Positions 1 through 64,000 of a DNA stretch of 64,000 nucleotides are shown here, piece by piece. How positions within the stretch are numbered: position 1 is the first letter of the stretch; every line of letters begins with the position of its first letter. The notes beneath the pieces are model-generated. The model did no database searches, was not told the origin of the DNA, and saw only the letters and a list, made by a program, of their open reading frames with translations. The translations under genes were made by a program, and so were the position numbers. Where the stretch lies: positions 2,306,959-2,370,958 of the forward strand of contig OW818651.1 of NCBI GenBank assembly GCA_942492885.1, written 5' to 3'. The DNA comes from an uncultured Eubacteriales bacterium. Lineage in GTDB: Bacteria > Bacillota > Clostridia > Christensenellales > CAG-138.

Positions 1-1
1 A

Positions 2-1234
2 GCGGAGTTCATCAAATTCCGCGCGCTGCTGAAAAAGTTCTATCCGCACGTTGCCAAAGCCTGTAGTTATGAAGAGATCGGGCCAAGCGGTGTGCTGTTC
101 CACCTAAAAGGGAAAAGCGCGGAGAAACCCTCTGTGTTCATGTCGCATTACGACGTGGTGCCCGTCAACGAGGAGCAGTGGACAAAGCCCGCGTTTGAGG
201 GTCTTATCGAGGATGGCATCCTCTGGGGACGCGGCACGCTGGACACAAAGGGAACCTTGTTGGGTGTCATGGAAGCCGCGGAGCATCTGCTCAAGGGTGG
301 ATTCGTGCCGGAGAACGACATGTATTTCGCCTTTGCGGGAGATGAAGAGGTCGCCGGAAAATCGCAGCCTGTGATCGTGGAGACCATGCGCGCGCGCGGC
401 ATCGTGCCCGCGCTGGTACTGGACGAGGGCGGCGCGGTCGTTGAGGGAATCTTCCCCGGCGTCAAGCAGCCCTGCGCCCTGATCGGCATTGCGGAAAAAG
501 GACTCATGGACGTGCAGTTCGTCATCGAAGGAGCGGGCGGACACGCCTCCGCGCCGCCGCCGCACACGGGAATAGGGCGCCTTGCCGCCGCCGTCACGCG
601 CATTGAGGGAAAACCGTTCCCGGTGACGCTGACCAAGCCCGTCGCGGAGATGTTTGATACACTGGGCCGCCGTTCGTCGTTTGTCTACAAACTGATCTTC
701 GCAAACCTCTGGTGTTTCCTGCCCGTGTTGGACGCGATGTGTAAGAAATCCGGCGGCGAACTCAACGCCATGATGCGCACCACCTGCGCGTTTACCATGG
801 CGGAGGGCAGCAAGGCCAGCAATGTCCTTCCCCCGCACGCACGAATGGTCGCAAACCTGCGCATCATCAGCGGCAGCACCTGCCAAAGCACGCTCGATCG
901 CCTGAAAACGCTCGTTGCAGACGAGGGAATCACCGCGAGCATCCTGCACGGAACCGATCCCTGCAGCATCTCGCGCACGGAGGGTTACGGCTGGGAGAAG
1001 CTCACGCATGCGATTGCCGAGACATGGCCGAGCGCTGAGGTTTCGCCGTATCTGATGTTTGCCGCTTCCGACTCGCGCCATTACTCAGCGATTTCGGAGA
1101 ACGTCTACCGCTTCTCCACCATGGAACTCACAAAAGAGGAGCGCGGTGGCATTCACGGCCACGACGAGCGCATTCCGCTCACCAAGATCGTCAAGACGGT
1201 GCAATTCTACGTTCGTCTGATGCGTAACCTGTAA
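2..1234 (+). CDS. M20 family metallopeptidase (carboxypeptidase-like), N-terminus cut by window edge
   Basis: Frame is open from nt 2 (AEFIKFRALLKKFYPHV...), so the track start at 92 is internal. Motifs HYDVVPV, WGRGTLDTKG, AGDEEV and LDEGG are typical of M20 dinuclear-metal peptidases. Stop at 1232-1234 is followed by a hairpin terminator. Confidence 0.8.
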   Translation, partial: AEFIKFRALLKKFYPHVAKACSYEEIGPSGVLFHLKGKSAEKPSVFMSHYDVVPVNEEQWTKPAFEGLIEDGILWGRGTLDTKGTLLGVMEAAEHLLKGGFVPENDMYFAFAGDEEVAGKSQPVIVETMRARGIVPALVLDEGGAVVEGIFPGVKQPCALIGIAEKGLMDVQFVIEGAGGHASAPPPHTGIGRLAAAVTRIEGKPFPVTLTKPVAEMFDTLGRRSSFVYKLIFANLWCFLPVLDAMCKKSGGELNAMMRTTCAFTMAEGSKASNVLPPHARMVANLRIISGSTCQSTLDRLKTLVADEGITASILHGTDPCSISRTEGYGWEKLTHAIAETWPSAEVSPYLMFAASDSRHYSAISENVYRFSTMELTKEERGGIHGHDERIPLTKIVKTVQFYVRLMRNL

Positions 1235-1254
1235 ACGCAACGCAAGAGACACAA

Positions 1255-1282
1255 ACGCCGCCCTGCCGGGCGGCGTTTTTTG
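1255..1282 (+). terminator. Rho-independent terminator between convergent genes
   Basis: 8-bp GC stem CGCCGCCC (1256-1263) / GGGCGGCG (1268-1275), loop TGCC, then a T-run at 1276-1281. Confidence 0.7.
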
Positions 1283-1385
1283 TATCAATGCGCATACTGC
1301 ACATTTTTGTGCTAAATAACGGGTTTACTGCATATAAAACTGGTAGTTTATATGCAGATGAAAGCGGAGGAATGTGCAGTTGCCC

Positions 1386-2156
1386 CTACAACTGCTTCTT
1401 CCGTATCCCCGCCATGCACAGAGCGGACTGCACGAGCGAGAGCGCGAGGCCAACCCACAGCGCGGGCAGGAAATCCGAAGCGGTCATGTCTCCGGTCAAC
1501 AGCGCAAGCCCGTCGCCCAGCCGCGGCGGAAGGAAGCGCGTGAGCTGCGGCAGCATGCCCAACGCGAAGAAGAGCGCGTATACCCCGCCCGTGAGCAGAA
1601 GCGCGTACATGCCGGAGGAGAGCGCGGAGGCAAACGCCAGTTCCAGCGTCAGCAACCAGACCCCCAGCACGTAGGCGCCAACTGCGGCGAGCCAGATCCC
1701 CGGCAGCAGCGCATCCCCCCAGAAATACGCGCTGTAACCCAGCGTGATGCCGAACGCGAACCAATAACACACGCTCCAGCCCAGCAGTACGGCAAGCAGC
1801 TTGGAGGCAGCGACCCGTCCGCGGGAAACGCCCTTACTCAGCAGGTTGATCAGCGTCCCGCTTTGATATTCCTGCGCGAAGATACCGCTAAACATCGCAA
1901 GGATCAGGATATACTCCATCATCAGGTTCTTGAAATACTGCGTCCAGGCGGTCAGCGCGGTGACCGAGATCGCGCCGAAGGTGATGCCCTGCTGGGCGAG
2001 GGATTCGCCCATCAGCGAGAGCATCCACGGTGTGAGCTTCGCCATCGCGGGGTTCATGATGCCGAAGATGCCGAACACGATCAGCAGCACCATCGCTTTT
2101 CTGGTGCGCAAGAGTTCGGTCAGCTCTTTTCTGAGCAATAACGATAGTTGTCTCAT
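1386..2156 (-). CDS. ABC-2 type transporter permease
   Basis: Multiple hydrophobic segments. Start chosen at MRQLSLLLRKEL, giving an ATGA start/stop overlap with the upstream ATPase (ATG 2156-2154, TGA 2155-2153). The longer track start at 2222 was not used. Confidence 0.7.
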   Translation of the reverse strand: MRQLSLLLRKELTELLRTRKAMVLLIVFGIFGIMNPAMAKLTPWMLSLMGESLAQQGITFGAISVTALTAWTQYFKNLMMEYILILAMFSGIFAQEYQSGTLINLLSKGVSRGRVAASKLLAVLLGWSVCYWFAFGITLGYSAYFWGDALLPGIWLAAVGAYVLGVWLLTLELAFASALSSGMYALLLTGGVYALFFALGMLPQLTRFLPPRLGDGLALLTGDMTASDFLPALWVGLALSLVQSALCMAGIRKKQL

Positions 2157-3058
2157 TCTGCCGCCGCCTCCATAAACAAGGATTCCAGCGAGGGTTCGCG
2201 TTGCTCGATCTTCAGCGGGCAAAGCCCCATGTTACCTAGCAGCGTCATCGCACTGACCATATCCGCACGCGTCGCCGTCGGGTAGATCAGCCGCGCGGGC
2301 GTATCAAACACGCCTCCTGCGCGCGCGCCGAGAAAAGCCGCTGCCTCGCCTTCCTCCGCAAACTCCACGACAAAGCCGCTCTTTGCGTGCATGGCGCGAA
2401 CCTCCTCCAGCCGCCCGCTGAGCGCGAGCCGGCCGCCGTGCAAAAGACCAATCTGGTCACAGACGCGCTCGATATCCGGCAGGATATGCGTGGAAAACAG
2501 CACGGTGGTCTCGCTGCGGATCGCGCGGAGGATGTCGATGATGTCCTTGCGTCCTGCCGGGTCGAGGGCGGATGTCGGTTCGTCGCAAATCAGCAGCTTC
2601 GGGCGGTGGATGAGCGCCTGCGCGATGCCGAGGCGCTGCTTCATCCCGCGCGAAAACCCGCCGATGCGGCGGCTGGCGGAGGCGGTCAGCCCCACGAGCG
2701 CGAGCAGCTCCTCCGCGCGCGGGCGGAGCGCATCCGGCGCAACACCGGCGAGTCCGCCGCAGAGCGCGAGGTATTCCCGCGGGGTAAGATAGCCGTAAAA
2801 CTCTGGCACGTCCGGCAGATAGCCGACGAAGCGGTTGGTGCGCGTTCCGCCGTAGGCTACCTTTTCGCCGCAGATGCGGACTTCGCCGCCGTCCGCCGCG
2901 AGCAGACCGAGTATGATCTTCATGCTTGTGGTCTTGCCCGCACCGTTTTCACCGATGAAGCCGTAGATCGCGCCTTCCGGCACGCGCAGGGAGAGATCGT
3001 TGAGCACCTCTCGTTCACCGAAGCGCTTTGTGACGCCGGTCAACTCTAATACATTCAT
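2153..3058 (-). CDS. ABC transporter ATP-binding protein
   Basis: Walker A GENGAGKTT, signature SRGMKQRL, Walker B LLICDEPTSALD. Confidence 0.9.
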   Translation of the reverse strand: MNVLELTGVTKRFGEREVLNDLSLRVPEGAIYGFIGENGAGKTTSMKIILGLLAADGGEVRICGEKVAYGGTRTNRFVGYLPDVPEFYGYLTPREYLALCGGLAGVAPDALRPRAEELLALVGLTASASRRIGGFSRGMKQRLGIAQALIHRPKLLICDEPTSALDPAGRKDIIDILRAIRSETTVLFSTHILPDIERVCDQIGLLHGGRLALSGRLEEVRAMHAKSGFVVEFAEEGEAAAFLGARAGGVFDTPARLIYPTATRADMVSAMTLLGNMGLCPLKIEQREPSLESLFMEAAAE

Positions 3059-3118
3059 CTTGGTTTAACCCTCAGTTCTAAATAAAGAATCGTCTTGCTT
3101 GCGCTTATCCATGCGGAG

Positions 3119-3376
3119 CTAGTCCTCTTTCCCGAGGATGAAATACAGAATCGGGCCTACGAACTCCATGCCCACGATGGCGACGACGAGCCACAGCGCG
3201 CGCGTGCCGCGTTTATAGGTTTTGTGGGTGAGGATGTGGCGCAGGGTGAAGCCGAGCAACACAAACTGCGCAATCACGAGCGGGATCAGAAACGGCAAGA
3301 TCTCTTTGATATTCATAACATTCTCCTTCCGGCAATCTGCGCGTGTTGCGCCTGTTTTTGCCTCTTCATGCTGCAC
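3119..3376 (-). CDS. small membrane protein, PLDc_N-like
   Basis: 85 aa with two hydrophobic helices. The C-terminal segment WLVVAIVGMEFVGPILYFILGKED resembles the phospholipase-D-nuclease N-terminal small membrane domain. Confidence 0.5.
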   Translation of the reverse strand: MQHEEAKTGATRADCRKENVMNIKEILPFLIPLVIAQFVLLGFTLRHILTHKTYKRGTRALWLVVAIVGMEFVGPILYFILGKED

Positions 3377-3432
3377 GTTAGCATATGACGCAGCGTCATG
3401 AGCAAGGGTTTTCTTGAAAAAATCACAAAAAC

Positions 3433-3460
3433 AAAAAAAATGACCCGCGTTTGCGAGTCA
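3433..3460 (-). terminator. Rho-independent terminator downstream of the GNAT gene
   Basis: On the minus strand: TGACTCGC / loop AAAC / GCGGGTCA (one G-U pair), followed by a T8 run (A-run 3433-3440 on the plus strand). Confidence 0.6.
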
Positions 3461-3477
3461 TTTGATTGGTTGGTTGC

Positions 3478-3918
3478 TTACAGCCCTATAAAATATACGA
3501 TCTCGCCGTAAAGCGTGCGCCCGTCCGGCACGAAGCCAAGGCTTTCGTAGAGCGACTTGGCGATCGCGTTCTCCGGCTCAAAGCTGATGTAGATGCTGTG
3601 GTGTTCTTCGTCCGAAAGTCCGCGGATGCGGTCGATGAGAAGCACCATCGCCTCTCTGCCGTAGCCCACACCCTGATACCGCTGGTCGATCATCAGCCGG
3701 TAGATCCAGTATTGATGATCGTCCTCGTCGAGGCAATACATCGCAAACCCGACGGGCTTGTTCTCGGCATACAGCGCGAGGGGAACGCATTCCGGCTGGG
3801 CATATGCCTGCGCGAGCGAATATTGGTTCGTCGCGACGAAATCCCGCTGCTCCGCCGAAACGGAGAGATCCAGCACCGAAAGATAGTTGTACCGGTCGAT
3901 TTCGACGAGGTGAAGCAT
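3478..3918 (-). CDS. GNAT family N-acetyltransferase
   Basis: 146 aa. Acetyl-CoA-binding-type segment RLMIDQRYQGVGYGREAM (Q/RxxGxG/A). Confidence 0.8.
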   Translation of the reverse strand: MLHLVEIDRYNYLSVLDLSVSAEQRDFVATNQYSLAQAYAQPECVPLALYAENKPVGFAMYCLDEDDHQYWIYRLMIDQRYQGVGYGREAMVLLIDRIRGLSDEEHHSIYISFEPENAIAKSLYESLGFVPDGRTLYGEIVYFIGL

Positions 3919-3955
3919 GTCTTCTTCGCTCCTTTCGCTCGCTGGAGGCGGAGGC

Positions 3956-5776
3956 TTACTCCGTCTCGATCTGCTTGGCGAACTTTGAACGCGCGTCTTT
4001 GTTTAGAAAGCGCTTGCGCATGCGGATGCTCTTTGGCGTGACCTCGACCAGCTCGTCTTCCGCGATAAACTCGAGGCATTGCTCCAGAGAGAGCACGATC
4101 GGCGGTGTGAGGCGCAGCGCGTCGTCCGAACCGGAGGCACGCATGTTGGTGACGTGCTTCTTCTTGCAGACGTTGACCACGATGTCTCCCGCGCGCGCGT
4201 TTTCGCCGACGACCTGCCCTTCATAGACAGGGATGCCGGAACCGACGAAGAGTTTTCCGCGATCCTGCGTGTTAAACAGGCCGTAGCCGGAGGTGTCTCC
4301 CGTCTCGTGGGCGACCAGCGAACCCGTCTTGCGCTCCTCGATGGGTCCACGATAGGATTCGTATTCGTGGAAGACGTGGCTCATCACGCCGTTGCCGCGT
4401 GTATCGGTCAAAAGCTCCGAGCGATAGCCCATCAGCCCGCGTGCAGGCACGAGGAACTGAAGACGCACGCTGTTGTCGCCCTGATTGGTCATGTCCTGCA
4501 GCTCCGCTTTGCGCTGGCCGAGTTTCTCCATGACCGCGCCGACATAGTCCACCGGCACGTCGATGGTGAGCTCTTCAATCGGCTCAAGCACGTTTCCGTT
4601 GTCATCCCTGTGGAAGATGACCTTCGGGCGGGAGACCGCAAATTCATAGCCCTGACGGCGCATGGTCTCGATGAGAATCGAAAGATGCAGCTCGCCTCTG
4701 CCGCTGACGCGGAAGGAGTCGGTGGCTTCCGTCTCTTCCACGCGCATGGAGATGTTGGTCTTCACTTCGTTAAACAGCCTATCGCGCAGGTTGCGGCCTG
4801 TGACATATTTGCCCTCGCGTCCCGCAAACGGGCTGTCGTTGAGCATGAACATCATGCTGACCGTCGGCTCGTCGATGTGCACAAACGGCAGCGGCTCAAT
4901 GCAGTTCGGGTCGCAGACGGTCTCGCCGACGTTGAGGAACTCCATACCCGCCACGCAGATGATGTCTCCACAAGGGGCTTCGTCTACCTCGACGCGCTTG
5001 AGTCCTTCATAGCGATAGAGCCGCGTGATCTTCGTTTCTACCTTGCGGTTGTCTTCACCGCCGCAAATGACGACAGGCATGCCTTTTTTCGCCGTGCCGC
5101 GTTCGATGCGGCCCACGCCGATGCGTCCGACGTAATCATCATAATCGATGGAGGAAAACAGGATCTGCAGCGGCTCGTCCGGCTGGAAACGCGGCGCGGG
5201 AATCGCGCTGACGATCGTGTCAAAGAGCGCGACCATGTTGTTTTCCATGGTATCCGGCGTGTGTCCGCTCATGTTGTCGCGCGCGCTGGCGTAGACAACA
5301 GGGAAATCCAGCTGGTCTGCCGTTGCGCCAAGCTCGATGAAGAGCTCCAGCGCCTGATCGACCACTTCGATGGGGCGCGAACCGGGGCGGTCGACCTTGT
5401 TGACCACCAGAATCGGGATTTTATTGAGTTCGAGGGATTTTCTGAGCACGAAGCGTGTCTGCGGCATGCAGCCTTCAAACGCGTCCACGAGCAGCAGCAC
5501 GCCGTCTACCATCTGGAGGATGCGCTCTACCTCGCCGCCGAAGTCCGCGTGACCGGGGGTGTCGACGATGTTGATGCGCGTGCCGCCGTAGCTGACCGCC
5601 GTGTTTTTGCTGAGGATGGTAATTCCGCGCTCACGCTCGAGATCGTTGGAGTCCATAATGCGCTCGACGTCCTGTTCGCCTCTGCGCAGCACGCCCGCGT
5701 CCCGCAGCATTTGATCGACCAGCGTTGTCTTGCCGTGGTCGACATGCGCGATGATGGCGACGTTTCGAATGTCCAT
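3956..5776 (-). CDS. typA: translational GTPase TypA/BipA
   Basis: 606 aa. G motifs [21 protein letters not shown]. Overall EF-G-like layout lacking domain IV, typical of TypA. Confidence 0.95.
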   Translation of the reverse strand: MDIRNVAIIAHVDHGKTTLVDQMLRDAGVLRRGEQDVERIMDSNDLERERGITILSKNTAVSYGGTRINIVDTPGHADFGGEVERILQMVDGVLLLVDAFEGCMPQTRFVLRKSLELNKIPILVVNKVDRPGSRPIEVVDQALELFIELGATADQLDFPVVYASARDNMSGHTPDTMENNMVALFDTIVSAIPAPRFQPDEPLQILFSSIDYDDYVGRIGVGRIERGTAKKGMPVVICGGEDNRKVETKITRLYRYEGLKRVEVDEAPCGDIICVAGMEFLNVGETVCDPNCIEPLPFVHIDEPTVSMMFMLNDSPFAGREGKYVTGRNLRDRLFNEVKTNISMRVEETEATDSFRVSGRGELHLSILIETMRRQGYEFAVSRPKVIFHRDDNGNVLEPIEELTIDVPVDYVGAVMEKLGQRKAELQDMTNQGDNSVRLQFLVPARGLMGYRSELLTDTRGNGVMSHVFHEYESYRGPIEERKTGSLVAHETGDTSGYGLFNTQDRGKLFVGSGIPVYEGQVVGENARAGDIVVNVCKKKHVTNMRASGSDDALRLTPPIVLSLEQCLEFIAEDELVEVTPKSIRMRKRFLNKDARSKFAKQIETE

Positions 5777-5955
5777 TTGAGTACCTTCTTTCTAAATAAC
5801 GAAAACAAGTAATTATAAACCACGGGAGGGGGTTAGGACAAGCAATATCGCACAGTTTGCGGTTTTTTTACGATTCCTTGATCCAAAAGCAATAATTTTC
5901 TGCATTTTTGCCTCTAATATAGAAGATAATCCGTAGGGAGGACTCGTAAAAAAAT

Positions 5956-6037
5956 AATCCAAAATAATTTTAAAAGATTCTAATTTTGATATCAGTGATA
6001 TCGAAAAAAGAAATCCAAAATAATTTTAAAAGATTCT
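5956..6037. repeat. two perfect 26-bp direct repeats flanking a GATATC-N3-GATATC core
   Basis: AATCCAAAATAATTTTAAAAGATTCT occurs at 5956-5981 and 6012-6037. The second copy abuts the -35 box of the GntR-ABC operon promoter. Confidence 0.9.
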
Positions 6038-6038
6038 C

Positions 6039-6067
6039 TTGACAGCGCCGGTGTATTAATGTATAAC
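6039..6067 (+). promoter_or_regulatory. sigma-A type promoter of the GntR/ABC operon
   Basis: TTGACA (6039-6044), 17-nt spacer, TATAAC (6062-6067). Inverted repeat TGTATTA (6052-6058) / TAATACA (6081-6087) overlaps it and may be the operator. Confidence 0.65.
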
Positions 6068-6113
6068 TGTGTTAAGACAATAATACAGCGACACACGAAA
6101 GGGGGAACATGCA

Positions 6114-6500
6114 TTGGCTTGGCAATTTAACTCGAATCGCCCGATCTATATTCAAATCGTGGACGAGATAGAACTGCGCATTCTCAACGGCACTTATGAG
6201 ATGGGAATGCGGCTGCCCAGCGTACGCGATCTTGCGGTACTGGCGGCGGTCAACCCGAACACAATGCAAAGAGCACTCGCAGAACTGGAGGAAATGGGAT
6301 TGGTTACCACGCAGAGAAACACCGGACGAACGGTGACGACGGATGAAACCGCTGTCTCCCGCGCGAGGGATATCAAGGCGGACTTACTCGCAGAGACGTT
6401 TCTGATGCAGATGCAGGCACTTGGCTTAAGCCGCAAAGAGGTGCTGGAGCGACTCGCGAAGGGGGAACACAAGGAGGGGGAACATGCAGTCAATTCTTGA
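6114..6500 (+). CDS. GntR family transcriptional regulator (short YtrA-like type)
   Basis: 128 aa. Winged-HTH segment LPSVRDLAVLAAVNPNTMQRALAELEEMGLV. TTG start preceded by an AAGGGGGA RBS. First gene of an operon with an ABC ATPase. Confidence 0.85.
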   Translation: MAWQFNSNRPIYIQIVDEIELRILNGTYEMGMRLPSVRDLAVLAAVNPNTMQRALAELEEMGLVTTQRNTGRTVTTDETAVSRARDIKADLLAETFLMQMQALGLSRKEVLERLAKGEHKEGEHAVNS

Positions 6501-7182
6501 AGCAAGAGCGCTGAGCAAGCGCTACAGCTCGACGCTTGCGCTCAACAACGTCGACCTGACACTGCCCAAGGGCAAAATCATCGGTCTATTAGGGCCGAAC
6601 GGCAGCGGTAAGACCACGCTGCTCAAGATCGTGGCGGGTCTACTCACGCCCACGACCGGAACCGTGCTCGTGAACAATCAGCCCGTTGGTGAGGGGACCA
6701 AAGCGCTGATTTCCTACTTGCCGGAGCGCACGTATCTGCCGGATTGGATGACGGTGGAAGACTGCCTCGATTACTTTGTAGACTTCTACAAAGACTTCGA
6801 CATGGCACGCGCCAGAGAGATGCTCTCTCGCCTGAACGTGCCGGCAAACAAGCGCATGAAGCAGCTGAGCAAAGGCACGCGGGAAAAGATGCAGCTCGTG
6901 CTGGTCATGTCCCGCCGGGCACAGCTCTACTTGCTAGATGAACCCATCGGCGGCGTAGACCCGGCAACACGGGATTACATCCTCGATACGATCATCGGCA
7001 ACTACGACAACGAATCCACCATCCTGATCTCCACACACCTGATTGCGGACGTGGAAAAGGTGCTCGACGAGTTCCTCTTCCTCAAGGATGGCGTGATCAC
7101 CATGCATGACACAACGGACAATGTCCGCGAGGCGCAGGGCAAGTCGCTGGACGAGCTGTTTCGGGAGGTATTCAGATGCTAA
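6484..7182 (+). CDS. ABC transporter ATP-binding protein
   Basis: Walker A GPNGSGKTT, signature LSKGTREKM, Walker B LYLLDEPIGGVD. Overlaps the GntR gene by 17 nt. Confidence 0.9.
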   Translation: MQSILEARALSKRYSSTLALNNVDLTLPKGKIIGLLGPNGSGKTTLLKIVAGLLTPTTGTVLVNNQPVGEGTKALISYLPERTYLPDWMTVEDCLDYFVDFYKDFDMARAREMLSRLNVPANKRMKQLSKGTREKMQLVLVMSRRAQLYLLDEPIGGVDPATRDYILDTIIGNYDNESTILISTHLIADVEKVLDEFLFLKDGVITMHDTTDNVREAQGKSLDELFREVFRC

Positions 7183-8045
7183 AGAAATTGATGAAACACG
7201 ACTTTCGCGCGCTTTCGCGCACGCTCTTCCCGCTGCAGATCGGTATTCTCGGCGGCGGCCTGGTTGCAACACTGCTCACCGCGCTGACCATTCGCCTCGG
7301 CGAAAACAGCGCCAACGCAGGCGGCTCGGCAATGCTGCGCGCGTTGATCATGGGTATTTCCGCAAGCGCTTCCGTGCTCATCGGCGTTGCCATCATGGCT
7401 TCCGCGCTGGTGACATTGCTGCTGATTTGCTATCACTTCTACCGCAGCTTTCTTGCGGACGAAGGATACCTGACCTTCACGCTGCCGGTTTCCACCAGCA
7501 AGCTGATCTGGTCAAAGCTCCTCACAGGCATGTTCTGGTCGCTGATCAACGCGGTTGTGATCATGGTGACGCTGCTCATCTTCGCGGTGTTCGGCACCAC
7601 CAGCAGCAGCATTGCAAACATGGACGTGCTGCAGGCCATCCGGATGTTCTTCACGGAAATTCTGCCGCAGGCAAGCCAGTATGTGAATGTGCCGCTCATG
7701 GCGGTTGAGATCGTCGTCATCGGCATCCTCGGATTCGCGGCGCAGATGCTTGAGATCTACTTTGCCATCGTGGTCGGCGGTCAGGTTGCTAAAAAGCACC
7801 GCATCCTCGCGGCAATCGGTATGTATCTGCTCATCAACATGGGAGTTGGCATCATCACGACGACGTTTATGTCGCTTGTGACGTTCGGCGAAGGGGTTTC
7901 GAGCCTTGCGCTCAACACCGTGCAGGAGGTCAGCACCTTCATGACATCGGCCTTCGGCTGGTATGGTGTGCTCTTCGCGGGTCTCGCGGTACTGTTCTTC
8001 TTCTTGATCCGTTCGATCTTTAAGAAGAACCTGAATCTCCAATAA
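7176..8045 (+). CDS. polytopic membrane protein, putative permease partner of the ABC ATPase
   Basis: 289 aa with many hydrophobic segments. Overlaps the ATPase stop by 7 nt. Confidence 0.6.
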   Translation: MLKKLMKHDFRALSRTLFPLQIGILGGGLVATLLTALTIRLGENSANAGGSAMLRALIMGISASASVLIGVAIMASALVTLLLICYHFYRSFLADEGYLTFTLPVSTSKLIWSKLLTGMFWSLINAVVIMVTLLIFAVFGTTSSSIANMDVLQAIRMFFTEILPQASQYVNVPLMAVEIVVIGILGFAAQMLEIYFAIVVGGQVAKKHRILAAIGMYLLINMGVGIITTTFMSLVTFGEGVSSLALNTVQEVSTFMTSAFGWYGVLFAGLAVLFFFLIRSIFKKNLNLQ

Positions 8046-8076
8046 TCATAAATCCTGTAACGATTCTTACAGGCAG

Positions 8077-8106
8077 GGGCGGCTTCGGCCGCCCTTGTTG
8101 CGTTTT
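8077..8106 (+). terminator. probable terminator of the GntR/ABC operon
   Basis: GGGCGGC (8077-8083) / loop TTCG / GCCGCCC (8088-8094), followed by a T-rich tract TTGTTGCGTTTT. Confidence 0.55.
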
Positions 8107-8144
8107 GGCGCGGGAAATAATCAACGCCCGCATCAAAAAGCCAC

Positions 8145-8173
8145 TTGCAACGAGAAAATGATTATGGTATCAT
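8145..8173 (+). promoter_or_regulatory. candidate promoter upstream of the TetR/aldo-keto-reductase pair
   Basis: TTGCAA (8145-8150), 17-nt spacer, TATCAT (8168-8173). The tandem-repeat array lies between it and the TetR start. Confidence 0.45.
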
Positions 8174-8194
8174 CAACCTACCGAACGGTAGGTA

Positions 8195-8346
8195 GTGTAA
8201 GCGCGTGGTATACAAATTTGGTGCAACCACATAGTACACACATGGTGTAAGCACATGGTATACACCCAGAGTGTAAGCACATGGTATACAAATATGGTGC
8301 AACCACATAGTACACACATGGTGTAAGCACATGGTATACAGTCCAA
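8195..8346. repeat. 76-bp tandem duplication carrying four copies of a 20-bp box
   Basis: GTGTAAGC(G/A)C(G/A)TGGTATACA occurs at 8195-8214, 8245-8264, 8271-8290 and 8321-8340. The 50-bp stretches 8195-8244 and 8271-8320 are near-identical. Confidence 0.9.
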
Positions 8347-8369
8347 TGATCAGACAACCGGAGGAACAC

Positions 8370-8945
8370 ATGACGAAACAAGAAATCTTAGAGCATTCGT
8401 TGGCGCTCTTTATGAAAAAGGGTTACGAAGGCGCAAGCATGAGCGATATCGCCGCGGCAACGGGCATCAAAAAAGCATCTCTCTACGCACATTATTCCGG
8501 CAAGGAGGAAATCTTCTCCGCCGTATTCACAAGCGTGGTGGAGGAATACCGCGAAACCATTCAATCCCTCACCCTTCGGCGGGACGAGGAGAGCGCCCTC
8601 ACGCGCTTGGAGCGGATGTTTCGCGCGTTTCTGCGCTTTTGCCACAACAACGCGAGGATGTACTTCTGGGATCGCTACTTCTATTTTCCGCCGGACTTCA
8701 TTCAGGAGCACATGGAGCGGGAGACGAAAGAGACGCAGGGCGAATTTGTGCTGGCCATCCGGCAGGCGATTTCGGAAGGAATCACACGCGGGGAGATCCG
8801 CAAGCAATCACTTGATAGTGCCGCGCTGAGCTATTATTACCTGATGATCGGGCTTTCGATGTCGGTCAAGCTCTATGATCGCGAGGCGCTGGAGCGGGAT
8901 ATCACGCTGGCTTGGACGGGGCTTGCGCGGGGATTGAGCAGCTAA
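8370..8945 (+). CDS. TetR/AcrR family transcriptional regulator
   Basis: N-terminal HTH ASMSDIAAATGIKKASLYAHYSGKEEIF. Start chosen at ATG 8370, five nt after GGAGG (8360-8364). The track start at 8331 lies inside the repeat. Confidence 0.85.
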   Translation: MTKQEILEHSLALFMKKGYEGASMSDIAAATGIKKASLYAHYSGKEEIFSAVFTSVVEEYRETIQSLTLRRDEESALTRLERMFRAFLRFCHNNARMYFWDRYFYFPPDFIQEHMERETKETQGEFVLAIRQAISEGITRGEIRKQSLDSAALSYYYLMIGLSMSVKLYDREALERDITLAWTGLARGLSS

Positions 8946-8966
8946 GAATAAAGGGGATTGCGTTAT

Positions 8967-9944
8967 ATGGGAAAACGAATTTTAGGAAACAGCAACATTT
9001 TCGTCAGCCCGCTTGGGCTTGGCTGCTGGGCCATCGGTGGGCCGTTTACGATGGATGGACATCAGGACGGCTGGGGTCAGGTGGATGACGCGGAGTCAAT
9101 CCGCGCCATCCGCCGCGCGGTAGACCTCGGCGTGACGCTGTTTGACACGGCGGATGCCTATGGCACGGGGCACAGCGAAGAGGTGCTCGGTAAGGCGGTC
9201 AAAAGCATGCGGCACGAGGTCGTCATCGCCACCAAGGGCGGGTTCACCTACGATCGCGACGCGCGCGCGCTCACCGGGATGGACTGGTCCCCCGCCTACA
9301 TCCGCCGCGCGCTGGAGGCGTCGCTCAAACGCCTCGGTACGGACTATGTCGATCTGTATCAGCTGCACACCGGAACGATTCCGGAGGCGGCGGTGGAGCC
9401 GGTGTTTGGCGAGATGGAGCGGCTCAAAACGGAAGGCAAGCTCCTCGCCTACGGCTGGAGCACCTATACGCGGGAGAACGTGGACACTTTTGCCGCAAAG
9501 ACGCGCGGGAGCGTGATTCAGACCAAAGCGAACCTGTTTAGCTACGACGCGGAGGCGGTCAAAGCCTGCGAACGGCACGGGTTTGCGTGCCTCAACAACA
9601 GCCCGCTGGCGATGGGGTTTCTCTCCGGCAAGTTCTCACAAGCCACGCGGTTTGAGAGCGACGACGTGCGCGCCTCTGCATTCGACTGGACGGAGTATTT
9701 TGCGGATGGCAAGCCAAAGCCCGCGTTTCTCGCCCGTATGGCGCGCGTACGGGATGTGCTCACCAGCGGCGGGCGCACCGCGGCGCAGGGCGCGCTTGCG
9801 TGGCTCTGGGCAAAGAGCGGGGTCAACATCCCGATTCCGGGGTTTAAGACGCTCGCGCAGGCGGAGGAAAACGCGCGCGCGATGGCGTTTGGCCCGCTGA
9901 ACTGGGAAGAGATGCAGCAAATCGAGGCGGCGCTCGGTGTATAA
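8967..9944 (+). CDS. aldo/keto reductase
   Basis: Motifs LFDTADAYG, VIATKGG and VDLYQLH are typical of the AKR superfamily. ATG 8967 is preceded by AAAGGGGA. Confidence 0.9.
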   Translation: MGKRILGNSNIFVSPLGLGCWAIGGPFTMDGHQDGWGQVDDAESIRAIRRAVDLGVTLFDTADAYGTGHSEEVLGKAVKSMRHEVVIATKGGFTYDRDARALTGMDWSPAYIRRALEASLKRLGTDYVDLYQLHTGTIPEAAVEPVFGEMERLKTEGKLLAYGWSTYTRENVDTFAAKTRGSVIQTKANLFSYDAEAVKACERHGFACLNNSPLAMGFLSGKFSQATRFESDDVRASAFDWTEYFADGKPKPAFLARMARVRDVLTSGGRTAAQGALAWLWAKSGVNIPIPGFKTLAQAEENARAMAFGPLNWEEMQQIEAALGV

Positions 9945-10016
9945 AAACCGCGTTCCGGTGAGGACGGCGCGAAAAACGCTTGCGCTCTCCCGCTCAAACC
10001 TCATATAATATCCCTC

Positions 10017-10763
10017 ATGAAACGAGTAATGGGTAGCATTCGCCGCGCGGACGAGCGGTATCACATGGTTGAAGACGGGGACAAGATCTGCATCGGCGTC
10101 TCCGGCGGCAAGGATTCCCTGTTGTTGATGGAGGCGATGAAGCTCTATCAGCGGTTTTCGTATACCAAGTTTGAGGTCATCGCCGTGATGCTCGACCTGG
10201 GCTTGAAGCAGCAGGATGTCTCCCGCATACACGAATATGCCGAGCGGATCGGCATCGACTTCGAAGTCGTCTATACCGACATCGGCAAGGTCGTGTTTGA
10301 ATACCGCGAGGAGAGAAGCCCCTGCGCCCTGTGCGCAAAGCTCCGCCGCGGTGCGCTGAACAACTACGCGGTCGACCACGGTTGCAACAAGGTAGCGCTG
10401 GGGCATAACCGCGACGACGTGATGCAAACGTTCTTTATGAGCATGCTTTACGAGGGCAGAATCAGCACATTTGCGCCCGTGACCTATCTTTCCCGCAAGG
10501 ATGTGACGGTCATCCGCCCGCTGATCTTCCTGCCGGAGAAGCACGCGCTCTCCATCGCCCGCGCGCACGAGCTGCCGATTTTGCCGCCGAACTGCGACAT
10601 CGCCGGACACACCAAGCGCGAGGAGGCAAAAAACCTCGTAAAGCACATCACAAAACTCGTGCCGGACTTTGAGGAGAAGTTCATGCACGCGCTCTCCACC
10701 ACCGAGACCTATGGATTGTGGGATCGGTTAAGACTGAAAGGCGACGAGAGTCATAAACGATAA
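10017..10763 (+). CDS. PP-loop ATPase, TtcA-like tRNA thiolation family
   Basis: PP-loop SGGKDS. CALCAKLRRG cysteine motif and a second PNCD cysteine. 248 aa. Confidence 0.75.
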   Translation: MKRVMGSIRRADERYHMVEDGDKICIGVSGGKDSLLLMEAMKLYQRFSYTKFEVIAVMLDLGLKQQDVSRIHEYAERIGIDFEVVYTDIGKVVFEYREERSPCALCAKLRRGALNNYAVDHGCNKVALGHNRDDVMQTFFMSMLYEGRISTFAPVTYLSRKDVTVIRPLIFLPEKHALSIARAHELPILPPNCDIAGHTKREEAKNLVKHITKLVPDFEEKFMHALSTTETYGLWDRLRLKGDESHKR

Positions 10764-10770
10764 ACAAAAT

Positions 10771-10796
10771 GCGCCCTAAGAAGGGCGCTTTTTTTT
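10771..10796 (+). terminator. Rho-independent terminator
   Basis: GCGCCCT (10771-10777) / loop AAGA / AGGGCGC (10782-10788), followed by T8. Confidence 0.8.
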
Positions 10797-10937
10797 ATGC
10801 CGCCAACCGCAAAAAGAACTAGGTATTCGTTTCATTCGAGTTGTTGAGTATAAAATATGATGCTATACTATTATTGATGGTTTTCGAGTGTTCATAAGAA
10901 TGAAATTCAAGACTACATTTTTCAATGGAGGTGTAAT

Positions 10938-11639
10938 TTGTTGGAACTACATAGATACATTCCATTTGAAAGTTTTGTTGATATTGTCCAGAGTAAATCT
11001 CTAAAATTTGTATATCCTCCTGTTGCGTGGGAGGACACATATGAGGGGTTTGCTTACCGCGCAATGCAGACAGTATTGGGCAGAGAAAAAATTTTCAAGA
11101 TACTAATTACCAGAGGCGTTGATAAAGAACATGCCGGTTTTTTCCTGCGCGATGGCTTGTTGAGTATTCTTCGTTATCAATGCTGGACAAAGGCAAAAGA
11201 TAATATCGCCATGTGGAGCATATACTCGTTTTCGTCAAAAACAATCATGATCACTACTACAACTGAAAAACTAGAGGAGTTAACAATTAATGGAGTAAAC
11301 AATGTTCGGTTTATGCCTGTAAATTATGTGCAGAGCCATAGTCTTGAAGATGAACTTGTTGCATTCACTCCGACGACATTCACATCAAATCTGATTTTTC
11401 AAAGCAAGCGAAATGAATTTATGCACGAGGAAGAGATAAGAGCTTTTATTGATACAGCTGGAATTATAGATAAGAAAACTCCGCTTAAGGTTCCAATTCC
11501 AAGCGTGCAAGATTTTATAGTCAACGTTTTAGTACATCCAAGTGCTCCGTTATGGTATGTAGGTGTTGTTGGAGAATTTTGTAGATTAAATGGCATCAAT
11601 TTTTCTGGTCAATCGAAATTATATAAATTTGAGTGTTAA
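10938..11639 (+). CDS. DUF2971-like protein in an AT-rich singleton insertion
   Basis: N-terminal LHRYIPFESFVDIVQSKSLKFVYP...WEDTYEG, central MWSIYS, and C-terminal KRNEFMHEEEIR match the motif order I associate with DUF2971. GGAGG RBS lies 6 nt before the TTG start. Composition is AT-rich. Confidence 0.6.
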   Translation: MLELHRYIPFESFVDIVQSKSLKFVYPPVAWEDTYEGFAYRAMQTVLGREKIFKILITRGVDKEHAGFFLRDGLLSILRYQCWTKAKDNIAMWSIYSFSSKTIMITTTTEKLEELTINGVNNVRFMPVNYVQSHSLEDELVAFTPTTFTSNLIFQSKRNEFMHEEEIRAFIDTAGIIDKKTPLKVPIPSVQDFIVNVLVHPSAPLWYVGVVGEFCRLNGINFSGQSKLYKFEC

Positions 11640-11741
11640 GGGACAATAATCAAGAAACTCGAAGTAATTAGCCTGATATTGAATTTACATATTAGCAAAC
11701 AACGTTCAAGATACCTGCGCGGTCTCTTTTTTGTATGGTAT

Positions 11742-11769
11742 AAAAAAGAACCAGTCTTGCGACCGGTTC
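11742..11769 (-). terminator. probable terminator of the rpsF-ssb-rpsR operon
   Basis: Minus strand: GAACCGG / loop / CTGGTTC (one mismatch), followed by TTTTTT. Confidence 0.5.
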
Positions 11770-11818
11770 AAATCTGCTAAGTCCTTTAGGATTTGGTGTG
11801 CTTTGTTTGCTTGTTCGC

Positions 11819-12061
11819 TTACTCTGCCACGTAGGGCATGAGGGCGACGATGCGCGCGCGCTTGATGGCGATAGCAAGGTCACGCTGATGCTTGGCGCAC
11901 ATGCCCGACATACGACGGGGCATGATCTTGCCGCTCTCTGCCGCGAATTTCTCAAGGGTACGAATATCCTTGTAGTCGATCTTCGCGTTTTTATCAGCGC
12001 AGAACTTGCAAACCTTGCGGCGGCCACGCTTCATACGGGGACGCATTTTACGGTCTTCCAT
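11819..12061 (-). CDS. rpsR: 30S ribosomal protein S18
   Basis: 80 aa, CKFCADK...IDYKD...L..F....GKI.PRR..G.CAKHQR. Conserved position after ssb. Confidence 0.95.
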
Positions 12062-12115
12062 GTTGCAAGCCTCCTAATTCGAAAATTTTGCTTCGCGGGT
12101 GTTTCCCGCAGTGGT

Positions 12116-12529
12116 TCAAAACGGGATGTCGTCGGACTGGATGTCGGTAAACCCGGCCATATCCTGCGCGTTGTCTGCGCGGACAGTGGGCGCGGCTCCA
12201 TCCTCCTGCTGCTTGGGCGAGAGAAACTCGACTTCGTCCGCCTGCACGTCCAGAGACATGCGGGTCGTGCCGTCCTTTGCCTCATAGGTGCGCGCCTGGA
12301 GTTCGCCGATGACGGCGACCTTGCGGCCCTTGCTGAGGTATCGGGCGCACGTATCACCCAGCTGACGCCAGGCGTTGATACGGAAGAAATCCGTCGGGCG
12401 CTCGCCGCCCGCACCGCTGGCAAAGCGGCGGTTGACCGCGATGGTGAAGGAGCAGACCGTGACCCCGTTGGGCGTGGAACGCACTTCCGGGTCATGCGTC
12501 AGGTTTCCGATGAGTGTGATTTTATTCAT
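12116..12529 (-). CDS. ssb: single-stranded DNA-binding protein
   Basis: MNKITLIGNLTHDPEVR OB-fold start and acidic C-terminal tip DDIPF. Confidence 0.95.
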   Translation of the reverse strand: MNKITLIGNLTHDPEVRSTPNGVTVCSFTIAVNRRFASGAGGERPTDFFRINAWRQLGDTCARYLSKGRKVAVIGELQARTYEAKDGTTRMSLDVQADEVEFLSPKQQEDGAAPTVRADNAQDMAGFTDIQSDDIPF

Positions 12530-12559
12530 GCTTCATCCATCCTTTCGTCGCGGCTTTCG

Positions 12560-12847
12560 TTACTCGCCTTTGCGGGTTACGAGATAGCGGAGAATCGCTT
12601 CGTCGTTCTTAAAGTTACGCTCGAGTTCTTTGGGAACTTCCGGCGCACACGTAAACGACATCAAGACGTAATAGCCCTCGGTCTTGTAGTTGATGGGGTA
12701 AGCAAGACGCTTTTTGCCCCATTCGTCGACGGCCGTTACTTCACCGCCGTTGGTTGCGATAATCCCTTTGAACTTTTCGACGGATGCTTTCATCGCTTCC
12801 TCTTCGAGGGTCGGTACGATGATGTACAGAGCTTCGTATTGATTCAT
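12560..12847 (-). CDS. rpsF: 30S ribosomal protein S6
   Basis: 95 aa, MNQYEALYIIVP... First gene of the conserved rpsF-ssb-rpsR order. Confidence 0.95.
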   Translation of the reverse strand: MNQYEALYIIVPTLEEEAMKASVEKFKGIIATNGGEVTAVDEWGKKRLAYPINYKTEGYYVLMSFTCAPEVPKELERNFKNDEAILRYLVTRKGE

Positions 12848-12873
12848 TCATTTCACCTCCTTATGGTCTATTG

Positions 12874-12946
12874 GCTCGGCGTCACGGCGCCGAGCAAGAA
12901 GGACGTTAGCGGAAGCGAGTATATCACAAGAAATGGCTATTTGCAA
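12874..12946 (-). promoter_or_regulatory. rpsF promoter and 5' UTR hairpin
   Basis: Minus strand: TTGCAA (12946-12941), 17 nt, TATACT (12923-12918). An 8-bp hairpin GCTCGGCG/CGCCGAGC (12874-12895) sits just 5' of the GGAGG RBS, which is the position expected for an S6:S18 autoregulatory leader. That assignment is not verified. Confidence 0.5.
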
Positions 12947-13074
12947 GGAGTTTTGCGGGGGAGGTAGTGTGGATCTGCGATTCCTCGCAACATTTTACAA
13001 AAACCAAGACGGTAAAGAACGATTTATCAACTTTGATCGAATACAGTCGCTTTCTTTGCCAAGCTTTCTCTTGT

Positions 13075-13166
13075 AAAGAAAGCGAAAAAGAACGATTTCT
13101 CGCACCTCATTCGTTTTGATAGAAAGAAAGCGAAAGGAGAACGGTTTCCCGTCCTCCCTTTCGTTG
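13075..13166. repeat. two degenerate tandem copies of a ~46-bp unit downstream of ileS
   Basis: AAGAAAGCGAAA(A/G)(A/G)AGAACG(A/G)TTTC(T/C)CG...TTCGTT repeats at 13075-13120 and 13121-13166. A third partial AAGAACGATTTATC lies at 13016-13029. Confidence 0.6.
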
Positions 13167-13170
13167 ACTC

Positions 13171-16287
<3,117 letters not shown>

Positions 16288-16329
16288 TTGGTTTCGTCTC
16301 CTTGTTCTGTGTGTCAGAAAATCATCAAA

Positions 16330-16620
16330 ATCTTGTCCTGCGGAAAACGGGTAAAAAAATAGCCCTCCGCCCCGAAAAATAGGGACGAAAAGCACGAAAA
16401 TCCGGCTTTGCGCGGTACCACCCTGCTTGGCGAAAAAGCTCGCCCGCTCAAGAACCCCTTAACGCGGGGTAAACGTCGCGCGTTACTCGGCACTTAGCCT
16501 TTGGCGTGCGCGCTCACGGGTGATACCGAATGCTCCTGCCCGCCGCCGCCTTGCACCATACGCGGCTCGCTCTTGCGGACAATTGCGGAACACGGACTGT
16601 CCCGATCATCGCTGTAATAG
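16330..16620 (-). promoter_or_regulatory. T-box riboswitch leader (Ile) of ileS
   Basis: Minus strand contains the conserved T-box sequence GGGTGGTACCGCG (16423-16411). Stem-I elements are present: GATGA/AGT, AGAGCGAG, GGTGCAA. Candidate specifier ATC followed by A lies at 16524-16522. A GC-rich hairpin plus T7 run (about 16335-16375) precedes the RBS. Confidence 0.8.
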
Positions 16621-16624
16621 CAGA

Positions 16625-16653
16625 AGTATAGCGGGTTTTATGCGATTTGTAAA
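16625..16653 (-). promoter_or_regulatory. ileS promoter
   Basis: Minus strand: TTTACA (16653-16648), 17-nt spacer, TATACT (16630-16625), just upstream of the T-box leader. Confidence 0.55.
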
Positions 16654-16954
16654 GAGCGCGCGGGGCGGAAGCATTGAATCTGAATTCTTTGATTGAAATC
16701 AACCAACTATTATACAAGTCCATAACACCAACTCATATACTCGGCAAGTCAGTGCCTTGGGGGGCAACTTATACGTTAAGTAACTAAAACATCTATTAAC
16801 TGAATTTCCACACCATGAGAACAACGATATCGTAAAGAGAGTGACGGACATTTGTCTTTTTTATCAGCACTTGGTTTGGCACATGACATATCACGAAGAA
16901 TTTCTCAAGAAATGGGGGTTATCGCGCTATTCATTATATTGTAAATTTGCCTTA

Positions 16955-18001
16955 TCATACGTTAGCTTTAACTTGAATTGGGTATACACTGTATCCATAT
17001 TTGTCAATTATATACGAAGATAAATTTTCCTGATCATTTCTATCGATAACAACAATCTGTGCTGCTCCATCACCTTGAGCACCCAGACCTTTTACACCTA
17101 ATGAAATCTCACTCACAACACTATCATTTATTAATTCGTGAAGCTTCGGGGATCTTAGATCTTCACAAAAAGGTGCAACATCAGCATCAAACATTATTTG
17201 CGCTTTTTTCATCAAAGCCCCTAAAAGATTAAGATTGCCTCTTTCTAGTGATGCCGTTGCATCATTAATAATTTCAATATTCTTTACTCCCAAAGCTTGA
17301 TACAATTTCAGATCATTTTCGTTCTTTGGAAAAGGATATGCTGCGTTTAAAGAATTTAGAATTTTCCTTGTATTTCTTTTCCCGTTCAAGTCAACAATAA
17401 TAATATACACGTCCTTTGGCAATTTGATTTCTTTATATTTTGTTGTTTCATCAAATTCGACACATATCAATTTTTTTCCTAGAGCGCATAATTGATCCAT
17501 ATGCCCACATTGCGATAACGCAAAATGCTCAGCATCATAAGCTATTTCCATTTCATCGCTGACACTAAGGTTTAAATCATATAACAAATTGTATGATCTT
17601 ATCACACTTACGCAAATTGCCGCACTGGATCCAAGGCCTATTTTAATCGGCAATGTTGTTTTGTAAGCATTCAGGTTTATACCTTTAACAGGATATCTTT
17701 TAAACATGATATAAGCTGATGCTATCGCGTAAGAAAAAAAACTTCTATTCTTCGCTTTTTGCACCAGATATTCCTCGATTAAAGGGAGGGAGATTTCGTG
17801 TTTTCGTGCAAAAGTATTAGATGAGAAAATGAGATTGTCACTTTTTTGAGCAATTGACGATATTCCATATTCTAATCCATAAATAATGGCTTTCCCAACA
17901 CTTAAATTACTATTTACTTTCCGATAATCAGCAGCCCAATCAGAATGCTCGCCGAATAAGCAAAGCCTTCCGGGTATAAAAACTTCTATTCCTGTTTTCA
18001 T
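16955..18001 (-). CDS. GHMP-family kinase (galactokinase-like N-terminal signature)
   Basis: PGRLCLFGEHSDWAADY (GalK-type GEHxDY), motif II LPIKIGLGSSAA, C-terminal GLGAQGDGAAQIV. 348 aa. Confidence 0.8.
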   Translation of the reverse strand: MKTGIEVFIPGRLCLFGEHSDWAADYRKVNSNLSVGKAIIYGLEYGISSIAQKSDNLIFSSNTFARKHEISLPLIEEYLVQKAKNRSFFSYAIASAYIMFKRYPVKGINLNAYKTTLPIKIGLGSSAAICVSVIRSYNLLYDLNLSVSDEMEIAYDAEHFALSQCGHMDQLCALGKKLICVEFDETTKYKEIKLPKDVYIIIVDLNGKRNTRKILNSLNAAYPFPKNENDLKLYQALGVKNIEIINDATASLERGNLNLLGALMKKAQIMFDADVAPFCEDLRSPKLHELINDSVVSEISLGVKGLGAQGDGAAQIVVIDRNDQENLSSYIIDKYGYSVYPIQVKANV

Positions 18002-18034
18002 TGGACTGTACTTGCCGCATTTTCATTTTTCATA

Positions 18035-18805
18035 TTACTCTTTACTCTTTTCCATGATTTCAGCAAAATCTAATGTGTTTTGGATCTTCAAAGTGATTTC
18101 TGGAGGAAAGATACCAAAATTCTGATCCCAGAAAAATGCCTTTAGCGAATCTATATGTCCAAATTCGCCTTTACTATCATAATATGCTTCTAAATTATCA
18201 ATCCAATTTACACATAATGTGCTAAACCTAATTGCATGATTCTTCAGAGGTGGTGTATAAGTTACCCACTTATTGTTTTCGTTATTCTTGAAATCAAGTT
18301 CTTCCAAAAGATATCCGAGGGAAGGAGTCATAAATACGCCAACCCAATCTGCAGTTTCATACCATGAAGCGACTTCGTCAATTGCCGAACCGACAAAGGT
18401 GTTCTTATATACTGAATACTCTCCAATGCTCGTTGCGCCCCTTATCGGAATATGACCACTAATTGATAATGGTATGATATGTGAACACAAGTCACTATGA
18501 GCAAGCAATATTTCAATTACTTTTGTTTTATGCTCCGCTAATTTTCTAAACATATCCTGTTTGTCGACAGATACATCGATGTTCAAATCTGAATAGATCA
18601 ATATTGAATCTGATATAACAATTACATGCGTATGCGTATAACAATTCCTGCGTATTGTATTGTTAAGGTAATCAATAATCATTTCAAGTTTTAAAATAGG
18701 ATTAGGTTCTCTGCGCCATATTCCCTGCCACCCTAAAATATCGAGAAAAGTTACAATGCCGTATTGCAAAGGTATACTTTGCTCTCTTCGATTGCGGTAG
18801 TTCAT
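18035..18805 (-). CDS. hypothetical protein with class-III-cyclase/GGDEF-like palm-domain motif pattern
   Basis: VTFLDILGW, then VIVISDSILIYS about 44 aa later, then IRGATSIGEY....VGSAIDEVASWYE. The order and spacing resemble FxDIxGFT ... GDxxm ... RIGxxxG....GxxVNxAxRxE of nucleotidyl cyclases. A C-terminal ~95 aa is unassigned. Confidence 0.45.
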   Translation of the reverse strand: MNYRNRREQSIPLQYGIVTFLDILGWQGIWRREPNPILKLEMIIDYLNNTIRRNCYTHTHVIVISDSILIYSDLNIDVSVDKQDMFRKLAEHKTKVIEILLAHSDLCSHIIPLSISGHIPIRGATSIGEYSVYKNTFVGSAIDEVASWYETADWVGVFMTPSLGYLLEELDFKNNENNKWVTYTPPLKNHAIRFSTLCVNWIDNLEAYYDSKGEFGHIDSLKAFFWDQNFGIFPPEITLKIQNTLDFAEIMEKSKE

Positions 18806-19767
18806 TAGAATACCTCTCTATCTAGGTATTTAATTATTGACGCTGCCCCTAAGGGCATGAACCTAGTATAAGTTTCATCTTTTTTAATTTCGTGAACGTT
18901 TTTAATGAAGAAAGGCTTGCTCTCATCATCATCTAAATCACTAAATAGATCTGATTCCGTTGTTGAATATGCTGTAATGCCAATTTCAAAATTAATTTTA
19001 TCTCTGACCAAACCTGTAATTGTTAAATTATTAAAACTATCTTCAATCGTGCCTAATTCTTCGTTCATTACGACTTTTACAGCATGATTTACATTGAAGA
19101 TACCGTTTATAAATGTATCGGGTGTAACGAAAGAAGCAATAGAAGTTTGAAATCCATAATCGCCATGTGCTGTCTTCTCGCCACGCTTTTGAAATAGTAT
19201 TTTATTATTTGCGATAAGAGTAATGTTTAATGACAGGGGGTTCGAATAAACTGAATCTTTAATATTGACAATGGAATTCGCCTTTTTTAGCATCTTGCGA
19301 AAAACATCCATCTCCTCATCAATAAACCAATTATTGTTTATCAGAGAAAAAATTGACATGTCGACTGACTCAATGTCAGCTTGATTCAAATACATAGCTT
19401 TTTGTTTTAACAATATCCCGAGGCGGTTTGCCACTTTACGACGCTCAAATGCTGATGAGAATTCTTCCAGCAACTCCGGATTCTTTCTCAGTCCATAATT
19501 AGATCCCAAAAAGGAAACATAATCGGTTGCGCACGTTTCAAGTACAAGTTCAGACTCTCCATTTCTTCTTGCCTTGATAAATTTTAGTAGAGCACCATTC
19601 CAAATGTTTTTCTGACCGGTTCTGATTAATAACTTCTCCCAGCCAATAATGTTAATTATCTTAAAAAATTCCATTTGGATATCGGTAGACTCCATAATTT
19701 GCCTATTGTTAATTTTAATATTAGAAATATTGGTGATGTCTAGCAGATCATAATATAGTTCATTCAT
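18805..19767 (-). CDS. hypothetical protein (first gene of the islet operon)
   Basis: ATG 19767 is preceded by AGGAG. The stop overlaps the next gene's start (TAATG). A C-terminal segment (FQKRGEKTAHGDYGF...GIFNVNHAVKVVMNEELG) only loosely resembles a Nudix fold, so no function is called. Confidence 0.6.
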   Translation of the reverse strand: MNELYYDLLDITNISNIKINNRQIMESTDIQMEFFKIINIIGWEKLLIRTGQKNIWNGALLKFIKARRNGESELVLETCATDYVSFLGSNYGLRKNPELLEEFSSAFERRKVANRLGILLKQKAMYLNQADIESVDMSIFSLINNNWFIDEEMDVFRKMLKKANSIVNIKDSVYSNPLSLNITLIANNKILFQKRGEKTAHGDYGFQTSIASFVTPDTFINGIFNVNHAVKVVMNEELGTIEDSFNNLTITGLVRDKINFEIGITAYSTTESDLFSDLDDDESKPFFIKNVHEIKKDETYTRFMPLGAASIIKYLDREVF

Positions 19768-20016
19768 ATGCAGTCTCCTACTCTTCAATGATATTAGGTT
19801 CAATGAAGCATATGAAATTATACCATCAAGAGTATGATAAATACCACATGAAATATGCTACGCGCGGGGCGGAAATGCGCTGCATAAGCGCGCCTTTATG
19901 CGTTTTTCTGCCGAAAACGCCAGTTTTGCCTTAACAGACGCGAAATTCTCTGATATAATCACTCATTACAAACAAAATAAGAAACCAGACAAAATTAGAA
20001 AACTAGGGATAACGCA

Positions 20017-21708
20017 ATGGACTTTAGACAGGCAATCGCATCCGCCCTCGCAACCCCCGCGGCGCTGCCCGCGGAGGAGCTCGCCACCTGGCTCGAAACC
20101 CCGCCGTCGCCTGACATGGGCGACTATGCCTTCCCCTGCTTCAAACTCGCAAAAACGCTGCGCAAAGCCCCGCCGGTGATCGCGGGCGAGCTTGCCGCGG
20201 CGATCGTGCTGCCCGAAGGCGTGGCAAAGGCCGAAGCCGCGGGCGGATATGTAAACTTCTATCTCGACAAGAGCGCGCAGGCAAAGGCGGTGCTCAGCCG
20301 CGTGTTTGCCGAAGGCGCGCGCTACGGCGGCTCTGAGCTGGGGCAAAAGCGCAATGTCTGCATCGACTATTCCTCGGTCAACATCGCAAAACCGTTCCAC
20401 ATCGGCCATCTGCCGACAACGGTGATCGGCAGTGCGCTGTACCGCATCTATAACCACCTCGGCTTTACGTCCGTGGGCATCAACCACCTCGGCGACTGGG
20501 GCACGCAGTTTGGCAAGATGATCGTGGCCTACAAGCTCTGGGGCGATCACGACACCATCGATCAGGGCGGCGTGGACGAGCTGGTCAAGGTCTATGTACG
20601 CTATCATCAGGAGGTTGTGACAAATCCCACATTGGACGACGAGGCGCGGGCGTGGTTTAAGCGCATCGAGGACGGCGACGCGGAAGCCTTGGAGCTGTTC
20701 GACTGGTTCAAGAAGATCACGCTTGCAGAGGTCGAAGAGGTCTACGCCATCCTCGGCATCCACTTTGACAGCTATGCCGGTGAGAGTTTTTATAACGACA
20801 AGATGGGACGCGTGGTGGACGAGCTAAAGGAGAAAAACCTGCTCAAACTCGATCAGGGCGCGCAGATTGTCGATTTGAGCGACTACAAAATGCCGCCGTG
20901 CATCATCCTGCGCTCCGACGGTGCCACGCTCTACGCCACGCGCGACATCGCCGCCGCGCTCTACCGCAAGGACACCTACGATTTCGCCAAGTGTCTCTAT
21001 GTGGTGGCATATCAGCAGGATCTGCATTTTCGGCAGTGGTTTAAGGTTGTCGAGCTGATGGGCTACGACTGGGCAAAGGATCTCATCCACGTTTCGTTTG
21101 GCATGGTCAGCGGCACGGACGGCGCGTTCTCCACCCGCAAGGGAAATATGGTGAAGCTTAGGGATGTGCTCACCGCCGCCTGCGACAAGACCTATGACAT
21201 CATCCGCGAAAAGAGCCCCGACCTTGAGGACAAGGAGACCATCGCCAAGCAGGTCGGCATCGGCGCGCTGATCTGGAACAGCCTCTACAACGGGCGCATC
21301 AAGGACGTGGTGTTTGACTGGGACGCGGTGCTGAATTTCGACGGCGAAACAGGCCCCTACGCGCAATATACCCACGCGCGCGCTTGCTCGGTATTGAGAA
21401 AGGCGGACTATAAGCCCGCTGAGATCGACTATGGTCAACTAACAGATTCCGAAGCCTCCGCCGTCATCGCGGCGCTTGGCGCATTTCCGGATGCGGTCGT
21501 GGACGCGATGGAGAAAAACGAGCCGTATCTCGTCACCCGCGCCATCATCGCCATCTGCGCGGCGTTCAACAAGTTTTATTATGAGCAGCGGATTATGGCG
21601 GACGTAGCTAGCGTGCGGCAGGCGCGGCTTGCGCTGACCGACGCGACACGCAAAGTCATCGCCATCGGGCTTGGCCTCATCGGAATCGCAGCGCCGGAGC
21701 GCATGTAA
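20017..21708 (+). CDS. argS: arginine--tRNA ligase
   Basis: 563 aa. SSVNIAKPFHIGHL (HIGH region) and the typical C-terminal anticodon-binding DALR-type region ending ...ERM. Confidence 0.95.
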   Translation: MDFRQAIASALATPAALPAEELATWLETPPSPDMGDYAFPCFKLAKTLRKAPPVIAGELAAAIVLPEGVAKAEAAGGYVNFYLDKSAQAKAVLSRVFAEGARYGGSELGQKRNVCIDYSSVNIAKPFHIGHLPTTVIGSALYRIYNHLGFTSVGINHLGDWGTQFGKMIVAYKLWGDHDTIDQGGVDELVKVYVRYHQEVVTNPTLDDEARAWFKRIEDGDAEALELFDWFKKITLAEVEEVYAILGIHFDSYAGESFYNDKMGRVVDELKEKNLLKLDQGAQIVDLSDYKMPPCIILRSDGATLYATRDIAAALYRKDTYDFAKCLYVVAYQQDLHFRQWFKVVELMGYDWAKDLIHVSFGMVSGTDGAFSTRKGNMVKLRDVLTAACDKTYDIIREKSPDLEDKETIAKQVGIGALIWNSLYNGRIKDVVFDWDAVLNFDGETGPYAQYTHARACSVLRKADYKPAEIDYGQLTDSEASAVIAALGAFPDAVVDAMEKNEPYLVTRAIIAICAAFNKFYYEQRIMADVASVRQARLALTDATRKVIAIGLGLIGIAAPERM

Positions 21709-21792
21709 ATTAGATTAACTCAGTATTGACATACTGGGGCTTGCAGCCAGATTGGTAAAGAGAATATTTAGGATTACATACAGGGGGATCGT

Positions 21793-23073
21793 ATGCTGGA
21801 CATCAAGCTTATCCGCACGCAGACGGAGCTGGTAAAAGAGAACATCAAAAAGAAATTTCAGTTTGACAAGCTCACGCTGGTGGACGAAGTGCTCGCGCTC
21901 GACGCCGAGTTTCGCGAGGCGCACACCCGCGCGGACTATCTGCGTTCGCAGAGAAACTCGATCAGCAAATCCATCGGCTCCATGATGGCGAAAGGCCAGA
22001 AGAAAGAGGCGGAAGCCGCCAAGCAGCAGGTCAACGACATGGCGGACGAGATGGCACGGCTGGATGTCCGTGAGACCGAGCTGACCGCGGAAATCCGTAA
22101 GCGCATGCTTGTGATCCCGAACATCATCGATGACTCCGTTCCCATCGGCAAGGACGACTCCGAGAACGTGGAAATCGAGCGTTTTGGCGAACCCGTCGTG
22201 CCGGAATACGAGATTCCCTACCATGTGGACATCATGGAATCGTTCAAGGGCATCGACCTCGACGCCGCCAGAAAGACCAGCGGCAACGGGTTTTACTATC
22301 TTTGCGGCGATATCGCGCTGCTGCAATCCGCAATCCTCGCCTACGCGCGGGATTTCATGGTGGATCGCGGCTTTACCTATTACATTCCCCCGTTCATGAT
22401 CCGCAGCGGTGTGGTCACCGGGGTCATGAGCTTTGCCGAGATGGAAGGCATGATGTACAAGATCGAGGGAGAGGATCTCTACTTGATCGGCACCAGCGAG
22501 CACTCCATGATCGGCAAATTCATCGACACGTTCCTCGAAGAAGGCGAGCTGCCGCAGAAACTGACCAGCTATTCGCCCTGCTTTAGAAAAGAAGTCGGCG
22601 CGCACGGCATCGAGGAGCGCGGCGTTTACCGCATCCATCAGTTTGAAAAGCAGGAGATGATCGTCGTCTGCAAACCCGAGGAGAGCATGGCGTGGTTTGA
22701 AACTTTGCTCAAGAACACCATTGAATTCTTCCGCACGCTGGATATCCCCGTGCGCTCGCTGGAGTGCTGCTCCGGCGATCTTGCCGACCTCAAGGTCAAG
22801 AGCATGGACGTCGAAGCCTGGTCCCCGCGCCAGAAGAAATATTTCGAGGTGGGCAGCTGCTCCAATCTTGGCGATGCGCAGGCGCGCCGCCTCGGCATCC
22901 GCGTGAAAAACAAGGAGACGGGCAACTATTTCCCGCATACGCTCAACAACACGGTGGTGGCTCCCCCGCGCATGCTGATCGCGTTTCTTGAAAACAACCT
23001 GCGCGCGGACGGCAGCGTTGCAATCCCCGCAGCATTGAGACCGTATTTCAGGAATAAGACGGAGATTCGGTAA
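21793..23073 (+). CDS. serS: serine--tRNA ligase
   Basis: 426 aa. MLDIKLIR start, N-terminal coiled-coil arm, class-II core motifs (FRKEVGAHG, TLNNT). Confidence 0.95.
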   Translation: MLDIKLIRTQTELVKENIKKKFQFDKLTLVDEVLALDAEFREAHTRADYLRSQRNSISKSIGSMMAKGQKKEAEAAKQQVNDMADEMARLDVRETELTAEIRKRMLVIPNIIDDSVPIGKDDSENVEIERFGEPVVPEYEIPYHVDIMESFKGIDLDAARKTSGNGFYYLCGDIALLQSAILAYARDFMVDRGFTYYIPPFMIRSGVVTGVMSFAEMEGMMYKIEGEDLYLIGTSEHSMIGKFIDTFLEEGELPQKLTSYSPCFRKEVGAHGIEERGVYRIHQFEKQEMIVVCKPEESMAWFETLLKNTIEFFRTLDIPVRSLECCSGDLADLKVKSMDVEAWSPRQKKYFEVGSCSNLGDAQARRLGIRVKNKETGNYFPHTLNNTVVAPPRMLIAFLENNLRADGSVAIPAALRPYFRNKTEIR

Positions 23074-23203
23074 GTACTCTTCTTTCTTAAAAGAAAGAAG
23101 CAAAGAATTTTTAAGAAAAAAGTATCGTTTTACATAGCATTTGAGAATAAAAAACAAAGGCGGGAGAATTTCTCTCGCTTTTGTGTAACAGGAGGCAAGG
23201 AAG

Positions 23204-23998
23204 ATGGATTTTGAAACGCTGAAGCTGATCCAAAACGAAGCGGAACGAACCGCCGCAACCTACGAAATCTTCAATGAGGACTCCCGCCTCAACCGCAGCA
23301 AAGCCGCACGGGTGGAGTTCATCACCACCGTGCGCGCCATCGAATCCGTCCTCAAGCCCGGCGCGCGTATCCTCGACATAGGCGCAGGCGCGGGAGAATA
23401 CAGCCTGTATTTTGCCAAGCAGGGCTACGACGTCACCGCCGTGGAACTTTCGCCCGCAAATATCGCGGCATTTGAGAAAAAGATCACGCAGGAGCATCCC
23501 GTGCGGCTTTTGCAGGGCAACGCGCTGGATTTATCGATGTTTGCGGACGCGAGCTTCGACGTGGTGCTGTTGATGGGACCGCTGTATCACCTGTCGTCTT
23601 CCGACGACCGTGACCGCACGATTGCCGAAGCCAAGCGCGTCTGCGTAAAGGACGGCGTAATCTTCTTCGCGTTCATCTCCAACGATATGGTGGTGCTGAC
23701 GGAGCTGTCCTATCGCCCGCAGTTCTTTTCGGAGAACACCTACGATCATGACTCGTTCAAGGTCGAGGATTTTCCGTTTGTGTTCTTCACACTGGATCAA
23801 ATGCGCGAGATGCTCGCGAGAAATGGCGTCACCATCCGGCGCGAAATCGCCGCAGACGGCGTGAGCGAATTGATGGAAGATGCAATCAATACGCTGAGCG
23901 AAGAAGATTACGCGCAATATGTGCGCTATCACCTCTATTGTTCGGAAAAGCCGGAGATGCTGGGCAGAAGCAGCCATCTGTTGTTTGTGGGAAGATGA
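23204..23998 (+). CDS. class I SAM-dependent methyltransferase
   Basis: Motif I ILDIGAGAGEYS, followed by an acidic residue at the end of beta-2 (VTAVELS). Confidence 0.8.
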   Translation: MDFETLKLIQNEAERTAATYEIFNEDSRLNRSKAARVEFITTVRAIESVLKPGARILDIGAGAGEYSLYFAKQGYDVTAVELSPANIAAFEKKITQEHPVRLLQGNALDLSMFADASFDVVLLMGPLYHLSSSDDRDRTIAEAKRVCVKDGVIFFAFISNDMVVLTELSYRPQFFSENTYDHDSFKVEDFPFVFFTLDQMREMLARNGVTIRREIAADGVSELMEDAINTLSEEDYAQYVRYHLYCSEKPEMLGRSSHLLFVGR

Positions 23999-24027
23999 AC
24001 GGGGGCTTTGACGAGAGTTTTGATGGC

Positions 24028-24158
24028 GGGCGGATGGTATCCGCCCCTACAGAACCCGCGTTGTACGGCGGGTGAACTTGTGAAAGAGAATACAGAAACG
24101 ATCACGACGTTTGGTGAAGCATCCACGCAAGCTTTGTAGGGGCGGATATCATCCGCCC
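24028..24158. repeat. inverted pair of REP-like GC hairpin elements
   Basis: GGGCGGATGGTATCCGCCCCTACA (24028-24051) and its near-reverse-complement TGTAGGGGCGGATATCATCCGCCC (24135-24158). Each copy is itself a hairpin. Confidence 0.8.
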
Positions 24159-24258
24159 GTGCCAAAACACCTGCAGCCAAATGGGTTTATCGCGGGAGAA
24201 CACCCGCATCCATCGTTCGTATCCTTGCCCGTCCGCGCCATCTTAAAGAGATCACCAA

Positions 24259-25191
24259 CTATTTCTCATACAACCCCGCCATATCCGCAATTCTCCGCCT
24301 CATCTCCGCGCGTACATGCTCCGGCTCTAAACACTCACATTTATCGCCGAAACTGAGCAAGAATCCATAGTAATAGTCGTTCTCGATGAGCGGATAGCGT
24401 ACGATATAGTGTTCCTTGCCGTCCGCCGAAATGTCTTCGTCGTTGCAGTAGTCCAGCACGCGCTCCAAGATGGATTTGTGGATGCGGAGGATGATCTCCA
24501 TCTGCATCTTCGCCGTGAGATCGGAAGCATCAAGCTCCGGTTTCGGATGTTCCCTTGGAGAAAAAGTTTCCTCCAATAGTTTTAGGTTGGATGTGCGGGA
24601 GAGCTTGAACAGCCGAAAGTCGTTTCGTGTGTGGCAATACCCTTGCCAATACCACTGGCTGCCTTTTATGACGAGTTGATACGGCTCGGCGACGCGCGGG
24701 ATTCTGTTGCCGGCGCGGTCAAGATAGGTAAACGAGAGCAGTTTATGCTCCTGCAACGCCTGTTTGATCAACTCCAAATGCGGCTGCGCATTCCGGTTGC
24801 CCGACCACGGGCTTAGATCGATCGTGATTTGACCCGTCAGCAGCTCGATTTCCTTTGCACGCTCGGCGGGGATAAAGCTCTTGACCTTGGCAAGGGCGCT
24901 GACCAGCTCGTCGCCGCGCATCATGTTGGAAAGGCTGGACAATCCCATCAGGATCACGGAAAGGTCGGCAGTCGAAAAGACTTTTTTGTCGATCTTATAT
25001 TGCTCCATGATCTCAAACCCGCCGCCGACGCCGGACGTCGCGCGAACGGGAATCCCCGCCATGTTGATGGAGTCGATGTCACGGTAGATCGTGCGCGGAG
25101 AAACTTCAAACATGTCCGCGAGCTCCTGCGCGCCGATGCGTTCTTTTTCCAATAGAAGCAGTATGATGCTGACCAGCCTGTCGATCTTCAT
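24259..25191 (-). CDS. HTH/WYL-domain transcriptional regulator (YafY-like)
   Basis: N-terminal MKIDRLVSIILLLLEKERIGAQELADMFEVSPRTIYRDI HTH and a central WYL-type region (QWYWQGYC). ATG 25191 follows an AGGAGG RBS. Confidence 0.8.
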   Translation of the reverse strand: MKIDRLVSIILLLLEKERIGAQELADMFEVSPRTIYRDIDSINMAGIPVRATSGVGGGFEIMEQYKIDKKVFSTADLSVILMGLSSLSNMMRGDELVSALAKVKSFIPAERAKEIELLTGQITIDLSPWSGNRNAQPHLELIKQALQEHKLLSFTYLDRAGNRIPRVAEPYQLVIKGSQWYWQGYCHTRNDFRLFKLSRTSNLKLLEETFSPREHPKPELDASDLTAKMQMEIILRIHKSILERVLDYCNDEDISADGKEHYIVRYPLIENDYYYGFLLSFGDKCECLEPEHVRAEMRRRIADMAGLYEK

Positions 25192-25308
25192 CCGACTGCC
25201 TCCTTTCAAACTTTTCTTGATTGTAGCATAGAATGTTGCCATAGGGATGTCAACAATTGCTGCTAGACTAAAGACAAACAATGGATCTACCCGTCAGGAG
25301 GAGAGTGT

Positions 25309-25794
25309 ATGCAAAACAAAGCGTTGGTGATCATCGACATTCAAAACGATATCACAAAGAACTACAAAGAAATCATCGGCAATATCAACACCGCGATTGA
25401 TTGGGCGGTAAAACAGGATATTCACATCGTCTACATCCGGCACGAGAATCTTTCCGCCGGAACGCGGACGTTTAAGCCCGATACGCGCGGGTTTGAGTTG
25501 GTGCCGGATCTGAACCTTGTGTCGGAAAACATCTTTACCAAGAGCAAGGGCAACGCGCTGACCAGCGAAGCATTTGCTGAATTTGTTCGCGCAAATGAGA
25601 TAAGCGAGTTCTATATCACAGGAGCGGATGCGGTTGCGTGCGTCAAGTCAACCGTCTTTAACCTGCGGCAGGAAGGCTATAATGTTCATGTGCTGTCAGA
25701 CTGCATCACGAGCTATGACAAGCGAAAGATAGACGAGATGCTGCGTTATTATGAAAGCAAGGGCTGTGAGATTATAACTCTCGATCAACTGTAA
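25309..25794 (+). CDS. isochorismatase-family cysteine hydrolase
   Basis: ALVIIDIQNDI start, ITGADAVACV with the catalytic Cys position. 161 aa. Confidence 0.8.
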   Translation: MQNKALVIIDIQNDITKNYKEIIGNINTAIDWAVKQDIHIVYIRHENLSAGTRTFKPDTRGFELVPDLNLVSENIFTKSKGNALTSEAFAEFVRANEISEFYITGADAVACVKSTVFNLRQEGYNVHVLSDCITSYDKRKIDEMLRYYESKGCEIITLDQL

Positions 25795-25807
25795 GCCAAT
25801 CTATCGC

Positions 25808-25840
25808 AAAAAAAAGGAACTGCTGACGCAGTTCCTTTTC
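25808..25840. terminator. bidirectional terminator
   Basis: GGAACTGC (25816-25823) / loop TGAC / GCAGTTCC (25828-25835), flanked by an A-run and a T-run, between convergent genes. Confidence 0.8.
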
Positions 25841-25857
25841 GAGTGACTTTCGTGAAA

Positions 25858-26799
25858 TCAACCCGCGGGTTGTTCCGTCGTGGTGTCGGTCGTGGTGTCG
25901 CCAGCCGCCGCTTCGTCGAGCTTGGCTTCTGCACCGCCTGCGCATGTGTCGCAGGGATCCCAACGGTTGGCTGCAAATGCGTCGTCCAGAGAACCGGCAT
26001 ACAGCGTGCCGCCTTCGGAAGCGGGGGTTTTGTCCACGATGTACGGGCAGTTGCGGTCAAAGTGATAGCTCTTTCCGAACTTTGTCCAGTAGACTTCGCC
26101 GACGGCTTCCGCCTGCGCTTCTTCCTGAAGCTGCTGCACTTCCGCTTCGGTGGGCTGCTGATAATCCACCGATGCAGCGCCCGCGCTGAGGAACAGCGCC
26201 GCAAGAATCGCGATCAAAATCGTTTTGGTCTTTTTGTTAAGCTTGTCGGATTTGGCAAGCAGGAAGATGCCGATGGGCAGGAAGCACACGAGCACCATGA
26301 TCACGCCAAGCTGGTGCCAGAGCGTACGCACGAGCTTGCTGTCCGAAAGATTCGGGCGGATCCGGTTTGCCTTCTTCCAGAGCTGCGCCGCGACGATACA
26401 GAAGATCGCGTCGAGCACCAGCGCGCCGACCAGAAGCTGCATTTCGATATCTGCAAAGGTCAGAGCCTGATTGCGCATGGCATAGCTAAACGCAAAGAAT
26501 GCGCCGACCTCCGCCGCAATTGCCAGAACCCAGAGGATAATCGCGCCGATGCGCAGGCCCTTGACGGAACCCTTGCCGCCGGAAGCGGGGGCTTCATCCA
26601 CAGTCTCTTCCACGGATTCAACGACTTCTTCCACTTCCTCTGCCTTGACGGGCGCCTTCTTCGGCGCGGCCTTGGCGGGAGCGGATTTGGCAGGAGCGGA
26701 CTTGGATGCGGCTCCTTTTGCCTGCGCGGCTTTCTTCGCAGCAGCGGCCTTCTTTGCTGCCTCTGCTTTTGCCGCGTCGGAAACGGTCTTCTTTTCCAT
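25858..26799 (-). CDS. membrane protein with Lys/Ala-rich N-terminal tail and Cys-containing C-terminal domain
   Basis: N-terminus AAKAEAAKKAAAAKKAAQAKGAASKSAPAKSAPAKAAPKKAP, four hydrophobic segments, and a C-terminal domain with CPYI...CDTC. Confidence 0.6.
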   Translation of the reverse strand: MEKKTVSDAAKAEAAKKAAAAKKAAQAKGAASKSAPAKSAPAKAAPKKAPVKAEEVEEVVESVEETVDEAPASGGKGSVKGLRIGAIILWVLAIAAEVGAFFAFSYAMRNQALTFADIEMQLLVGALVLDAIFCIVAAQLWKKANRIRPNLSDSKLVRTLWHQLGVIMVLVCFLPIGIFLLAKSDKLNKKTKTILIAILAALFLSAGAASVDYQQPTEAEVQQLQEEAQAEAVGEVYWTKFGKSYHFDRNCPYIVDKTPASEGGTLYAGSLDDAFAANRWDPCDTCAGGAEAKLDEAAAGDTTTDTTTEQPAG

Positions 26800-27025
26800 A
26801 GATTACCTCCACGATTCAAACTAGTAATATATCACAGTATAACAATAACAAAAATCGTTTGCAAGAACTCCACAAACACGAAAGAGGATTCTCTGGCGCG
26901 AGAAACGCCTTACTGATATAATAGAGGCGCACCACGCGCACGGTCTGCACGAAATCGGGCACAACACAGCGCGGCGGATGCGCTTTTTTTGACACACATC
27001 GGAATAGGAGCGAAAAAACCACACC

Positions 27026-28207
27026 ATGTTGAACTTTGAATTTTATTCTCCGACGCGCCTGATCTTCGGCAAGGGCACGGCGGATCAAATCGGCGACCAG
27101 ATCGCGCCGCTGGCAAAAAAGGTGCTTGTGCACTATGGCAGCGACCGCGTGGTGAAAACGGGACTGCTCAAGCGGGTGACGGATTCTCTCACCGCAAGCG
27201 GGGTGTCGTTTGTGACCCTCGGCGGCGTGATTCCGAATCCGGACGTGGAGCTTGTGCGCACGGGCATCGCGCTTGCCAAAGCGGAAAAAGTCGAGCTCGT
27301 GCTCTGCGTGGGCGGCGGCTCGGTCATCGACTCCGGCAAGGGCATTGCGTTGGGACTGAAAAACCCGGATCTCGACATTTGGGACATCTACGAAAAGCAG
27401 CTCAAGACCACAAGCGCTTTGCCGGTCGCTTGCCTGTTAACCTTCCCGGCGGCGGGATCGGAAGCAAGCAACAGCGCGGTGCTGAGCAACTATAAGACGC
27501 AGAAAAAATGCGGATACAACTGCGAATGGAATCGTCCCGTGCTCTCGGTGATCGATCCTTCGCTGTTTGAGACCATTCCGAAATTCCAGATCGCGGCGGG
27601 TGTTGCGGACATGATGAGCCACATCTTCGAGCGGTATTTTTCGAACACCGAACACACGGAACTTTCCGACGCGTTGAGCGAAGCAACGTTGCGAACGCTG
27701 CTCACCTTCGGCGAAAAGGTTGTGAACAACCCCGCGGACTACGATGCGTGGTGTCAGGTCGCGCTCAGCGGCACGATTGCGCACAACAATATGCTGGGTG
27801 TGGGTCGTGAACAGGACTGGGCTTGCCACAAGCTGAGCCACGAGCTCACCGCGCGCTTCGGCGTCACGCACGGCGCGGGACTAGCGATTTTAACCCCCGC
27901 GTGGATGCGCTATGTCTGGCGCGTGAACCCCAAGCGGTTCTACAACTTCGCCGTTCGCATCATGGGGCAGGAGGACGAGCCAAAGGCCGTCGCCGCCACC
28001 ATCGAGAGCGGCATCTCCTCGCTGGATACGTTCTATTCGCGCCTCGGCCTGCCCGGCAGGCTTGTGAAGCTCGGCGTCGATCCCGCGCAGATAGCGGACA
28101 TGGCGCGGGTGGTCACCCATGCGCCGGACGGCAGCGAGCGCCCCGTCGGCGGCTTGAAGAAGATCTACGAAGCCGACGCAAAGGTGATCTACGAGAGAGC
28201 GATTTGA
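27026..28207 (+). CDS. iron-containing (group III) alcohol dehydrogenase
   Basis: 393 aa. GGGSVIDSGK glycine motif and His-rich metal site (HxxxH: HKLSHELTARFGVTHG). Confidence 0.9.
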   Translation: MLNFEFYSPTRLIFGKGTADQIGDQIAPLAKKVLVHYGSDRVVKTGLLKRVTDSLTASGVSFVTLGGVIPNPDVELVRTGIALAKAEKVELVLCVGGGSVIDSGKGIALGLKNPDLDIWDIYEKQLKTTSALPVACLLTFPAAGSEASNSAVLSNYKTQKKCGYNCEWNRPVLSVIDPSLFETIPKFQIAAGVADMMSHIFERYFSNTEHTELSDALSEATLRTLLTFGEKVVNNPADYDAWCQVALSGTIAHNNMLGVGREQDWACHKLSHELTARFGVTHGAGLAILTPAWMRYVWRVNPKRFYNFAVRIMGQEDEPKAVAATIESGISSLDTFYSRLGLPGRLVKLGVDPAQIADMARVVTHAPDGSERPVGGLKKIYEADAKVIYERAI

Positions 28208-28218
28208 TTTTTTGCATA

Positions 28219-28249
28219 TAAAAAAGAGAGGCATTGCCTCTCTTTTTTA
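28219..28249. terminator. bidirectional terminator
   Basis: GAGAGGC (28226-28232) / ATT / GCCTCTC (28236-28242), flanked by A6 and T6 runs. Confidence 0.8.
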
Positions 28250-28261
28250 TATGTTGTTTTG

Positions 28262-29596
28262 TTATTTCCCCGCCAGCCGTTTGATCGCCTCGGCGATGAG
28301 TTGCGTGTCAAAGCGGAAGCCCTCCACGCGGCAGGATTCGTCAGGCATATGCGCCTGTGCGGGTTCGCCCTCCGGCTCTACGCCGAACGCCACCGCGTTT
28401 TCAAACGAGCGTGCATAGGTGCCGCCGCCGATGGAGAGCGGCTTTGCCTTTTTGCCTGTGGCTTCGCTGTAGATGTCCAGCAGCACATTCACCAGTTCGC
28501 AATTGGGGTCGATATAGTGCCCCTTGGAGATTTTCTCGTGGATGCGCGTAAAGCCGATCTGCGCGAATTTCTCATCCTCAGCCGCCAGAAGCTGCTCGGG
28601 TGAGACGCTGAAGGGGAAGCGGCAGTCCAGCGTAATGGTGACGGAATCTTCCGTCCACTCGATCATGTTGGGCGAGAGCGTTAGCCTGCCGGATTCGTCC
28701 GACTTGTCGAGCCCGAAGGCTTCGCCGTGCTGGTCAAACGCCAGGAGCGCGGCAAGAGACGACGCGGTTGCGAGGGCTTCCGCGTTCAGCGGCTGTTCCT
28801 TGAGCGCGTCTAAAAGCGCCAGCAGCGCGTTCTGCGCGTCCTGCGGGGTGGAAGCGTGCCCGCTCCTGCCCACGGCGCGGAGTTCGCCGTCCTTGCCGCT
28901 GAGCAGCATGCCGTGCTTTGCGTCCACGGGTTCGGGCGTAAAGGGCAGATAGGCCACCGCCTCGCCGGGGATGACGTTCGGCGCGGTGCCGCAGGAGATG
29001 CGGACTTCGCTGCCGGAAAGTTTTTTTGTATACGTAGTTTGTCCGATGTTCTTTTCGGAGTTGATGACGGGATACTGCCCGTCCGGCGTGAAGGCCAGCG
29101 TCGGGTTCGGCTCGGTCTTCTTATAGCGATCGACGCAGCTCCAGCCGCGTTCTTCGTCGCAGCCTAAAAAGATGCGCACGCGGCGCTTGAGCGGAACGCC
29201 CGCCTCTTTGATGGCGCGGAGGGCAAATAGCGACGAGATCGCGGGGCCTTTGTCGTCCTGCACACCGCGGCCAATGAGTTTTCCGTCCTTTTGCGTGAGG
29301 GTGAAGGGATCGCTGCTCCAGCCGTTACCAGCGGGAACCACGTCCAGATGCGCCATGATCATGAGCATCTCGTCGCCCTCGCCATAGTCGACCACGCCGC
29401 AATAGCCGTCGAGCGACTGGGCGGAGAAGCCCATTTCGCGCGCAAGACCGAGCGTGTAGGTCAGCGCGTTGTGGATATGCCGTCCCAACGGCATGCCCTC
29501 TTCGGGCTCGCCCTGGGAAACGCTCGGAAATGCGATGAGTGTTCCCAGCGCGGTGAGTTGTTCGTCAAAATGCTGATCGATCAGGGATTTATACAT
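28262..29596 (-). CDS. M20 family dipeptidase (PepV/Sapep-like)
   Basis: [18 protein letters not shown]...[13 protein letters not shown] 29596 follows GGAGG. The track start at 29641 was not used. Confidence 0.85.
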
Positions 29597-29739
29597 GGTT
29601 TTGCCTCCATAGCATGCGCCGTCTGCGCGGATACGCTCCATCTATCATACCCACCGCGCCGGGAAAAATCAAGCCGCGCGCATGCATAGCGGTATGTTTC
29701 GGGTTGACTTTTATGCGCGGGATTGTTACCCTTTTGGGC

Positions 29740-30183
29740 ATGGAACAACAAGACAAGAACTTCACACAGACACTCCCATGCGGAGACACGCTCACCATCG
29801 CACCGGATCGGGACGCGGCGCACGCGGCAAACGCGCGCGGCGAGATTGCGGTCTATGACGACCGCCACACCGAAAACCCGTCGTTTCGGATTTTCGACTC
29901 CTACCGCATCCGCAAAAACAGCGTCAAGCGGGAGGTGATTCGCGCTATGATCGCCTACAGCGAAGCAAACCCAAGCCAGATCAAGTGGCAGCGGACGGAA
30001 CACTCGCTCGTGCTGGAGTGGCTGGAGCACAACTTCGCCTACCGCGTGGGTTTTTTGCGCAGCCGCGCTGCAAACGTCGACCTTGACAACCACGCGGAGG
30101 GCAAGGGCGCGCTGGGGTATTTTATCAAGAGCGCGTGGGAAGTTGTGTTGGGGTATTTGAAGCCTGAGAAAAAACAGAAATAA
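29740..30183 (+). CDS. hypothetical protein
   Basis: ORF with internal ATG at 29740 (MEQQDKNF...). No recognisable motifs. Followed by the hairpin AAGACGGATTGCCGTCTT plus a T-run. Confidence 0.4.
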   Translation: MEQQDKNFTQTLPCGDTLTIAPDRDAAHAANARGEIAVYDDRHTENPSFRIFDSYRIRKNSVKREVIRAMIAYSEANPSQIKWQRTEHSLVLEWLEHNFAYRVGFLRSRAANVDLDNHAEGKGALGYFIKSAWEVVLGYLKPEKKQK

Positions 30184-30349
30184 AAAATCGCGCAAGTATT
30201 CAAAAAGACGGATTGCCGTCTTTTTTTGTGTCTTCAAGAACAGAAAAGTTATAGAAAATTATTTTTTAATAGCCCTTGATTCTAATTTTTAATGCCTTTA
30301 CGCTGTGTCTCAGGGATATCCTTGAAAACAAAACAGGAGAAAAGATATT

Positions 30350-31324
30350 ATGAATCAAGATCGAATCAAAGATCTGGAAGAAGCGATTCATACTCGCTTT
30401 GGCAATATCGCGGGAATGATTGTGCAGCGAAACGGTGAAACATTATATGAGAACTATTTTCACGGATACACGACGGAACATGCCCTTCATATGTACTCGG
30501 TGACGAAGAGCGTGTTCTCTGCGCTGATCGGCATCGCCACAGAACAAGGCTGCATCAAAAGCGTGGATGAGAAGGTTCTGGAGTTTTTTCCGGAATATCA
30601 GGTACTGCCGGGTGAACAAACGATACAGGACGTCACGATCCAACACCTGCTGACCATGACCGCACCTTATAAGTATGAAACGGAACCGTACCAGCGGTTC
30701 TTCACGAGCCAAACCCCGATTCAGGATGCGCTCGATCTATTGGGCGGGGATAAGCGCATCGGAGCATTCAACTACTCTGCAATCGGCGGGACGCACATAT
30801 TGTCAGGAATTCTGGCGCGGGCAACAGGGCAGAGCGTGCTCGATTTTGCGCAGAAGCACCTGTTTGCGCCACTGGGAATTCAGGTTTCGCAAAGCATTAT
30901 CATCAGGAGCGAAGCGGAGCATGTTGCCCTGATGAGTGACCCGAACACCCGCGGTTGGGTGGTCGACCCGCAGGGAAACAACATGGCGAGCTGGGGACTG
31001 TTTTTGACGCCGCGGGAGATGGGGAAAATTGGTCAGCTGTACCTCGATGGCGGCGTTTGGGCGGGCAAGCAGATCGTTCCCGACGGATGGGTTGCCGAAA
31101 GCACGCGCGAACACAGCCGCTGTCCCGACTGGGGAAAGCTGCCCTATGGCTATCTCTGGTGGGTCATCGATTCCAATCGCTTTGCCGCGCTGGGCGACGG
31201 CGGGAATGTGATCTACGTGAACACCAAAAAACGCATGGTGATCTCGATTGCGTCCTTCATGGTGCCGGATGTCAAGGATCGCATCAAATGGATCAAAAAA
31301 GAAGTCGAGCCGTTGTTTTCATAA
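30350..31324 (+). CDS. serine hydrolase, beta-lactamase/transpeptidase-like family
   Basis: SxxK motif SVTKS near the N-terminus. 324 aa. Confidence 0.8.
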   Translation: MNQDRIKDLEEAIHTRFGNIAGMIVQRNGETLYENYFHGYTTEHALHMYSVTKSVFSALIGIATEQGCIKSVDEKVLEFFPEYQVLPGEQTIQDVTIQHLLTMTAPYKYETEPYQRFFTSQTPIQDALDLLGGDKRIGAFNYSAIGGTHILSGILARATGQSVLDFAQKHLFAPLGIQVSQSIIIRSEAEHVALMSDPNTRGWVVDPQGNNMASWGLFLTPREMGKIGQLYLDGGVWAGKQIVPDGWVAESTREHSRCPDWGKLPYGYLWWVIDSNRFAALGDGGNVIYVNTKKRMVISIASFMVPDVKDRIKWIKKEVEPLFS

Positions 31325-31360
31325 GCAGGCAAGATGTTATACTAAAAAACGCACAAAAAA

Positions 31361-31390
31361 AGTGAGAGGTAGCAGCCTCTCACTTTTATT
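31361..31390. terminator. bidirectional terminator
   Basis: AGTGAGAGG (31361-31369) / TAGCAG / CCTCTCACT (31376-31384), flanked by A-rich and T-rich runs. Confidence 0.8.
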
Positions 31391-31401
31391 TTTTGAATCG
31401 C

Positions 31402-31959
31402 TTACATCCCCAGTGCTTCGTGGACGTCCCGCATGCCGAGGATGCTCTTTTGAATCACGTCTTCGAGCGTTATGCCAAGCAGTTCGCAGCCGCTGAGGAT
31501 GACCTCGCGGCTCACGCCCGCGGCAAACCCCTTGTCCTTGAACTTCTTCTTCACGCTGGAGACTTCCATGTCCATCACGCTCCGGCTCGGGCGCATATAG
31601 GCCGCCGCCGTGATCAGCCCCGTGAGCTCGTCGATGGTATACAGCACCGTCTCCATGTGCTTTTCGGGCTTGGTGTCGGTGCAGAGCCCCCAGCCGTGCG
31701 CGAGCACCGCGTGGATGAACGCCTCGTCATAGCCCGCTTCTTCCAGCAGACGGGGCGCTACCTTCAGGTGCTCCTCCGGCCACTGCTCATAATCCACATC
31801 GTGCAACAATCCCACGATGCCCCAATAGTTCTCGTCCTCGCCCGCCTCGCGCGCGAAATAGCGCATCACGCCCTCAACCGCAAACGCGTGCTTGAGCAGC
31901 GCTTCACTTTTCGTATAAGCCTGCAGCGTGGAGAGCGCATGTTCCCTTGAACTGTCCAT
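31402..31959 (-). CDS. HD-domain phosphohydrolase
   Basis: H...HD signature (LLHDVDYE) in a 185-aa protein. Confidence 0.75.
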   Translation of the reverse strand: MDSSREHALSTLQAYTKSEALLKHAFAVEGVMRYFAREAGEDENYWGIVGLLHDVDYEQWPEEHLKVAPRLLEEAGYDEAFIHAVLAHGWGLCTDTKPEKHMETVLYTIDELTGLITAAAYMRPSRSVMDMEVSSVKKKFKDKGFAAGVSREVILSGCELLGITLEDVIQKSILGMRDVHEALGM

Positions 31960-32125
31960 ATCTTTTTCGCCTCGCAGTCTTTATAAATTATGTTTTTTGA
32001 CGCGCCATGCAATTGTTACAGCGTCATTTGTATGCCGTTTGGCCCGACAAATGCAATCACGCGGACATTTCTCAATATCATATAATAAAATTATGAAAAA
32101 AGGCAACATATTTTGGATTCTTTTC

Positions 32126-32154
32126 TTGACAGAGGACGGAGACGATGATATCAT
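32126..32154 (+). promoter_or_regulatory. candidate rpoB promoter
   Basis: TTGACA (32126-32131), 17-nt spacer, TATCAT (32149-32154). This would give a leader of about 190 nt. Confidence 0.4.
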
Positions 32155-32345
32155 TCATGATTGACTTATGATCGTATAACTGTCGAAATATGCCCAAAAT
32201 CGGGTTTTTCAGCGGGTTTCGCGCATGAAAACAAGACGATGGGCCATTTTTGACCGCTACACGAAAAAATGAGTCCGGCAATGGTTTTTGACACGAAAAA
32301 ATGCGAAGGTGCGGCCTGCAACCGTGCCGGCAAGGGGAGTACGCG

Positions 32346-35300
32346 ATGATGCATGACGTTCAAATGGGCAGACAGACGCGAAAGAGCTTTTCCAGAATTC
32401 GGGAAGTGCTCGACATGCCGGATCTGATCGAGATCCAAAAAAATTCGTACTATCGTTTTTTGAGGGAGGACCTGAAAGAGGTTTTTGACGATATTTCCCC
32501 GATAACCGACTATTCCGGCAAACTGGTGTTAGAGTTTGTCGATTACCGCATTGATCTGGACGCACCGAAATATTCCATGGAAGAAAGCAAGGAGCGCGAC
32601 GTAAACTTCGCGGCTCCGCTTCGCGTTACCGTCCGCCTGATCAACAAAGAGACGGGCGAGGTCAAGCAGCAGGAAGTATTCATGGGCGATTTCCCGCTCA
32701 TGACGCCGCAAGGCACGTTTATCATCAATGGCGCGGAGCGCGTCATCGTTTCCCAGCTGGTTCGCTCGCCGGGCGTGTATTTCTCCGAGAGCTTCGACAA
32801 GGTCGGCAAACAGCTCTTCTCCGCGCAGGTCATCCCGAACCGCGGTGCCTGGCTGGAATATGAAACGGACAGCAACGGCGTGCTCTATGTCAAGATTGAC
32901 CGCCAGCGCAAGGTGCACATCACGGCTCTCGTCCGCGCGCTGGGCTACGGCTCCAACCCGCAGATCCTTGAGCTGCTGGGTGACGACGAGCGTCTCTCTG
33001 CAACCCTGCAGAAGGACCCGACGCACTCGGAAGCGGAAGGCCTCATCGAAATCTACAAACGCCAGCGTCCCGGCGAACCGCCGACGGAAGAAAGCGCCCG
33101 CTCGCTCTTAAACTCGCTGTTTTTCGACAAGCGGTATGATCTTGCGCGCGTTGGCCGCTATAAGTTCAATAAGAAACTCGCCATCCGTGCGCGGATTCGC
33201 AACCACGTCGCTGCGGAGACGATCGTCCACCCCCTCACTGGCGAGATTCTCGCCGAGGCGGGGCAGACCATCGACCGTTTTGTGGCGGGAGACATCCAGA
33301 ACGCCGGCATCAACGAAGTCTGGCTGCAGGTTGGCGACAACCGCGTAAAGGTCATCGGCAACAACTTTGTGCGCGCCAATGAATGGCTGGAGTTTGACCC
33401 GCACGAGGCGGGCATCAACGAAGACGTCCACCTACCGACGCTCAAGGCCGCGCTCAAAGAGAGCGAAGGCATGACGAAGGACGAGCTCAAGGCGCTGCTC
33501 AAGTCGCGCTATTATGACCTCATCCCGCGGCACATCATCCCGGACGATATGATCGCGTCGATCTCCTATCTTGTGGGCATGCCGTATAACATCGGCCGCA
33601 CGGACGACATCGACCATCTTGGCAACCGCCGCATCCGCAGCGTAGGCGAGCTCTTGCAAAACCAGATCCGCGTGGGCCTCACCCGCCTGGAGCGCGTGGT
33701 GCGCGAGCGCATGGGCCTGCAGGATATGGACGTGGCAATGCCCTCTAACCTCATCAACATCCGCCCTGTCACGGCGGCGATCAAGGAGTTTTTCGGCTCC
33801 TCGCAGCTGAGCCAGTTCATGGATCAGACAAACCCGCTGGCAGAGCTCACGCATAAGCGCAGGCTCTCCGCCTTGGGACCTGGCGGCCTCAACCGCGAGC
33901 GCGCAACGTTCGACGTTCGCGACGTTCACTTCTCGCATTACGGACGCATGTGCCCCATCGAGACGCCGGAAGGTCCGAACATCGGACTGATCAACTCGCT
34001 CTCGACCTATGCGCGCATCAACGAGTATGGCTTCATCGAAGCGCCTTACCGCCGCGTGGACAGCAAGAAGCACATCATCACGGACGAGATCGAATACCTC
34101 ACCGCGGACGAAGAGGATAACTTCATCGTCGCGCAGGCCAACGAGCCGATCAATGAAGACCTTCACTGGTTTAAGAAAGAGCGCGTCATCGCGCGTTTGC
34201 TTGACCAGATCATCGAAGTCAAGGCCGTTGAAGTGGACTATATGGACGTTTCTCCCAAGCAGCTGGTCTCGGTTGCAACGTCGATGATCCCCTTCCTCGA
34301 AAACGACGACGCAAACCGCGCGCTGATGGGTTCGAACATGCAGCGTCAGGCGGTTCCGCTGCTCATCCCCGAGTCTCCGATCGTCGCGACAGGCATGGAG
34401 TACAAGGCCGCGCACGACTCCGGCATCGTGCTCATCGCCCGCGAGGACGGCGTGGTTTCCAGTGCGTCTGCCAAGGCGATTGTGATCACGGACAAGATCG
34501 GTGTGGAACATGTGTATAAACTCACGAAGTTCCAGCGCAGCAACCAGGGCACCTGCCTTAACCAGCGCCCGATCGTGAAGCGCGGCGACATCATCGTCAA
34601 GGGCGATGTGATTGCAGACGGTGCCTCGACCGAAAACGGCGAGATCGCACTGGGCAGAAACATCCTGATCGGATTTATGACCTGGGAGGGCTACAACTAC
34701 GAGGACGCGGTTCTCATCAGCGAGAAGCTGGTCAAGGACGATGTCTTTACCTCTATCCACATCGAGGAGCACGAGGTTGAGGCGCGCGATACCAAACTAG
34801 GGCCCGAAGAGATCACCCGCGACATCCCGAACATCGGCGAAGACGCGCTGGCGCAGCTCGACGAGAGCGGCATCATCCGCCCCGGCGCAGAGGTTCGCAG
34901 CGGCGATATCCTCGTCGGCAAAGTGACGCCCAAGGGCGAAACCGAACTCACCGCGGAAGAAAGACTGCTTCGCGCCATCTTCGGCGAAAAAGCGCGCGAT
35001 GTGCGCGATACGTCCCTCCGCGTTCCGCACGGCGAAGGCGGCATCGTAGTCGATGTCAAAATCTTCACCCGCGAACACAAGGACGAACTCAGCCCCGGCG
35101 TCAACCAGATGGTGCGCGTCTACATCGCCCAGAAGCGTAAGATTTCTGTCGGCGACAAGATGGCGGGACGCCACGGTAACAAGGGTGTTATCTCGCGCAT
35201 CCTGCCGGAAGAGGACATGCCCTTCCTGCCGGACGGCACACCGCTACAGATCGTACTCAACCCGCTCGGCGTTCCCTCGCGTATGAACATCGGTCAGGTT

Positions 35301-36110
35301 CTCGAGCTGCATCTTGGCGCCGCTTGCAAAAACCTCGGCATCAAGATCGCTACCCCGGTCTTCGACGGCGCGACCGAGTCGGACATCAAAGAACTGCTCG
35401 TCAAAGCCGGACTCAACGAGGACGGCAAGACGACGCTTTACGACGGGCGCAGCGGCGAAGCTTTTGAAAACCGCGTTTCCGTCGGCTACATGTATTACCT
35501 CAAACTCGCCCACCTTGTGGACGACAAGATCCACGCCCGCTCGACCGGCCCATACTCCCTCGTGACCCAGCAACCGCTGGGCGGCAAGGCGCAGTTCGGC
35601 GGTCAGCGCTTCGGCGAAATGGAAGTCTGGGCACTGGAAGCGTACGGCGCGGCCTATACCCTGCAGGAGATCCTCACGGTCAAGTCGGACGACGTGGTCG
35701 GCCGCGTAAAGACCTACGAAGCGATTGTCAAGGGCGACAACGTGCCGCCCGCAGGCGTACCGGAGTCGTTCAAGGTGCTCATCAAGGAGCTCCAGTCCCT
35801 CGCGCTCGACATCAAGGTGTTGTCCGACACGCGCGACGAGATCTTCATCAACGAGGACGACGACGACGACGCAGTGCCGATCGATGTCAACCTCGCAGGG
35901 CTTGAGGATGTGCCCGTCTTTGCGCCGATCGGTGACGAAGAGGACGATCTGGAGGACTTTGACGACTTTGAAGATTTCGAAGACGCCGAAGAAGAGCCCG
36001 CGGTTGCAGAAGACATCGAATCTGCGGATGAAGGCCTCGACGGGCTGGACGAAGATCTTGCCGAGCTTTCCGATACGCTGGATCTCGACATCGACAAGGA
36101 CATCGAATAA
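32346..36110 (+). CDS. rpoB: DNA-directed RNA polymerase subunit beta, with ~93-aa acidic C-terminal extension
   Basis: Full-length RpoB similarity by eye (e.g. [23 protein letters not shown]). Start at ATG 32346. Confidence 0.97.
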
Positions 36111-36133
36111 GCGGCAGCAAGGAGAGATAGACT

Positions 36134-39100
36134 GTGTTTGAATTGACGAATTTTGACGCGTTGCAGATCGGGCTCGCATCGCCCGAGAAGATACTCGAAT
36201 GGTCCCATGGCGAGGTCAAGAAACCGGAAACGATCAACTACCGCACATTAAAGCCCGAAAAAGACGGCCTGTTTTGTGAGCGTATCTTCGGGCCGACCAA
36301 GGACTGGGAGTGCCATTGCGGACGCTATAAACGCGGACGCTATAAGGGAATAGTTTGCGAAAAGTGCGGCGTGGAAGTCACCCGCGCAAAGGTGCGCCGT
36401 GAGCGCATGGGCCACATTGAGTTGGCCGTTCCGGTCAGCCACATCTGGTATTTCAAGGGCATTCCGTGCCGCATGAAAATGCTGCTGGACATGAGCCCGC
36501 GCTCGCTGGAGCAGGTGCTCTATTTCGGCGCCTATGTGGTCGTCGATCCCGGTCACACCGCGCTGACCTACAAGCAGATCCTCACCGATAAAGAATACCG
36601 CGAGGCGCAGGAGCAGTATGGCTCCAAGGCGTTTCGCGCCGGCATGGGCGCGGAATCAATCCGCGAACTGCTCGTTCACCTCGACCTGCCGAAGCTCGAG
36701 AAAGAGCTCCGCGCGGAGATCGACGGTGCCTCCGGCCAGAAGCGCGCAAACGCGATCAAGCGCCTTGAGGTGGTGGAAGCGTTCATCACCAGCGGCAACA
36801 AGCCCGAGTGGATCATCCTCACGGTGATTCCGGTCATTCCGCCGGAAATCCGCCCGATGGTGCAGCTCGACGGCGGCCGCTTTGCAACAAGCGATCTCAA
36901 CGACCTCTACCGCCGCGTGATCAACCGCAACAACCGTCTCAAACGGTTGTTGGAGCTGCGCGCGCCGGACATCATCGTGCGCAACGAAAAGCGCATGCTG
37001 CAGGAAGCCGTTGACTCCCTCATCGACAACGGCCGCCGCACACGCCCCGTCACGGGACCCGGCAACCGCCCGCTCAAGTCCCTTTCGGACATGCTGCGCG
37101 GCAAACAGGGGCGTTTCCGCCAGAACTTGCTTGGTAAGCGCGTCGACTATTCGGGCCGAAGCGTTATCGTCGTGGGTCCGGATCTGCAGATGTATCAGTG
37201 CGGCCTGCCCAAAGAGATGGCACTGGAGCTCTTCAAGCCCTTCGTCATGAAAAAGCTCGTCAAGGGCGGTTTCGCGCAGAACGTCAAGGGCGCAAAGCGC
37301 ATGGTAGAGCGCAACGATCAGGCCGTTTGGGGCGTGCTGGAGGATGTCATCAAGGATCACCCCGTGCTCCTCAACCGCGCGCCAACGCTGCATCGCCTCG
37401 GTATTCAGGCGTTTGAGCCGATTCTGGTCGAAGGCCGCGCACTCAAGCTCCATCCGCTGGTCTGCACCGCGTACAACGCGGACTTTGACGGAGACCAGAT
37501 GGCCGTTCACGTGCCGCTCTCGGTCGAGGCACAGGCGGAAGCCCGCTTCCTCATGCTCGCGAGCAACAACATCTTAAAGCCGCAGGATGGCCGCCCTGTC
37601 GTCTCCCCGACGCAGGATATGGTCATGGGTTGCTATTATCTGACCATGATCCGCCCCGGCGCAAAGGGCGAAGGCAAAATCTTCCATTCGGAAGACGAGG
37701 CCATCATGGCCTATCAAACCGGCGAAATCGCCCTGCAGGCGCGCGTGAAAATCCGTCTGGAGCGCCAGTGGAACGGCGAAAAGCGCAGGAAGGTCGTGGA
37801 CACCACGGTCGGCCGCGTGATCTTCAACAACGCCATTCCGCAGGATCTCGGCGGGGTTGACCGCACGAAGGAAGAGAACATCTTCAAGCTTGAGATCGAC
37901 ACACTGGTTGCGAAAAAGGACCTCGGCAACATCGTGGACAGCTGCTATCGCAAATACGGCCCCACGACCACCTCGCAGGTGCTTGACCGCATCAAGAAGC
38001 TCGGCTTTACCTATTCTACGCGCGGCGGCATCACCGTCGGCTTCCAGGATATTCAGGTGCCCGCCGAGAAGAAGCAGATGATTGCGGACGCAGAGGTCAA
38101 GATCGAAGAGATCGACGAGCTCTTCCGCATGGGTATGCTCAGTAATGCAGAGCGCAGAGAGCGCGTTATCAAGGTTTGGGAAGTGACCACCGACTTGGTC
38201 GCCAAGAAGCTGATGAGCTCGTTGGACGAATTCAACCCCATCTACATGATGGCAAACTCCGGCGCGCGCGGCAGCACGGCGCAGATTCGTCAGCTGGCGG
38301 GTATGCGCGGACTCATGGCCGACCCGAGCGGACAGATCATCGAGGTTCCGATTCGCGCGAATTTCCGTGAAGGCCTCTCGGTTCTGGAGTTCTTCATCTC
38401 CTCCCACGGCGCGCGCAAAGGCCTTGCCGATACCGCGCTTCGTACGGCGGACTCCGGTTACCTCACCCGCCGCCTGGTCGACGTTTCGCAGGATGTCATC
38501 GTCCGCGAAGAAGATTGCTATGCCAACCGCGGCGAAGCGCCCAAGGGCATGGTGCTCACCGAGATCAAGGACGGCAACAAGCTCATCGAGCCGCTGCGCG
38601 CCCGCGTGATTGGACGCTATGCGGTTGAGACCGTGAAGCACCCCGAAACCGGCGAAGTCATCGTTGAGGCGGGTACGCTCATCTCCTATGAGCAGGCCGA
38701 AGCGATTGAGAAGGCAGGCATCAAGAGCGTTCATTGCCGTTCGGTCTTCACCTGCCGCGCAGAGCGCGGTGTCTGCGCCAAGTGCTACGGCGCAAACCTT
38801 GCAACCGGTATGCCGATCGACATCGGCGAAGCGGTCGGCATCATCGCGGCACAGGCCATCGGCGAACCGGGCACACAGCTCACGATGCGTACATTCCACA
38901 CCGGCGGCGTCGCCAGCGCGGACGATATCACACAGGGTCTCCCGCGCGTTGAGGAGCTCTTCGAGGCGCGCAAGCCCAAGGGTCTCTCCGTCATCAGCGA
39001 GATCAACGGCGTGGTGCACATCGACGATAGCAAGAAACGCAAAGAGGCGGTTGTCACCAACGAGGACGGGGAAGCGGAAAGCTACCTCATCCCGTTCGGC

Positions 39101-39649
39101 AGCAAGCTCAAGGTTGCAAACGGAACCGTTGTGGAGGCGGGCGACGAGCTCACCGAAGGCAGCGTGAACCCGCACGACATCCTCAAGATCAAGGGCGTCA
39201 AGGGCGTTCAGGCTTACCTGCTCAAGGAAGTGCAGAGCGTTTACCGCTTGCAGGGCGTTGAGATTTCGGATAAGCACATCGAGGTCATCATCCGCCAGAT
39301 GCTCCGCAAGGTGCAGGTGGAGGAGAACGGCGAAACCAACATGCTGCCGGGCGAACTCATCGACATCTTCCGCTTCGAGCTGGAGAACGAGCGCGTCATT
39401 CAGGCAGAAGGCAAGCCCGCCATCGCAAAGCGCAAGCTTTTGGGTATCACCAAGGCTTCGCTGGCGACGGACTCCTTCCTCTCCGCGGCATCGTTCCAGG
39501 AGACCACCCGCGTGCTGACCGAAGCCGCCATCAAAGGCAAGATCGATCCGCTCGTCGGCCTCAAGGAAAACGTCATCATCGGCAAGCTGATCCCTGCGGG
39601 CATCGGACTAAGACGCTACCGCAACGTCGTCGTGACGGAAAACAAATAA
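36134..39649 (+). CDS. rpoC: DNA-directed RNA polymerase subunit beta'
   Basis: Zn-finger [20 protein letters not shown] and catalytic NADFDGD. Confidence 0.97.
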
Positions 39650-39761
39650 AAGCCTGGAAGCACGCTTTTAGGCAAACAGCAAATGAACAGCCGCCGCGCC
39701 GGACACAATCCGGCGCGACGGCTCGCCAACTCTCCACCTCCGACTCTCGAAAGGAGCAGAC

Positions 39762-40487
39762 ATGGAAAAACTGCCAGTCAACCCGAACTGTGAGCTTTCC
39801 GGTACGAAATACTGCGCCGCGCTGAACATGCATACCTGCGCTGCCTGCACCGTTCGTGATTCGGAAAACAAAGCCGAGATCATCAGTGACCTCGACCTCT
39901 ACGAAACACTCCTGCCGGAAGGCGGCATTGCGCGGCTGTTTGAATCGCGCGAGTGCCAGTTCTGCAAGACCCCTGAAAAGGGGAAACGCCGCGGCTATGC
40001 GATTCTCGACATGGCGCATCCCGAACCGCGGCGCGTGCAAAAATGGCTCTTCGGCAAGCGCACCGCGCGCATCGGCACCATGGTGCCCGTGCAGATGGGC
40101 GTCTGCCCCAAGTGCCGCAGGCGGTTTCTGTTTCTGGAATATCTGCCGATGCTGATCCCCGTGGTCTTCGGTATTGGCGCGTTGCTCGTGCTCTCGCTGG
40201 ATGCCGTACGCAATCCTTTGGTGGATCTTTCCATGTTTGCGCCGTTTGGCGCATGGATCGTCACGACGCTCGTCGGGGTTATCCTCGGCAAACTCGTGAC
40301 CGACGGGCTGGAGCGCGGCTGGAAAAAAGAGATGGAGACGGATGTCATGAGCCACCCCGTCATCGTGGAGATGACAAACAAGGGCTGGACGCCGATCACC
40401 GCAAAAAGCCGCACAAAGTTGCTCTTTAGCAAGAGCCGTCTGGCAAGAGGCCTCGGCACCGCGGACAGCGAAACACCGGAAGAGTAA
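39762..40487 (+). CDS. hypothetical Cys-rich membrane protein
   Basis: Cys clusters CxxC (CAAC, CQFC, CPKC), then two hydrophobic helices. No family recognised. Confidence 0.5.
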   Translation: MEKLPVNPNCELSGTKYCAALNMHTCAACTVRDSENKAEIISDLDLYETLLPEGGIARLFESRECQFCKTPEKGKRRGYAILDMAHPEPRRVQKWLFGKRTARIGTMVPVQMGVCPKCRRRFLFLEYLPMLIPVVFGIGALLVLSLDAVRNPLVDLSMFAPFGAWIVTTLVGVILGKLVTDGLERGWKKEMETDVMSHPVIVEMTNKGWTPITAKSRTKLLFSKSRLARGLGTADSETPEE

Positions 40488-40552
40488 AATAGTGCCCCTC
40501 AAGCGCGCGAAGTACTATATATAGGAAGCGTTCTGCATGAAGCAGAAAGCGT

Positions 40553-40581
40553 TTGACAAGCGGGGCCATTACTGATAAAAT
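40553..40581 (+). promoter_or_regulatory. candidate promoter of the rpsL-rpsG-fusA-tuf (str) operon
   Basis: TTGACA (40553-40558), 17-nt spacer, TAAAAT (40576-40581). Leader of about 230 nt. Confidence 0.5.
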
Positions 40582-40814
40582 ACTGCGTTGGCGGTTCCTG
40601 TTTTTGTGACGCATGCGCGAAACATGCTGGTTTTGCGGAAGTTTACGAAAAACAAACGCCAGGTTGACCGGATTTTAACAAAAATCAGGTAAGATAGCTT
40701 CCGAGCGCCTTCGGAAAACACATTTGGATACAATGCTCCCTACAGGGGTTGCAGGGAGCGGTAATAGAGATAGATTTACGATTTTATTCGACAAAGATTG
40801 AAGGAGATTGATTC

Positions 40815-41204
40815 ATGCCGACCATTAACCAGTTGGTTCGTAAAGGCAGAGAGCAGGTGGAGTATAAATCCACGGCTCCTATTCTGAAGAAGTGCCCGCA
40901 GCGTCGCGGCGTTTGCACGGCGGTCCGTACGATGACCCCGAAAAAGCCGAACTCCGCTCTGCGTAAAATTGCCCGTATCCGTCTGACCGACGGCCTTGAG
41001 GGCACAGCATACATCCCCGGCATCGGCCACAACCTGCAGGAGCACTCCGTTGTGCTTATCCGCGGCGGCCGCGTCAAGGACCTCCCGGGCGTTCGTTACC
41101 ACATCATCCGCGGCGCACTTGATACCGCGGGCGTTGCCAATCGCAAGCAGAGCCGCTCGCTCTACGGTGCGAAAAAGGTACAGAAACAAGTTAAGAAGAA
41201 ATAA
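40815..41204 (+). CDS. rpsL: 30S ribosomal protein S12
   Basis: [12 protein letters not shown]... [10 protein letters not shown]. Confidence 0.97.
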
Positions 41205-41218
41205 GGGAGGGCCGAAGT

Positions 41219-41689
41219 ATGCCGAGAAGAGGATTTATTCCCAAGCGTGAAGTGCTGGCCGACCCGATCTATAACAGTGTGGTCGTGACCAAACTCATCA
41301 ACCAGGTTATGAACGACGGTAAGCGCGGCGTCGCGCAAAAGGCCGTTTACGAAGCGTTTGATGTCATCCGTGAAAAGACCGGTCGTGAACCGGGCGAAGT
41401 CTTTGAGCAGGCGATGAATAACATCATGCCCGTACTCGAAGTCAAAGCCCGCCGCGTCGGCGGCGCCACCTATCAGGTGCCGATCGAGATCCGCGTCGAG
41501 CGCCGCCAGACCCTTGGTCTGCGTTGGCTCGTGTCCTATGCGCGTAAGCGCGGCGAGCGCACCATCAGCGCGCGCTTAGCCGCCGAAATCATGGACGGCG
41601 CCAACAGCCAGGGCAACACCTTCAAAAAGAAGGAAGACACCCACAAGATGGCCGAGGCGAACAAGGCGTTCGCGCACTATCGCTGGTAA
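41219..41689 (+). CDS. rpsG: 30S ribosomal protein S7
   Basis: MPRRG..PKREVL.DP.YNS... 156 aa, ending HYRW. Confidence 0.97.
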
Positions 41690-41888
41690 ACCACCCGTTC
41701 GCGCAAGCGGAAAAGGCGGTTTCAATACGAAGGGATTGTCCCGGTTCATCCACGCGAAAGCGGCATGATCCCGGGAAGCAACTCAGGAATCAACAGCCAC
41801 GGGCCTGCGGTTCGTAACGAAAAACGAACCGCAGACCCGCGCAATACTGTAGGGAACAAATTTTTTGAACGAGTAAAGGGAAACGATT

Positions 41889-43970
41889 TTGCCTAGAGAT
41901 ACTTCACTTGAAATGACCCGCAACATCGGGATCATGGCGCATATCGACGCCGGCAAAACCACGACGACTGAGCGAATCTTGTACTACACAGGCAAGATTC
42001 ATAAGATCGGCGAGGTGCACGAGGGAGCCGCCGCCATGGATTATATGATCCAGGAACAGGAGCGCGGCATCACGATTACGTCCGCCGCAACGACTGCTTA
42101 CTGGCGTTCGCACCGCATCAACATCATCGACACGCCCGGCCACGTGGATTTCACGATGGAAGTCGAGCGTTCGCTTCGCGTACTCGACGGCGCGGTTGCC
42201 GTCTTCTGCGCAAAGGGCGGCGTAGAGCCGCAGTCCGAGACGGTTTGGCGCCAGGCAAGAAAGTACGGCGTGCCGTGCATTGCCTATGTCAACAAGATGG
42301 ACATCACGGGTGCGAACTTCGAATACGTCGTTCAGATGATGCGCGATCGCCTTGGCGCAAACGCGCTGCCCATCCAGCTACCCATCGGCGCAGAGGGTGA
42401 TTTCCGCGGCATCATCGACCTTGTGGCGATGAAGGCGGAGGTTTACTACAACGACGACGGCACGGATGTGCGCGAGGAGGAAATCCCCGCGGAAATGCTG
42501 CCGATGGTCAAAGAACAGCGCGCAAAGCTGCTGGATTCCATCATTGAAGAAGACGAAAACCTGATGGAGCGCTATTTCGGCGGTGAATGGTTTACGGCGG
42601 CGGAGTTGATTCCCTGCATCCGTAAGGCGACGCTTTCCGGCAGAATCGTGCCCGTCACCTGCGGTACCAGCTACCGCAACAAGGGTGTGCAGCCGCTGCT
42701 AAACGCGATTGTCGACTATCTGCCCAGCCCGCTTGACATCGAGCCCCCCAAGGGTACCGATAGAGACGGCGAAGGCGAATTTGTGGTCGAACCGCGTGAC
42801 GACGCGCCGTTTGCCGCACTTGCGTTCAAGATTCTCTCCGACCCCTTTGTCGGCAAGCTTTCGTTCATCCGCGTCTACAGCGGAACGCTCAAGAGCGGTT
42901 CCTATGTATACAACGCGAGCAAAGGCAAGCGCGAGCGCGTTGGCCGCATCATGATGATGCACGCCGATACCCGCACGGAGATCGAAGAAGCGCACGCGGG
43001 CGACATTGTCGCGCTTGTCGGCATGAAGGACACCAGCACGGGTGACACGCTCTGCGTGGAGAGTCATCAGCTTCTGCTTGAGAGCATGGATTTCCCGGAA
43101 CCCGTCATTCAGGTTGCCATCGAGCCCAAGACGAAGGCCGGCCAGGAAAAAATGGGCCTGGCGCTCGTCAAACTCGCCGAGGAGGATCCCACCTTCCGGA
43201 CCTATACGGATCCGGATACCGGGCAAACCATCATCGCGGGCATGGGCGAGCTGCATTTGGAAATCATCGTCGATCGTATGATCCGCGAGTTCCATGTGGA
43301 AGCGCGCGTGGGCAACCCGCAGGTTTCCTACAAAGAAAGCATCAAGGCCCCCGTCAAAGCGGATTGCCGCTATGTCCGCCAGTCCGGCGGTCGCGGCCAG
43401 TACGGCCATTGCGTCATCGAACTTGCTCCGCGTGAACCGGGAGCCGGCTACGAGTTTGTCGACAAGATCGTCGGCGGCGCGATTCCGAGAGAATACATCC
43501 CCGCGGTTGACAAGGGCATGCGCGAAGCACTCAAGAGCGGCAAGCTCGGCGGCTACGAAGTGGTCGACGTGTCGGCGACACTGCTGGACGGCTCCTATCA
43601 CGAGGTTGACTCCTCTGAAATGGCGTTTACCATCGCAGGATCGCTCGCCATCAAAGAAGCGCTCGAAAAAGCGCAGTGCTCGCTGCTTGAGCCGATGATG
43701 AAGGTGGAAGTGCTCGTTCCGGAAGACTACCTTGGCGACGTGATGGGCAACATCACCTCCCGCCGCGGCAAGCTCAGCGGCATGGAAACCCGCCAGAACG
43801 TTCAGGTGATCGACGCGCTCGTGCCGCTCTCTGAAATGTTTGGCTATGCTACCGACCTTCGCAGCCGTACGCAGGGGCGCGGAACCTTCACGATGCAGTT
43901 TGCGCATTATGAAGAGGTGCCCAAGTCGATTGCAGAGAACGTTGTCGGCAAGAAGGAATACAAGCTGTAA
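41889..43970 (+). CDS. fusA: elongation factor G
   Basis: [21 protein letters not shown]. 693 aa. TTG start gives the usual N-terminus before TRNIGIMAH. Confidence 0.95.
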
Positions 43971-44042
43971 GCAACTTTCAACTGCCAAAATGGCATTGAG
44001 CAATATTATCGTTTTAACGATTGAAAGAAAGAGGAGATTTTT

Positions 44043-45257
44043 ATGGCAAAGGCAAAATTCGAACGCAATAAGCCGCACGTAAACGTCGGCACCATCGGTC
44101 ACGTTGACCACGGCAAGACGACCTTGACGGCGGCGATCACCATGGCGCTGTCGCAGCAGGGCGAAGCCAAGGCGATGCGCTATGACGAAATCGACAAAGC
44201 GCCGGAAGAAAAAGCGCGTGGAATCACGATCAACACCGCGCACGTTGAGTACGAGACGAAAGCGCGCCACTATGCGCACGTCGACTGCCCAGGCCACGCG
44301 GACTATGTCAAGAACATGATCACCGGTGCCGCCCAGATGGACGGCGCGATCCTGGTTGTGAGCGCGGCGGACGGCCCGATGCCCCAGACCCGCGAGCACA
44401 TCCTGCTTGCGCGTCAGGTTGGCGTGCCGTACATCATCGTGTTCATGAACAAGATCGATCAGGTTGACGATCCGGAACTGCTTGAGCTCGTCGAGATGGA
44501 AATCCGCGAACTGCTGAGCACGTATGAATTCCCGGGCGACGATATCCCGATCATCAAGGGCAGCGCGTTGCAGGCGATGGAAGCATTGATCGCAGGCAAA
44601 AAGGCTCTGGAAACACCGGAGTGCAAGTGCCTGTTTGACCTGATGGACGCAGTTGACAGCTATATCCCGACGCCGGAGCGCGCGGTTGACAAACCGTTCC
44701 TCATGCCGGTGGAAGACGTCTTCACCATCACGGGTCGCGGCACGGTCGCGACGGGCCGCGTGGAACGCGGAACCGTCAAGATCAGCGAAACCGTCGAGAT
44801 CGTCGGTCTCGCGGAAGCCACCCGTTCGGTTGTTGTGACCGGCGTTGAAATGTTTAGAAAACAGCTCGATCAGGCGATGGCAGGCGACAACGTCGGCCTT
44901 CTGCTGCGCGGCGTGCAGCGCAGCGACATCGAGCGCGGTCAGGTTCTGGCTAAGCCGAACTCGATCCACCCGCACACCCATTTCATGGGTCGCGTGTACG
45001 TGTTGACGAAGGAAGAAGGCGGCCGTCACACCCCGTTTTTCACGGGCTACCGTCCGCAGTTCTACTTCCGTACAACGGACGTGACGGGTTCCGTCGAGCT
45101 GCCCACGGGCGTTGAGATGGTTATGCCTGGCGACCACATCGACATGAACATCCAGCTGATCACGACGATCGCGATCGAGCCGGGCCTGCGCTTCGCTATT
45201 CGCGAAGGCGGCAGAACCGTTGCCTCCGGCGTCGTCACCGAGATCCTAGACAAATAA
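44043..45257 (+). CDS. tuf: elongation factor Tu
   Basis: [21 protein letters not shown]. 404 aa. Confidence 0.97.
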
Positions 45258-45277
45258 GAGACAAGAGACACACAAAA

Positions 45278-45305
45278 GAGGCTCGCTGCGCGAGCCTCTT
45301 TTTAT
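45278..45305 (+). terminator. Rho-independent terminator after tuf
   Basis: GAGGCTCG (45278-45285) / CTGCG / CGAGCCTC (45291-45298), followed by a T-run. Confidence 0.85.
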
Positions 45306-45375
45306 GTCTTTTTGGGGTTACTAAAAGCTAAGTGACAGGTTACTCGTGTCTCTTATAGCGAAAAAGTTCTTTTGC

Positions 45376-45888
45376 TTACTTTTCTTGCAAGAAAAGTAAG
45401 ATGCGCTCTCTTATGCTATTAAATTGTTCCCCGATGGGTTTGGCAAGGGAGAGATCGGCGATCATCGCGTCGAGTTCGGGCAGAGACAACCATTTTGCGT
45501 CTGCCGTTTCGCCGTGCTGAAGGCGAATTTCGCTCAGCGGAATATTCCGGCGCAACAGATAATGGTCTACGAACGAATCCCGCGTGGTCTCGGTTGCGAT
45601 GAAGATCAGATCCTCTTCGGTTGCGAGAATCCCCGTTTCCTCTGCCAGCTCCCGCACAGCAGCAGCGCGGCTGGTTTCCCCCGCGAGGGCGGAACCGCCC
45701 GTGTTCTCCCAATGGTTTGGGTAGCTTTCCTTTGCGGGATCGCGCAGCGTGAGTAGGAAGTTTCCGCTGGAATCGATCGTCCAAATCGAGACGACGACGT
45801 GATATTCACCCGGCGCGTTGGGCGTGCCGCGCTGGTGCGTGCGCCCAAGCGGATTGCGCCCAGCGTCGAGCAAATCCCACAATTCCAT
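45376..45888 (-). CDS. NUDIX hydrolase
   Basis: Canonical Nudix box GGSALAGETSRAAAVRELAEETGI. ATG 45888 follows AGGAGG. Confidence 0.85.
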   Translation of the reverse strand: MELWDLLDAGRNPLGRTHQRGTPNAPGEYHVVVSIWTIDSSGNFLLTLRDPAKESYPNHWENTGGSALAGETSRAAAVRELAEETGILATEEDLIFIATETTRDSFVDHYLLRRNIPLSEIRLQHGETADAKWLSLPELDAMIADLSLAKPIGEQFNSIRERILLFLQEK

Positions 45889-45943
45889 GTTCTGCCTCCT
45901 GTCGGATTGAATGTTGAACACTCCGTATCTGAAAAAAAGCAGA

Positions 45944-46648
45944 TTACATGAACAGCACGAGCCCGATGGGCAGAAAGATCGCGAGGATGAAATCCAGCAC
46001 CTTGATCTTGGTGACTTTGAGAAGATTCAGCCCGATGGCGAGGATCAGCAGCGAACCCACGCAAGTCATCTCGGCAACCGCTGCATCGCTGAGCACGGGG
46101 GCAAGAAACTGCGCGAGCAGCGTGATACCGCCCTGATAGAGAAACAGCGGAATGGCCGAAAGCAGAACCCCCGCGCCAAGCGTGCTCGCGAAGATGACCG
46201 CACTCACACCGTCGAGAATACTCTTGGTGAAGAGCACTTCGTGGTTGCCGGTGAGGCCGCTGTTGAGCGAACCCACAACCGCCATCGCACCAACGCAATA
46301 GAGCAGAGTCGTTGTGATAAACGCTTCGCTGAACTTCGATCCGGTGTCCGTTTTTGAGACGAGCTTTTGCTCCATCCCGCCGACAAAGCGGGTAAATCTG
46401 CCGTCGAAGTCGAGTATCATGCCGATGGCACCTCCCACGACGATTGAGATCGTCGCGATCAGCGCATTTTGTCCCTTGAGCATACCGCTGATGCCGATGT
46501 AGATAACCACGAGACCGAGGCCTTGCATAATGCCGCCGGAGACGCGCTCCGGTATGCCTTTTTTGAGCAGTAGACCGAGCGCGCCGCCAACCAAAATGGC
46601 CGCGGCGTTGACGATGGTTCCAAGCATGGGATGAGGGTTCCTTTCCAT
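45944..46648 (-). CDS. DUF554-type polytopic membrane protein
   Basis: 234 aa. Glycine-rich hydrophobic repeats (GTIVNAAAILVGGALG ... ) resembling the YdfK/DUF554 family. Confidence 0.6.
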   Translation of the reverse strand: MERNPHPMLGTIVNAAAILVGGALGLLLKKGIPERVSGGIMQGLGLVVIYIGISGMLKGQNALIATISIVVGGAIGMILDFDGRFTRFVGGMEQKLVSKTDTGSKFSEAFITTTLLYCVGAMAVVGSLNSGLTGNHEVLFTKSILDGVSAVIFASTLGAGVLLSAIPLFLYQGGITLLAQFLAPVLSDAAVAEMTCVGSLLILAIGLNLLKVTKIKVLDFILAIFLPIGLVLFM

Positions 46649-46985
46649 GTATGCCGGATAGCATAACGATTCATCTTATTCTGACTTTTTGTATGATTAT
46701 ACGCCATTTGCGCGCGAAAAGAAACTCACAGTTGAAATACCCCTGGCAAGACAATTGCAATCCTTCAGTCCATTTGCTGCAAGGAGTGTATTTGCTGCGC
46801 TTTTGTGTCAATCTGCACGGTTGCGTTACGGAAAAAAAGCGCAAGAAAACGCGTTTTTATACGCCTTGTGGGTGTACCGATTCGGTGATACCATGTGACA
46901 GAATCTGGTTGTATATGCCTCTGCTCCTCGATGAAATCGCATAAAAAATCCAAACGCCAACGACAGCTAGCGATGGGAGATTCAT

Positions 46986-48776
46986 ATGAAAAAAACGTTA
47001 CTATGTGTGCTTCTTTGCCTCATGGGCTGCTTTTTTTTAAGCGGGTGTGTGAAGCCGCCGATTCCGGAACCGAAAAACATCATGCAGCCGACACAGGCGC
47101 TGTTTGACGGATTGGACTCGCTCAACCCAAAGGGAATTTCGAAGCAGGATAACCAGCTTGGGCAGGAGCGCTACTATATTGTCGTGGATGACGGGCTTGG
47201 CATGAAGGGGTTTGTTTCGACTTTTTGCCAGAGCTATCGCGCGGCGATCACCGCTATCTCGGGTGTGAGTATGAGCAGCGAGAGCACCTGCGTTCGCGCG
47301 AGTGATCTCGTAAACGAGTATCCAACCGCGACGAACGGCGCAAGGAGTTTTTTTGAAGAGGCAGTAAATGCACAATTCTTCCAGTCCAAGAGCAACGACG
47401 CGGCTTCCGTAATTCAGGAGATGACGCAGGAGTTTAGCCGGAATCCCGATCAGGTGATGATTCTGGTTTCGGACATGATGATTCCAACCGAAGACGATTG
47501 CAGCGAGGCAGCAAAAGCCCTGCAGACAGCCGTCATCACACCGGAGCATACGACGATGGGTATCATCGGCATCATGGGCGACTTCCGCGGCACGATTGAA
47601 AACCTGCCGGTCAGCCCGACGACGGGATATAAGCGCAAGATCAGCGACTATATGGTCAAGGACGCGGATGCGAACGGGAATTTTAAGCATCCGCTGTACA
47701 TACTTTTCTTCGGCAATGAACAGGTTGTGCTCAACGCGATGGAGAAGACGATGAGCTCGCTTGAGCAAAGCGCTGTGTTCGATATGGAGCAAGATGTCAA
47801 AGCGCTGTATCTCACAGAGTATGACATCACGCGAAGAGACAAGGACGACATCATCACAAAATTCAATCTTGGTTATCAGGGATACAACGATGCGGAATAT
47901 CCCGCGCGGTTTCTGATCCGCGGCATGAGCGATGCGTCCGGCAAAGTAAAATATGAATCCACGACGCCGGTCAACGAAACGTATCAGCAGATGCTAAGCG
48001 ACCTGCCCATCGCAAAGCTCTATACGGAGGAGCGTGGAACTGCGGAGAAAAACGTCAAAATCCGCTGCACAGTTCCGTTTACATTGATCGACTCGTCGTT
48101 GAATGGCGCCACGATATCGGACAGCAGCAACTTCGTTGTGTCAGCACAAGATCTGAAGATCGAACGGACGGATTATTCCATCACCACAGAGGTTCTCGTG
48201 TTGGATTACAGCGAGACGGAGGCGGGCAAGGTACAGGCCGACTGGGTGCCCGCGGATGCAACGATGATCAGCGTTGCGAGTGCGGATATTGATGCGAGCT
48301 GCAAACGGGTCGATGTCGAGTTGAGCGTAGACACAGCCCTGCTCGATAAGGATGAGCCATTGCTATGTAAAGTGCGTGTGAGTATATCGGCGCAGCCCAA
48401 GTGGGATGCGATCGAGAAACTCTATGATGCTTCGTGGTTAAAAACCTGGGAATTGAACCTCGAGCAGTTCGATAACGAATCGATCTGCTTTGGACAGGTG
48501 GAGACTTCGGCGCGCTTTACGGCGGCGACCACCGCAAAAACTCCCTTCCTCTATAGTCTGGTCTATCTGGGACTTACGGAGGAGCAGATGAAGCAGGTGG
48601 ATGAAGCGATCAGCAGCAAGACGGCGGATTGTGTGCAGACGACGATGTTTGGGATCGTCGTGCGCGATGTTCCGATCAGATACAACGGCGACTATTCATG
48701 GAATTATGATGAGAGCTTTGGTGGCTGGGCATTCAGCGAAGAACAGGCAGAAATCATTCGCGCAGCGATTGATTGA
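46986..48776 (+). CDS. lipoprotein with possible degenerate vWA-like core (gene 1 of five-gene operon)
   Basis: Signal peptide with lipobox LSGC (MKKTLLCVLLCLMGCFFLSGC). YYIVVDDGLGMKGF ... QVMILVSDMMIPTED ... TTMGIIGIMGDF follows the beta-strand pattern of a vWA/Rossmann-like domain, but the MIDAS DxSxS motif is not intact. Confidence 0.5.
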   Translation: MKKTLLCVLLCLMGCFFLSGCVKPPIPEPKNIMQPTQALFDGLDSLNPKGISKQDNQLGQERYYIVVDDGLGMKGFVSTFCQSYRAAITAISGVSMSSESTCVRASDLVNEYPTATNGARSFFEEAVNAQFFQSKSNDAASVIQEMTQEFSRNPDQVMILVSDMMIPTEDDCSEAAKALQTAVITPEHTTMGIIGIMGDFRGTIENLPVSPTTGYKRKISDYMVKDADANGNFKHPLYILFFGNEQVVLNAMEKTMSSLEQSAVFDMEQDVKALYLTEYDITRRDKDDIITKFNLGYQGYNDAEYPARFLIRGMSDASGKVKYESTTPVNETYQQMLSDLPIAKLYTEERGTAEKNVKIRCTVPFTLIDSSLNGATISDSSNFVVSAQDLKIERTDYSITTEVLVLDYSETEAGKVQADWVPADATMISVASADIDASCKRVDVELSVDTALLDKDEPLLCKVRVSISAQPKWDAIEKLYDASWLKTWELNLEQFDNESICFGQVETSARFTAATTAKTPFLYSLVYLGLTEEQMKQVDEAISSKTADCVQTTMFGIVVRDVPIRYNGDYSWNYDESFGGWAFSEEQAEIIRAAID

Positions 48777-48808
48777 AGCACGGAAATATACACGGGAGGG
48801 TGATAACG

Positions 48809-49366
48809 ATGAATGGGAATGTGAAAAAAAGGGTTAGCGCGCGCGTGATCTGGACACTCATTCTGGCGGCTGCGCTTGCGTGGTTTCCGCCGACTTTGTA
48901 CCATGACTGGATCTATGCGAGGTTTTTTCTAGAGGATTCAGCGAAGGATATCGCAAACCAATTCTTGAACGGTACGCAGTGGATCCATCTCGGCGCGATT
49001 GTTGCGATCTGGCTGCTCAACCTTGTCTTCTTCATCATCAATCAAGCAAAAGGCGACAGCGGTAATCGCCTCATGGGACGGACATGGCTCCAGAACCTGT
49101 TTAACATTGTGCTGATTGCGCTGAGCGTTGCGGCGATGGTAGGTTATCGTTATGCAATCTCTTCTGAAAGCTGGATTGGCTTGTTCTTTGGAACGGCGGA
49201 CAGCATCAAAGCGATTGTCTGGATGCCATACTACGTCCTTTTGGCCTGCGGATTATTCCTCTGGTGTTTTTGCAGAAGGGCAGCGCCAGCGACCAACAGC
49301 CCCGTTACGTGCCTGGTCGCGAAATGGTTTGACAAACGTATGACGCGCGCGGAACGCACGCGCTGA
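48809..49366 (+). CDS. 4-TM membrane protein (gene 2)
   Basis: ATG 48809 follows a GGGAGGG RBS. Four hydrophobic helices. Confidence 0.6.
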   Translation: MNGNVKKRVSARVIWTLILAAALAWFPPTLYHDWIYARFFLEDSAKDIANQFLNGTQWIHLGAIVAIWLLNLVFFIINQAKGDSGNRLMGRTWLQNLFNIVLIALSVAAMVGYRYAISSESWIGLFFGTADSIKAIVWMPYYVLLACGLFLWCFCRRAAPATNSPVTCLVAKWFDKRMTRAERTR

Positions 49367-49381
49367 GAAAGAGAGTACTGT

Positions 49382-50974
49382 ATGAAGAAATTTGTACTTG
49401 TCGCAATAGGCGGAACGGGCATGCGCGTGGCGCAGTCCCTCGTTGCGCTGGCGGCGTCCGGCTTTTTGAGCGATCTTTGCGGAGCGGATTCAAACTATCT
49501 GCTCGAAATCCGGCTTGTCGATCTCGACATCGTTGCGGGCAGTGACAAGATTGAGCTTGAGGAGATGATCCGCACAGTCAACGAGGCGATCCCGCAGCTC
49601 TCCGTCATTGTGGACGAGAATACGGCGGAGCACCGCTGGAAGGCAAAGGGCATCGACGGAATGATGAATCTACAGCCGCCGATCGATGACCGCAGCACGA
49701 TCAACGACCTTGTGCGCGAAGGGTTTTTGTCCGAGCCCGAGTCACTTGCCTATCACGCGTTGTTTGCCGAGGACGACCGCACGATGATCCTGCGCCGCGG
49801 CTGCAAAGGCCGCCCACGCATCGGCTCGTTGCTCTGGGCGGAGCACTTCGACCTAGACTGGAAAAACCGCAGCGGGTTCTGGCAGTCCATCTTCGGCGAC
49901 ATCGGCACGGATGACGAATTGCGCGTCATGTTCGCGGGTTCGGTCTTCGGCGGCACGGGCGCCAGCGGCACGCCGACATTGGCGCAGAAATTCATCCGCG
50001 CCTGCCGCAAGGGCGACATCGGCAACACCGCACCGTTTGCGAAGCACGTTGCGCTGACATTGATGCTGCCGTATTTCGATGTCGGTCAGGATACCGATGT
50101 CGACAGCGGACTCTTCTCAATCAACAGCAAGATGGCGCTGAAATATTACGAAACCTCCGAGATTCTAACCGAGGTGGAGTTTGCCCAGTTCGTCGGCGAT
50201 GACCGCCGCCAAATGGAGAAGAAGGACGAGGAAGGCGCGTGGAAACGCGTGCGCCTGGATCGCAACAGCCGTGTGGACGAAGGGCAGAACGATCCTTCCA
50301 TGCCCGCCGAGCTGATGGCTGCCATCGGCGCTTGCCGGTACTTTGCGGGCGACATCCCCAAGGCGGACAATGTTTTCCGGAAGGTCTATGTTCCGCTGAA
50401 ATGGAGCACCGCGAATTCGGAGCAGAGCGTTCCGCCGGAGGAAGCAGTTCCGCTGAACAGCTTTGACTATTTCCCCGTCTCCAACGGCGGCGCGGATGCG
50501 GGAAGCGTCCGCTCCGTGAGCGATTATATTCTGCGGCTCGAGCGCTTTTGCCTGATGCTGAGCAGTTATTATCGCACCAGTGCGGCGATCAAGACGTCGT
50601 GGAACTACCGGCCGGAGGTGTTTCGCACCGTCTGGAAGAAGCAGAAAGATCTACTGGATACGTATGACAGCCGGATCGACGGCGTGGGATCGGCTCTCGC
50701 GTTTGCCGAGAGTATGTTCCGCTGGCTGGAGGAGCTGGATCACCATGGCATGCACGATCTACTGAAGATTGAGGGCGACGAGAAGCGCAACACGCCGCAC
50801 ATACAATCGGCCGTGAATGACGCGGCACGGGAAGGCTCGACCAAGCTCGACCTGCTCGGCATCGCCTGCTCAGACATCACAACAAAGATGAACTCGGCGC
50901 GTGTAGACCCGCAGGGCGCAACGAAATATTTCGTTTCCTCCCTGATGGAGTGCTGCGTGCTCCGCGCGCTGTAA
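49382..50974 (+). CDS. FtsZ/tubulin-superfamily GTPase-like protein (gene 3)
   Basis: VLVAIGGTGMRVA resembles the T1 loop GxGGxG. RRGCKGRPRIGSLLW resembles the FtsZ T3 GAGANPEVGR. MFAGSVFGGTGASGTPTLAQ resembles the tubulin signature GGGTG(S/T)G. The C-terminal ~300 aa is unassigned. Confidence 0.6.
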   Translation: MKKFVLVAIGGTGMRVAQSLVALAASGFLSDLCGADSNYLLEIRLVDLDIVAGSDKIELEEMIRTVNEAIPQLSVIVDENTAEHRWKAKGIDGMMNLQPPIDDRSTINDLVREGFLSEPESLAYHALFAEDDRTMILRRGCKGRPRIGSLLWAEHFDLDWKNRSGFWQSIFGDIGTDDELRVMFAGSVFGGTGASGTPTLAQKFIRACRKGDIGNTAPFAKHVALTLMLPYFDVGQDTDVDSGLFSINSKMALKYYETSEILTEVEFAQFVGDDRRQMEKKDEEGAWKRVRLDRNSRVDEGQNDPSMPAELMAAIGACRYFAGDIPKADNVFRKVYVPLKWSTANSEQSVPPEEAVPLNSFDYFPVSNGGADAGSVRSVSDYILRLERFCLMLSSYYRTSAAIKTSWNYRPEVFRTVWKKQKDLLDTYDSRIDGVGSALAFAESMFRWLEELDHHGMHDLLKIEGDEKRNTPHIQSAVNDAAREGSTKLDLLGIACSDITTKMNSARVDPQGATKYFVSSLMECCVLRAL

Positions 50975-50996
50975 AGACGGATACGGAGGCAAAGTT

Positions 50997-53900
50997 ATGT
51001 CGTTTTATCACTGGTTCTCGTCACACCCGAATGAAATCGATCTCAGCGGCGGCATCTACAAGATGCAGGATATCGCCAAAGAGCTGCGCATCGTAGACGC
51101 CAAGCAGGAAGCGCGGCCGAAGCAGACGGATTTCCGGCGGATCAGTTCCGTGCCGGATATCTGGAGCCAGCACCGGCTGTTTGAGATGCTGCTGCTCAAC
51201 AAGGCGGAAGACCCGAGCTATCTGGAGTATGAGGCGATTGCAAAGCGCGAATGGCGCGCAATGGTTGCGCTGCTTGTGCTTGCGGAGTCGTATGGCGTCA
51301 AGGTGCATACGAAACAGATTCGATTCTCTGATTCCGTGAGCAGCGCGTATCTGCGCGCGGCATACAGTACCCGTCCAAACAGCGATCGATGGCCGAGCAT
51401 GGAGATTTACTACATTGAGGCCGGGGATATGCAGTATCCCATCGCGATGTCTTCTCCAACGGTGCACGTGATCCCGACCAAGGACGCGTGGCGTAACCTC
51501 AGGATGGTGTATCCGGGTCGGATTCCGTGGATCACGGACAATCAGGTCCATTCACCGGTTTTGGACGACGACGGTCGCGCGACTCCGTTCCAGCTTGGCG
51601 AAAAGGAGGCGGACAAGACCCCCGCTCTTATGCCCGTGCACGCGCTGATGCTGCAACGCTGGCTGATGAAATATCGCGATGACCTCGCGGCGCAGCAGCG
51701 CCTGCAAGGTGCCGCGGCAACGCTGCAAAGTGTGCGCCTGTTGAGCGATTATGAAAAAGCGCTGTCGGAGGCGTTCCGCCTCGAAGCGCAGCGCATGCCG
51801 AATATGATGAGCTTCTTTACCGCCGCGGAACAGCAGGACGGCATGAAGATCGGAGATCTGCACGTCCCGAAAAACCTCCGCATCTTCCTCGATCGCGCGT
51901 TTTATTCTGTGATCGATCAGGCTTCGTCTCTGCCGGAGGTGCTCGATACGCATCGCTTTGCGGGCGGCATCGGCAAGGAATGCCTGGTTAGCAAGAAGCA
52001 GCTCGACGGTAAATGGACGCACTTCTTTGTCACGATGCCGGTCACCGGAGAATTCTGGAAGCTTTGGCACGACAACGAGGACTTAATTCCCGAATATCAT
52101 CTCACCTGCACATTCTCGCCGGACGGCGTACGCGTGGACAAGATCAAAGCATCCATCGTCATCGGCGATATCACGTTCTCCAAGACGTATTCTGTGGCGC
52201 AGATCGATTCGGATCCATGGAGAAATCTGTGCGTCGCGGGTATTTGGCCGCGCCAGAAGATCTCGGATTGGAAGGATTATTATCTGTTCTGTAACGCGAT
52301 CAACGGCTATCGTGTGGAGCCGGAACACGAGGATATGATCACCTATGAGAAGACGTATTCCGACAAAGAGGGGTTGGAGGGCACGCTCAACTACTATAAG
52401 CTCAACAGAGCGCCGGAGAGCTGCAAGCTCTTCAAGGATAACAAGCTCATCGGCTTTATGCAGGTTCGCGAGCGGCAGATGATCCTTCCCGGTGAAAAGA
52501 CGAGCGTCTACCGCGCGTCGATCGACTTTGGTACCTCCGCAACCACGCTTTACGGCGGGGTGGATGACAACGAGCCCGGGAAAATTTCCGGCATGAATAT
52601 GTGGAGTTTGCCGCTGATGAATACAATTGACGGGGCGGGGATTGAAACTTCGAGGTTGGAGAGATACTTCTTCCCGCCTTTGCCAGTGCCGTTGCATAAA
52701 GTGTCATTGAAGCAGAGCCGGGCTGAAGCAACAACGGTTCCTTTTGGTATCCTGTTAAAAAGTGCCGCTGATGTGAAGGCATATCCAGATTGCATTCCGT
52801 TGCAGACAGTTTTAGCCGATGCTTTGGATACGAATGGTCCCAGACAGATGCTTGCAGACAGCTGGATTTTCTTCCGTGCTTTCATGCAAGCGAGGACAAT
52901 TGTATTATGGCCTAAGCTGCATTCGAACTTAAAATGGGATCAATCATCGCAGTTAAATCAATATCGTGTTCAAACAATTTTGACAGAAATCATGATGATG
53001 GTCGCGCTTGAAGCTCGTGTGAATCATTGCGGTTCATTATCAATCACAGCATCCTATCCATTATCCTTTGAGATTAGCATGCGCGACTCATACTTTGAAG
53101 CACTGAATGCCATGTTGGATATAACTGCAACACTGACTGGATTGAAAGTAGTTCCGCCACCCGTAAGTGATAATAAACCAATAACAAAAATAGCACCTTT
53201 GGTAGGAAGCATTACGGAAAGCGAGGCCGTCTACCGATATTCTGTAGCGCAGGATAGTTACAATCAGAATTATTTCGTCATTGATATCGGCGGTGGATCA
53301 ACCGATATGTTCTTAAGTTTGATAGACGATAATCATCGAAGGAATTCTTACTCGACATCGCTTGGATTTGGAGCACGCGCAGTTTTGATCAACAAACTTC
53401 GACAGAATGGCAACTTGCTTCTACACAGATTAGTCCATGAATCAGACCTTGTGAAAACTAGTGCAGTCCGAGACTATGGTCGATTTATCCTTGAACGAAC
53501 TTCAAGTTTTGGACATAGTTTTGTGGAAGACTTGTTCTCGATGCGGATTGAGAGAGATTTGAATAATCCTGCTTCAGCAGGCGCGCCTGAAAACTACGGC
53601 GAAATGTTTATCAACACTTGCGCAGCAAGCAATCTTGATCCGGCGCAAGTAAAAAACGATCCGCAAGCTCACAAAGAAGGAGTTTCCTTCTTGGAGCTAA
53701 AGAAACGAATAGCTTTCTTCTTGGCTGCGAGCGTTTGGCTATCTGGCCTCATGATTCGCGGCGGTCAGAACACTGGAATGAATGTTTCACTGCTATTTGC
53801 TGGCAACGGTTCTAAGATGATCCGCTGGTTGTCTCCAGACTTAGACCGAATTCGCTATTTTATCACGCTAATGTTCCAGCAGGCATCGGGTACCGCGATC

Positions 53901-54326
53901 ACCCGCGAGCAAATGAGCTGTCGGTTTTCCCTCAAACCCAAAGAAGAGGTGGCGTACGGATCACTGGCAGACTTTCCGACGGGATTTGTTGCGGAAGAAG
54001 GTGGTCCAACGCAGCAAGTGACGTTTGGCGGAGCAAGTATCAATGCAGACGATTCGGGTGCGTTCCATCCGTTGCACTACATCACGACGAATATTAATAC
54101 GGACTCAAAAGAGTTTGCAAACTTCATGCATGAATACAGAAGGATTGCATCGCAAAGCTTCGGTTGGGAGTTTTTCGAGAATGAGTATGACCTGAAAATT
54201 CTGTCAAACGGCGGGGTAAATGCGGCAATCAATCGACATCAGCCGGACAACGGATACTTCCTGAACGCTGTCGAGGTGGTCGCTGGATTCTATCTGGGTA
54301 ACGACAAGAAGGACTTAGCGAACTAA
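50997..54326 (+). CDS. 1109-aa protein: unknown N-terminal ~500 aa plus Hsp70/actin-fold (ASKHA) ATPase domain (gene 4)
   Basis: The ordered Hsp70 NBD motif series is present: SIDFGTSATT (phosphate-1), ITASYPLSFE (VPAYF-like), ITESEAVYRY (EPTAA-like), YFVIDIGGGSTDMF (phosphate-2), LLFAGNGSKM (adenosine), KPKEEVAYGSL (NPDEAVA-like). Confidence 0.65.
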   Translation: MSFYHWFSSHPNEIDLSGGIYKMQDIAKELRIVDAKQEARPKQTDFRRISSVPDIWSQHRLFEMLLLNKAEDPSYLEYEAIAKREWRAMVALLVLAESYGVKVHTKQIRFSDSVSSAYLRAAYSTRPNSDRWPSMEIYYIEAGDMQYPIAMSSPTVHVIPTKDAWRNLRMVYPGRIPWITDNQVHSPVLDDDGRATPFQLGEKEADKTPALMPVHALMLQRWLMKYRDDLAAQQRLQGAAATLQSVRLLSDYEKALSEAFRLEAQRMPNMMSFFTAAEQQDGMKIGDLHVPKNLRIFLDRAFYSVIDQASSLPEVLDTHRFAGGIGKECLVSKKQLDGKWTHFFVTMPVTGEFWKLWHDNEDLIPEYHLTCTFSPDGVRVDKIKASIVIGDITFSKTYSVAQIDSDPWRNLCVAGIWPRQKISDWKDYYLFCNAINGYRVEPEHEDMITYEKTYSDKEGLEGTLNYYKLNRAPESCKLFKDNKLIGFMQVRERQMILPGEKTSVYRASIDFGTSATTLYGGVDDNEPGKISGMNMWSLPLMNTIDGAGIETSRLERYFFPPLPVPLHKVSLKQSRAEATTVPFGILLKSAADVKAYPDCIPLQTVLADALDTNGPRQMLADSWIFFRAFMQARTIVLWPKLHSNLKWDQSSQLNQYRVQTILTEIMMMVALEARVNHCGSLSITASYPLSFEISMRDSYFEALNAMLDITATLTGLKVVPPPVSDNKPITKIAPLVGSITESEAVYRYSVAQDSYNQNYFVIDIGGGSTDMFLSLIDDNHRRNSYSTSLGFGARAVLINKLRQNGNLLLHRLVHESDLVKTSAVRDYGRFILERTSSFGHSFVEDLFSMRIERDLNNPASAGAPENYGEMFINTCAASNLDPAQVKNDPQAHKEGVSFLELKKRIAFFLAASVWLSGLMIRGGQNTGMNVSLLFAGNGSKMIRWLSPDLDRIRYFITLMFQQASGTAITREQMSCRFSLKPKEEVAYGSLADFPTGFVAEEGGPTQQVTFGGASINADDSGAFHPLHYITTNINTDSKEFANFMHEYRRIASQSFGWEFFENEYDLKILSNGGVNAAINRHQPDNGYFLNAVEVVAGFYLGNDKKDLAN

Positions 54327-54341
54327 GAAAGGAGCAACGAA

Positions 54342-55631
54342 TTGAAACGCAAACATAGATTACTCGCAATCGGCGCGATGGCGCTGCTGCTACTTGCGCT
54401 GTGCCTACCCGTTCTGTCGGGCGCGCTCGCGGCGGAAGAGGAGAAGCCGCTGATCGTGCCCATCGGGAAGAATACTGAGGTGTTGGGTGAGGACGGTCTG
54501 CCAATCGGTACGCTCAAGTCCAATCAAACGTTCGTGCCGGTGAGTGGCGAGAGCCCATACGACGTGATCGTGATCTACGACCAAGCAGCGGCAAACAAAG
54601 CCGCAAAGAGCGAAATCATCGCGGGAATGGCACTGGTGCTCTTAAGCTATGCGGACGCGGCAGAAGCAACGGAGCCAACGACAGAGACTGCCGGAGCAAA
54701 TCTGCCAACACAGGGTTGGATTGATGCAAACCTCGTCGTAATCGCTTTGTCAGCGCAACACGCGGTAGATGCAAACACGATAGCATCGAAAGAAGCGGAA
54801 ATTGTTTCCTTGAAGAATGCTGCTGACGAACCCGGCGGCAATAGCGGCGAGAACGGTAACGTGCCAACAGATATAAAATCCTCCGGCATCTTCAGCGCGG
54901 AAAAGATGGAAGTCTGGGTTCCGGTTGCGGCAATCGCGCTTGGGGTGCTCGGTATCGGTCTACTGGCATGGCTTGCGATATCGACAGCAACGACTGCTTG
55001 GGACACGGAGAGCCAAACAAGACTGCTCACGAAGATGAACGACCAGCTTTCTGCCGGGTTGAAAGCAATCTCTCCGCTGAAAGTCGAGCAGTTCGCTTGG
55101 CCGCGAGAGGGGCACGTAAAGCTCGCGCCGGACATAATAGAGCAGCTAGCGGCGGTTGCCGGGCAAAACAGCGCTTACAGTGCGCGTTATCAGGAGCCTG
55201 AGGTTCCAGTAGTGGTTGAACCCGTCCGGATTCCGGAAGGCGAGGAGCCCGACCTGCTCCAACTCGCAAACAGTCTTGCGGGGGTTGCCTCCGCCGCCGA
55301 ATGGCACGCGTTGGTGCGGGATGCGGGTTGGCGCGCGGTTCTCCTGCAGGCAAACCCAACGGAGAAGGGCACCTACATAGCAGACGACAGCGGATACTCC
55401 ATCATCGGTTGCCTGATGCGCACACAGGATGCGGAGCTTGCCTACGTTGTGCCGTCCTATCAGGACCCCAACGCCAGCGAACAGCGTTGGGGTGAGTTTT
55501 ACGCCGTAAGTGAAGATATGTCGGTGAGAAACTATCGCGTAGATGCGCTGGCCGTGATGTATATCGAGCGGGGCACCTTCTTCCTGCAAAAGTCGAAAGG
55601 CAAGCTTACGCGCAGACCGCAGCGTTTCTGA
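54342..55631 (+). CDS. bitopic membrane protein with signal peptide (gene 5)
   Basis: TTG start 7 nt after AAAGGAG. N-terminal signal sequence, one internal TM (VWVPVAAIALGVLGIGLLAWLAI), and a ~200-aa C-terminal domain of unknown family. Confidence 0.55.
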   Translation: MKRKHRLLAIGAMALLLLALCLPVLSGALAAEEEKPLIVPIGKNTEVLGEDGLPIGTLKSNQTFVPVSGESPYDVIVIYDQAAANKAAKSEIIAGMALVLLSYADAAEATEPTTETAGANLPTQGWIDANLVVIALSAQHAVDANTIASKEAEIVSLKNAADEPGGNSGENGNVPTDIKSSGIFSAEKMEVWVPVAAIALGVLGIGLLAWLAISTATTAWDTESQTRLLTKMNDQLSAGLKAISPLKVEQFAWPREGHVKLAPDIIEQLAAVAGQNSAYSARYQEPEVPVVVEPVRIPEGEEPDLLQLANSLAGVASAAEWHALVRDAGWRAVLLQANPTEKGTYIADDSGYSIIGCLMRTQDAELAYVVPSYQDPNASEQRWGEFYAVSEDMSVRNYRVDALAVMYIERGTFFLQKSKGKLTRRPQRF

Positions 55632-55672
55632 AGAATCATATTACAACAACTTTGTTTGAAGAACGATACATG

Positions 55673-55698
55673 CAAAGCCGCCTATCAGGGCGGCTTTG
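55673..55698 (+). terminator. terminator of the five-gene operon
   Basis: CAAAGCCGCC / TATCA / GGGCGGCTTTG hairpin followed by TGTGTT. A second hairpin (55709-55735) with a T-run on the minus strand serves the convergent gene. Confidence 0.6.
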
Positions 55699-55763
55699 TG
55701 TTGCGCACAAAAAAGCCACCCGAAAGCGAGTGGCTCAGTAGCGCAAAAGGATGAAAATCCCGT

Positions 55764-56735
55764 TTACCGCCGCAGCAACAGCGCCGCGACACACAGGCCG
55801 CTCACAAGCGCCTGAATGATCGCGAAGCGATAACCAACCTGCGTGTCCGACCAGCCCATGTTCTTGCGCGCATGGTCGTGTAAGGGCGTGCGAACGGACT
55901 TAAGGAAGCTCTTGATCTTAGTGAGCCGGATGAACAGCAGCTTAAACAGCCCGATGCCGCCGTCGAGGATGATCACCAGCACGACGGGGATGAAGTACAT
56001 GAGGTTATAGGTTTTCAGCGCCATGATGCCGAGGAAGATGCCGATCATACGCGAGCCCGCGTCGCCCATGATGATCAGGCTCGGCGAGGCGTTAAACGCG
56101 AGGTAGGCCAGCAGCGACGCGATGAAGATAAAGCACATCTGCGCGAGGTCGGTGGAGTCGCCCATCAGCAGGAAGACCGCCGCAAACGTCGCAAGAGACA
56201 CGATGGAGACGCTGCCTAAAAGTCCGTCCACGCCGTCCGTACAGTTGGTGAAATTGATCGAAACCCAGAGTACGAACGTCGCCACGAGCAGAAACAGCCA
56301 CGGCGGCAGCACGAGTGTCCAGCCAAAGAGCGCGAGGCTGTGCGACGCGTTGAAGACGAGATACGTTCCCGCGGCGAACAGGCAAACGGCGAGGTCTAAA
56401 AGCCCCTTCTTCCATTCGCTCCAGGAGGCGGAACTGCGGTCGTCCAGATAGCCCGAGAGCATCTCTAAAAGAAACAGCGCGCAATAGATCACATATTCCC
56501 AGCGAAACGGAACGAACACAAGAAACACCAGCACGCTGCTGATGCTGAAGATCATCCCGGCACCGCGCGGTTTTCCCTTGGCGAGATCACCGTTGACGGC
56601 ATGCTTTCTGCCCTGGTCTTTGGGCAGGCGAGCGATGCCGATTTTGATTGCAACAAACGTGAGGATAAACGCGGCGAGAACGCTCACGAGCATCCAGGAA
56701 AGATCATAGGAAATCGGAAATAACGAATAGAGCAT
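55764..56735 (-). CDS. glycosyltransferase family 4 polyprenyl-phosphate sugar-phosphate transferase (MraY/WecA-like)
   Basis: NFTNCTDGVDGL motif and about 10 hydrophobic segments. 323 aa. Lacks a clear MraY-specific HxxKxGTPTMGG, so it is not called mraY. Confidence 0.75.
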   Translation of the reverse strand: MLYSLFPISYDLSWMLVSVLAAFILTFVAIKIGIARLPKDQGRKHAVNGDLAKGKPRGAGMIFSISSVLVFLVFVPFRWEYVIYCALFLLEMLSGYLDDRSSASWSEWKKGLLDLAVCLFAAGTYLVFNASHSLALFGWTLVLPPWLFLLVATFVLWVSINFTNCTDGVDGLLGSVSIVSLATFAAVFLLMGDSTDLAQMCFIFIASLLAYLAFNASPSLIIMGDAGSRMIGIFLGIMALKTYNLMYFIPVVLVIILDGGIGLFKLLFIRLTKIKSFLKSVRTPLHDHARKNMGWSDTQVGYRFAIIQALVSGLCVAALLLRR

Positions 56736-56922
56736 GCATTACTCTCCCAACAAGAATAGCAATAGTATACCCTTTTACGCCGCGAAGCGCAATTCTTTCG
56801 CGGTTTTCCGGCGGCACAGTTCGCCTTCCGGAGCAAAAAAAGCCTGCCGCGCACATGCAATTACTGTCTATCACAGCGCGGATAGGATATAATCAAACCA
56901 TCGAAAAGATCGGAGAAGTGTT

Positions 56923-57897
56923 ATGCGTTGGTGGATGATAGTGCTTCTGGTGTTGATTCTGGTCGTGCTTGTTGTGTGGATCGTCTCCTCCAATAACACG
57001 TTCCTGCAACGCGAGTTTATTCGCGCGCTCTGCTCCGGCAACGCGGGCGTGAAGCCAAACGACTACGATGCGGTGCTCACGAAGATCGACACGCTGGGCA
57101 CAGACGTTTCGTATGAGAGCGCGTTTGACAACGGCATGCTGGACGTCTTCGCCGCAAAGGGCACGGAACCTCTGCCACTGATCGTTTACGCGCACGGCGG
57201 CTATTATGTCGGCGACGATAAAGGCGACTTCGCCTACTATTGTCAGACGCTCGCCAGCCGGGGCTATGTGGTCGCCAACATCAACTACCAGCTAGCTCCC
57301 GAGGGGCGGTTTCCCACGCAGATGTTGCAGGTCAACGAGGCGATTGCCTTCCTGCTCTCGCACGCGGAAGAATACCGCATCGACACGCAGAGAATCTTCA
57401 TCGGCGGGGACAGCGCAGGCGGGCACTTGAGCTCCCAGATGGGGCTTTACTACACCAACCCCGCGTTTCAGGCGCGCATCGGCGGCACGCCCGCGATTGC
57501 CAAGGAGCAGCTCAAGGGCGTGATTCTGCACTGCGGCTACTACAATATCGACACCCTGCGCGCAACGGGTTTTCCGCTGATTGCGGATTCCGTGTGGATG
57601 ATGACGGGAGAAAAGCATTACGAGGGAACCGAGGCGGCAAACAGCATGAATACCGTCGCCTGGGTGACGGCGGATTATCCTGCTACGTTCATCGACTGCG
57701 GGGATAAGGATTCGTTCCTTTCGCAGGCGCAGGAGATGATTGCCGCGCTGGAGGGGCAGGGGGTTGAGGTTGTGAGCTTCCTGCCGACGACGACGAAATT
57801 CCCGCTGATGCATGAGTTTCAGGTGCGGTTGAATATGGCGGAGGGGCAGGAGGCGCTGGAGGAGTTGGCGGGGTTTTTGGGAGAGAAGAGTAAATAA
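56923..57897 (+). CDS. alpha/beta hydrolase, HSL-type esterase/lipase with N-terminal membrane anchor
   Basis: Oxyanion HGGYY and nucleophile elbow GDSAGG. N-terminal hydrophobic helix. Confidence 0.8.
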   Translation: MRWWMIVLLVLILVVLVVWIVSSNNTFLQREFIRALCSGNAGVKPNDYDAVLTKIDTLGTDVSYESAFDNGMLDVFAAKGTEPLPLIVYAHGGYYVGDDKGDFAYYCQTLASRGYVVANINYQLAPEGRFPTQMLQVNEAIAFLLSHAEEYRIDTQRIFIGGDSAGGHLSSQMGLYYTNPAFQARIGGTPAIAKEQLKGVILHCGYYNIDTLRATGFPLIADSVWMMTGEKHYEGTEAANSMNTVAWVTADYPATFIDCGDKDSFLSQAQEMIAALEGQGVEVVSFLPTTTKFPLMHEFQVRLNMAEGQEALEELAGFLGEKSK

Positions 57898-58051
57898 TAG
57901 TTTGAGATATGAAATAAGCGCGTCGGTCGTGTGATCGGCGCGCTATTGTTTGTTCTAATATTTACAAGTTTATGAATGTACAAAAAAACTATTTGAAATT
58001 ACACGTTGAAATGGTAGTATGTTCTTGTATGTTTAAATAGGAGGGTTAGTT

Positions 58052-58795
58052 ATGAATCAACCCCTTGTTATTACTGACGAATCTTATCAAATTGCCTGGG
58101 CAAAAGCTATAATCGAGTTGAAGAGAAATAATTGGGACATATGGAACTTGGTAGTTCAAATTAAGAATCCGACCCTAAATGACGATCGAATCACTGGCAT
58201 TTTGTGTGAGTTTGCTGGAACACACGGGTTAATTACTCCTGAACATGTAGAACATACGATTTTTCCAACTCGGTTGTATCGAAAATACCCTGAAAAGGCA
58301 TTGCTTTACAGAGCATATAAGAAGTATTTTACGCTGACGAGAAAAATGGATCACAGTGGGTGGGGCACATACTTTCAAAGTATGATTCATTATCCGACTG
58401 AAAATGGATACATTGATCAGTTGGGTAATATTATTGAGAAAATCAATGAAAGGCCAATTACATATAAAACTGCATATGTCATGCTAATACCTGAACCAGA
58501 GAGAGATCGTAATAAGATAATGGCAGCTCCGTGCCTGAACTATGTTGCCCTGCAACTTGAGAATGAAGAAGAAGCAAGGCACGGAAGACAAATAAGTTTA
58601 CTAGCAGTATATCGAAATCACGATTTTATGCATCGTGCATTTGGCAATTATCTTGGTCTATGTAGTCTCCTGAAATATATATGTGCGGAGACTGATTCTA
58701 CAATCGGTTGTATCACTTGTATCTCTTCGCATGCGTTTGTTGAGAATCAAAAAAACGAGCTAATAGCTATAGCAAGAGAGATTACCAGAGGATAA
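58052..58795 (+). CDS. thymidylate-synthase-fold (ThyA/dCMP-hydroxymethylase-like) enzyme
   Basis: YIDQLGNIIEKINERP aligns with ThyA HIDQITTVLNQLKNDP. MAAPCLNYVALQL aligns with LAPCHAFFQFYV (catalytic Cys). LLAVYRNHDFMHRAFGNYLGLCSLLKYICAE aligns with [30 protein letters not shown]. The N-terminal part is divergent. AGGAGGG RBS. Confidence 0.6.
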   Translation: MNQPLVITDESYQIAWAKAIIELKRNNWDIWNLVVQIKNPTLNDDRITGILCEFAGTHGLITPEHVEHTIFPTRLYRKYPEKALLYRAYKKYFTLTRKMDHSGWGTYFQSMIHYPTENGYIDQLGNIIEKINERPITYKTAYVMLIPEPERDRNKIMAAPCLNYVALQLENEEEARHGRQISLLAVYRNHDFMHRAFGNYLGLCSLLKYICAETDSTIGCITCISSHAFVENQKNELIAIAREITRG

Positions 58796-58796
58796 A

Positions 58797-59837
58797 ATGG
58801 AAAATTATACTTTAAGAGAATTAAAAATAGAGGTTACACATCGATGCCCGTTAGCTTGCGTTCATTGCTCCAGTAATGCTCATTCGGAAAACACAAGAGA
58901 AATGCCGTATGATAAGTGCCTTGAAATAATTCATAATGCACATCAAATGGGTGTTAAAGAAATTGCTTTTTCTGGTGGAGAGCCTTTATGTTGGAACGGA
59001 ATCGTAGAAGCTGTGAAGGTTGCACATGATATGGGCATCAAAACAGTGATGTACTCTTCGGGTAATGCAAATAATGCCAAAGCAATCTTTGAAGAACTAA
59101 CCAAAGCAGGATTACAAAAAATCGTGTTTAGCATATATTCGTGCGATGAGGCGGAGCACAATAAAATAACCCGAATTGCAGATAGCTTTCAAAATACTAT
59201 TAGTGCAATCGAATGCGTTAAGAACTTAGGAATACAGCCGGAAGTTCATTTTGTGGCATTAGCAAGTAACTATAAAAGCATAGAGAAGTTAGTGTACTAT
59301 CTTAAATCAATTGGAGTGGATCGTACAAGCATATTAAGATTTGTCCCGCAAGGTAGAGGAAGATTGATTCATAAGCAAGGAGTTATGACAAAGAAGCAAA
59401 GCCTTGAGTTGTCCCGAATGATAAAAAGACTTTGGGAGAAAGGATTCGACATTAGGACAGGTTCACCTTATAATGTTTTACTGATTAATGAAGAACCCAA
59501 ATGCATGGCAGCAAAAGATAGAATGATAATATCACCAGATTTGGATGTCTTTCCTTGCGATGCGTTTAAGCAAATTACAGCAGAGCAAATTACGACCCCA
59601 GTGAAGTTTTCAAACTTAGGCGAGGCTACACTACAAGAGTGCTGGGATAATTCATCTTACTTTCGAGAGGTACGGAAAGCTCTTAGCGAAATCACAGAAC
59701 CACCGTGCGTAAGCTGTGGAGCAAATAAAAAATGTCTTTCGGGCTGTCTGGCGCAAAAGTTTTTGGAGTATAATACACTATACAAGAATCCTGACCCTGC
59801 TTGTCTGCTTGGAGGAGATTGTGGTGGTATACAGTAA
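58797..59837 (+). CDS. radical SAM enzyme with C-terminal SPASM domain
   Basis: CPLACVHC (CX3CX2C). C-terminal CVSCGANKKCLSGC (CX2CX5CX3C) plus upstream Cys residues. Starts 1 nt after the stop of the previous gene. Confidence 0.85.
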   Translation: MENYTLRELKIEVTHRCPLACVHCSSNAHSENTREMPYDKCLEIIHNAHQMGVKEIAFSGGEPLCWNGIVEAVKVAHDMGIKTVMYSSGNANNAKAIFEELTKAGLQKIVFSIYSCDEAEHNKITRIADSFQNTISAIECVKNLGIQPEVHFVALASNYKSIEKLVYYLKSIGVDRTSILRFVPQGRGRLIHKQGVMTKKQSLELSRMIKRLWEKGFDIRTGSPYNVLLINEEPKCMAAKDRMIISPDLDVFPCDAFKQITAEQITTPVKFSNLGEATLQECWDNSSYFREVRKALSEITEPPCVSCGANKKCLSGCLAQKFLEYNTLYKNPDPACLLGGDCGGIQ

Positions 59838-61017
59838 AACAGCTTTCTTCAACGATTTTACATCTTCAGTGCAGAGGTGTAATCTTTGCGAAAGAATGTG
59901 TGATAGAAAAAAAGTATTATCTTCAGTTAATGGCAACATTAATTCTAAAGTCATGTTCATTGCAGAAGCTCCTGGACGGTTAGGCGCGGAATGCACAGGA
60001 ATACCATTGTATGGAGACAGAACTGGCGAGAATTTCGAAACGCTACTTGCCAATATAGGATGGAGCAGAGATGATGTCTTCATAACCAACGCAATCTTGT
60101 GTAATCCGCAAGATGAAGATGGAAATAATGCAACACCAACTGCCAAGGAAATATCAAATTGTAGCTATTTTCTATCGATGACGATCGAACTTATTAATCC
60201 CGAAATCGTTGTTACTTTGGGTATCAAAGCACTTGAAGCTATTAAGTATATCGATCAGCACGACTATACTTTACGGGAAAGCGTTGCAAGCTTGCAGCCT
60301 TGGAACAAGAGATTCCTATACCCTTTATACCATATGAGTCCCCGTGCAGCTATTCATAGGTCAATGATTCAACAACGTGCTGATTTCATTAAGTTGTCGC
60401 ATGCTGTATCACCCACCGAAGGTATCAAGAAGAAAGCAACCTCAACACCCAAACGGAGTGCAAGCCTAAATACAAATGTACGATTATTAGATATGATAGC
60501 AACTATTGTTGCGGAAGCGAAATTAGTTTCCTTTTTTAAGCTTACTAAGCTGCTTTATCTAATTGATCTTAAATATTTACAGCAATTTGGAGAGTCAATT
60601 TCTGGTGGTATTTATTTAAGAATGCAGGAAGGTCCGTGGATTCCATCTTTAAAGAATATTATCAATGATTATAATCATGAGTTGTTTGAGCTGAATTTTG
60701 TTGCAAGAAAACCGATTCTTTGCACAATAGATAATTTCTATGAAACAGGTCTGAGCGAAGTTGAAAGCGAATTTATTCTGGATATAGTTAGAACGTATTC
60801 AACAGTTGACGACGCAGGAATGAAGCTTGTTGTTTATCATACGAAACCAATGAAATATATTCTAAATGCTGAGAGAGAACGTCGGAACATGTTGAAAACC
60901 CCAGTTCTATATAAAAACTGTACTGTGATTGACATTGATCAGAGAAACAATAATACGAGCGTTGCACCCCCCACTCCACGACCCGTAGACCCCACCACCA
61001 CCTCCACTGATGTATAA
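59821..61017 (+). CDS. family-4-UDG-like domain fused to Panacea/DUF4065 domain
   Basis: N-terminal half: CNLCERMC, MFIAEAPG (GEAPG-type motif A), FITNAILCNP, YHMSPRA (HPS-type motif B). C-terminal half: FFKLTKLLYLIDLKYLQQFGESISGGIYLRMQEGPWIP is typical of DUF4065/SocA-like. GTG start 59821 follows GGAGG (59811-59815) and overlaps the upstream stop by 17 nt. The last 17 codons lie in the 85-bp repeat. Confidence 0.6.
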   Translation: MVVYSKTAFFNDFTSSVQRCNLCERMCDRKKVLSSVNGNINSKVMFIAEAPGRLGAECTGIPLYGDRTGENFETLLANIGWSRDDVFITNAILCNPQDEDGNNATPTAKEISNCSYFLSMTIELINPEIVVTLGIKALEAIKYIDQHDYTLRESVASLQPWNKRFLYPLYHMSPRAAIHRSMIQQRADFIKLSHAVSPTEGIKKKATSTPKRSASLNTNVRLLDMIATIVAEAKLVSFFKLTKLLYLIDLKYLQQFGESISGGIYLRMQEGPWIPSLKNIINDYNHELFELNFVARKPILCTIDNFYETGLSEVESEFILDIVRTYSTVDDAGMKLVVYHTKPMKYILNAERERRNMLKTPVLYKNCTVIDIDQRNNNTSVAPPTPRPVDPTTTSTDV

Positions 61018-61051
61018 TATCCTTGTCGACGCACGCACATGAAAAATCCCC
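60967..61051. repeat. 85-bp direct repeat, copy 1
   Basis: CCCCCCACTCCACGACCCGTAGACCCCACCACCACCTCCACTGATGTATAATATCCTTGTCGACGCACGCACATGAAAAATCCCC. GC-rich relative to its surroundings. Confidence 0.9.
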
Positions 61052-61216
61052 ATAAGAATGCATGCCAAAGTAACGAACCGAGACGCGGGATAAGTCGAAA
61101 GTTATTAACGTTTAAAGCTTTGAAAACGCATGAAAAAGGAGCAACCTTTCGATTGCTCCCAGAGGGTGCTAATCAGCTGTTTGTTTTGTGTTACAACGAT
61201 GCACTCCTTAGTATGT

Positions 61217-61780
61217 TTACTTCTTATATCCGCACTTGGGACATGCGCCGTTTTCGTTTAGAGCAATACCGCACAACGGGCAGCGGTCAATGGCGTTGTG
61301 AGTTTCGAATACTTCGGAAGCCGCGTTAACGCCGCTTGTGAAGGTCAGCTTGGCAATGTTCAGCTTGTCCTTCAGCAAATCATACACAATCTTGATCATG
61401 CCTTCAACGGTCATAGTCTCTTTGGTTACAACCAAACGGCATTCCGGATATGCGGTTGCAAGCGCGGTTTTGAAGGCGGGTCCCTTCATTTTGTTGGTCG
61501 GGGCACCATCTTTAATCCCCTGCTTCTCATAAACATCGAGGATCGCAGGTAACAGGGGATCATCTTCGCGGAGGATCAGCGCATGGTCGAAGTTTCTCAG
61601 CACATCCCACGCGGTCTTCTGAATTTCATTGCAGGGGAAAACCATGTTGACACCGGTATTGACGGAATCTTCCACCTCGATCGTCAGAATGCCGGTGTGC
61701 CCATGTAAGTACTGTGCTTCGCCTTTGAATCCATAGAATCTATGCGCGTACTGTAGGTCTAGCGTTGTGATACTTCTCAT
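61217..61780 (-). CDS. 6-pyruvoyl-tetrahydropterin synthase / QueD-fold protein with C-terminal zinc ribbon
   Basis: YAHRFYGFKGEAQYLHGHTGILTIEVE...NFDHALIL matches the PTPS/QueD pattern (aaH...c..lHGH.y.v.v...lDH..L). An appended CPLCG...CPKCG follows. AGGAG RBS. Confidence 0.7.
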   Translation of the reverse strand: MRSITTLDLQYAHRFYGFKGEAQYLHGHTGILTIEVEDSVNTGVNMVFPCNEIQKTAWDVLRNFDHALILREDDPLLPAILDVYEKQGIKDGAPTNKMKGPAFKTALATAYPECRLVVTKETMTVEGMIKIVYDLLKDKLNIAKLTFTSGVNAASEVFETHNAIDRCPLCGIALNENGACPKCGYKK

Positions 61781-61861
61781 AGCTTTTCTCCTTATATATT
61801 ATTTACGGGGTTATTCCATGCTCCCGTATACGCATCGATCATACTGATCCGGAATTAGTTG

Positions 61862-62257
61862 TCATGATTCCTTCGAGTTACGTTCGCATTCCGAGCAGAT
61901 ACCTTTAAAAACAATATCATGTCCAGTAAATGAAAAGCCGTGTGTATCTTTGATCGTTTTCTCCAAATCCGCCTTATATTCCATGTCCACATCAAAAACA
62001 CGGCCACACTTGACACACTTGGCATGGTAATGATTGCTGCAGATATGGTCAAATCGATCAGCACTACCGGGGAACTCTCGTTTCCGAATTTCGCCTAAGT
62101 CGGATAACCGCTGCAGATTCCGATACACGGTTCCTCTGCTGATATGTGGGTGTTCTTTTACGATTGCACTATATACCTCGTCTGCAGTCGCGTGGCAACT
62201 CAATTTGTTGACAGCCTCAAGTACCAAAGCGCATTGAATCGTATTTCGTCTAATCAT
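61862..62257 (-). CDS. Fur family transcriptional regulator
   Basis: 131 aa. HTH region ISRGTVYRNL, HHAKCVKCG ... CSEC metal sites. Confidence 0.85.
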   Translation of the reverse strand: MIRRNTIQCALVLEAVNKLSCHATADEVYSAIVKEHPHISRGTVYRNLQRLSDLGEIRKREFPGSADRFDHICSNHYHAKCVKCGRVFDVDMEYKADLEKTIKDTHGFSFTGHDIVFKGICSECERNSKES

Positions 62258-62458
62258 ACAGCCATCCTAGTACAGTATAGAATCTTTATTAGTATAATAT
62301 CTCAATAAGGACAATATGTCAATCTTTCATTCGAATCTGTAAAGCGCACACTCAGTTTTCCGCAAATCTCTCCAATGGCAGCAACTAAGAATTCAGGAAA
62401 ATTCTGCGTTCGCGATGCATCCCTTGATGTTTTGAAAAACGAAAAGTGAGAAAACGCT

Positions 62459-62542
62459 CCCCCACTCCACGACCCGTAGACCCCACCACCCCCTCCACTG
62501 ATGTATAATACCCTTGTCGGCGCACGCACATGAAAAATCCCC
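62459..62542. repeat. 85-bp direct repeat, copy 2
   Basis: Same sequence as 60967-61051 with three substitutions and a one-base length difference in the leading C-run. Contains a TATAAT box and lies just upstream of the GIY-YIG gene. Confidence 0.9.
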
Positions 62543-62565
62543 GCGCCGGACACGGAGCAACAAAC

Positions 62566-62910
62566 ATGAAACCCCAAAACAAAAAAGACCTCATCGCCGC
62601 CTACAAACAGCGCGCGCAAATCGGCGGCATTTACGCCGTAACCAACACCCAAACGGGGCGCTCCCTCGTTCTGGCGAGCGCGGAGATCGGCGGCATCCGC
62701 AAGCGATACGAGTTTGCCGAGGCGACCGGCGGTTGCTTCCACCCAAAGTTGCAGGAGGACGCGAAAACCTACGGCAACGGCGCGTTCACCTTTGCCGTGC
62801 TGGAGGAGATGGAGAAAAAGGCAACCCAGACCGACCGCGAGTTTGCGGACGATCTGGATGTGCTGCTCAGCCTCTGGCTGGAGAAATATGATCGGGCAAC
62901 ATTATATTGA
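62566..62910 (+). CDS. GIY-YIG domain protein
   Basis: GGIYAVTNTQTGRSLVLAS (GIY) ... YEF ... FTFAVLEE. The start is uncertain: ATG 62566 was chosen, and ATG 62530 lies inside the repeat. Confidence 0.65.
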   Translation: MKPQNKKDLIAAYKQRAQIGGIYAVTNTQTGRSLVLASAEIGGIRKRYEFAEATGGCFHPKLQEDAKTYGNGAFTFAVLEEMEKKATQTDREFADDLDVLLSLWLEKYDRATLY

Positions 62911-63160
62911 GAAGATACTCCGACAGGAGAAAAACAATCCGGCAACATTATATTGAACGGTAAGAAGGCACGCGAGAATGCGTGTCTTTTTGCTTGCCGC
63001 AAAGCGCAGGGGCGCGCAACACATCCGCCGGAAAGCGTTGACGCGCGGGGCTGAATAATAATACAATGATATCTGCTGAAAGCCGCGGAAAAGGCGGATT
63101 GCAGCGCGGATTGAAAACGAAAAGTGAGCGCGCGTGCGCCCTGAAACAAGGAGAAACCGG

Positions 63161-64000
63161 ATGAGTAACCTTTCGGACATCGAAATCGCACAGTCTTCCC
63201 CCATGCTGCCGATCTTGGATATCGCGCGCGGATTGAACATTGACGAGCGCTATGTCGAGCAATACGGCAAGTACAAGGCGAAGATCGACTATAATTTACT
63301 CCGCGATCTAAGCGAAAAACCCGACGGCAAGCTGATTCTCGTCACCGCGATTTCGCCGACGCCTGCGGGCGAAGGCAAGACCACCACAACTGTGGGACTC
63401 GCGGACGGGCTAAACCGCCTCGGCAAACGCGCGGTGGTCGCCCTGCGGGAACCGTCGCTTGGCCCCGTGTTTGGCATGAAGGGCGGAGCCGCCGGCGGCG
63501 GGCGCGCGCAGGTCGTGCCCATGGAGGACATCAACCTCCACTTTACGGGAGACTTTCACGCAATCGGCGCGGCGAACAACCTGCTCGCGGCGATGCTGGA
63601 TAACCACATCTATCAGGGCAACACGCTGGGCATCGACCCGCGCAGGATCACATGGAAACGTTGCGTCGATATGAACGATCGTCAGCTGCGTTTCATTGTG
63701 GACGGTCTCGGCGGCAGGGTCAACGGCACCCCGCGCGAGGACGGATACGACATCACGGTCGCGAGCGAAGTCATGGCGGTGCTATGCCTCGCGTCGGACG
63801 TGCTCGACCTCAAGGCGCGCCTTGGGCGCATCATCGTTGGCTACACCTACGACGAAAAGCCCGTCACGGCGGGCGACCTGAAGGCGGCGGGCGCGATGGC
63901 GGCGCTTTTAAAAGACGCGCTCAAGCCCAACCTTGTGCAGACGCTGGAGCATACGCCCGCGTTCGTGCACGGTGGCCCCTTTGCCAACATCGCCCACGGC
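63161..64000 (+). CDS. fhs: formate--tetrahydrofolate ligase, C-terminus beyond window
   Basis: [11 protein letters not shown]... [15 protein letters not shown] ... FTGDFHAI ... [16 protein letters not shown]. Frame is open to the window end, and GGAGAA precedes the ATG. Confidence 0.93.

Follow-up and report, generated by a model that had tools for sequence, protein, structure and literature searches.

In true class III nucleotidyl cyclases an Asn/Arg pair on the helix that follows strand 5 stabilises the transition state, and in Nudix enzymes the catalytic Glu residues are carried by the Nudix box (consensus GX5EX7REUXEEXGU). Two described systems place an enzyme with a cyclase or palm fold in a small operon. 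Pycsar, frequently located in defence islands, combines a class III-type cyclase (PycC) with a cNMP-activated effector, and Panoptes, rare and patchy in its distribution, combines a minimal stand-alone palm enzyme of the mCpol type (OptS) with OptE, a 2TM-beta or CARF-TM effector. The two catalytic-type Asp residues of the Panoptes enzyme lie about 45-50 residues apart and are Asp6 and Asp57 in KpOptS (PMC12657218). NUDT22 has been described as converting UDP-glucose to glucose-1-phosphate and UMP (PMC10101856).

Our analysis of a 64,000-nucleotide stretch of bacterial DNA (the window) revealed a gene pair that is rare and undescribed, and whose relatives often lie among phage-defence genes. 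The pair resembles Pycsar in being a small operon that joins a class III-type cyclase fold (gene 2) to a second gene, and in the frequent defence-island location of its relatives. However, the PADLOC Pycsar models match neither gene 2 nor its partners, no cNMP-binding, transmembrane or TIR domain was found in the partners with Pfam or PADLOC, and the partner gene lies upstream and appears to be translationally coupled. With Panoptes it shares a minimal stand-alone palm enzyme in a rare, patchily distributed two-gene operon, as well as two putative catalytic-type Asp residues at a similar distance (D22 and D66), whereas no Cas10, GGDEF or OptS structure occurs among the top 50 PDB fold matches of gene 2, and its partners, soluble proteins of the NUDT22-like or PF21648-like kind, are not 2TM-beta or CARF-TM effectors. 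PADLOC recognised neither the three window proteins nor any of five PF21648-like partners, in agreement with an earlier sequence-only reading that had placed the architecture outside described defence systems. Searches of the literature on GHMP kinases and defence islands, on NUDT22 and phage, and on PF21648/3FY6 turned up no earlier account of a system of this kind.

An AT-rich islet between ileS and argS

The pair and a third gene, all intact and on the minus strand, form an islet of about 3.2 kb in the intergenic region between the housekeeping genes ileS and argS (Table 1). The islet has a GC content of 33-35% and a GC3 of 0.26-0.33, compared with 56-60% and 0.78-0.81 in the flanking ileS, argS and serS, and base composition is near-identical in its three genes. 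This contrast bears out the earlier proposal of horizontal acquisition: the islet came from an AT-rich donor. All three open reading frames have homologues elsewhere, and frames of 256-348 codons are not expected by chance in DNA of 35% GC. A perfect 14-bp direct repeat, CGCGCGGGGCGGAA, which had escaped the sequence-only reading, stands at both compositional boundaries; it encloses all three genes, is the sole flanking repeat found, and has three matches in the window at one mismatch or fewer against 0.17 expected. No integrase, transporter, glycosyltransferase or glycosidase is encoded in the islet.

Table 1. Coordinates of the islet and of its boundary and expression features in the window
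Feature	Position	Strand	Remark
Direct repeat CGCGCGGGGCGGAA, left copy	16657-16670		Islet boundary; abuts promoter-like site for ileS leader
Promoter-like site for ileS leader, TTTACA-17-TATACT	16653-16625	minus	
Gene 3, predicted GalK-type GHMP sugar-1-kinase, 348 aa	16955-18001	minus	PF00288 match
Gene 2/gene 3 gap, 33 nt	18002-18034		
Gene 2, predicted class III nucleotidyl-cyclase fold, 256 aa	18035-18805	minus	AlphaFold2 model and fold search
Gene 1, predicted two-domain NUDT22-like Nudix-fold protein, 320 aa	18805-19767	minus	AlphaFold2 model and fold search
Operon expression signals (putative)	19775-19830	minus	Proposed from the sequence
Extended -10 TGgTATAAT (putative)	19825-19817	minus	Likewise read from the sequence
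Shine-Dalgarno AGGAG	19779-19775	minus	8 nt upstream of gene 1 ATG at 19767
Direct repeat CGCGCGGGGCGGAA, right copy	19861-19874		Islet boundary; argS promoter region next

The tight linkage described for the three genes was reproduced in every detail, including the gap and the TAATG junction between genes 1 and 2 (...TTC TAATG AAC), a one-base stop/start overlap by which gene 1 is predicted to be translationally coupled to gene 2. A scan for consensus promoters near the operon start returned a weak site alone (19816-19788), and an alternative TTG start of gene 1 at 19803 is less likely than the ATG. Gene 2 is preceded by GAGAGG, and the start of gene 3, unlike those of genes 1 and 2, has no clear Shine-Dalgarno sequence. 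No terminator was predicted between the genes, nor was an intrinsic one predicted after gene 3, where the fold is no better than that of shuffled sequences; an Rfam search of 12-24 kb found no RNA family. Gene 3 is probably co-transcribed with genes 1 and 2.

Gene 2 is modelled as a class III cyclase fold

Searches of gene 2 against Pfam and PADLOC v2.0.0 (both at E <= 1), NCBIfam and PHROGs gave no match, those against PDB sequences (phmmer and profile) no informative one, and 50,697 phage records contained no relatives; gene 2 is a member of an undescribed protein family. PF00211 was matched, below threshold, by one of 19 family members (E = 0.016), and no member reached the Pfam gathering score. 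The AlphaFold2 model (pLDDT 88.2, pTM 0.88), in turn, retrieved adenylyl and guanylyl cyclases as all of its top 50 PDB matches (E about 3e-6 to 5e-5), with TM scores mostly of 0.45-0.61 when normalised to the target (single-domain targets) and moderate, 0.35-0.47, when normalised to the query. Guanylate-cyclase-domain proteins were also the best named matches in BFVD. As modelled, gene 2 has a class III nucleotidyl-cyclase/palm fold with the same order of secondary-structure elements, supplemented at the C-terminus by about 90 additional residues that form a helical region.

The motifs FLDILGW (residues 20-26), ISDS (64-67), RGATSIG (122-128) and VGSAIDEVASWYE (138-150), whose palm-like order had been pointed out before, fall at the expected places in the secondary structure of the model. 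As in class III cyclases, one acidic residue ends strand 1 (FLDILGW) and a second sits in the hairpin between strands 2 and 3 (ISDS/T), and an R-G-x4-G strand is followed by a G-x-x-[IV]-[polar]-x-x-A helix motif. D22 closes the strand of residues 14-23, and S65-D66 lies between the strands of residues 59-64 and 67-73; the two Asp residues, 44 positions apart, are kept in all 46 family members that cover these columns and are the putative metal-binding pair, placed by position in the model and not by residue superposition. Putative catalytic residues are near-totally conserved across 48 members, among which a triphosphate-type Arg is kept. The conserved set comprises D22, G25-W26, G28, S65-D66, R122-G123-A124, G139 and A141, together with D143-E144, W148, E150 and K188.

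The Asn/Arg pair of true cyclases is replaced in gene 2 by Asp and Ser within G139-S-A-I-D143-E-V-A-S147, a register taken from the motif and not from superposition; D143 is found in 48/48 and S147 in 47/48 family members. Since the pair is absent, cyclase chemistry is uncertain. The earlier suggestion of a palm or cyclase-like enzyme is thus upheld by the structure searches as regards the fold, and is left weaker by the sub-threshold profile match and the missing pair. If enzymatically active, the family would represent a new branch of the cyclase/palm superfamily, unannotated in Pfam, NCBIfam, PADLOC and PHROGs, and would be accompanied by two new partner modules, PF21648 being one of them.

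Gene 1 is modelled as a NUDT22-like protein

Gene 1 matched no Pfam family, NUDIX included, and PADLOC, NCBIfam, PHROGs and PDB sequences (phmmer and profile) gave nothing informative. Its AlphaFold2 model (pLDDT 82.8) aligned in Foldseek, over its whole two-domain length, with human NUDT22 (5LOU, 5LOR, 5LF9 and 5R50; E = 1e-9 to 7.5e-9, TM 0.55-0.65, about 345 aligned columns). The loose Nudix likeness remarked upon previously thereby takes a specific form, and gene 1 is modelled with the two-domain NUDT22 (Nudix) fold. It differs from NUDT22 in lacking detectable sequence similarity to it, in a degenerate Nudix box, in its bacterial islet and in its coupling to a cyclase-fold protein. A bacterial protein with the NUDT22 fold, as predicted for gene 1, is unusual in itself.

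The degenerate box reads VVMNEELGT in gene 1 and QCMKDELGK in the closest relative (L009), with the first Glu lost in both; given this loss, hydrolase activity is uncertain. A word-based homology search retrieved only gene 1 itself, and exhaustive phmmer searches recovered remote relatives that keep an xETxEExG Nudix-type box, one of them with a weak NUDIX match (E = 0.005). Distant relatives are followed by an overlapping gene of the inositol-monophosphatase family; the one in L063 encodes a Cupin_2 domain in addition. Scans of metagenome and viral sequences for more loci of the gene 1 type returned only the known L009 contig. This type of cassette is known from two sequences only, those of the window and of L009.

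Gene 3 belongs to a family linked to nucleotide-sugar metabolism

The identification of gene 3 as a galactokinase-type GHMP kinase was confirmed: it matched PF00288 above cutoff (E = 8.7e-13, 48.7 bits, cutoff 22.3) and carries GEHSDW, GLGSSAA, CGHMDQ and GLGAQGDG, which include the family signatures GEHxDW, GLGSSAA and CGxMDQ, and by these criteria it is a predicted GalK-type sugar-1-kinase. Galactokinase and mevalonate kinase equivalogs are nevertheless matched only in part and, in every case, far under cutoff (NF003006, 76.7 bits against 443; TIGR00131, 59.2 against 226.65), as is the score for PF10509 below its own (13.9 against 23.1). More than 1194 homologues with 38-47% identity were found. 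In the loci examined, the relatives of gene 3 are usually fused to or adjoin sugar-1-phosphate nucleotidyltransferases (PF00483), and members of the family also neighbour a GH127 glycosidase or lie within a heptose/glycosyltransferase cluster. These ties to nucleotide-sugar metabolism run against the sequence-only reading, which had seen no link to ordinary sugar metabolism. In the islet, unlike in most relatives, no NTP_transferase is fused to or adjoins gene 3. One unannotated phage record contains a further homologue, and another lies in a contig of phage-like character, where its neighbours are a TAGT glucosyltransferase and a dUTPase.

The conserved unit is a partner gene and a cyclase-fold gene

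Among the 52 unique loci of gene 2 relatives, no gene 3-like kinase was found (0/52) and NTP_transferase is absent as a recurrent neighbour. In L009, a gene 1-like gene is followed by a gene 2-like gene, after which comes a convergent gene of unrelated type. The view of the three genes as one coupled system therefore did not survive the comparison: co-conservation fails for the kinase and holds for the gene 1/gene 2 pair. The conserved unit is an upstream partner with an apparently translationally coupled cyclase-like gene, not a three-gene architecture, and the combination of cyclase and GHMP kinase is a single occurrence that is not to be taken as a system architecture.

The most frequent partner is a PF21648-like protein, whose gene overlaps with or directly adjoins that of the gene 2 relative in 28/52 unique loci and accompanies it also on two Bacillus plasmids. 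PF21648 is so far only an 'integron cassette protein' from structural genomics with no assigned function; a His-rich module (AHxLH...HH...HxHPxED) is conserved in the partners. The partner and the cyclase-fold gene overlap from stop to start in nearly all paired loci. Neither partner family yielded a transmembrane, nuclease or TIR domain or any known nucleotide-sensor domain, and a domain shared by the PF21648-like partners and gene 1 was considered and rejected (hhalign probability 0.5%). About 40% of the family loci have no recognisable conserved partner; all-against-all BLAST of the approximately 19 loci without a PF21648-like gene gave none. The gene 2 relatives of L045 and L051 instead carry N-terminal extensions of TPR or helical type. 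In L005, the gene that follows the gene 2 homologue was considered as a possible kinase but encodes a Schlafen/AlbA_2-HATPase_c_4 protein.

The family is distributed patchily over Verrucomicrobiota, Planctomycetota, Bacteroidota, Bacillota, Myxococcota, Fusobacteriota and Chloroflexota, with one archaeal MAG. Single loci have nearby a type I RM system, an nSTAND NTPase and HigB; a type I RM system and CBASS; HD-CE/HATPase and AAA_13 proteins; or Tn3 and an integrase. The 135 nearest neighbours include mad3, mad5, mad8, AriA and type I specificity subunits, as well as AAA_21 proteins, DNA methylases and ResIII, and the Bacillus plasmid cassettes lie near an ATPase with an HNH protein, an OLD nuclease and recombinases. 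MADS, PARIS, RM, CBASS, Septu-like and OLD genes and recombinases are thus frequent near gene 2 relatives, a frequency that stands without a matched control; many other neighbours are housekeeping genes, and the window islet itself sits between aminoacyl-tRNA synthetase genes, outside any defence island. Since they lie beside RM, CBASS, MADS, PARIS and Septu-like genes and also occur on plasmids, these cassettes can reasonably be put forward as candidates for a new two-gene system of anti-phage or toxin-antitoxin type.

Possible functions of the cassette

The explanation that we prefer, tentatively, is a candidate conflict cassette centred on a palm enzyme that uses NTPs, in which the kinase is an accessory or a passenger. 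The islet would have been inserted from its AT-rich donor into the ileS-argS gap, leaving the 14-bp direct repeat, and its core, genes 1 and 2, would be one variant of cassettes that join a variable upstream partner to a conserved cyclase-fold enzyme and are scattered over many phyla, plasmids and defence or mobile-element neighbourhoods. The analysis shows intact genes, their folds, conserved residues, gene linkage, foreign origin and the content of the neighbourhoods, whereas catalysis, product, defence role and direction of control are inferred. Gene 2 would use a two-metal site (D22, D66), the GW-x-G loop and R122/K188 to bind an NTP, and would make a nucleotide-derived product, either a cyclic or linear nucleotide, or act by NTP consumption itself. 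The upstream partner may read or remove this product: gene 1 might hydrolyse it as an off-switch or antitoxin, or alternatively might serve as effector by cleaving a nucleoside-diphosphate-X compound, for example a UDP-hexose. Gene 3 arrived with the islet and is not part of the conserved cassette. Against a conflict cassette speak the lack of a match to any known defence model in PADLOC, the position between aminoacyl-tRNA synthetase genes, the loci without a conserved partner and the two sequences of the gene 1 type, the lack of a classical effector or nucleotide-sensor domain in both partner families, the loss of the Asn/Arg pair in gene 2 and of the first Nudix Glu in gene 1, and neighbour evidence that has no matched control and includes many housekeeping genes.

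Small alarmone hydrolases degrade the product of toxic alarmone synthetases, and by analogy gene 2 might be a growth-arresting nucleotidyltransferase, acting through NTP depletion or a toxic nucleotide, with the upstream gene as an antitoxin that binds the gene 2 protein or degrades its product and the kinase as cargo. We consider a toxin-antitoxin-like pair of this kind rather unlikely. The stop-to-start overlap in nearly all paired loci is consistent with it, as are the nearby HigB-type genes, plasmid stabilisation genes and recombinases and the service of two unrelated partner families, one with a hydrolase (Nudix) fold and the other with a His-rich module, to the same conserved enzyme, partner swapping being typical of toxin-antitoxin modules; many loci, however, have no recognisable partner, some relatives carry TPR or helical N-terminal extensions instead, and 190-330 aa, the length of the partners, is a large size for a classical antitoxin. 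A metabolic role in niche-specific sugar salvage or homeostasis, not immunity, seems to us unlikely. Gene 3 would then phosphorylate C1 of a hexose or pentose, gene 1 would cleave an NDP-sugar to NMP and sugar-1-phosphate in the manner of NUDT22, and gene 2 would be a regulator or would stand in for the usual NTP_transferase by supplying nucleotidyl-transfer chemistry. The ties of the gene 3 family to PF00483, to GH127 and to a heptose/glycosyltransferase cluster point this way, together with a UDP-glucose/galactose hydrolase as the best fold match of gene 1, the inositol-monophosphatase-family genes (with Cupin_2 in L063) after its distant relatives, and the single foreign composition and strand of the three genes. 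Yet neither kinase nor NTP_transferase recurs in the 52 loci, the gene 2 family occurs mostly in defence or mobile-element contexts, L009 has the pair and no kinase, transporter, glycosyltransferase and glycosidase are absent from the islet, and we know of no palm-domain sugar-1-phosphate nucleotidyltransferase. That the trio is not a functional unit at all but a decayed mobile-element fragment, holding a two-gene cassette and an independent kinase from a phage or polysaccharide cluster, is in our estimate quite improbable: the kinase never accompanies gene 2 relatives, has homologues in a phage-like contig and a phage record and lacks a clear Shine-Dalgarno sequence, and the islet is devoid of an integrase, but against this the three genes share strand and near-identical composition, a gap of 33 nt and no predicted terminator separate them, and the only flanking repeats enclose them all.

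Finally, the trio could serve immunity or conflict as a module that targets nucleotide-sugars, and the partner and cyclase-fold cassettes a new nucleotide-based defence family, which we regard as very unlikely. On infection, the cyclase-fold enzyme would activate, or be held in check by, the NUDT22-like protein, which would destroy UDP-hexose, and the GalK-type kinase would trap free hexose as hexose-1-phosphate, so that phage DNA glycosylation or envelope synthesis might be starved of NDP-sugar or an NTP-burning futile cycle set up. More widely, the PF21648-like and NUDT22-like proteins would then be previously unseen partner modules.

Organization and boundaries of the islet

Our analysis of the foreign islet lying between ileS and argS revealed three intact open reading frames coding for a NUDT22-like Nudix-fold protein (gene 1), a cyclase-fold protein (gene 2) and a GalK-type GHMP sugar kinase (gene 3). 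Upstream of the gene 1 start codon (ATG, 19767) lie AGGAG and an extended -10-like TGgTATAAT. Genes 1 and 2 overlap in TAATG, with GAGAGG upstream of the junction, and gene 3 follows after a gap of 33 nt, whose junction sequence contains no obvious Shine-Dalgarno motif. The GC content of the islet is 33-35% with GC3 of 0.26-0.33, compared with GC3 of 0.78-0.81 in neighbouring ileS, argS and serS; both flanks in the window are aminoacyl-tRNA synthetase genes. The sequence-only description of three tightly linked minus-strand genes in AT-rich DNA, with the TAATG overlap and the 33-nt gap, is therefore borne out in every detail.

The islet is flanked by a 14-bp perfect direct repeat, CGCGCGGGGCGGAA, whose two copies fall exactly where the composition changes; the left copy abuts a promoter-like site for the ileS leader. 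At no more than one mismatch the window contains three matches to this sequence versus 0.17 expected, the third carrying one mismatch. Probably the repeat represents the scar left by insertion or the core of an att site, and the empty site before insertion is predicted to read GCGCATTTCCGCCCCGCGCGCTCTTTACAAATCGC; no integrase was found in the islet. A 50-codon reading frame with a hydrophobic N-terminus (MSVTLFTISLFSW...) was also observed downstream of gene 3 and may be a chance product of AT-rich DNA. Just upstream of the ileS start lies a hairpin that, with its T-run, resembles a terminator and would suit a leader attenuator; Rfam searches of 12-24 kb of the window detected no T-box at gathering score.

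Features of the islet, of the second islet and of related loci
Feature	Location	Strand	Description
Gene 1	18805-19767	minus	intact, 320 aa
Gene 2	18035-18805	minus	intact, 256 aa
Gene 3	16955-18001	minus	intact, 348 aa
14-bp direct repeat	16657-16670; 19861-19874		perfect copies
Third repeat copy	63042-63055		1 mismatch
Small reading frame	16699-16851	minus	inside islet
Hairpin	16362-16393	minus	terminator-like
Second islet	58052-61017	plus	38-39% GC
PF21648-type cassette	NZ_CP020745.1 107886-109197		Bacillus mycoides plasmid
His-rich module, example	L016:7315-7971		PF21648-like partner
Fused gene 2 relative	L045:7368-8702		TPR repeats
Fused gene 2 relative	L051:6948-8624		helical domain
Gene 3 relative	L055:2571-5356		phage-like contig
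Distant gene 1 relatives	L062:734-2940; L063:731-4041		576 and 626 aa

A cyclase-fold protein with two conserved, putatively metal-binding aspartates

Gene 2 matched nothing in Pfam, PADLOC, NCBIfam, PHROGs or PDB sequences, and a search of 5.8 billion proteins recovered only 19 clusters, which share FLDILGWKGIW, ISDT, RGAxxxG and GPAIDEVASWYE. Its AlphaFold2 model, built on the family alignment and confident (pLDDT 88.2, pTM 0.88), bore out the palm/cyclase-like fold suspected from sequence: all of the top 50 PDB matches in Foldseek were class III adenylyl/guanylyl cyclases (E 3e-6 to 5e-5), with TM scores, normalised to the single-domain targets, of mostly 0.45-0.61. Against BFVD the top entry was named 'Response regulator' and the next two were guanylate-cyclase-domain proteins. 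In the model strand 1 ends at D22 and the turn between strands 2 and 3 is formed by S65-D66, placing D22 and D66 where class III cyclases have their two metal-binding aspartates. Among 48 family members scored, D22, G25, W26, G28, S65 and D66 are invariant in the 46 covering those columns (46/46), R122 and K188 occur in 47 of 48, and G123, D143, E144, W148 and E150 in 48 of 48. The fold model and this conservation argue that gene 2 very probably encodes an active NTP-binding palm enzyme.

Class III cyclases are the closest fold. One family member matched PF00211 below threshold (E = 0.016). Judged by motif register, D143 and S147 stand where true cyclases have their Asn/Arg transition-state pair. 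Because gene 2 falls short of the Pfam threshold and this pair is absent, it is not filed as a member of that class. It shares with mCpol of Panoptes the make-up of a minimal palm enzyme with two Asp, which in KpOptS are Asp6 and Asp57 (PMC12657218). Unlike mCpol, it has none of the mCpol effector types beside it, and no sequence link between the two was demonstrated.

Upstream partners of gene 2 and its relatives

The 52 unique loci gathered with gene 2 relatives comprise 44 loci from species-representative genomes, 4 viral-catalogue contigs and the metagenome contigs. The trio had been put forward as a candidate system; its co-conservation did not hold, as a gene 3-like kinase occurs at 0/52 of these loci. 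The three-gene architecture is not conserved, and the coupling of cyclase and kinase is a single occurrence.

In 28 loci a PF21648 ('M1E1E6-like') protein stands directly upstream of the gene 2 relative, overlapping it or at most 3 nt apart, and the pair is also carried by two Bacillus plasmids. Knowledge of PF21648 comes solely from 3FY6, the crystal structure of a Vibrio integron-cassette protein whose fold was called novel (PMC3548836). These partners share a conserved but unannotated His-rich N-terminal module (AHxLH...PKHHxYMIxNRG...EFYxHxHPxEDLL...AN.DP.D.T; L003, L005, L008, L010-L048 (28 loci), L065, L066), which may represent a metal site or hydrolase. Their homology to gene 1 was considered and rejected, with no relationship between the two families. 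A gene 1-like partner was found elsewhere at L009 only, the contig whose gene 2 relative is the closest (43-47% identity) and where the gene after the pair is convergent and unrelated; metagenome and viral scans yielded no further gene 1-type loci. The remaining approximately 20 loci have no shared partner. Two gene 2 relatives carry long N-terminal fusions, one from Fusobacterium vincentii with TPR repeats and one from a Clostridiales MAG with a helical domain, which suggests that protein-binding sensor modules can stand in for the separate upstream partner.

Word-based search returned only the gene 1 protein itself, and exhaustive phmmer recovered 11 remote relatives, mostly of 440-1245 aa, containing an xETxEExG Nudix-type box; one gave a weak Pfam NUDIX match, and in the 1245-aa P0025 there is a Ser/Thr kinase domain similar to Mokosh MkoA and PD-T4-6. 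The loose Nudix resemblance noted earlier for gene 1 is supported: its model (pLDDT 82.8) aligned over both domains with human NUDT22 in Foldseek (E = 1e-9, TM 0.55-0.65), ordinary Nudix hydrolases ranking far behind. NUDT22 converts UDP-glucose to UMP and glucose-1-phosphate (PMC10101856). The enzymatic activity of gene 1 is uncertain because its box, VVMNEELGT, has lost the first Glu. In two distant longer relatives the gene is followed by an overlapping inositol-monophosphatase-family gene (DPLDGT motif), that of L063 also containing a Cupin_2 domain.

The sugar kinase

The galactokinase-like GHMP assignment of gene 3 stood: the protein matches GHMP_kinases_N (E = 8.7e-13) and contains GEHSDW, GLGSSAA and CGHMDQ, motifs that in galactokinase-type enzymes bind the sugar, bind phosphate and provide the catalytic Asp. 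In NCBIfam, galactokinase and mevalonate kinase models are matched in part, all of them far under equivalog cutoffs. The family is large (>1194 proteins, best 41-47% identity), and many homologues are fused to PF00483 NTP_transferase. Three genomic contexts of relatives were examined, one in a heptose/glycosyltransferase cluster where NTP_transferase is the neighbouring gene, one with a GH127 glycosidase and NTP_transferase alongside, and one, 43% identical, on a phage-like contig adjoined by a TAGT-family DNA glucosyltransferase and dUTPase, which hints that this kinase subfamily is also used in phage DNA glycosylation. From profile matches, motifs, fusions and contexts gene 3 is predicted to be a sugar-1-kinase whose subfamily normally feeds nucleotide-sugar synthesis; no sugar-1-phosphate nucleotidyltransferase for it was found in the window. 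A gene 3 homologue is also encoded by the unannotated phage record MT836394.1.

Genomic neighbourhoods and possible modes of action

The gene 2 family is patchily distributed across at least 8 phyla and one archaeal MAG. Individual relatives stand near type I RM, an nSTAND NTPase and HigB; type I RM and CBASS; HD-CE/HATPase and AAA_13; or an integrase, HigB and Tn3, and the Bacillus plasmids contribute an ATPase with an HNH protein, an OLD-family nuclease and recombinases. The commonest PADLOC/Pfam matches among the 135 nearest neighbours were mad8, mad3, mad5, AriA, type I specificity subunits, AAA_21, DNA methylases and ResIII, mixed with housekeeping enzymes. This distribution and these contexts fit a mobile conflict gene; the fit is suggestive, not proven, because the neighbour counts are without a matched control. 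As anticipated in the sequence-only reading, no known system was recognized: no PADLOC model matches any component, with the three window proteins and five PF21648-like partners tested, and no description of such cassettes was found in the literature. We regard it as a candidate conflict cassette that is centred on a nucleotide enzyme and brings new partner modules, and the finding at the level of the gene 2 family is worth testing.

The conserved element of such a cassette is the cyclase-fold enzyme, and the translationally coupled upstream partner is interchangeable. The best explanation, which we hold tentatively, is that the palm enzyme uses NTP and that the partner reads or removes the product. 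It combines two readings, one of which is a synthase with an output module, the arrangement found in Pycsar, CBASS and Panoptes, although the partners contain no known sensor or killing domain and sit upstream. The other, that a toxic nucleotidyltransferase is neutralised by its partner as in toxin-antitoxin pairs, would agree with gene order, coupling and partner swapping, and with one partner being hydrolase-fold (Nudix) and the other His-rich; many loci, however, have no partner, and taken by itself we consider it somewhat doubtful.

A purely metabolic nucleotide-sugar module would accommodate the NUDT22 fold of gene 1, the family ties of the kinase and the phosphatase neighbours of gene 1 relatives, but it leaves unexplained the settings in which the gene 2 family occurs, and seems unlikely. 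The kinase might be no more than cargo, a reading to which we give low probability.

A second foreign islet

Another foreign islet (GC3 0.33-0.35) was observed in the window, encoding a 247-aa protein with a weak PHROG thymidylate-synthase-like match, a radical SAM/SPASM protein, and a uracil-DNA-glycosylase-superfamily domain fused to a SocA/Panacea antitoxin domain. Its content suggests a further cassette, for DNA modification or conflict.

Follow-up and report, generated by a model that had tools for sequence, protein, structure and literature searches.

A five-gene operon from an uncultured Eubacteriales bacterium encodes a tubulin/FtsZ-like GTPase, a giant Hsp70-like protein and three envelope proteins, and the cassette looks like an undescribed short-form branch of the FtsZl1 (Tubulin_2)/vWA membrane systems. 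Our preferred reading, to which we give a probability of roughly 0.45, is an envelope-spanning NTPase module of the FtsZl1/vWA branch with an accessory role in envelope stress or conflict rather than in cell division. The window, meaning the whole 64,000-nucleotide stretch of DNA that was analysed, contains the following features, named g1 to g5 in order:

46986..48776, plus strand: g1, predicted 596-aa vWA-like lipoprotein (ORF, lipobox, alignment, profile)
48809..49366, plus strand: g2, predicted 185-aa 4-TM membrane protein (hydropathy, position in cassettes)
49382..50974, plus strand: g3, predicted 530-aa tubulin/FtsZ-superfamily GTPase (profile, alignment, AF2/Foldseek)
50997..54326, plus strand: g4, predicted 1109-aa Hsp70-like ASKHA protein (motifs, AF2/Foldseek)
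54342..55631, plus strand: g5, predicted 429-aa bitopic membrane protein (hydropathy, family search)
55672..55699, plus strand: terminator-like hairpin with a 12-bp stem and 4-nt loop (sequence, RNAfold)

The initial annotation had described a co-directional operon with gaps of 15-32 nt closed by a hairpin, and the ORFs and junction coordinates bear this out: the five genes are separated by stop-to-start gaps of 32, 15, 22 and 15 nt, and a purine-rich ribosome-binding site lies upstream of every start. An alternative TTG start for g2 exists at 48773; the ATG at 48809 is preceded by GGGAGGG and agrees with the N-termini of g2 homologues. The hairpin is G+C-rich and begins 41 nt past the g5 stop; RNAfold gives the whole segment about -23 kcal/mol. 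Its U tail is weak, and it was absent from the plus-strand output of a simple terminator scan. A second hairpin, at about 55713-55736, is that of a convergent minus-strand gene.

The GTP-binding loops proposed for g3 from its sequence coincide with conserved positions. In an alignment of 36 sequences the motifs IGGTG (9-13), GCKGRPRIG (140-148) and FGGTGASG (189-196) correspond to invariant columns, with G10, G11, G13, D49, G140, G148, G186-S195, Q302 and E310 as the invariant residues. PF13809 (Tubulin_2) matched 22/36 homologues and PF00091 (Tubulin) 15/36, while neither matched the window protein itself. The AF2 model (pLDDT 84, pTM 0.90) comprises a GTPase domain at about 1-320 followed by an all-alpha-helical C-terminal domain at about 380-524, and its best Foldseek matches in the PDB are tubulins (E ~4e-4, probability 1.0, ~280 columns, TM ~0.25). 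Neither alignment nor model contains an FtsZ_C/tubulin_C domain, a T7 loop or a coiled coil, and g3 and its orthologues measure 460-560 aa. By profile and structure, g3 is a member of the tubulin/FtsZ superfamily and resembles Tubulin_2 (FtsZl1-like) proteins most.

The Hsp70 motif series noticed in the C-terminal part of g4 was likewise upheld. In a cross-phylum alignment of seven sequences, D510-F-G-T..T516, K646, E741, D763-x-G-G-G-S-x-D770 and G936-N-G938 are invariant, following the order of the DnaK nucleotide-binding domain (NBD): phosphate-1 Asp, then Lys and Glu, then the phosphate 2 (DxGGG(S/T)xD) and adenosine (GxG) motifs. With the AF2 model (pLDDT 71), the top 50 Foldseek matches in the PDB were all Hsp70 NBDs (E ~1e-6), and a viral structure library returned Hsp70 homologues only. 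The model suggests an alpha/beta region (~1-300), a beta-rich region (~300-495) and an Hsp70-like NBD (~500-1000). Unlike DnaK, g4 has no PF00012 match and no substrate-binding domain, carries large low-confidence insertions at the places of subdomains IB and IIB, and begins with some 500 aa of novel sequence for which we found no PDB sequence match and no detectable relatives; the operon also lacks a J-protein and GrpE. The only Pfam match of the window protein was a sub-threshold one to Ppx-GppA; distant homologues matched MreB, FtsA, EutA and Alp7A models, one MreB_Mbl match reaching the gathering score, and an exhaustive profile search yielded 1042 clusters at 50% identity. By motif and model, g4 is a putative cytoplasmic protein with an Hsp70-like ASKHA NBD and no Hsp70 substrate-binding domain.

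The three envelope proteins also agree with their first descriptions. The predicted lipoprotein g1 has an N-terminal hydrophobic segment and an L-S-G-C lipobox at residues 18-21 (lipidated Cys21), and it appears to combine an outward-facing, vWA-like N-terminal domain with a C-terminal region of about 350 aa without fold assignment. Orthologues align over D-x-S/T-x-S-M-x-G-F, TDL and IIG motifs, in the same order as the DxSxS (MIDAS), TD(L/G) and (I/V)G(V) strands of vWA lipoproteins and adhesins such as the TRAP I-domain, to which g1 is also alike in being extracytoplasmic and lipid-anchored, as judged from its sequence features. The vWA assignment is borderline, resting on these motifs and on a match of the N-terminal-region profile to the TRAP vWA domain 4hql (E=0.023; three further TRAP entries match), whereas the Pfam vWA model matched no single family member. 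All diderm-lineage orthologues have DxS/TxS, but it is missing from the clade of the window protein, whose degenerate MIDAS reads DDGLG; the site is intact in most lineages. In g2, four hydrophobic segments correspond to four predicted TM helices, and essentially all cassettes have a protein of 128-210 aa with 3-4 TM segments at this position, with topology kept and sequence poorly so (mean column identity 16%). Hydropathy gives g5 a signal-like N-terminal segment and one TM at about 195-213, bounding about 165 extracytoplasmic residues that include low-complexity linkers; the C-terminal domain that follows, about 130 aa, is cytoplasmic and conserved. The g5 family is confined to Clostridia-type cassettes (25 matches, some of them paralogues in which the C-terminal domain stands alone).

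The order g1-g2-g3-g4 was found in 47 of 87 fetched loci, and g1 and g4 occur together in 43. This core is present in Bacillota (Christensenellales, Oscillospiraceae, Negativicutes), Bacteroidota, Ignavibacteriota, Calditrichota, Cyanobacteriota, Alphaproteobacteria and Acidobacteriota, at least seven phyla in total, and because the same order recurs across them it is not due to chance. Identity to the window protein falls in parallel for g3 (56, 37, 25, 20, 18, 18%) and g4 (41, 25, 23, 17, 18, 15%); the two are always neighbours, and their stop and start codons often overlap or nearly touch. Co-conservation of all five genes, as first supposed, holds for g1-g4 but not for g5, in whose place other cassettes carry unrelated fifth genes, among them a true HSP70 as an extra, separate gene in Calditrichaceae only; diderm cassettes have OmpA-like, CW_7 and TPR proteins at the periphery where Clostridia have the bitopic g5. 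The conserved unit is the four-gene core, with g5 a clade-specific addition. RefSeq labels g1, g2, g4 and g5 hypothetical, and none of the four is covered by a model in Pfam, NCBIfam or PADLOC.

The cassette is carried by mobilizable cyanobacterial plasmids and, in Bacteroidales, lies directly 3' of a relaxase and integrase in integrative mobilizable elements, one of which has an adjoining AbiEii; the g3-g4 pair occurs in 16 IMG/VR contigs, and TerD genes adjoin the cassette in one locus. Plasmids, mobilizable elements, IMG/VR contigs and the TerD neighbour together argue for an accessory, horizontally moved character, and the missing FtsZ C-terminal domain and T7 loop of g3 argue against a division gene set. 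Of the two candidate functions put forward in the initial annotation, a cytoskeletal or remodelling device and a conflict system, we favour the second in a wider form: the likeliest role is an accessory stress or conflict response at the envelope, for example to phage, to mobile elements or to damage of the envelope itself. Against a conflict role, we recognised no effector in the cassette (nuclease, protease, NADase or known pore former). Christensenellaceae synteny of a housekeeping kind (tuf, NUDIX, membrane protein, cassette, MraY-like gene, esterase) persists across species down to 68% g3 identity, a pattern like that of a cellular function passed on stably and vertically. This synteny also weighs against a conflict role, as does the scarcity of PADLOC matches in the flanks: few at E<=1e-5 among 146 flanking proteins from 25 loci, with several of the families looking generic (RtcR/PspF-type AAA regulators, a GlgB-described model). 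PADLOC had zero matches among the window proteins and one weak match of 33 residues in the Brevundimonas and Prevotella cassettes (PDC-M61B, E=0.0012).

In the envelope-spanning module, lipobox, TM and signal features would place g1 outside the membrane and g2 and, in this clade, g5 across it, while g3 and g4, which have no export signals, would lie on the cytoplasmic face; that peripheral genes vary with envelope type supports this layout. The outer vWA module may bind a protein or envelope ligand, through a MIDAS metal in most lineages; loss of the motif in this Christensenellaceae lineage would make binding metal-independent or constitutive. Ligand state would be relayed via the TM partners to g3, which may bind GTP and assemble at the membrane, and since it has no canonical T7 loop any assembly or hydrolysis would need a non-canonical contact. 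From constant adjacency, near-touching codons and parallel divergence we infer a g3-g4 complex; polymerisation and the direction of signalling are likewise presumed. Using ATP in the manner of Hsp70, g4 might clamp, remodel or dismantle the g3 assembly via its novel N-terminal domain, and the outcome would be a thresholded switch of membrane or envelope state.

In a less likely alternative, the cassette would be a housekeeping device, either membrane-remodelling or cytoskeletal, in which g3 and g4 would form membrane filaments or scaffolds anchored by g1, g2 and g5 and would shape or maintain the envelope (vesicles, septum-independent remodelling, placement of surface structures). Membrane remodelling was the original proposal for FtsZl1-vWA-OmpA operons (Makarova & Koonin 2010; PMC2875224; Biol Direct 5:33), and the combination of two cytoskeleton-type folds, the synteny across Christensenellaceae species, the absence of a toxin-like effector or significant PADLOC match and flanks without defence enrichment all fit such a device. 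It is harder to reconcile with carriage on plasmids and integrative mobilizable elements, with the absence from g3 of the T7 loop and C-terminal domain of canonical polymerisation, and with a patchy spread (at least 511 tblastn-confirmed g3 relatives among 185,579 species genomes, many without g4). The extracytoplasmic parts also diverge fast: g1 is 45% and g4 48% identical, against 74% for the MraY-like gene next to the cassette.

In myxobacterial gliding, the vWA lipoprotein CglB of Myxococcus works with MreB and MglA at Agl-Glt focal adhesions, and integrin-cytoskeleton coupling offers a second analogue. A comparable adhesion or surface-coupling machine, with g1 as an adhesin mechanically linked through the membrane to cytoplasmic NTPases, would suit the vWA-like lipoprotein with a MIDAS intact in most lineages, the TM partners, the actin-fold and tubulin-fold NTPases and the peptidoglycan-binding OmpA and CW_7 neighbours of diderm versions; we consider it improbable, as the cassette contains neither a motor (MotAB/TolQR-like) nor genes for pili or secretion, Pfam and NCBIfam scans detected no homology to gliding proteins, and the window's own clade has lost the MIDAS. 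Plasmids and phage genomes can be partitioned by tubulin-like (TubZ) as well as by actin-like (ParM/Alp7A) NTPases, but a role in segregating the DNA of a mobile element is scarcely credible here: carriage on mobile elements and IMG/VR contigs and a weak Alp7A_like_C match in one distant g4 homologue are outweighed by a cassette in which no DNA-binding adaptor was identified and two to three conserved genes encode envelope proteins, by a g4 three times ParM-type size whose structure fits Hsp70 NBDs and not ParM/actin, by the syntenic chromosomal location in Christensenellaceae and by a g3 tblastn search of 50,697 phage genomes that gave no match.

The envelope-spanning module is best compared with two described groups. 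Like the FtsZl1/vWA operons, it has a highly diverged GTPase domain with T1-T4 kept, no recognisable T7 or FtsZ/tubulin C-terminal domain and an alpha-helical C-terminus; a signal peptide or TM segment is common in the vWA neighbour, many partners are membrane-associated, OmpA-type neighbours occur in diderms and the distribution is patchy across phyla. Among the table entries compared, FtsZl1 proteins are 763-1208 aa with a long coiled coil, in contrast to the short, coiled-coil-free g3 family; the listed families (vWA, OmpA, GTPase, B1-B9) include no giant ASKHA protein, 4-TM protein or the present gene order, and the diverged P-loop GTPase and Ser/Thr kinases frequent there are absent from the window cassette. 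The second group, GAP1-N2-type DO-GTPase-centric conflict systems with tubulin or HSP70 themes (Kaur et al. 2020; PMC7159879; eLife 9:e52696), is also membrane-proximal, NTP-dependent and multi-gene, combines tubulin-domain proteins with vWA proteins (one vWA extracellular) or with HSP70-domain proteins lacking the peptide-binding domain, and is predicted to build regulated, cytoskeleton-like assemblies. The defining members of these systems, TRAFAC GTPases (one or two), GAP1 and FNIII-repeat proteins, are all missing from the window cassette, where g1-g5 contain no Walker A motif and no TRAFAC, GAP1 or FNIII Pfam match; of the two groups' proteins, the tubulin with a coiled coil, the P-loop GTPases and the FNIII proteins have no counterpart here. 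In the GAP1-N2-type systems the tubulin and HSP70 themes are described as not overlapping, whereas g3 and g4 are obligate neighbours, and their HSP70 is canonical, with GrpE and DnaJ, whereas the HSP70 Pfam model misses g4. The initial annotation knew of no described system with the tubulin-Hsp70 pairing. We found no description of this exact cassette, but comparative genomics had already linked tubulin-like proteins, vWA proteins and HSP70 in membrane-proximal systems, so the pairing is not wholly unprecedented: Additional file 5 of Makarova & Koonin (PMC2875224) shows a Magnetospirillum operon, amb2957-2961, with a 1626-aa DnaK-like neighbour, and the systems of Kaur et al. are related.

Five co-directional open reading frames occupy positions 46986-55631 of the window, all on the + strand and exactly as the initial annotation had described them. 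The genes and the hairpin that follows them are listed with their predicted products.

Genes and features of the operon
46986-48776, + strand: g1, vWA-like lipoprotein, 596 aa
48809-49366, + strand: g2, small transmembrane protein, 185 aa; a TTG at 48773 is an alternative start
49382-50974, + strand: g3, tubulin/FtsZ-like GTPase, 530 aa
50997-54326, + strand: g4, giant Hsp70-fold ATPase, 1109 aa
54342-55631, + strand: g5, bitopic membrane protein, 429 aa, TTG start
55672-55699, + strand: terminator-like hairpin, 12-bp G+C-rich stem, 41 nt past the g5 stop

Successive genes are separated, from stop to start, by 32, 15, 22 and 15 nt, and a purine-rich Shine-Dalgarno sequence lies 5' of each start. 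Of the terminator hairpin proposed for the end of the operon, the 12-bp stem was found (segment fold energy about -23 kcal/mol); its U tail is poor, and a simple terminator scan did not call it on the + strand. In an Rfam scan of the whole window no model reached its gathering score, which leaves the operon without a recognised riboswitch or leader upstream, and a promoter scan of the region upstream of g1 gave no convincing sigma-70 site. By simple hydropathy, g1 shows a lipobox (LSGC, Cys21), g2 has four hydrophobic segments, and g5 has a signal-like segment and a single transmembrane segment (~195-213); g3 and g4 have no hydrophobic segments. Single-sequence scans of g1-g5 against Pfam, NCBIfam and PADLOC produced only sub-threshold noise, and the assignments below come from homologue alignments and structural models.

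Homology searches detected 150 relatives of g3, the distant ones being 16-28% identical, about 500-545 aa long and carrying PF13809 (Tubulin_2) and/or PF00091. The window g3 alone has no Pfam match and phmmer against the PDB found nothing for it; in an alignment of 36 sequences, PF13809 was matched by 22 and PF00091 by 15 (E<=0.01). One relative scores 38 bits against a 27-bit cut-off. The T1 loop IGGTG (residues 9-13) and the T4 signature FGGTGASG (189-196) are invariant across the 36 homologues. Invariant columns further comprise G10, G11 and G13 of T1, a T2-like D49, G140 and G148 of T3, the T4 stretch G186-S-x-F-G-G-T-G-A-S195, and Q302 and E310, which we interpret as the T6/H7 position. 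When an AlphaFold (AF2) model of g3 (pLDDT 84, pTM 0.90) was compared with the PDB using Foldseek, all top matches were tubulins (probability 1.0, E ~4e-4, ~280 columns). The TM-scores were low (~0.25) because the C-terminal half of g3 differs from that of tubulins: past a helix at 308-321, the model is poorly ordered before it enters an all-helical domain (380-524). No predicted helix of g3 is longer than 26 residues, leaving the protein without an extended coiled coil. The 36-sequence alignment contains no conserved acidic loop of the NxDxxD/E type that would correspond to the T7 synergy loop, and neither FtsZ_C nor Tubulin_C was matched in Pfam by the window g3 or the aligned homologues. 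Taken together, the alignment and the model identify g3 as a genuine tubulin-superfamily protein of the Tubulin_2 kind, predicted to bind GTP and not to be a canonical polymerising FtsZ or tubulin.

The family of g4 came into view only with an exhaustive profile search, because word-indexed searching gave close relatives alone: 46 of them, all at least 38% identical, whether the query was g4 or a cross-phylum g4 alignment. The exhaustive search returned 1042 clusters (50% identity) at E<=1e-3 and 402 at E<=1e-10, most members being 1050-1350 aa long and matching in several stretches over their whole length. Pfam offers little for these proteins. The sole hint in the window g4 is a 20-bit Ppx-GppA match over the motif DIGGGSTD; three of eight distant homologues gave isolated MreB, FtsA, EutA or Alp7A matches over the phosphate-2 region, all below gathering score except one to MreB_Mbl (30.9 bits against 27). 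PF00012 was absent from g4 at E<=1 and from the eight homologues at E<=0.01, and phmmer against the PDB matched the phosphate-2 region of g4 only. An alignment of seven sequences from Clostridia, Bacteroidota and Ignavibacteriota contains, in order, the Hsp70-type catalytic set as invariant residues: phosphate 1 (D510-F-G..T516, including G512), K646, E741, phosphate 2 (D763-x-G-G..D770, with G765 and G766) and the adenosine motif (G936-x-G938). The top 50 PDB matches of the g4 model (pLDDT 71) in Foldseek are exclusively Hsp70 nucleotide-binding domains (NBDs; E ~1e-6), and viral Hsp70 homologues were matched in BFVD. The tubulin-like and Hsp70-like characters first proposed for g3 and g4 from loop and motif resemblances are thus both borne out, the former by homologue profiles and AF2/Foldseek, the latter by invariant alignment columns and Foldseek.

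Past the NBD, the g4 model has about 110 residues and no beta-sandwich substrate-binding domain. The first ~500 residues begin with an alpha/beta region, in which SVPDIW, EWRA and PIAxSSPT motifs are conserved, and continue into a beta-rich region; the conserved residues here are structural (P, W, Y), not catalytic. A profile search with these 500 residues against the PDB found no sequence relative, and the whole-model Foldseek lists are saturated by Hsp70 matches, so that no separate match to the N-terminal domain is visible. We also considered a resemblance of g4 to SrfB-like virulence factors and rejected it, PF07520 being matched neither by g4 nor by the eight distant homologues.

For g1, orthologues chosen by position were aligned and share D-x-S/T-x-S-M-x-G-F, then (V/I)(V/I)TDL, then (V/I)xIIG(V), an order that corresponds, at the level of sequence motifs, to vWA strand 1 with its metal-binding MIDAS motif (DxSxS), strand 4 and strand 5. 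When the N-terminal part was searched as a profile, the TRAP vWA domain 4hql came among the two best PDB matches, at only E=0.023, with three further TRAP entries at E 0.19-0.33; no single family member matched a Pfam vWA model. At the MIDAS position the window g1 reads D-D-G-L-G, so that DxSxS is absent, and the same loss (DDGLG) runs through the ~600-aa Christensenellales-type proteins. Of the orthologues that match the N-terminal profile, those from Negativicutes, Bacteroidota, Cyanobacteria, Proteobacteria, Acidobacteria and Calditrichota keep the motif intact, as does one version from Oscillospiraceae. Almost all orthologues have a lipobox. Of the lipoprotein with a degenerate vWA-like strand pattern in the initial annotation, the lipobox stands and the vWA assignment is probable.

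Across cassettes, the protein at the g2 position keeps its place, its size (128-210 aa) and its topology, with hardly any conservation of sequence; a MotA/ExbB-like stator was rejected for it, since the alignment has almost no sequence conservation and no conserved charged transmembrane residue. The g5 family is confined to Clostridia-type cassettes, and what is conserved in it, a cytoplasmic C-terminal domain of ~130 aa, is found as well in stand-alone paralogues just downstream.

Gene order in the g1-g4 core is kept in cassettes whose g3 is only 18-56% identical to that of the window. Elsewhere, the cassette comprises a lipoprotein of 435-690 aa, a small transmembrane protein, a tubulin-like protein of 470-560 aa and a giant protein of 1050-1350 aa. 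Scanning a single genome for each species yielded at least 511 relatives of g3 confirmed by tblastn. Among 87 homologous loci compared, g4 lies immediately downstream of g3 in 47, and 43 of those have a recognisable g1. Carriers in the Bacillota are Christensenellaceae and other Clostridia, Oscillospiraceae and Negativicutes (Selenomonadaceae, Phascolarctobacterium); others are Bacteroides, Prevotella, Ignavibacteria, Calditrichaceae, Cyanobacteria, Brevundimonas, Sphingomonadales and Acidobacteria. As g3 grows less identical to its window counterpart, so does g4, and in many cassettes the stop codon of one abuts or overlaps the start codon of the other, a pattern compatible with co-inheritance and co-translation.

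The fifth position is variable and g5 lies outside the conserved core; to count a fifth gene as part of the unit, as had been done initially, was an overstatement. Outside Clostridia, the place is taken by single-transmembrane or soluble proteins of 250-330 aa, and in Bacteroidales by a TPR protein. A Calditrichaceae cassette (locus L077) has two Hsp70-fold proteins, because a canonical HSP70 of 527 aa (L077:14136-15719; PF00012, E=1e-82) follows g4. Diderm cassettes are followed by OmpA-like or CW_7 peptidoglycan-binding proteins and, in one case, by two TerD genes.

Some relatives of g3 occur in other settings. A large subgroup from rumen Negativicutes (Selenomonadaceae/Quinella, loci L029-L087) has tubulin-like proteins of ~461 aa without g4 or a g1-type lipoprotein, accompanied by another recurring set of genes: those for ~480, 204 and 162 aa lie upstream and sometimes those for ~471 and 430 aa downstream (e.g. 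L050:8995-10380). At one of these loci (L029:7919-10389, Selenomonadaceae), there is a 4-nt overlap between the gene for an EcoRI-type adenine methyltransferase (PF13651, E=1.7e-121) and the start of the tubulin-like gene, the latter standing where a restriction enzyme would be. A phmmer search showed this methylase to be the only case in the 87 loci, and a link to restriction-modification was dropped as evidence. A Cytophagales homologue without g4 (L007:10001-11572) sits among GIY-YIG, AAA_15/AAA_21 ATPase and PDDEXK_2 genes, a setting resembling a defence island, with a weak g1-like ORF upstream (E=3e-6).

Evidence on the mobility of the cassette is mixed. It is found complete on mobilizable plasmids of Gloeothece verrucosa PCC 7822 (L088, NC_014503.1 39251-47534) and of Picosynechococcus strains (L089, NZ_CP016476.1), where PGAP labels g3 a 'tubulin-like domain-containing protein' or 'hypothetical protein' and nearly all other genes 'hypothetical protein'. 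These plasmid cassettes came from a query with the Brevundimonas g3; tblastn of the window's own proteins against plasmids and phages found nothing. In L088 the gene at the g1 position is on the opposite strand, and in L089 g4 is succeeded by genes for a 'prefoldin domain-containing protein' and a TM2-domain protein. At no fewer than two Bacteroidales loci checked (L005:5049-7783; L104:3945-6959), the cassette lies directly downstream of a MobA/VirD2-type relaxase and a tyrosine integrase, and we therefore read it as cargo of an integrative mobilizable element. Two further loci (L091, L105) repeat the gene-size pattern of L005 and L104, and AbiEii is encoded near the L005 cassette. The g3-g4 pair is present in 16 IMG/VR contigs, several Bacteroidales elements being filed there as viral. 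Stable inheritance is favoured, on the other side, by Christensenellaceae, where EF-Tu (99.5%) and synteny place the window lineage: species with g3 68-90% identical have the cassette amid unchanged neighbours, in the order tuf, NUDIX, membrane protein, cassette, MraY-like glycosyltransferase-4 and esterase-like ORF; in the window it is likewise accompanied by EF-Tu, NUDIX, glycosyltransferase-4 and esterase-like genes.

Searches against defence-system models returned little. The five window proteins had no match in PADLOC-DB v2.0.0 at E<=1, and ten proteins from Brevundimonas, Prevotella and Selenomonas cassettes gave a single one (33 residues, E=0.0012). Among 146 flanking proteins from 25 loci, pooled without a control set, there were a few sporadic matches, several of them to generic-looking families.

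The closest described relatives are the FtsZl1-vWA operons (Makarova & Koonin 2010, PMC2875224), which share with the cassette a diverged GTPase domain, a helical C-terminus, OmpA neighbours, membrane association and, probably, a vWA neighbour. The FtsZl1 family combines a diverged FtsZ-like N-domain, an extended coiled coil and an alpha-helical C-domain in about 760-1200 aa, and its members in the examined parts of the neighbourhood tables are all 763-1208 aa long with a coiled coil; g3 has the N-domain and the helical C-domain but is 530 aa long and lacks the extended coiled coil. The FtsZl1-type vWA linkage would be represented in the cassette by the DxS/TxS, TDL and IIG motifs of the g1 orthologues, the TRAP match reaching only E=0.023 and Pfam vWA models giving none. 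The accessory families of these operons (vWA, OmpA, GTPase, B1-B9) include no giant ASKHA protein, and the tables examined list a DnaK-like neighbour (1626 aa) in one Magnetospirillum operon only. The novelty initially seen in the tubulin/Hsp70 pairing was overstated, as it is not entirely without precedent. In the GTPase-centric conflict systems of Kaur et al. 2020 (PMC7159879), 'tubulin' and 'HSP70' themes are said not to overlap. What marks out those systems is a TRAFAC-class P-loop GTPase, or two of them, together with GAP1 and an FNIII-repeat protein; the cassette has none of these: no Walker A motif occurs in g1-g5, a single TKxD in g3 comes without a P-loop, and no GTPase or FNIII Pfam match was found. 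A full-text literature search, with subscription journals largely outside its range, found no paper describing the cassette, and the literature searched contained no experimental study of FtsZl1/Tubulin_2, sixteen years after the first description. The cassette is best classed as a variant of a kind that has been described computationally and is experimentally untouched.

FtsZl1/Tubulin_2 is the most divergent branch of the tubulin superfamily, and the cassette is a compact four-gene, phylogenetically broad form of it. The fixed partner of g3 belongs to a family of Hsp70-fold ATPases, about 1000 sequence clusters in size, for which neither Pfam nor NCBIfam has a model. The family as a whole is broad and unnamed, and it links two cytoskeletal/chaperone NTPase folds with a probable extracellular vWA domain.

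From the lipoprotein and transmembrane features we infer a layout with g1 and the g5 ectodomain external to the cytoplasmic membrane, g2 and g5 spanning it, and g3 and g4 at its inner face; the variable peripheral genes would adapt the module to monoderm or diderm envelopes. The GTP pocket of g3 is complete, but without a T7 loop the canonical head-to-tail contact is not available to it for activating hydrolysis. The T7 function would have to come from the helical C-domain or from g4, the obligate neighbour; otherwise, g3 would serve as a GTP-gated switch or scaffold. Hsp70 proteins couple ATP turnover to the binding and release of a partner. By analogy, g4 may do the same, its most plausible partners being g3 assemblies or the cytoplasmic tails of g2 and g5. 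The vWA module would engage a ligand outside, NTP-dependent assembly and remodelling would follow inside, and the output would be a changed state of the membrane or envelope, making the whole a thresholded transmembrane switch.

We give such a switch, with a role in stress or conflict (phage or mobile-element defence, damage response), a probability a little short of even (roughly 0.45); the plasmid and integrative-element settings speak for it, the near absence of PADLOC matches against it. That the cassette has a housekeeping role, as a remodelling or cytoskeletal device, is rather unlikely; the stable neighbours in Christensenellaceae speak for it, the mobile carriers against it. More ambitious and distinctly doubtful is the proposal that g1-g4 form an unrecognised, widespread envelope-spanning machine, in which an extracellular vWA sensor or adhesin is coupled in integrin-like fashion to a cytoskeleton-type NTPase pair and g4 drives or resets the assembly of T7-less g3. 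Such a machine would represent a new mobile class of anti-phage or membrane-damage response that builds membrane structure instead of killing enzymatically. Adhesion coupling as the role of the cassette, favoured by the vWA-like lipoprotein g1 and disfavoured by the lost MIDAS in the window g1, is improbable. DNA segregation, for genes found both on plasmids and at a constant chromosomal position, is very improbable indeed.

A role in defence or membrane repair would make the mechanism structurally new, and a housekeeping role would make the cassette a new bacterial cytoskeletal system. Some carriers can be cultivated and some cassettes lie on small plasmids (Picosynechococcus, Gloeothece, Brevundimonas, Terracidiphilus), so that whether T7-less g3 can assemble, what the Hsp70-like protein does to it and how this would be coupled to the extracellular vWA domain are directly testable.

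Three other features of the window may be recorded. A low-GC island at 58052-61780 (0.38-0.42 against ~0.55-0.60 elsewhere) encodes a 247-aa protein without a Pfam match, a radical SAM/SPASM enzyme, a fusion of a uracil-DNA-glycosylase-superfamily domain with a SocA/Panacea antitoxin domain and, on the opposite strand, a PTPS/QueD-like protein; the islet may serve DNA modification, a toxin-antitoxin function or defence. A second low-GC block (16955-19803, minus strand; 0.35-0.42) holds a GHMP-kinase-like gene and two ORFs without Pfam matches between the isoleucyl- and arginyl-tRNA synthetase genes. Finally, an 812-aa ORF on the minus strand (42699-45137), antisense to the EF-Tu gene (44043-45257) and the genes upstream of it, is almost certainly a spurious high-GC antisense frame.

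Follow-up and report, generated by a model that had tools for sequence, protein, structure and literature searches.

The locus considered here, three closely packed genes of foreign base composition in a 64,000-nucleotide window (the whole stretch of DNA analysed) of an uncultured Eubacteriales bacterium, raises the question of whether a thymidylate-synthase-like enzyme, a radical-SAM enzyme and a DNA-glycosylase-like fusion protein form one system and, if so, what that system does. The initial annotation had proposed either (a) a pathway to a modified pyrimidine nucleotide or base serving as antiviral antimetabolite, with MilA/MilB among its precedents, or (b) a base modification/excision module gated by a Panacea domain. 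Our analysis indicates that the trio is most likely an undescribed anti-phage system operating via uracil/thymine chemistry.

Gene 1 (58052-58795, plus strand, an ORF of 247 aa) ends in TAA at 58793-58795 and is followed by the ATG of gene 2 at 58797 (58797-59837, plus strand, 346 aa), while gene 3 (59821-61017, plus strand) starts at GTG 59821 and overlaps gene 2, whose stop lies at 59835-59837, by 17 nt. These coordinates and junctions, as first annotated, were confirmed by direct reading of the sequence. The maximal ORF of gene 3 runs from 59716; the GTG start, which has GGAGGAG just 5' of it and gives 398 aa, agrees with independent gene calls on 95%-identical copies and with the homologue alignment. 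The low-GC cassette is bounded on the left by a terminator-like hairpin that belongs to the native esterase gene upstream of it (57917-57944, plus strand; a 12-bp stem with 8 GC, then a T-rich tail), at which GC drops from ~0.60 to ~0.37. A putative promoter, TTGAAA-16-TAGTAT with TG upstream, lies within 57993-58045 and an alternative putative site at 58006-58033, both on the plus strand and both as matches in a consensus scan only; a putative ribosome-binding site, AGGAGGG, lies at 58039-58045 on the same strand. The GC content of the trio is 0.384, against a window mean of 0.538 and flanks of 0.55-0.59, and GC3 is 0.33, against 0.77-0.78 in the adjoining esterase and EF-Tu genes. The strong contrast initially described therefore stands, although the figures then given (about 30% in about 60%) were too extreme. 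With this foreign composition, the trio is a horizontally acquired cassette. It sits among housekeeping genes, and no recognised defence neighbour was found in the window. The QueD-like and Fur-like genes nearby were inserted later, and an 84-nt repeat flanks the insertion.

Gene 1 had no Pfam match, reached 63 bits against NCBIfam TIGR03283 (sub-threshold, cut-off 174.55), gave no match in a PDB profile search with its sequence, and showed a weak sequence-level link to ThyA by hhalign (E 0.011). Its AF2 model (pLDDT 93.3, pTM 0.92), searched with Foldseek, returned 396 PDB matches at E<=1e-3, all from the ThyA superfamily, with TM 0.55-0.65 to viral ThyA/dCMP hydroxymethylases and TMq 0.61 to MilA. 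The ThyA fold proposed at the outset was thus supported, the predicted structure confirming gene 1 as a divergent thymidylate-synthase-fold enzyme. P160-C161 is invariant in 114 homologues, and Cys161, within an invariant PCLN motif, is the putative nucleophile. By spacing, R188, D191, N199, H227 and F/Y229 correspond to ThyA R166, D169, N177, H207 and Y209; C161, Y107 and N199 are invariant, and R188, D191, H227 and Y229 are conserved within the trio clade. The cysteine context in the original description of the motifs was upheld, whereas the reported 'YxRxxD...N' was not, the sequence reading Y187-R188-N189-H190-D191...N199, one residue shorter. The copy of gene 1 in the window departs from conservation at two positions: the near-invariant R110 is Ser, and G158 is Ala.

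Gene 2 exceeded the Pfam gathering thresholds for both Radical_SAM (E 7e-21) and SPASM (E 9e-7). It carries the motif C17-x3-C21-x2-C24, a GGE motif at S59-P63 and eight SPASM cysteines (236, 254, 282, 304, 307, 313, 317 and 336), the cysteines being kept in 98-100% of 104 homologues, and it probably binds three [4Fe-4S] clusters. Among solved relatives PqqE was the best match (full length, E 3e-18) and the nucleoside-acting BlsE the second. The radical-SAM/SPASM assignment is accordingly well founded in Pfam, in solved relatives and in conserved cysteines. The prokaryotic viperins (pVip) are likewise radical-SAM enzymes in a defence context, and gene 2, too, might act on a nucleotide; viperins, however, are without the SPASM domain that gene 2 has in full, the score of gene 2 against the NCBIfam viperin model was 54.9 (cut-off 180), and the PADLOC pVip models matched it (E 9e-19) over the generic radical-SAM core only (residues 13-187).

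Gene 3 is a fusion, as had been noted; Pfam, PDB matches and Foldseek support the family-4 UDG assignment, and Pfam supports the DUF4065 domain. Its N-terminal half (59821-60438, plus strand) is a family-4-type UDG domain, identified through Pfam UDG (E 2e-25, above the gathering threshold), through PDB sequence matches to the family-4 UDGs of T. maritima, S. tokodaii and T. thermophilus, and through Foldseek (TMt 0.77-0.81). The Fe-S cysteines (C20, C23, C94 and C114), the Glu of motif A 'AEAPG' (E49), N90 and the His of motif B 'YH171MSPR' are invariant in 57 homologues, and no other part of the trio is as conserved as this half (median identity 59%). A disordered inter-domain linker (60439-60468, plus strand, approximately residues 207-216), modelled at pLDDT <50 and falling in variable, gapped alignment columns, leads into a SocA/Panacea (DUF4065) domain at approximately residues 217-376, which with the tail and stop occupies 60469-61017 on the plus strand (PF13274, E 7e-10, 40.2 bits against a cut-off of 25.7). 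The Panacea half was modelled at pLDDT 80-97, is present in 80/80 metagenomic homologues of gene 3 and is the fastest-evolving part of the trio (median identity 37%); the C-terminal tail is Pro/Thr-rich, disordered and lineage-specific. Panacea distances correlated no less well with those of genes 1 and 2 (r 0.89 and 0.91) than with those of its own UDG half (0.84). Shared phylogeny and differences in rate confound this mirror-tree signal for a Panacea partner.

The three genes occurred in the order gene 1-gene 2-gene 3 in 28/28 genome loci (gene 1 identity at least 36%) and, when searched from the gene 3 side, in 56/57 metagenome loci, a same-order recurrence far beyond chance and a positive outcome for the neighbourhood conservation check that the initial annotation had proposed. 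Their distance matrices correlate at 0.82-0.91, and no conserved fourth gene was found in the flanks of the trio loci. The trio is an obligate unit, fixed in inheritance across more than 10 phyla, with hosts among the Bacillota, Desulfobacterota, Planctomycetota, Verrucomicrobiota, Nitrospinae, Sumerlaeota, Terriglobia, Actinomycetota, Chloroflexota and Bdellovibrionota, together with a Bathyarchaeia archaeon. It is nevertheless rare and patchy, being found in approximately 29 of the best 80 matches in a search of 185,579 species genomes; its carriers are mostly anaerobes, and NCBI names the homologues 'thymidylate synthase' and 'uracil-DNA glycosylase family protein'. No replication or structural genes accompany the cassette, which at one locus (L173) is Tn7-like cargo. 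No gene 1 relative was found in 50,697 phage genomes, and 2.9 M viral contigs held only 2 distant ones.

Elsewhere, as a check proposed earlier had envisaged, trio loci often lie beside known defence genes or inside mobile elements, and the proposed defence role of the trio leans on this association, for which no formal statistic of enrichment stands. Shedu SduA_C directly adjoins the trio at one locus, Dam/Dcm/Vsr/MutH-like/type I genes surround it at a second (L170) and Vsr/HNH/Dcm/LlaJI genes at a third (L171); a scan of the flanks also matched PbeA, type I and IV REases, GajB, DRT, capH, integrases and resolvases, and at locus L172 no defence genes were found near the trio. PADLOC v2 models returned nothing for genes 1 and 3, and no description of the trio was found in the searchable literature, so that the view of the three-part architecture as undescribed agrees with both sources.

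Members of the sister clade of gene 1 occur without exception in operons of HTH, M78-peptidase, gene-1-like and (dNMP kinase::)5-hmdU DNA kinase genes, which variably add MazG/MazG_C, a canonical TS, a dCTP-deaminase-like gene or a gene-2-like radical-SAM/SPASM enzyme (38-44% identity). The second TS of these operons is homologous to that of DS-4 ('NTTI'), a validated E. coli anti-phage system composed of TS, dNMP kinase, 5-hmdU DNA kinase, TIR and Nmad2 (DefensePredictor, Science 2026, PMC13092281), which the sister-clade kinase architecture resembles. In common with DS-4 and the sister operons, the trio is a mobile, cellular rather than phage-borne, defence-associated operon that pairs a ThyA-superfamily enzyme with a predicted enzyme on a uracil-derived DNA base. 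In contrast, however, the trio is devoid of kinase, TIR, Nmad2, MazG and the HTH/M78 regulator, its predicted DNA-acting protein is a Panacea-glycosylase fusion, its radical-SAM enzyme is obligate and not occasional as in the kinase operons, and gene 1 has no detectable sequence homology to the DS-4 TS (hhalign E 0.18). The sister clade lacks equivalents of R188/D191/H227, and extrapolation between the clades is therefore risky.

The trio is thus probably a conflict or defence cassette acting on uracil-type pyrimidine chemistry. The whole statement, a mobile conflict cassette, most likely anti-phage, that works on uracil/thymine-type pyrimidines through the specific mechanism given here, is a good deal more tentative, a plausible working model that we would stop short of calling probable. 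The folds and catalytic motifs, the obligate co-inheritance, the mobility, the defence-type surroundings and the kinship of gene 1 with the 5-hmdU-kinase operons are shown; what the enzymes act on and make, what gene 2 contributes, whether the UDG is executioner or antidote, and how the system is gated we infer as follows. Gene 1, in which the catalytic Cys is intact, as are the residues that contact uracil, phosphate and deoxyribose, would act on C5 of a dUMP-like nucleotide, and the translationally coupled gene 2 would work with it, yielding a non-canonical uracil-type nucleotide and not dTMP, or diverting the dUMP/dTMP pool. During activity of the system, newly made DNA, for the most part that of replicating phage, would carry a uracil-type base. 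The family-4 UDG domain of gene 3, with its Fe-S cluster, would recognise and excise this base as executioner, leaving abasic sites that would stall replication. The fused Panacea domain may act as a protein-level gate under which a partner enzyme (either or both of genes 1 and 2), or the glycosylase, stays inactive until infection. The trio itself has no dNMP kinase, which leaves the model without support for the step that would carry a modified dNMP into DNA.

Precedents exist for both ends of this model, in that Panacea neutralises partner proteins through direct binding (PMC8832971) and the UDG-superfamily glycosylase Brig1, a single gene whose target is phage-made alpha-glucosyl-hmC, defends by making abasic sites in phage DNA (PMC11078745); base-excision restriction enzymes are other restricting glycosylases (PMC10273834). 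Brig1 and gene 3 are alike at the fold level, as members of the UDG superfamily closest to archaeal/thermophilic family-4 UDGs, and the trio shares with the defence glycosylases a defence-island location and, as proposed, abasic sites in phage DNA. The trio glycosylase differs from Brig1 in being fused to Panacea and in being kept with a ThyA-like enzyme and a radical-SAM enzyme in every genome locus and all but one of the metagenome loci, which suggests that the host makes the substrate or cofactor itself. Hypothesis (b) is favoured over (a) because genes of the sister clade of gene 1 invariably have as partner a 5-hmdU kinase, an enzyme that acts on DNA.

The same parts could also be arranged as a DarTG-like tripartite toxin-antitoxin, in which genes 1 and 2 would be a toxin pair putting a uracil-derived lesion into DNA, directly or via the dNTP pool, and gene 3 a dual-mode antidote, the UDG clearing the lesion from host DNA for base-excision repair and Panacea binding and neutralising the toxin until phage infection upsets the balance. 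Panacea (DUF4065/PanA) is best known as a direct-binding antitoxin domain of toxin-antitoxin pairs (PMC8832971), and fused or dual-mode defence proteins of this kind include DarTG and CapRel (PMC9712102). The trio resembles these systems in its Panacea domain above the Pfam threshold, its tight, overlapping operon and its mobile, defence-type contexts; its order would be toxin-first with translational coupling, and the fast-evolving Panacea half co-varies with genes 1 and 2. DarG combines a conserved macrodomain with a variable toxin-binding domain, the same pattern as the strongly conserved enzymatic half and fast-evolving Panacea half of gene 3. The trio is not, however, a two-gene pair, its Panacea is joined to a conserved Fe-S DNA glycosylase, its putative toxin would be a two-enzyme pathway, and the PanA paper (PMC8832971) makes no mention of glycosylase, radical-SAM or thymidylate-synthase partners. 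Non-stop synthesis and removal of lesions would be costly, and the 5-hmdU kinase of the sister operons is a downstream processing step and not an antidote, which by symmetry favours the UDG as effector; we consider the arrangement unlikely, while giving it appreciable weight. More doubtful is a role for gene 2 as protein maturase. SPASM enzymes mostly modify peptides or proteins, and gene 2 might thus instead modify gene 1 or gene 3 post-translationally (e.g. at Cys/Ser or by a cross-link), only the matured protein being active and genes 1 and 3 alone performing the nucleotide/DNA chemistry. The closest families to gene 2 are the peptide/protein maturases PqqE, MftC, sactisynthases and HxsC, gene 2 co-varies strongly with both partners, and the HXS system provides a radical-SAM-matured defence effector (PMC13128918). 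Against this, neither a precursor peptide gene nor an RRE domain is present in the trio, all NCBIfam equivalogs scored gene 2 far under their cut-offs, and in sister operons the gene-2-like enzyme replaces nucleotide-pool enzymes (MazG, TS, dCTP deaminase), which suggests a nucleotide-level role.

A restriction-modification-like logic is slightly less probable again. A modified pyrimidine supplied by genes 1 and 2 would label the cell's own DNA or nucleotide pool as self, and the UDG::Panacea protein would be a 'restriction glycosylase' that attacks incoming DNA, e.g. U- or hmU-containing phage genomes, by excising a base that lacks the modification or bears a different one. The intact UDG catalytic motifs, the R-M genes around the trio at L170 and L171, and the ability of base-excision restriction enzymes and Brig1 to restrict DNA are consistent with it. 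ThyA-fold enzymes, however, use mononucleotides as substrates, and the trio clade retains mononucleotide-type contacts; with such action the base would have to be replaced throughout the host genome, of which we know no case in the trio taxa. Moreover, a lone glycosylase would suffice against U/hmU phage DNA, as with Brig1, yet genes 1 and 2 are obligate. In MilA/MilB and BcmA/BcmB, a ThyA homologue and a nucleotide N-glycosidase produce free modified pyrimidines, and under hypothesis (a) genes 1 and 2 would likewise build a C5-modified pyrimidine nucleotide from which the UDG-like domain, as N-glycosidase on the free nucleotide, would release a base poisonous to phage or competitor metabolism. 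The shared pairing of a C5-modifying ThyA-fold enzyme with an N-glycosidic-bond hydrolase, the structural match of gene 1 to MilA, the nearness of BlsE to gene 2 and the ability of UdgX-type proteins to bind dUMP (PDB 6ajp, in the gene 3 Foldseek list) speak for this hypothesis. It is nonetheless the weaker of the original two, and very unlikely, because gene 3 has a DNA-glycosylase fold with the DNA-scanning family-4 Fe-S cluster and not the fold of a MilB/BcmB-type nucleotide N-glycosidase; radical-SAM/SPASM and Panacea are additions, the sister systems employ a DNA kinase, the flanks hold no transporter, resistance, export or further tailoring genes, and a three-gene mobile cassette near R-M systems is atypical of natural-product clusters. 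Least credible of all is self-service for the cell or a mobile element, whether as an alternative (anaerobic) thymidylate synthesis/uracil-repair module or as DNA hypermodification for escape from host restriction. The NCBI names of the homologues and the mostly anaerobic carriers, which fit the Fe-S content, agree with the former, and phage thymidine hypermodification, which combines a dUMP hydroxymethylase, 5-HMUDK and aGPT-Pplase with or without radical-SAM/PLP enzymes (PMC5889632, PMC8989533), resembles the trio in bringing together ThyA-superfamily, radical-SAM and DNA-glycosylase-fold proteins on the C5 substituent of uracil in DNA. The trio, however, is rare, patchy and foreign in composition, is absent from phages, moves without replication or structural genes, and lacks 5-HMUDK and aGPT-Pplase; the latter has a helix-hairpin-helix and not a UDG fold, and the radical-SAM enzyme of phage M6 is spore-photoproduct-lyase-like, whereas gene 2 is of the SPASM type.

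The three genes lie head to tail on the forward strand, gene 1 at 58052-58795 (247 aa), gene 2 at 58797-59837 (346 aa) and gene 3 at 59821-61017 (398 aa from its GTG; the maximal open reading frame runs from 59716). Direct reading of the junctions bore out the close packing described in the initial annotation, with the TAA of gene 1 at 58793-58795 followed by the ATG of gene 2 at 58797, and the GTG of gene 3 at 59821 placed within the end of gene 2, whose stop codon occupies 59835-59837. The motif GGAGGAG was found just 5' of this GTG, the same 398-aa start is used in gene calls on 95%-identical copies, and the alignment of homologues starts there. The cassette begins just past a terminator-like hairpin of the esterase gene (57917-57944), and a promoter-like site and a strong ribosome-binding site of its own precede gene 1. 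The trio had also been described as being of about 30% GC in a chromosome of about 60% GC; the compositional anomaly stood, but the figures were revised to 38.4% for the trio and 55-59% for its flanks, with a window mean of 53.8%. At third codon positions the GC fraction was 0.33 in the trio, whereas the esterase and EF-Tu genes next to it had values of 0.77-0.78.

The product of gene 1, which the initial annotation had assigned to the ThyA fold, was modelled with AlphaFold (AF2) using a 114-sequence alignment as input (pLDDT 93.3, pTM 0.92), and this model upheld the assignment, as all 396 PDB matches returned by Foldseek at E<=1e-3 were members of the thymidylate synthase (TS) superfamily. 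These included L. casei TS, human TS, MilA and AfhB, the last of which, a short phage dCMP hydroxylase, gave the best target-normalised TM score (0.67); there were also 41 viral matches, those to viral TS and dCMP hydroxymethylases having TM 0.55-0.65 and identity <=16%. By sequence, no Pfam match was obtained at E<=0.01 and the PF00303 gathering score was not reached, and neither phmmer nor a 30-sequence profile found a ThyA in the PDB. The sole sequence lead was the archaeal thymidylate synthase model TIGR03283 of NCBIfam, at 63.1 bits and below its cut-off of 174.55, so that the placement of gene 1 was resolved only through this sub-threshold match and structure prediction, after sequence-only searches had failed. 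When 1.84 billion representative proteins were searched exhaustively with a profile, only 1,322 relatives scored E<=1e-3, and canonical ThyA was not reached. The scores below curated-model cut-offs, together with the lack of a ThyA in the PDB profile search, indicated a separate ThyA-fold lineage rather than a member of a curated family.

Within the gene 1 family, P160-C161-L162, Y187-R188, G198-N199-Y200 and S225-S226 were invariant in 114/114 sequences, N163, C223 and D191 were near-invariant (>=90% of the 114), and in the 30-sequence set D191 was kept in 26, H227 in 28 and Y/F229 in 26. The catalytic Cys in its Pro-Cys context is present in gene 1, with putative counterparts of the Arg/Asp/Asn triad and of the deoxyribose-contacting His/Tyr. 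The P-C motif was placed by hhalign on P145-C146 of ThyA, in a weak alignment (E 0.011) made with an approximate E. coli ThyA sequence, and the comparison of the family profile with the TS of DS-4, an anti-phage operon of E. coli, was likewise weak (E 0.18) and serves as a P-C anchor only. By spacing, R188, D191, N199, H227 and Y/F229 would correspond to R166, D169, N177, H207 and Y209 of ThyA. On this mapping gene 1 appears to retain the nucleophilic Cys and the Asn that specifies uracil, along with the contacts usual for a 2'-deoxynucleoside 5'-phosphate; no obvious equivalents of the phosphate-binding R21, R126' and R127' of ThyA or of its folate site were seen in the weak hhalign alignment. 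The fold matches and the conserved Cys, Asn and contact residues together mark gene 1 as a distinct ThyA-fold lineage.

This lineage comprises a trio clade, whose members sit with genes 2 and 3, and a sister clade of gene-1-like proteins found in 5-hmdU DNA kinase operons. C161, Y107, N199, R/K195 and C223 are common to both clades, and the trio clade alone has R188, D191, H227 and Y229. Residue 110 of the window protein (58379-58381) is Ser, at a position where Arg is found in 28/30 trio-clade and 47/47 sister-clade proteins. Ser110 is shared, along with Ala158, by an 83%-identical relative, most others having Gly at 158, and the two substitutions could mean an altered or weakened activity of gene 1 in this sub-lineage.

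Gene 2 was confirmed as a radical-SAM (rSAM)/SPASM enzyme, as first proposed, with both Pfam models above threshold (PF04055, 75.5 bits against 29.5; PF13186, 29.5 bits against 21.5) and complete sets of cysteines. The CX3CX2C motif (C17/C21/C24) was kept in 103-104 of 104 homologues, and the eight SPASM cysteines, a number in keeping with two auxiliary clusters, in 98-100% of the same set. Its closest solved relative was PqqE, over the full length including the SPASM region, followed by the nucleoside-acting BlsE. None of the named rSAM equivalog cut-offs examined in NCBIfam (PqqE, NirJ, AhbD, MftC, MoaA, viperin) was reached, the best score being that for PqqE (132 bits against 381.35), with viperin at 54.9 against 180. 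Gene 2 could instead be a protein maturase. A relationship to the phage M6 gp53 isomerase was considered and set aside on the published description of gp53, which is SPL-like and not SPASM.

In gene 3, the proposed fusion of a uracil-DNA glycosylase (UDG) of the family-4 type to a DUF4065 (Panacea) domain was substantiated, with both PF03167 and PF13274 above threshold and the fold matched. PF03167 scored 90 bits against 24.3 (E 2e-25), the UDG domain matched PDB entries by sequence at E 1e-18, and Foldseek gave TMt values of 0.77-0.81 to the UDGs of T. maritima, T. thermophilus and S. tokodaii. Among 57 homologues the [4Fe-4S] ligands C94 and C114 were invariant and C20 and C23 present in >=90%, at positions that align with those of family-4 UDGs. 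Motif A reads A-E-A-P-G (GE(A/G)PG in family 4) with its Glu kept, Asn90 is also conserved, and motif B reads Y-H-M-S/G-P-R (H-P-S-P in family 4) with its His kept. The protein fell below the curated subfamily cut-offs (TIGR00758, 82.8 against 125.3 bits; NF040953, 88 against 250); these sequence comparisons point to a divergent subfamily, which may act on something other than plain uracil. A disordered linker separates it from the Panacea domain, which covers residues 241-330 (40.2 bits against 25.7; model positions 1-98 of 113). The Panacea domain is the fastest-evolving part of the trio, and its co-variation with genes 1 and 2 is no weaker than that with its own UDG half. Its mirror-tree partial correlations (0.43 with gene 2 and 0.34 with gene 1) are confounded by rate differences, and are only suggestive of a partnership with the products of these genes.

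The proposed co-conservation of the three genes was assessed in a scan of one genome per species across 185,579 species, which returned 211 relatives of gene 1, the best 80 loci being kept. Among these best 80 of 211, all 28 loci with a gene 1 at least 36% identical to that of the window carried genes 1, 2 and 3 (UDG plus Panacea) in the same order, and one further trio locus on a truncated contig was consistent with this arrangement. The carriers were spread over Bacillota, Desulfobacterota, Planctomycetota (including Brocadiaceae), Verrucomicrobiota, Nitrospinae, Sumerlaeota, Bdellovibrionota, Terriglobia, Actinomycetota and Chloroflexota, with one Bathyarchaeia archaeon. In metagenome loci found from gene 3, the Panacea half was kept in 80/80, and genes 1 and 2 were present in 56 of the 57 with enough upstream sequence. 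The sole metagenomic locus in which gene 1 was not detected (L160, 1-2706) has a shortened gene 2 (303 aa) and an upstream region broken into small ORFs, and probably represents a cassette in decay. Pairwise-distance matrices for the four trio parts correlated at 0.82-0.91, indicating that the genes co-diverge without shuffling, and median identity to the window was highest for the UDG half (59%), followed by the rSAM (46%), ThyA-like (41%) and Panacea (37%) parts. No conserved fourth gene or precursor peptide was found among 133 ORFs flanking trio loci. The trio is an obligate, mobile unit.

Two genes directly downstream of the trio were considered as further components, through a possible 7-deazaguanine link, and rejected. 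A QueD/6-pyruvoyl-tetrahydropterin-synthase-like gene (61217-61780, reverse strand), with a C-terminal zinc ribbon and a score below the QueD threshold, and a Fur/PerR-family regulator gene (61862-62257, reverse strand) lie within a 1.4-kb segment (61052-62458) bracketed by an 84-nt direct repeat at 60968-61051 and 62459-62542, the copies of which are 96% identical. They are not conserved with the trio, and the segment, whose GC of 0.45 lies between those of trio and host, is absent from the close relatives L086-L089. The left copy of the repeat takes in the last 50 nt of gene 3. The arrangement resembles an insertion at the 3' end of the trio that duplicated its target, yet no recombinase is encoded within the segment.

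More distant relatives of gene 1, at 24-31% identity (about 50 of the best 80 loci), were all found in another type of operon (L029-L080), which encodes a small protein, an HTH_3 repressor, an M78 (ImmA/IrrE-type) peptidase, the gene-1-like protein and a 5-hmdU DNA kinase. The kinase (PF18723, E 1e-112) is often fused to a thymidylate-kinase domain, and the 3' partners vary, with MazG plus MazG_C at 16 loci, a canonical PF00303 TS homologue at 12 and a dCTP-deaminase-like protein at 11. A gene-2-like rSAM/SPASM protein (38-44% identity) was present in 4-5 of these operons. Examples of the operon type are L065 (6480-10949), L033 (8762-10585), L037 (9986-10897), L036 (10488-11525) and L039 (10506-11381), and its hosts include Chloroflexota, Cyanobacteria, Planctomycetota and others, plus plasmids. 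Enzymes of these types are used by hmU phages for replacement of T by 5-hmdU, followed by modification within DNA (PMC8989533, PMC5889632), whereas the sister operons reside in cells and plasmids, behind CapH/CapP-like regulators. They also resemble DS-4 (TS, dNMP kinase, 5-hmdU kinase, TIR and Nmad2), validated as anti-phage in E. coli in the DefensePredictor study (Science 2026; PMC13092281), but differ in their regulators and in having an additional ThyA-fold protein. Their second TS and the TS of DS-4 are homologues (27% identity, E 2e-18). At L047, a sister-type operon has a gene for a Thoeris ThsB-type TIR protein (11616-12092) just downstream of it, echoing the TIR of DS-4. The content of the sister operons and of DS-4 places the ThyA-like/rSAM core of the window within wider cellular conflict systems built on deoxyuridylate/5-substituted-uracil chemistry, in which the constant partner is an enzyme acting on a uracil-derived base in DNA.

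The first reading had known of no described system with this architecture, and our comparisons agreed, as no characterised system was matched: PADLOC-DB v2 holds no model for genes 1 and 3 and gave for gene 2 a generic pVip core match only. In the searchable literature we found nothing combining the trio components, an earlier in silico mention being possible, and the Panacea paper (PMC8832971) does not mention glycosylase, rSAM or TS partners. Operons of the DS-4 kind are recognised by a PF18723 kinase and a dNMP kinase; no trio locus encodes a kinase, and gene 1 itself shows no detectable homology to the TS of DS-4, only its sister clade being found in kinase operons. Phage thymidine-hypermodification clusters differ in having 5-HMUDK and aGPT-Pplase, both missing from the trio. 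PanA antitoxins belong to two-gene toxin-antitoxin (TA) loci, in contrast to the Panacea domain of the trio, a fusion within a three-gene operon. Ophion (rSAM, PHP and PRTase) and HXS (an rSAM-matured peptide) were rejected as matches on architecture. We rate the trio as falling among known kinds of system, namely nucleotide/DNA-modification-based conflict systems, glycosylase defence and Panacea-gated modules, and see a real chance that the mechanism underlying it is new.

The trio is a putative defence system, and the mechanism that we infer as the most likely is as follows. The translationally coupled genes 1 and 2 would alter a dUMP-type nucleotide or divert it, DNA synthesised during their activity would contain a uracil-type base, and the Fe-S UDG domain of gene 3 would recognise and excise that base to leave abasic sites. 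Such sites are made by Brig1 in glucosyl-hmC phage DNA (PMC11078745), the likeness of Brig1 to gene 3 being one of shared UDG-superfamily fold only. The 5-hmdU kinase of the sister and DS-4 systems would hold the same position as the trio UDG, that of reading the base in DNA. Panacea neutralises partner proteins via direct binding (PMC8832971); gating would be transcriptional in the sister operons, through HTH/M78, and in the trio, which carries no regulator, Panacea would take its place.

Weak points of this scheme are the lack of a dNMP kinase in the trio and the possible role of gene 2 as a maturase, and several other readings compete with it. Chief among these is a DarTG-like scheme that would make the UDG::Panacea protein a dual antidote. 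The same genes might also serve self-marking, in the manner of restriction-modification, or an antimetabolite pathway like that of MilA/MilB, or housekeeping or the self-modification of a mobile element. Returning to excision of a base written by genes 1 and 2, we offer as a tentative and rather doubtful generalisation that the trio and the sister operons form one class of immunity, in which the host would write a non-canonical pyrimidine into DNA replicated during infection and a dedicated DNA enzyme, glycosylase or kinase, would read this base to produce a lethal lesion.

If true, this would be phage DNA hypermodification in mirror image, a 'defensive DNA sabotage'. New enzymology would be implied as well, with a ThyA-fold enzyme and a three-cluster rSAM/SPASM partner acting on C5 of deoxyuridylate, and Panacea would serve a multi-enzyme effector as its post-translational trigger or gate, instead of being half of a simple TA pair. 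Were the trio shown to be anti-phage, it would add a gene architecture absent from current defence catalogues, and would join ThyA-type pyrimidine modification, radical-SAM nucleotide chemistry and base-excision defence under antitoxin-style control. The trio offers a compact three-gene handle on the possible workings of the newly validated TS/5-hmdU-kinase systems and points to a radical-SAM reaction on pyrimidine nucleotides that may be new, and the base specificity of its divergent Fe-S glycosylase could serve in modified-base detection. Its hosts are predominantly anaerobic, which fits the four predicted Fe-S clusters, and both features may account for its having escaped screens in aerobically grown E. 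coli.

The flanks of trio loci vary in content and contain many genes for defence and mobility, with matches to PbeA, type I and type IV restriction enzymes, Gabija GajB, DRT, capH, integrases and resolvases. A Shedu SduA_C gene lies directly downstream of the trio at L081/L082, a Dam/Dcm/Vsr/MutH-like/type I cluster surrounds it at L170, and L171 carries Vsr-HNH-Dcm-Dcm-AAA_5-LlaJI. A Tn7-like element carries the trio as cargo at L173 (5415-18629), between tnsABC and tnsD/E, with TnsA, TnsB and TniB/TnsC upstream and a tyrosine integrase, TniQ/TnsD and TnsE downstream. No recognisable defence neighbours were found at L172 or within the window.

A phage origin of the trio was rejected, as tblastn found no relatives of gene 1 in 50,697 phage genomes and generic distant matches only for genes 2 and 3, and IMG/VR yielded only 2 distant relatives of gene 1, at sister-type loci. 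Carriage of the trio by plasmids was likewise rejected, none being found in PLSDB, where only sister-clade copies were present (25-28% identity), on 22 plasmids of which 14 are conjugative.

Upstream of the trio, the close relative L086 has an SSF-family transporter gene (6351-7943) between the MraY-like glycosyltransferase and esterase genes, which the window lacks (about 56800-56912), marking the neighbourhood as a small hotspot of gene gain and loss. Further upstream, five consecutive forward-strand genes (46986-55631; 596, 197, 530, 1109 and 429 aa) gave no significant Pfam or PADLOC match, and weak matches only, to Ppx-GppA/ASKHA in the 1109-aa protein and of a TPR-like kind in the 596-aa protein. 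The GC fraction falls to 0.42-0.48 inside the 1109-aa gene (about 52500-54000). Counterparts of the 530-, 1109- and 429-aa genes are present at L086, a locus that starts within the 530-aa homologue, and the five-gene cluster may be another uncharacterised system.

Follow-up and report, generated by a model that had tools for sequence, protein, structure and literature searches.

What might a DNA glycosylase be doing in the same polypeptide as an antitoxin-type domain? The question is raised by an open reading frame (ORF) at positions 59821-61017, on the plus strand of the stretch of DNA analysed here (64,000 nt, hereafter the window), which encodes 398 aa from a GTG at 59821 to a TAA at 61015-61017. 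A Shine-Dalgarno sequence, GGAGGAG, precedes the GTG by 4-5 nt, and the start of the ORF overlaps the end of an upstream radical-SAM gene by 17 nt, including the stop codon of the latter. The original prediction, that a UDG-like glycosylase is joined here to a Panacea domain, holds: both Pfam domains pass their cut-offs, UDG at residues 38-181 (E 1.9e-25, 90 bits against 24.3) and SocA_Panacea (PF13274) at residues 241-330 (E 7.3e-10, 40.2 bits against a gathering cut-off of 25.7, covering positions 1-98 of the 113 in the profile), and the catalytic motifs line up with those of solved family-4 UDGs. The UDG-like Fe-S glycosylase domain, supported by Pfam, NCBIfam, alignment and Foldseek, occupies residues 1-205 (59821-60435, plus strand as for all features below). 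It is followed by a Lys/Ser/Thr-rich disordered linker (residues 206-217, 60436-60471), where pLDDT falls below 50 at residues 206-216 and the alignment columns are variable, then by a Panacea-like domain with a family-specific C-terminal extension (residues 218-374, 60472-60942), and finally by a disordered C-terminal tail and the stop codon (residues 375-398, 60943-61017; pLDDT ~32). In the AlphaFold model of the whole protein (pLDDT 80, pTM 0.70), two folded domains are split by the disordered linker and end in the disordered tail.

The identical gene and junction are present in three independent metagenome assemblies, and hundreds of full-length homologues exist; an assembly or annotation artefact was therefore rejected. 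The fusion had been called unusual, which is true locally: it is the sole PF13274 match of its genome, it was found in only 2 of 400 genomes sampled from the phylum (0.5%), and a search of 24 other species of the genus returned no fused orthologue, only canonical UDG4 matches of ~30% identity. Elsewhere it belongs to a large conserved family of 779 homologues, the best 120 listed all being UDG plus Panacea proteins of 342-406 aa. The possibility that the two halves are normally separate genes was rejected for the fused clade, where the sole split case (locus L057) is a frameshifted or fragmentary 1.8-kb contig. In clades other than the fused one, the UDG half does occur by itself.

The two halves of the fusion protein

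All of the landmarks named beforehand were found in an alignment of 22 diverse family members, where they are invariant or nearly so: C20-x2-C23, A48-E-A-P-G52, L93-C94-N-P96 and H171-M-S-P174 in the glycosylase half, and KLTKLLYLID and G271-P-W273 in the Panacea half. Judged by alignment, the glycosylase half keeps all of the predicted catalytic and cluster-binding landmarks of family 4. C20, C23, C94 and C114 align with the [4Fe-4S] cysteines of the TM0511, Tth and Sto UDGs and are invariant in the 22 members, H171 aligns with the motif-B His of Tth ('FPMFH') and Sto ('PTYH'), and motif A (A48-E49-A-P-G52) has Ala for the first Gly with the Glu retained. Foldseek with the N-terminal half gave target TM-scores of 0.76-0.82 against family-4 UDG structures (1L9G, E 6.9e-10, 0.82; 1UI1, 0.80; 4ZBY, 0.79). 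The fold, the four Fe-S cysteines, the motif-A Glu and the motif-B His are thus common to the fusion and to family-4 UDG (UdgA; TM0511, 1L9G; T. thermophilus, 1UI0; S. tokodaii, 4ZBY). However, the two are only 24-27% identical, the fusion glycosylases form a long separate branch on the tree, PLYGD stands for PFVG and ILCNPQDExGNN for VKCRPP (a 4-residue insertion), and a 190-aa C-terminal Panacea-type region is added. The protein scores under the curated family-4 cut-offs (TIGR00758, 82.8 against 125.3 bits; NF040953, 88.4 against 250; NCBIfam), and the glycosylase is a distinct subfamily, not an equivalog. Nor does it have the hallmarks of UdgX: the KRRIH loop with its cross-linking histidine is absent, the aligned region of the fusion being QDEDGNN, and TIGR03914 (UdgX) scores 55.5 against a cut-off of 189.95 bits. 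Throughout the fusion family an invariant Leu takes the place of the Phe that stacks on the base in canonical family-4 UDG, and the 4-residue insertion adjoins the base pocket; because of these two changes, substrate specificity may differ.

The Panacea half passes PF13274, keeps G-P-(V/W), and forms a complete, PanA-sized unit of ~155 aa, with pLDDT of 83-97 over most of its length. Invariant positions are FK.TKL..L.D, LR.Q.GPW.P.L, K335, Y339, T341, P343-M344, E351 and P361. G271-P272-W273 is also invariant, Trp replacing the Val of the GPV signature, a motif critical for neutralisation by PanA (PMC8832971). The half is very divergent: phmmer retrieved 89 matches at E <= 1e-3 among 1.8 billion representatives, without retrieving ordinary PanAs, and the 33 matches at E <= 1e-10 were nearly all UDG fusions or fragments thereof. 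The best 50 Foldseek matches listed for this half were all UDG-superfamily glycosylases. Known PanA proteins stand alone or carry HTH or PAD1 N-termini, with a toxin gene adjacent (Kurata et al., 2022, PMC8832971), and neither a glycosylase nor a fusion is mentioned for PanA in that work. In the cassette, by comparison, the Panacea domain is placed behind an enzyme, it carries a conserved extra C-terminal segment (residues 331-374), and the fusion sits in a conserved three-gene operon, neither of whose other products is a known toxin.

An N-terminal enzyme followed by a C-terminal antitoxin-type domain is the layout of fused toxin-antitoxin sensors; CapRel is a fused toxin-antitoxin of this kind. 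The original prediction accordingly offered, as one of two readings, a self-neutralised toxin. Spelled out, the UDG-like domain would be a cytotoxic glycosylase held off in cis by Panacea and released by a trigger, with the upstream genes as accessories. The altered pocket is compatible with such an activity, the full-length pTM suggests a defined mutual arrangement of the domains in the model, and Panacea, as a validated antitoxin domain, acts on many unrelated toxins, which it neutralises through direct binding (PMC8832971). We nevertheless judge this reading improbable. Glycosylases that are ~50% identical and have no Panacea domain keep the same residues at the conserved motif positions, and of 47 stand-alone glycosylases compared, 36 have neither a radical-SAM nor a TS-fold gene nearby. 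The toxin idea is weakened by these proteins, as an intrinsically toxic enzyme could not persist without Panacea or partners. It also leaves unexplained the TS-fold gene that is present in every complete fused locus.

The three-gene cassette and its distribution

The ORF had originally been judged by itself; it is real, but forms the third member of a conserved gene trio. The first gene (58052-58795) encodes a thymidylate-synthase (TS)-fold protein of 247 aa, which has no Pfam match at E <= 0.01 and matches NCBIfam TIGR03283 at E 2.5e-17 (63.1 bits, under the cut-off of 174.55). Two relatives, P0127 and P0128, do pass Pfam PF00303 (28.9 and 24.9 against 24.3). A profile of the family gave nothing useful against PDB sequences; the fold is apparent from structure comparison only: the AlphaFold model (pLDDT 89) matches ThyA, MilA and the phage dCMP hydroxylase 9IQU with TM-scores of 0.5-0.65. 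Within the family P-C161-L-N, Y-R188-N-H and G-N199-Y are invariant and S-S-H227-A nearly so; C161 is the predicted catalytic Cys, and R188 and N199 presumably correspond to R166 (phosphate-binding Arg) and N177 (base-reading Asn) of E. coli ThyA. The second gene (58797-59837) encodes a radical SAM/SPASM enzyme of 346 aa (Pfam Radical_SAM, 7.4e-21; SPASM, 9.4e-7) that stays below every curated NCBIfam cut-off. Peptide and cofactor maturases are its nearest relatives, and its closest solved proteins are PqqE (6C8V) and then the cytosylglucuronate decarboxylase BlsE (7VOB).

The likeness to MilA and BlsE recalls the mildiomycin and blasticidin pathways, where TS-fold MilA modifies a pyrimidine nucleotide, a glycosidase frees the base, and radical-SAM BlsE/MilG acts later. 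A minimal nucleoside natural-product pathway of this type would account for MilA among the structural matches of the TS-fold protein, and for BlsE as second-best solved relative of the radical-SAM enzyme, with TIGR04466 (BlsE) matching at 4.6e-16. It is highly improbable all the same: the likeness to BlsE does not extend beyond the generic radical-SAM core (residues 8-176), the trio has no genes for a glycosyltransferase, peptide ligase, export or resistance beside it in the contexts examined, and UDG-fold enzymes, to our knowledge, act on DNA and not on free nucleotides.

The order TS-fold, radical SAM, fusion is kept in 27 of 31 fused genome loci, with overlaps of 1-17 nt between cassette genes, and the same trio occurs in six further metagenome or genome contexts. 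Of the four exceptions, two (L031 and L057) are cut by contig ends and two have no radical-SAM gene. The cassette is found sporadically in at least 12 phyla, archaea included, and on the tree hardly any distance separates the fusions of Bathyarchaeia, Terriglobia and Smithella. In the window it forms a 38% GC island, with values of 37-41% against ~57% for the genome. In comparison with the closest carrier, the UDG half has a dN/dS of 0.04 and the Panacea half one of 0.08. Both the fusion and the trio are conserved, evolve under purifying selection and have spread horizontally. A phage or plasmid origin is unsupported, no full-length copy having been found in INPHARED, PLSDB or IMG/VR.

In the window, a strong terminator-like hairpin (57917-57944; a 12-pair stem then a T-run) follows a BD-FAE hydrolase gene at the left edge of variable cargo, and homology to sister species ends at 57926-57944. 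Promoter-like sites lie ahead of the cassette at 57993-58033 (two overlapping sigma-70-like matches, 9/12 each; consensus matches only), and from there on the GC content falls to 37-42%. At this chromosomal site a sister species (G051) has an Abi_2 gene, and another species, G010, has other cargo. Elsewhere, neighbours of the cassette include helicase/nuclease genes, Dcm-Vsr with a type I methylase, a serine recombinase and an integrase fragment; several loci lie among ordinary metabolic genes, which counts against a role in conflict.

Such loci would suit a DNA repair or modification operon with no conflict role, in which the radical-SAM enzyme and the glycosylase repair or install a pyrimidine lesion or mark and the Panacea-like half merely binds a partner or DNA. 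By analogy, this could resemble spore-photoproduct lyase or the TIGR03916/TIGR03915 pairs, which we take to be radical-SAM plus UdgX-family pairs (NCBIfam 'putative DNA modification/repair radical SAM protein'). In these TIGR03916/TIGR03915-03914 pairs, as in the cassette, a radical-SAM gene accompanies a gene for a family-4-like UDG; unlike them, the cassette enzyme is of the SPASM type, and TIGR03916 is not among its best 25 NCBIfam matches listed. The pairing of radical SAM with UDG recurs across many lineages, the Chloroflexota carry the glycosylase subfamily alone, in apparently vertically inherited synteny that fits a housekeeping repair enzyme, and the divergence of the Panacea half points the same way. 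However, a prevalence of 0.5% in the phylum, transfer between domains of life, a foreign GC content and a location at a cargo hotspot where Abi is also found do not fit housekeeping. Partners such as an ImmA-type peptidase, Panacea, a dCTP-deaminase-fold protein and MazG_C typify conflict systems, and the two closest carriers differ by replacement of the TS-fold gene with a divergent allele. A pure repair role thus appears rather unlikely.

In variant cassettes, glycosylases of the same subfamily are accompanied by a dCTP-deaminase-fold protein, by MazG+MazG_C (in Mucilaginibacter), or by an M78 peptidase, a TS-fold protein and a radical-SAM enzyme, and it is from these pairings that a logic of pyrimidine chemistry may be drawn. 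In Acidobacterial loci that lack Panacea and have a TS-fold gene, an ImmA/IrrE-type peptidase gene lies directly upstream of the TS-fold gene in all six cases, an arrangement found in none of the fused loci. As this rests on one Acidobacterial clade, the link between TS-fold gene and regulator represents few independent events.

The C-terminal tail and the 84-bp element

The end of the fusion has a separate origin. The original prediction held that 17 codons of the tail are encoded by the first copy of an 85-bp repeat and that recombination may have replaced the native 3' end. The tail is indeed encoded by the repeat, but the element measures 84 bp, and it supplies 16 codons (residues 383-398, PPTPRPVDPTTTSTDV) plus the stop, the string quoted in that prediction being 18 residues long. 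Copy 1 (60968-61051) forms the right junction of the cassette, the repeat beginning at 60967/60968, and the fusion stop codon falls within the TATAAT box of the element. Copy 2 (62459-62542) is the native promoter/5' region of a GIY-YIG-like gene; the genome has these two copies only. Replacement of the native 3' end is borne out by the element being conserved ahead of the GIY-YIG-like gene in 26 of 39 other congeneric species, irrespective of what adjoins it on the left, and comparison of homologue C-termini shows that the tail is absent from the wider family. A relative, L003, has a single copy and is without the 1.49-kb QueD-like plus Fur segment that separates the two copies here, and in G010 an unrelated 223-aa cargo gene reads into the element and ends in the identical PTPRPVDPTTTSTDV. 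The fusion tail is a backbone-encoded read-through into the promoter region of the next gene. It shows how cargo genes at a chromosomal hotspot can do without a stop codon of their own and, with no ill effect, use one that lies in the promoter of a neighbour.

Two other interpretations were rejected. A conserved functional peptide does not fit the low pLDDT of the tail, its dN > dS against the closest carrier, or an element that is non-coding in most species (open frames through it give 17-52 aa). An integron attC-like or hairpin site is not supported either, as the repeat has no inverted repeat, its DNA fold is no better than that of shuffles (z = +0.96), and it has two genome copies only.

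Possible role and comparison with known systems

The reading that we prefer, held with middling confidence, is that the fusion is the third, translationally coupled gene of a mobile cassette, an accessory system, probably for anti-phage defence or conflict, that centres on a non-canonical uracil-type pyrimidine. The TS-fold protein, as a pyrimidine-C5 enzyme, would make or alter a uracil-type (deoxy)nucleotide, aided or followed by the radical-SAM enzyme. The glycosylase domain would then recognise the resulting base (or uracil) in DNA and excise it, and excision would either fragment heavily substituted, replicating phage DNA or clear the base from host DNA. The Panacea half may be a protein-binding regulatory or neutralising module tethered to the glycosylase; its restraint would more likely fall on the partner enzymes, the TS-fold protein foremost, than on the glycosylase domain to which it is fused. 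The second of the original readings, a sensor-effector, is possible in the form of a sensor/regulator-effector arrangement, with the TS-fold enzyme a more likely regulated partner than the glycosylase.

A bolder proposal, tentative and on the whole doubtful, is a new immune system in which the TS-fold and radical-SAM enzymes make a uracil-type deoxynucleotide on infection and the glycosylase converts it to lethal abasic sites in phage DNA; Panacea would hold the modifier off until then, and the dCTP-deaminase-fold and MazG variants would feed the same glycosylase. Were the cassette an immune or toxin-antidote system, it would add to the known repertoire a DNA glycosylase that acts with de novo pyrimidine modification (TS-fold plus radical SAM), provide the first Panacea domain fused to an enzyme instead of acting as a free antitoxin, and give a function to a glycosylase subfamily of at least a dozen phyla. 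The family-4-like glycosylase with its altered pocket and the small TS-fold enzyme (~245 aa) are, moreover, candidates for new substrate specificities that DNA-modification biochemistry could use.

No description of the TS, radical-SAM and UDG::Panacea trio was found in the literature searched or in PADLOC. No model of PADLOC-DB v2 matches the fusion or the TS-fold protein, and the radical-SAM enzyme matches pVip models through its generic core only. The closest parallels in composition come from DefensePredictor (PMC13092281), where an E. coli defence system that combines TS, dNMP kinase, 5-hmdU kinase and NMAD domains was validated and a MazG/MazG-C/NMAD/UDG system was predicted to be defensive. 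Bacterial immune or candidate immune operons thus use TS-fold and UDG-fold proteins, which supports the preferred reading. The trio is not apparent among the systems named there; radical SAM and Panacea are absent from the main text, and the supplements give PF13274 for a Lamassu accessory protein only (PMC13092281).

In its logic, the proposed division of labour within the fusion would be analogous to that of DarTG, a system also named in the PanA study (PMC8832971), as a DNA-cleaning domain would be joined to a toxin-binding one. There is no homology between the two, and the chemistry of the cassette would be pyrimidine C5 or radical modification followed by base excision. In DarTG, it is ADP-ribosylation: DarT ADP-ribosylates DNA, and DarG, a macrodomain protein, joins in one polypeptide a domain that removes the toxic DNA modification to a domain that binds the modifying enzyme.

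The glycosylase–Panacea fusion and its 3′ end

The fusion is encoded by an uninterrupted frame of 398 residues on the plus strand, running from a GTG at 59821 to a TAA at 61015–61017. A Shine-Dalgarno sequence (GGAGGAG) lies 4–5 nt 5′ of the GTG. Because the frame overlaps the final 17 nt of the preceding radical-SAM gene, and gene calls in the closest relatives begin at the equivalent position, the start chosen in the original prediction is likely the right one. The two domains proposed there were also recovered: Pfam UDG (residues 38–181, E 1.9e-25) and SocA_Panacea (residues 241–330, E 7.3e-10) both exceed their gathering scores, while NCBIfam family-4 UDG models match far under their curated cut-offs. 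An AlphaFold model built from 22 diverse homologues (pLDDT 80, pTM 0.70) predicts two folded domains, at residues 1–205 and, with good confidence, 218–374, separated by a disordered linker (206–216) and followed by a disordered tail (375–398, pLDDT about 32).

In Foldseek searches the first domain resembled family-4 UDGs of known structure (1L9G, target TM-score 0.82), with weaker matches to UdgX and TDG. Residue-level alignments with TM0511 and the T. thermophilus and S. tokodaii UDGs placed the predicted family-4 landmarks where expected; the CxxC pair, the two later cluster cysteines, the motif-A glutamate and the motif-B histidine are all retained. However, the fusion family differs from family-4 UDGs in three constant features: the first glycine of motif A is alanine, four residues are inserted after LCNP, and PLYGD stands in place of PFVG, so that the stacking phenylalanine becomes an invariant leucine. 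The Panacea half is strongly conserved, including a GPW motif that is the counterpart of PanA GPV, which is critical for neutralisation by PanA (PMC8832971). Its sequence has diverged far from ordinary PanAs. When used as a query against 1.8 billion representatives it retrieved only 89 proteins at E ≤ 1e-3, and the 33 at E ≤ 1e-10 were nearly all UDG fusions or fragments of such fusions truncated at the N-terminus.

The suspicion that the native 3′ end had been replaced by recombination proved correct: the tail is encoded by an 84-bp element of the backbone (60968–61051), and the wider family lacks it. The genome contains just two copies of the 84-bp sequence, the second at 62459–62542. When 39 other species of the genus are compared, homology to the downstream region sets in precisely at the left edge of this sequence in 26, regardless of upstream content, which marks it as backbone sequence, the promoter/5′ region of a small GIY-YIG-like gene. 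This gene (62530/62566–62910), GIY-YIG-like by eye (IGGIYAVTN...), had no Pfam match at E ≤ 0.01; together with its upstream 84-bp element it is conserved across the genus. The TAA stop of the fusion falls within a TATAAT box of the element. In most species the frames open through it are short (17–52 aa), and in one genome of the genus (G010) an unrelated 223-aa cargo gene runs into it and acquires the identical end PTPRPVDPTTTSTDV. Since proteins of the wider family stop 2–30 variable residues past a conserved VLYK...D segment, insertion cost at most a few native codons, plus the stop and any terminator. In the comparison with the closest carrier, the 95%-identical relative L003, 8 of the 24 tail residues are changed and dN > dS, whereas dN/dS is 0.04 for the UDG half and 0.08 for the Panacea half; the tail is thus very probably neutral in function.

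A conserved trio and its Panacea-less variants

A search of 5.8 billion proteins returned 779 homologues, and each of the best 120 listed carried both UDG and Panacea (342–406 aa); the fusion forms a conserved family. Wherever the available DNA suffices, the same two genes lie upstream, coding for a ~245-aa protein and a ~340-aa radical-SAM enzyme, usually with overlaps of a few bases. The first product (58052–58795 in the window) has a thymidylate-synthase (TS) fold (AlphaFold pLDDT 89), and Foldseek relates it to ThyA, the CMP hydroxymethylase MilA and a phage flavin-dependent dCMP hydroxylase (9IQU). Its catalytic cysteine (PC161LN), R188 and N199 are invariant, the latter two spaced like R166 and N177 of ThyA. 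Asparagine at this position points to a substrate of uracil rather than cytosine type. The second product (58797–59837) is a radical-SAM/SPASM enzyme; among solved proteins it is closest to PqqE and the cytosylglucuronate decarboxylase BlsE.

Among 80 loci surveyed in species-representative genomes (31 fused, 49 with a stand-alone UDG), the order TS-fold, radical SAM, fusion was found in 27 of the 31 fused loci. Two of the four exceptions (L031 and L057) are interrupted by contig ends. In the other two, from Mucilaginibacter (L058 and L059), MazG+MazG_C replaces the radical-SAM gene in the arrangement MazG+MazG_C, TS-fold, UDG::Panacea (~8336–11098), and no radical-SAM gene was found within 10 kb at E ≤ 1e-3; MazG_C is among the predicted defence domains of DefensePredictor (PMC13092281).

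The glycosylase half represents a subfamily of its own, members of which also occur without Panacea. Its 49 stand-alone genes, about 50% identical, come mostly from Chloroflexota, Acidobacteriota and Gemmatimonadota. Where a column is ≥90% conserved among the fused forms, the stand-alone forms nearly always share its residue, including all catalytic and cluster-binding motifs, although the AEAPGRLGA stretch served as bait and is invariant by construction, which the other motifs are not. Moreover, 36 of the 47 stand-alone sequences compared lack both a radical-SAM and a TS-fold partner nearby. A glycosylase of this specificity that persists without Panacea, and mostly without partners, would not be intrinsically lethal, which argues against the original idea of a toxin neutralised by its own Panacea domain.

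Other stand-alone forms belong to variant cassettes. Six Acidobacterial loci combine an M78 (ImmA/IrrE) peptidase, TS-fold, radical SAM and UDG with a membrane-anchored dCTP-deaminase-fold protein, and four loci combine the latter with radical SAM and a stand-alone UDG (L061, L063, L064, L066, L070, L077, L093, L096, L065 and L083, Acidobacteriota); this protein has a C-terminal hydrophobic segment. In a Dehalococcoidia MAG (L060, 4682–6067) and a Promethearchaeota MAG (L086, 3850–5259), whose UDGs pair as sisters on the tree, radical SAM and UDG are followed by a 460–470-aa protein with an HD-like H...HD pattern by eye and no Pfam match. The recognisable partners in these cassettes would all act on pyrimidine (deoxy)nucleotides. 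The M78 gene lies directly upstream of the TS-fold gene in all six Panacea-less TS-fold loci and in none of the fused loci. As the TS-fold gene is thus accompanied by either a Panacea fusion or an M78 peptidase, this pattern from one clade weakly hints that a regulator-type module may serve the TS-fold enzyme.

A mosaic cassette in a cargo hotspot

The trio occupies a variable-cargo hotspot extending from the terminator of a BD-FAE hydrolase (57917–57944) to the 84-bp element (57945–60967, with 62459–62542; also L021 877–1548 and L023 361–1338). Elsewhere in the genus the cargo is an Abi_2 abortive-infection gene (G051) or, in G010, two unrelated genes, the second of which is the one that runs into the 84-bp element. 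Compared with L003, the flanks are 72–85% identical and the radical-SAM and fusion genes 92–99%, whereas the TS-fold gene and its promoter (57950–58830) reach only 51–67% (protein ~60%), with a breakpoint near the radical-SAM gene start. This difference shows that the TS-fold module was exchanged inside an otherwise recently shared cassette, making it a mosaic. Between the two 84-bp copies lies a 1.49-kb segment (61052–62458), with a QueD/PTPS-like gene with a C-terminal zinc ribbon (61217–61780) and a Fur-family regulator (61862–62257), both on the minus strand. L003 has a single copy and lacks the segment, which fits either insertion of a circle by recombination in the element or deletion between copies; the element forms no hairpin.

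The GC content of the cassette is 37–41%, against ~57% for the genome. Searches of 24 other species of the genus turned up no fused orthologue, only canonical UDG4 hits (~30% identity), and of 400 genomes sampled from the phylum only 2 have the cassette. Among the carriers are Bacillota, Acidobacteriota, Thermodesulfobacteriota, Planctomycetota, Verrucomicrobiota, Nitrospinota, Bdellovibrionota, Bacteroidota, Zixibacteria, Sumerlaeota and archaeal MAGs, and sequences from Bathyarchaeia, Terriglobia and Smithella are <0.1 changes per site apart. The GC contrast, sporadic carriers and near-identical sequences in distant taxa are typical of an accessory element that moves horizontally. Some neighbours hint at defence or mobility (helicase/PLD-nuclease genes in Desulfitobacterium, Dcm-Vsr with a type I methylase, a large serine recombinase, an integrase fragment); at two other loci they are ordinary metabolic genes. 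No copy was found in phage, plasmid and IMG/VR collections, and PADLOC lacks a model for the cassette.

Proposed role and relation to known systems

The trio may be a conflict or defence cassette built around a non-canonical uracil-type pyrimidine, in which the glycosylase domain would act on DNA and the Panacea half could be a tethered protein-binding regulator, by analogy with DarG. We give this reading as a whole roughly even chances, its directly shown parts being rated higher. The Panacea paper (PMC8832971) describes only HTH and PAD1 as additions at the N-terminus and makes no mention of a glycosylase. DefensePredictor includes a validated defence system with a thymidylate-synthase domain and a predicted MazG/MazG-C/NMAD/UDG system; radical SAM and Panacea are absent from its main text, and PF13274 appears in its supplements only for a Lamassu accessory protein (PMC13092281). 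We place the trio with nucleotide-centred conflict systems and Panacea-regulated modules.
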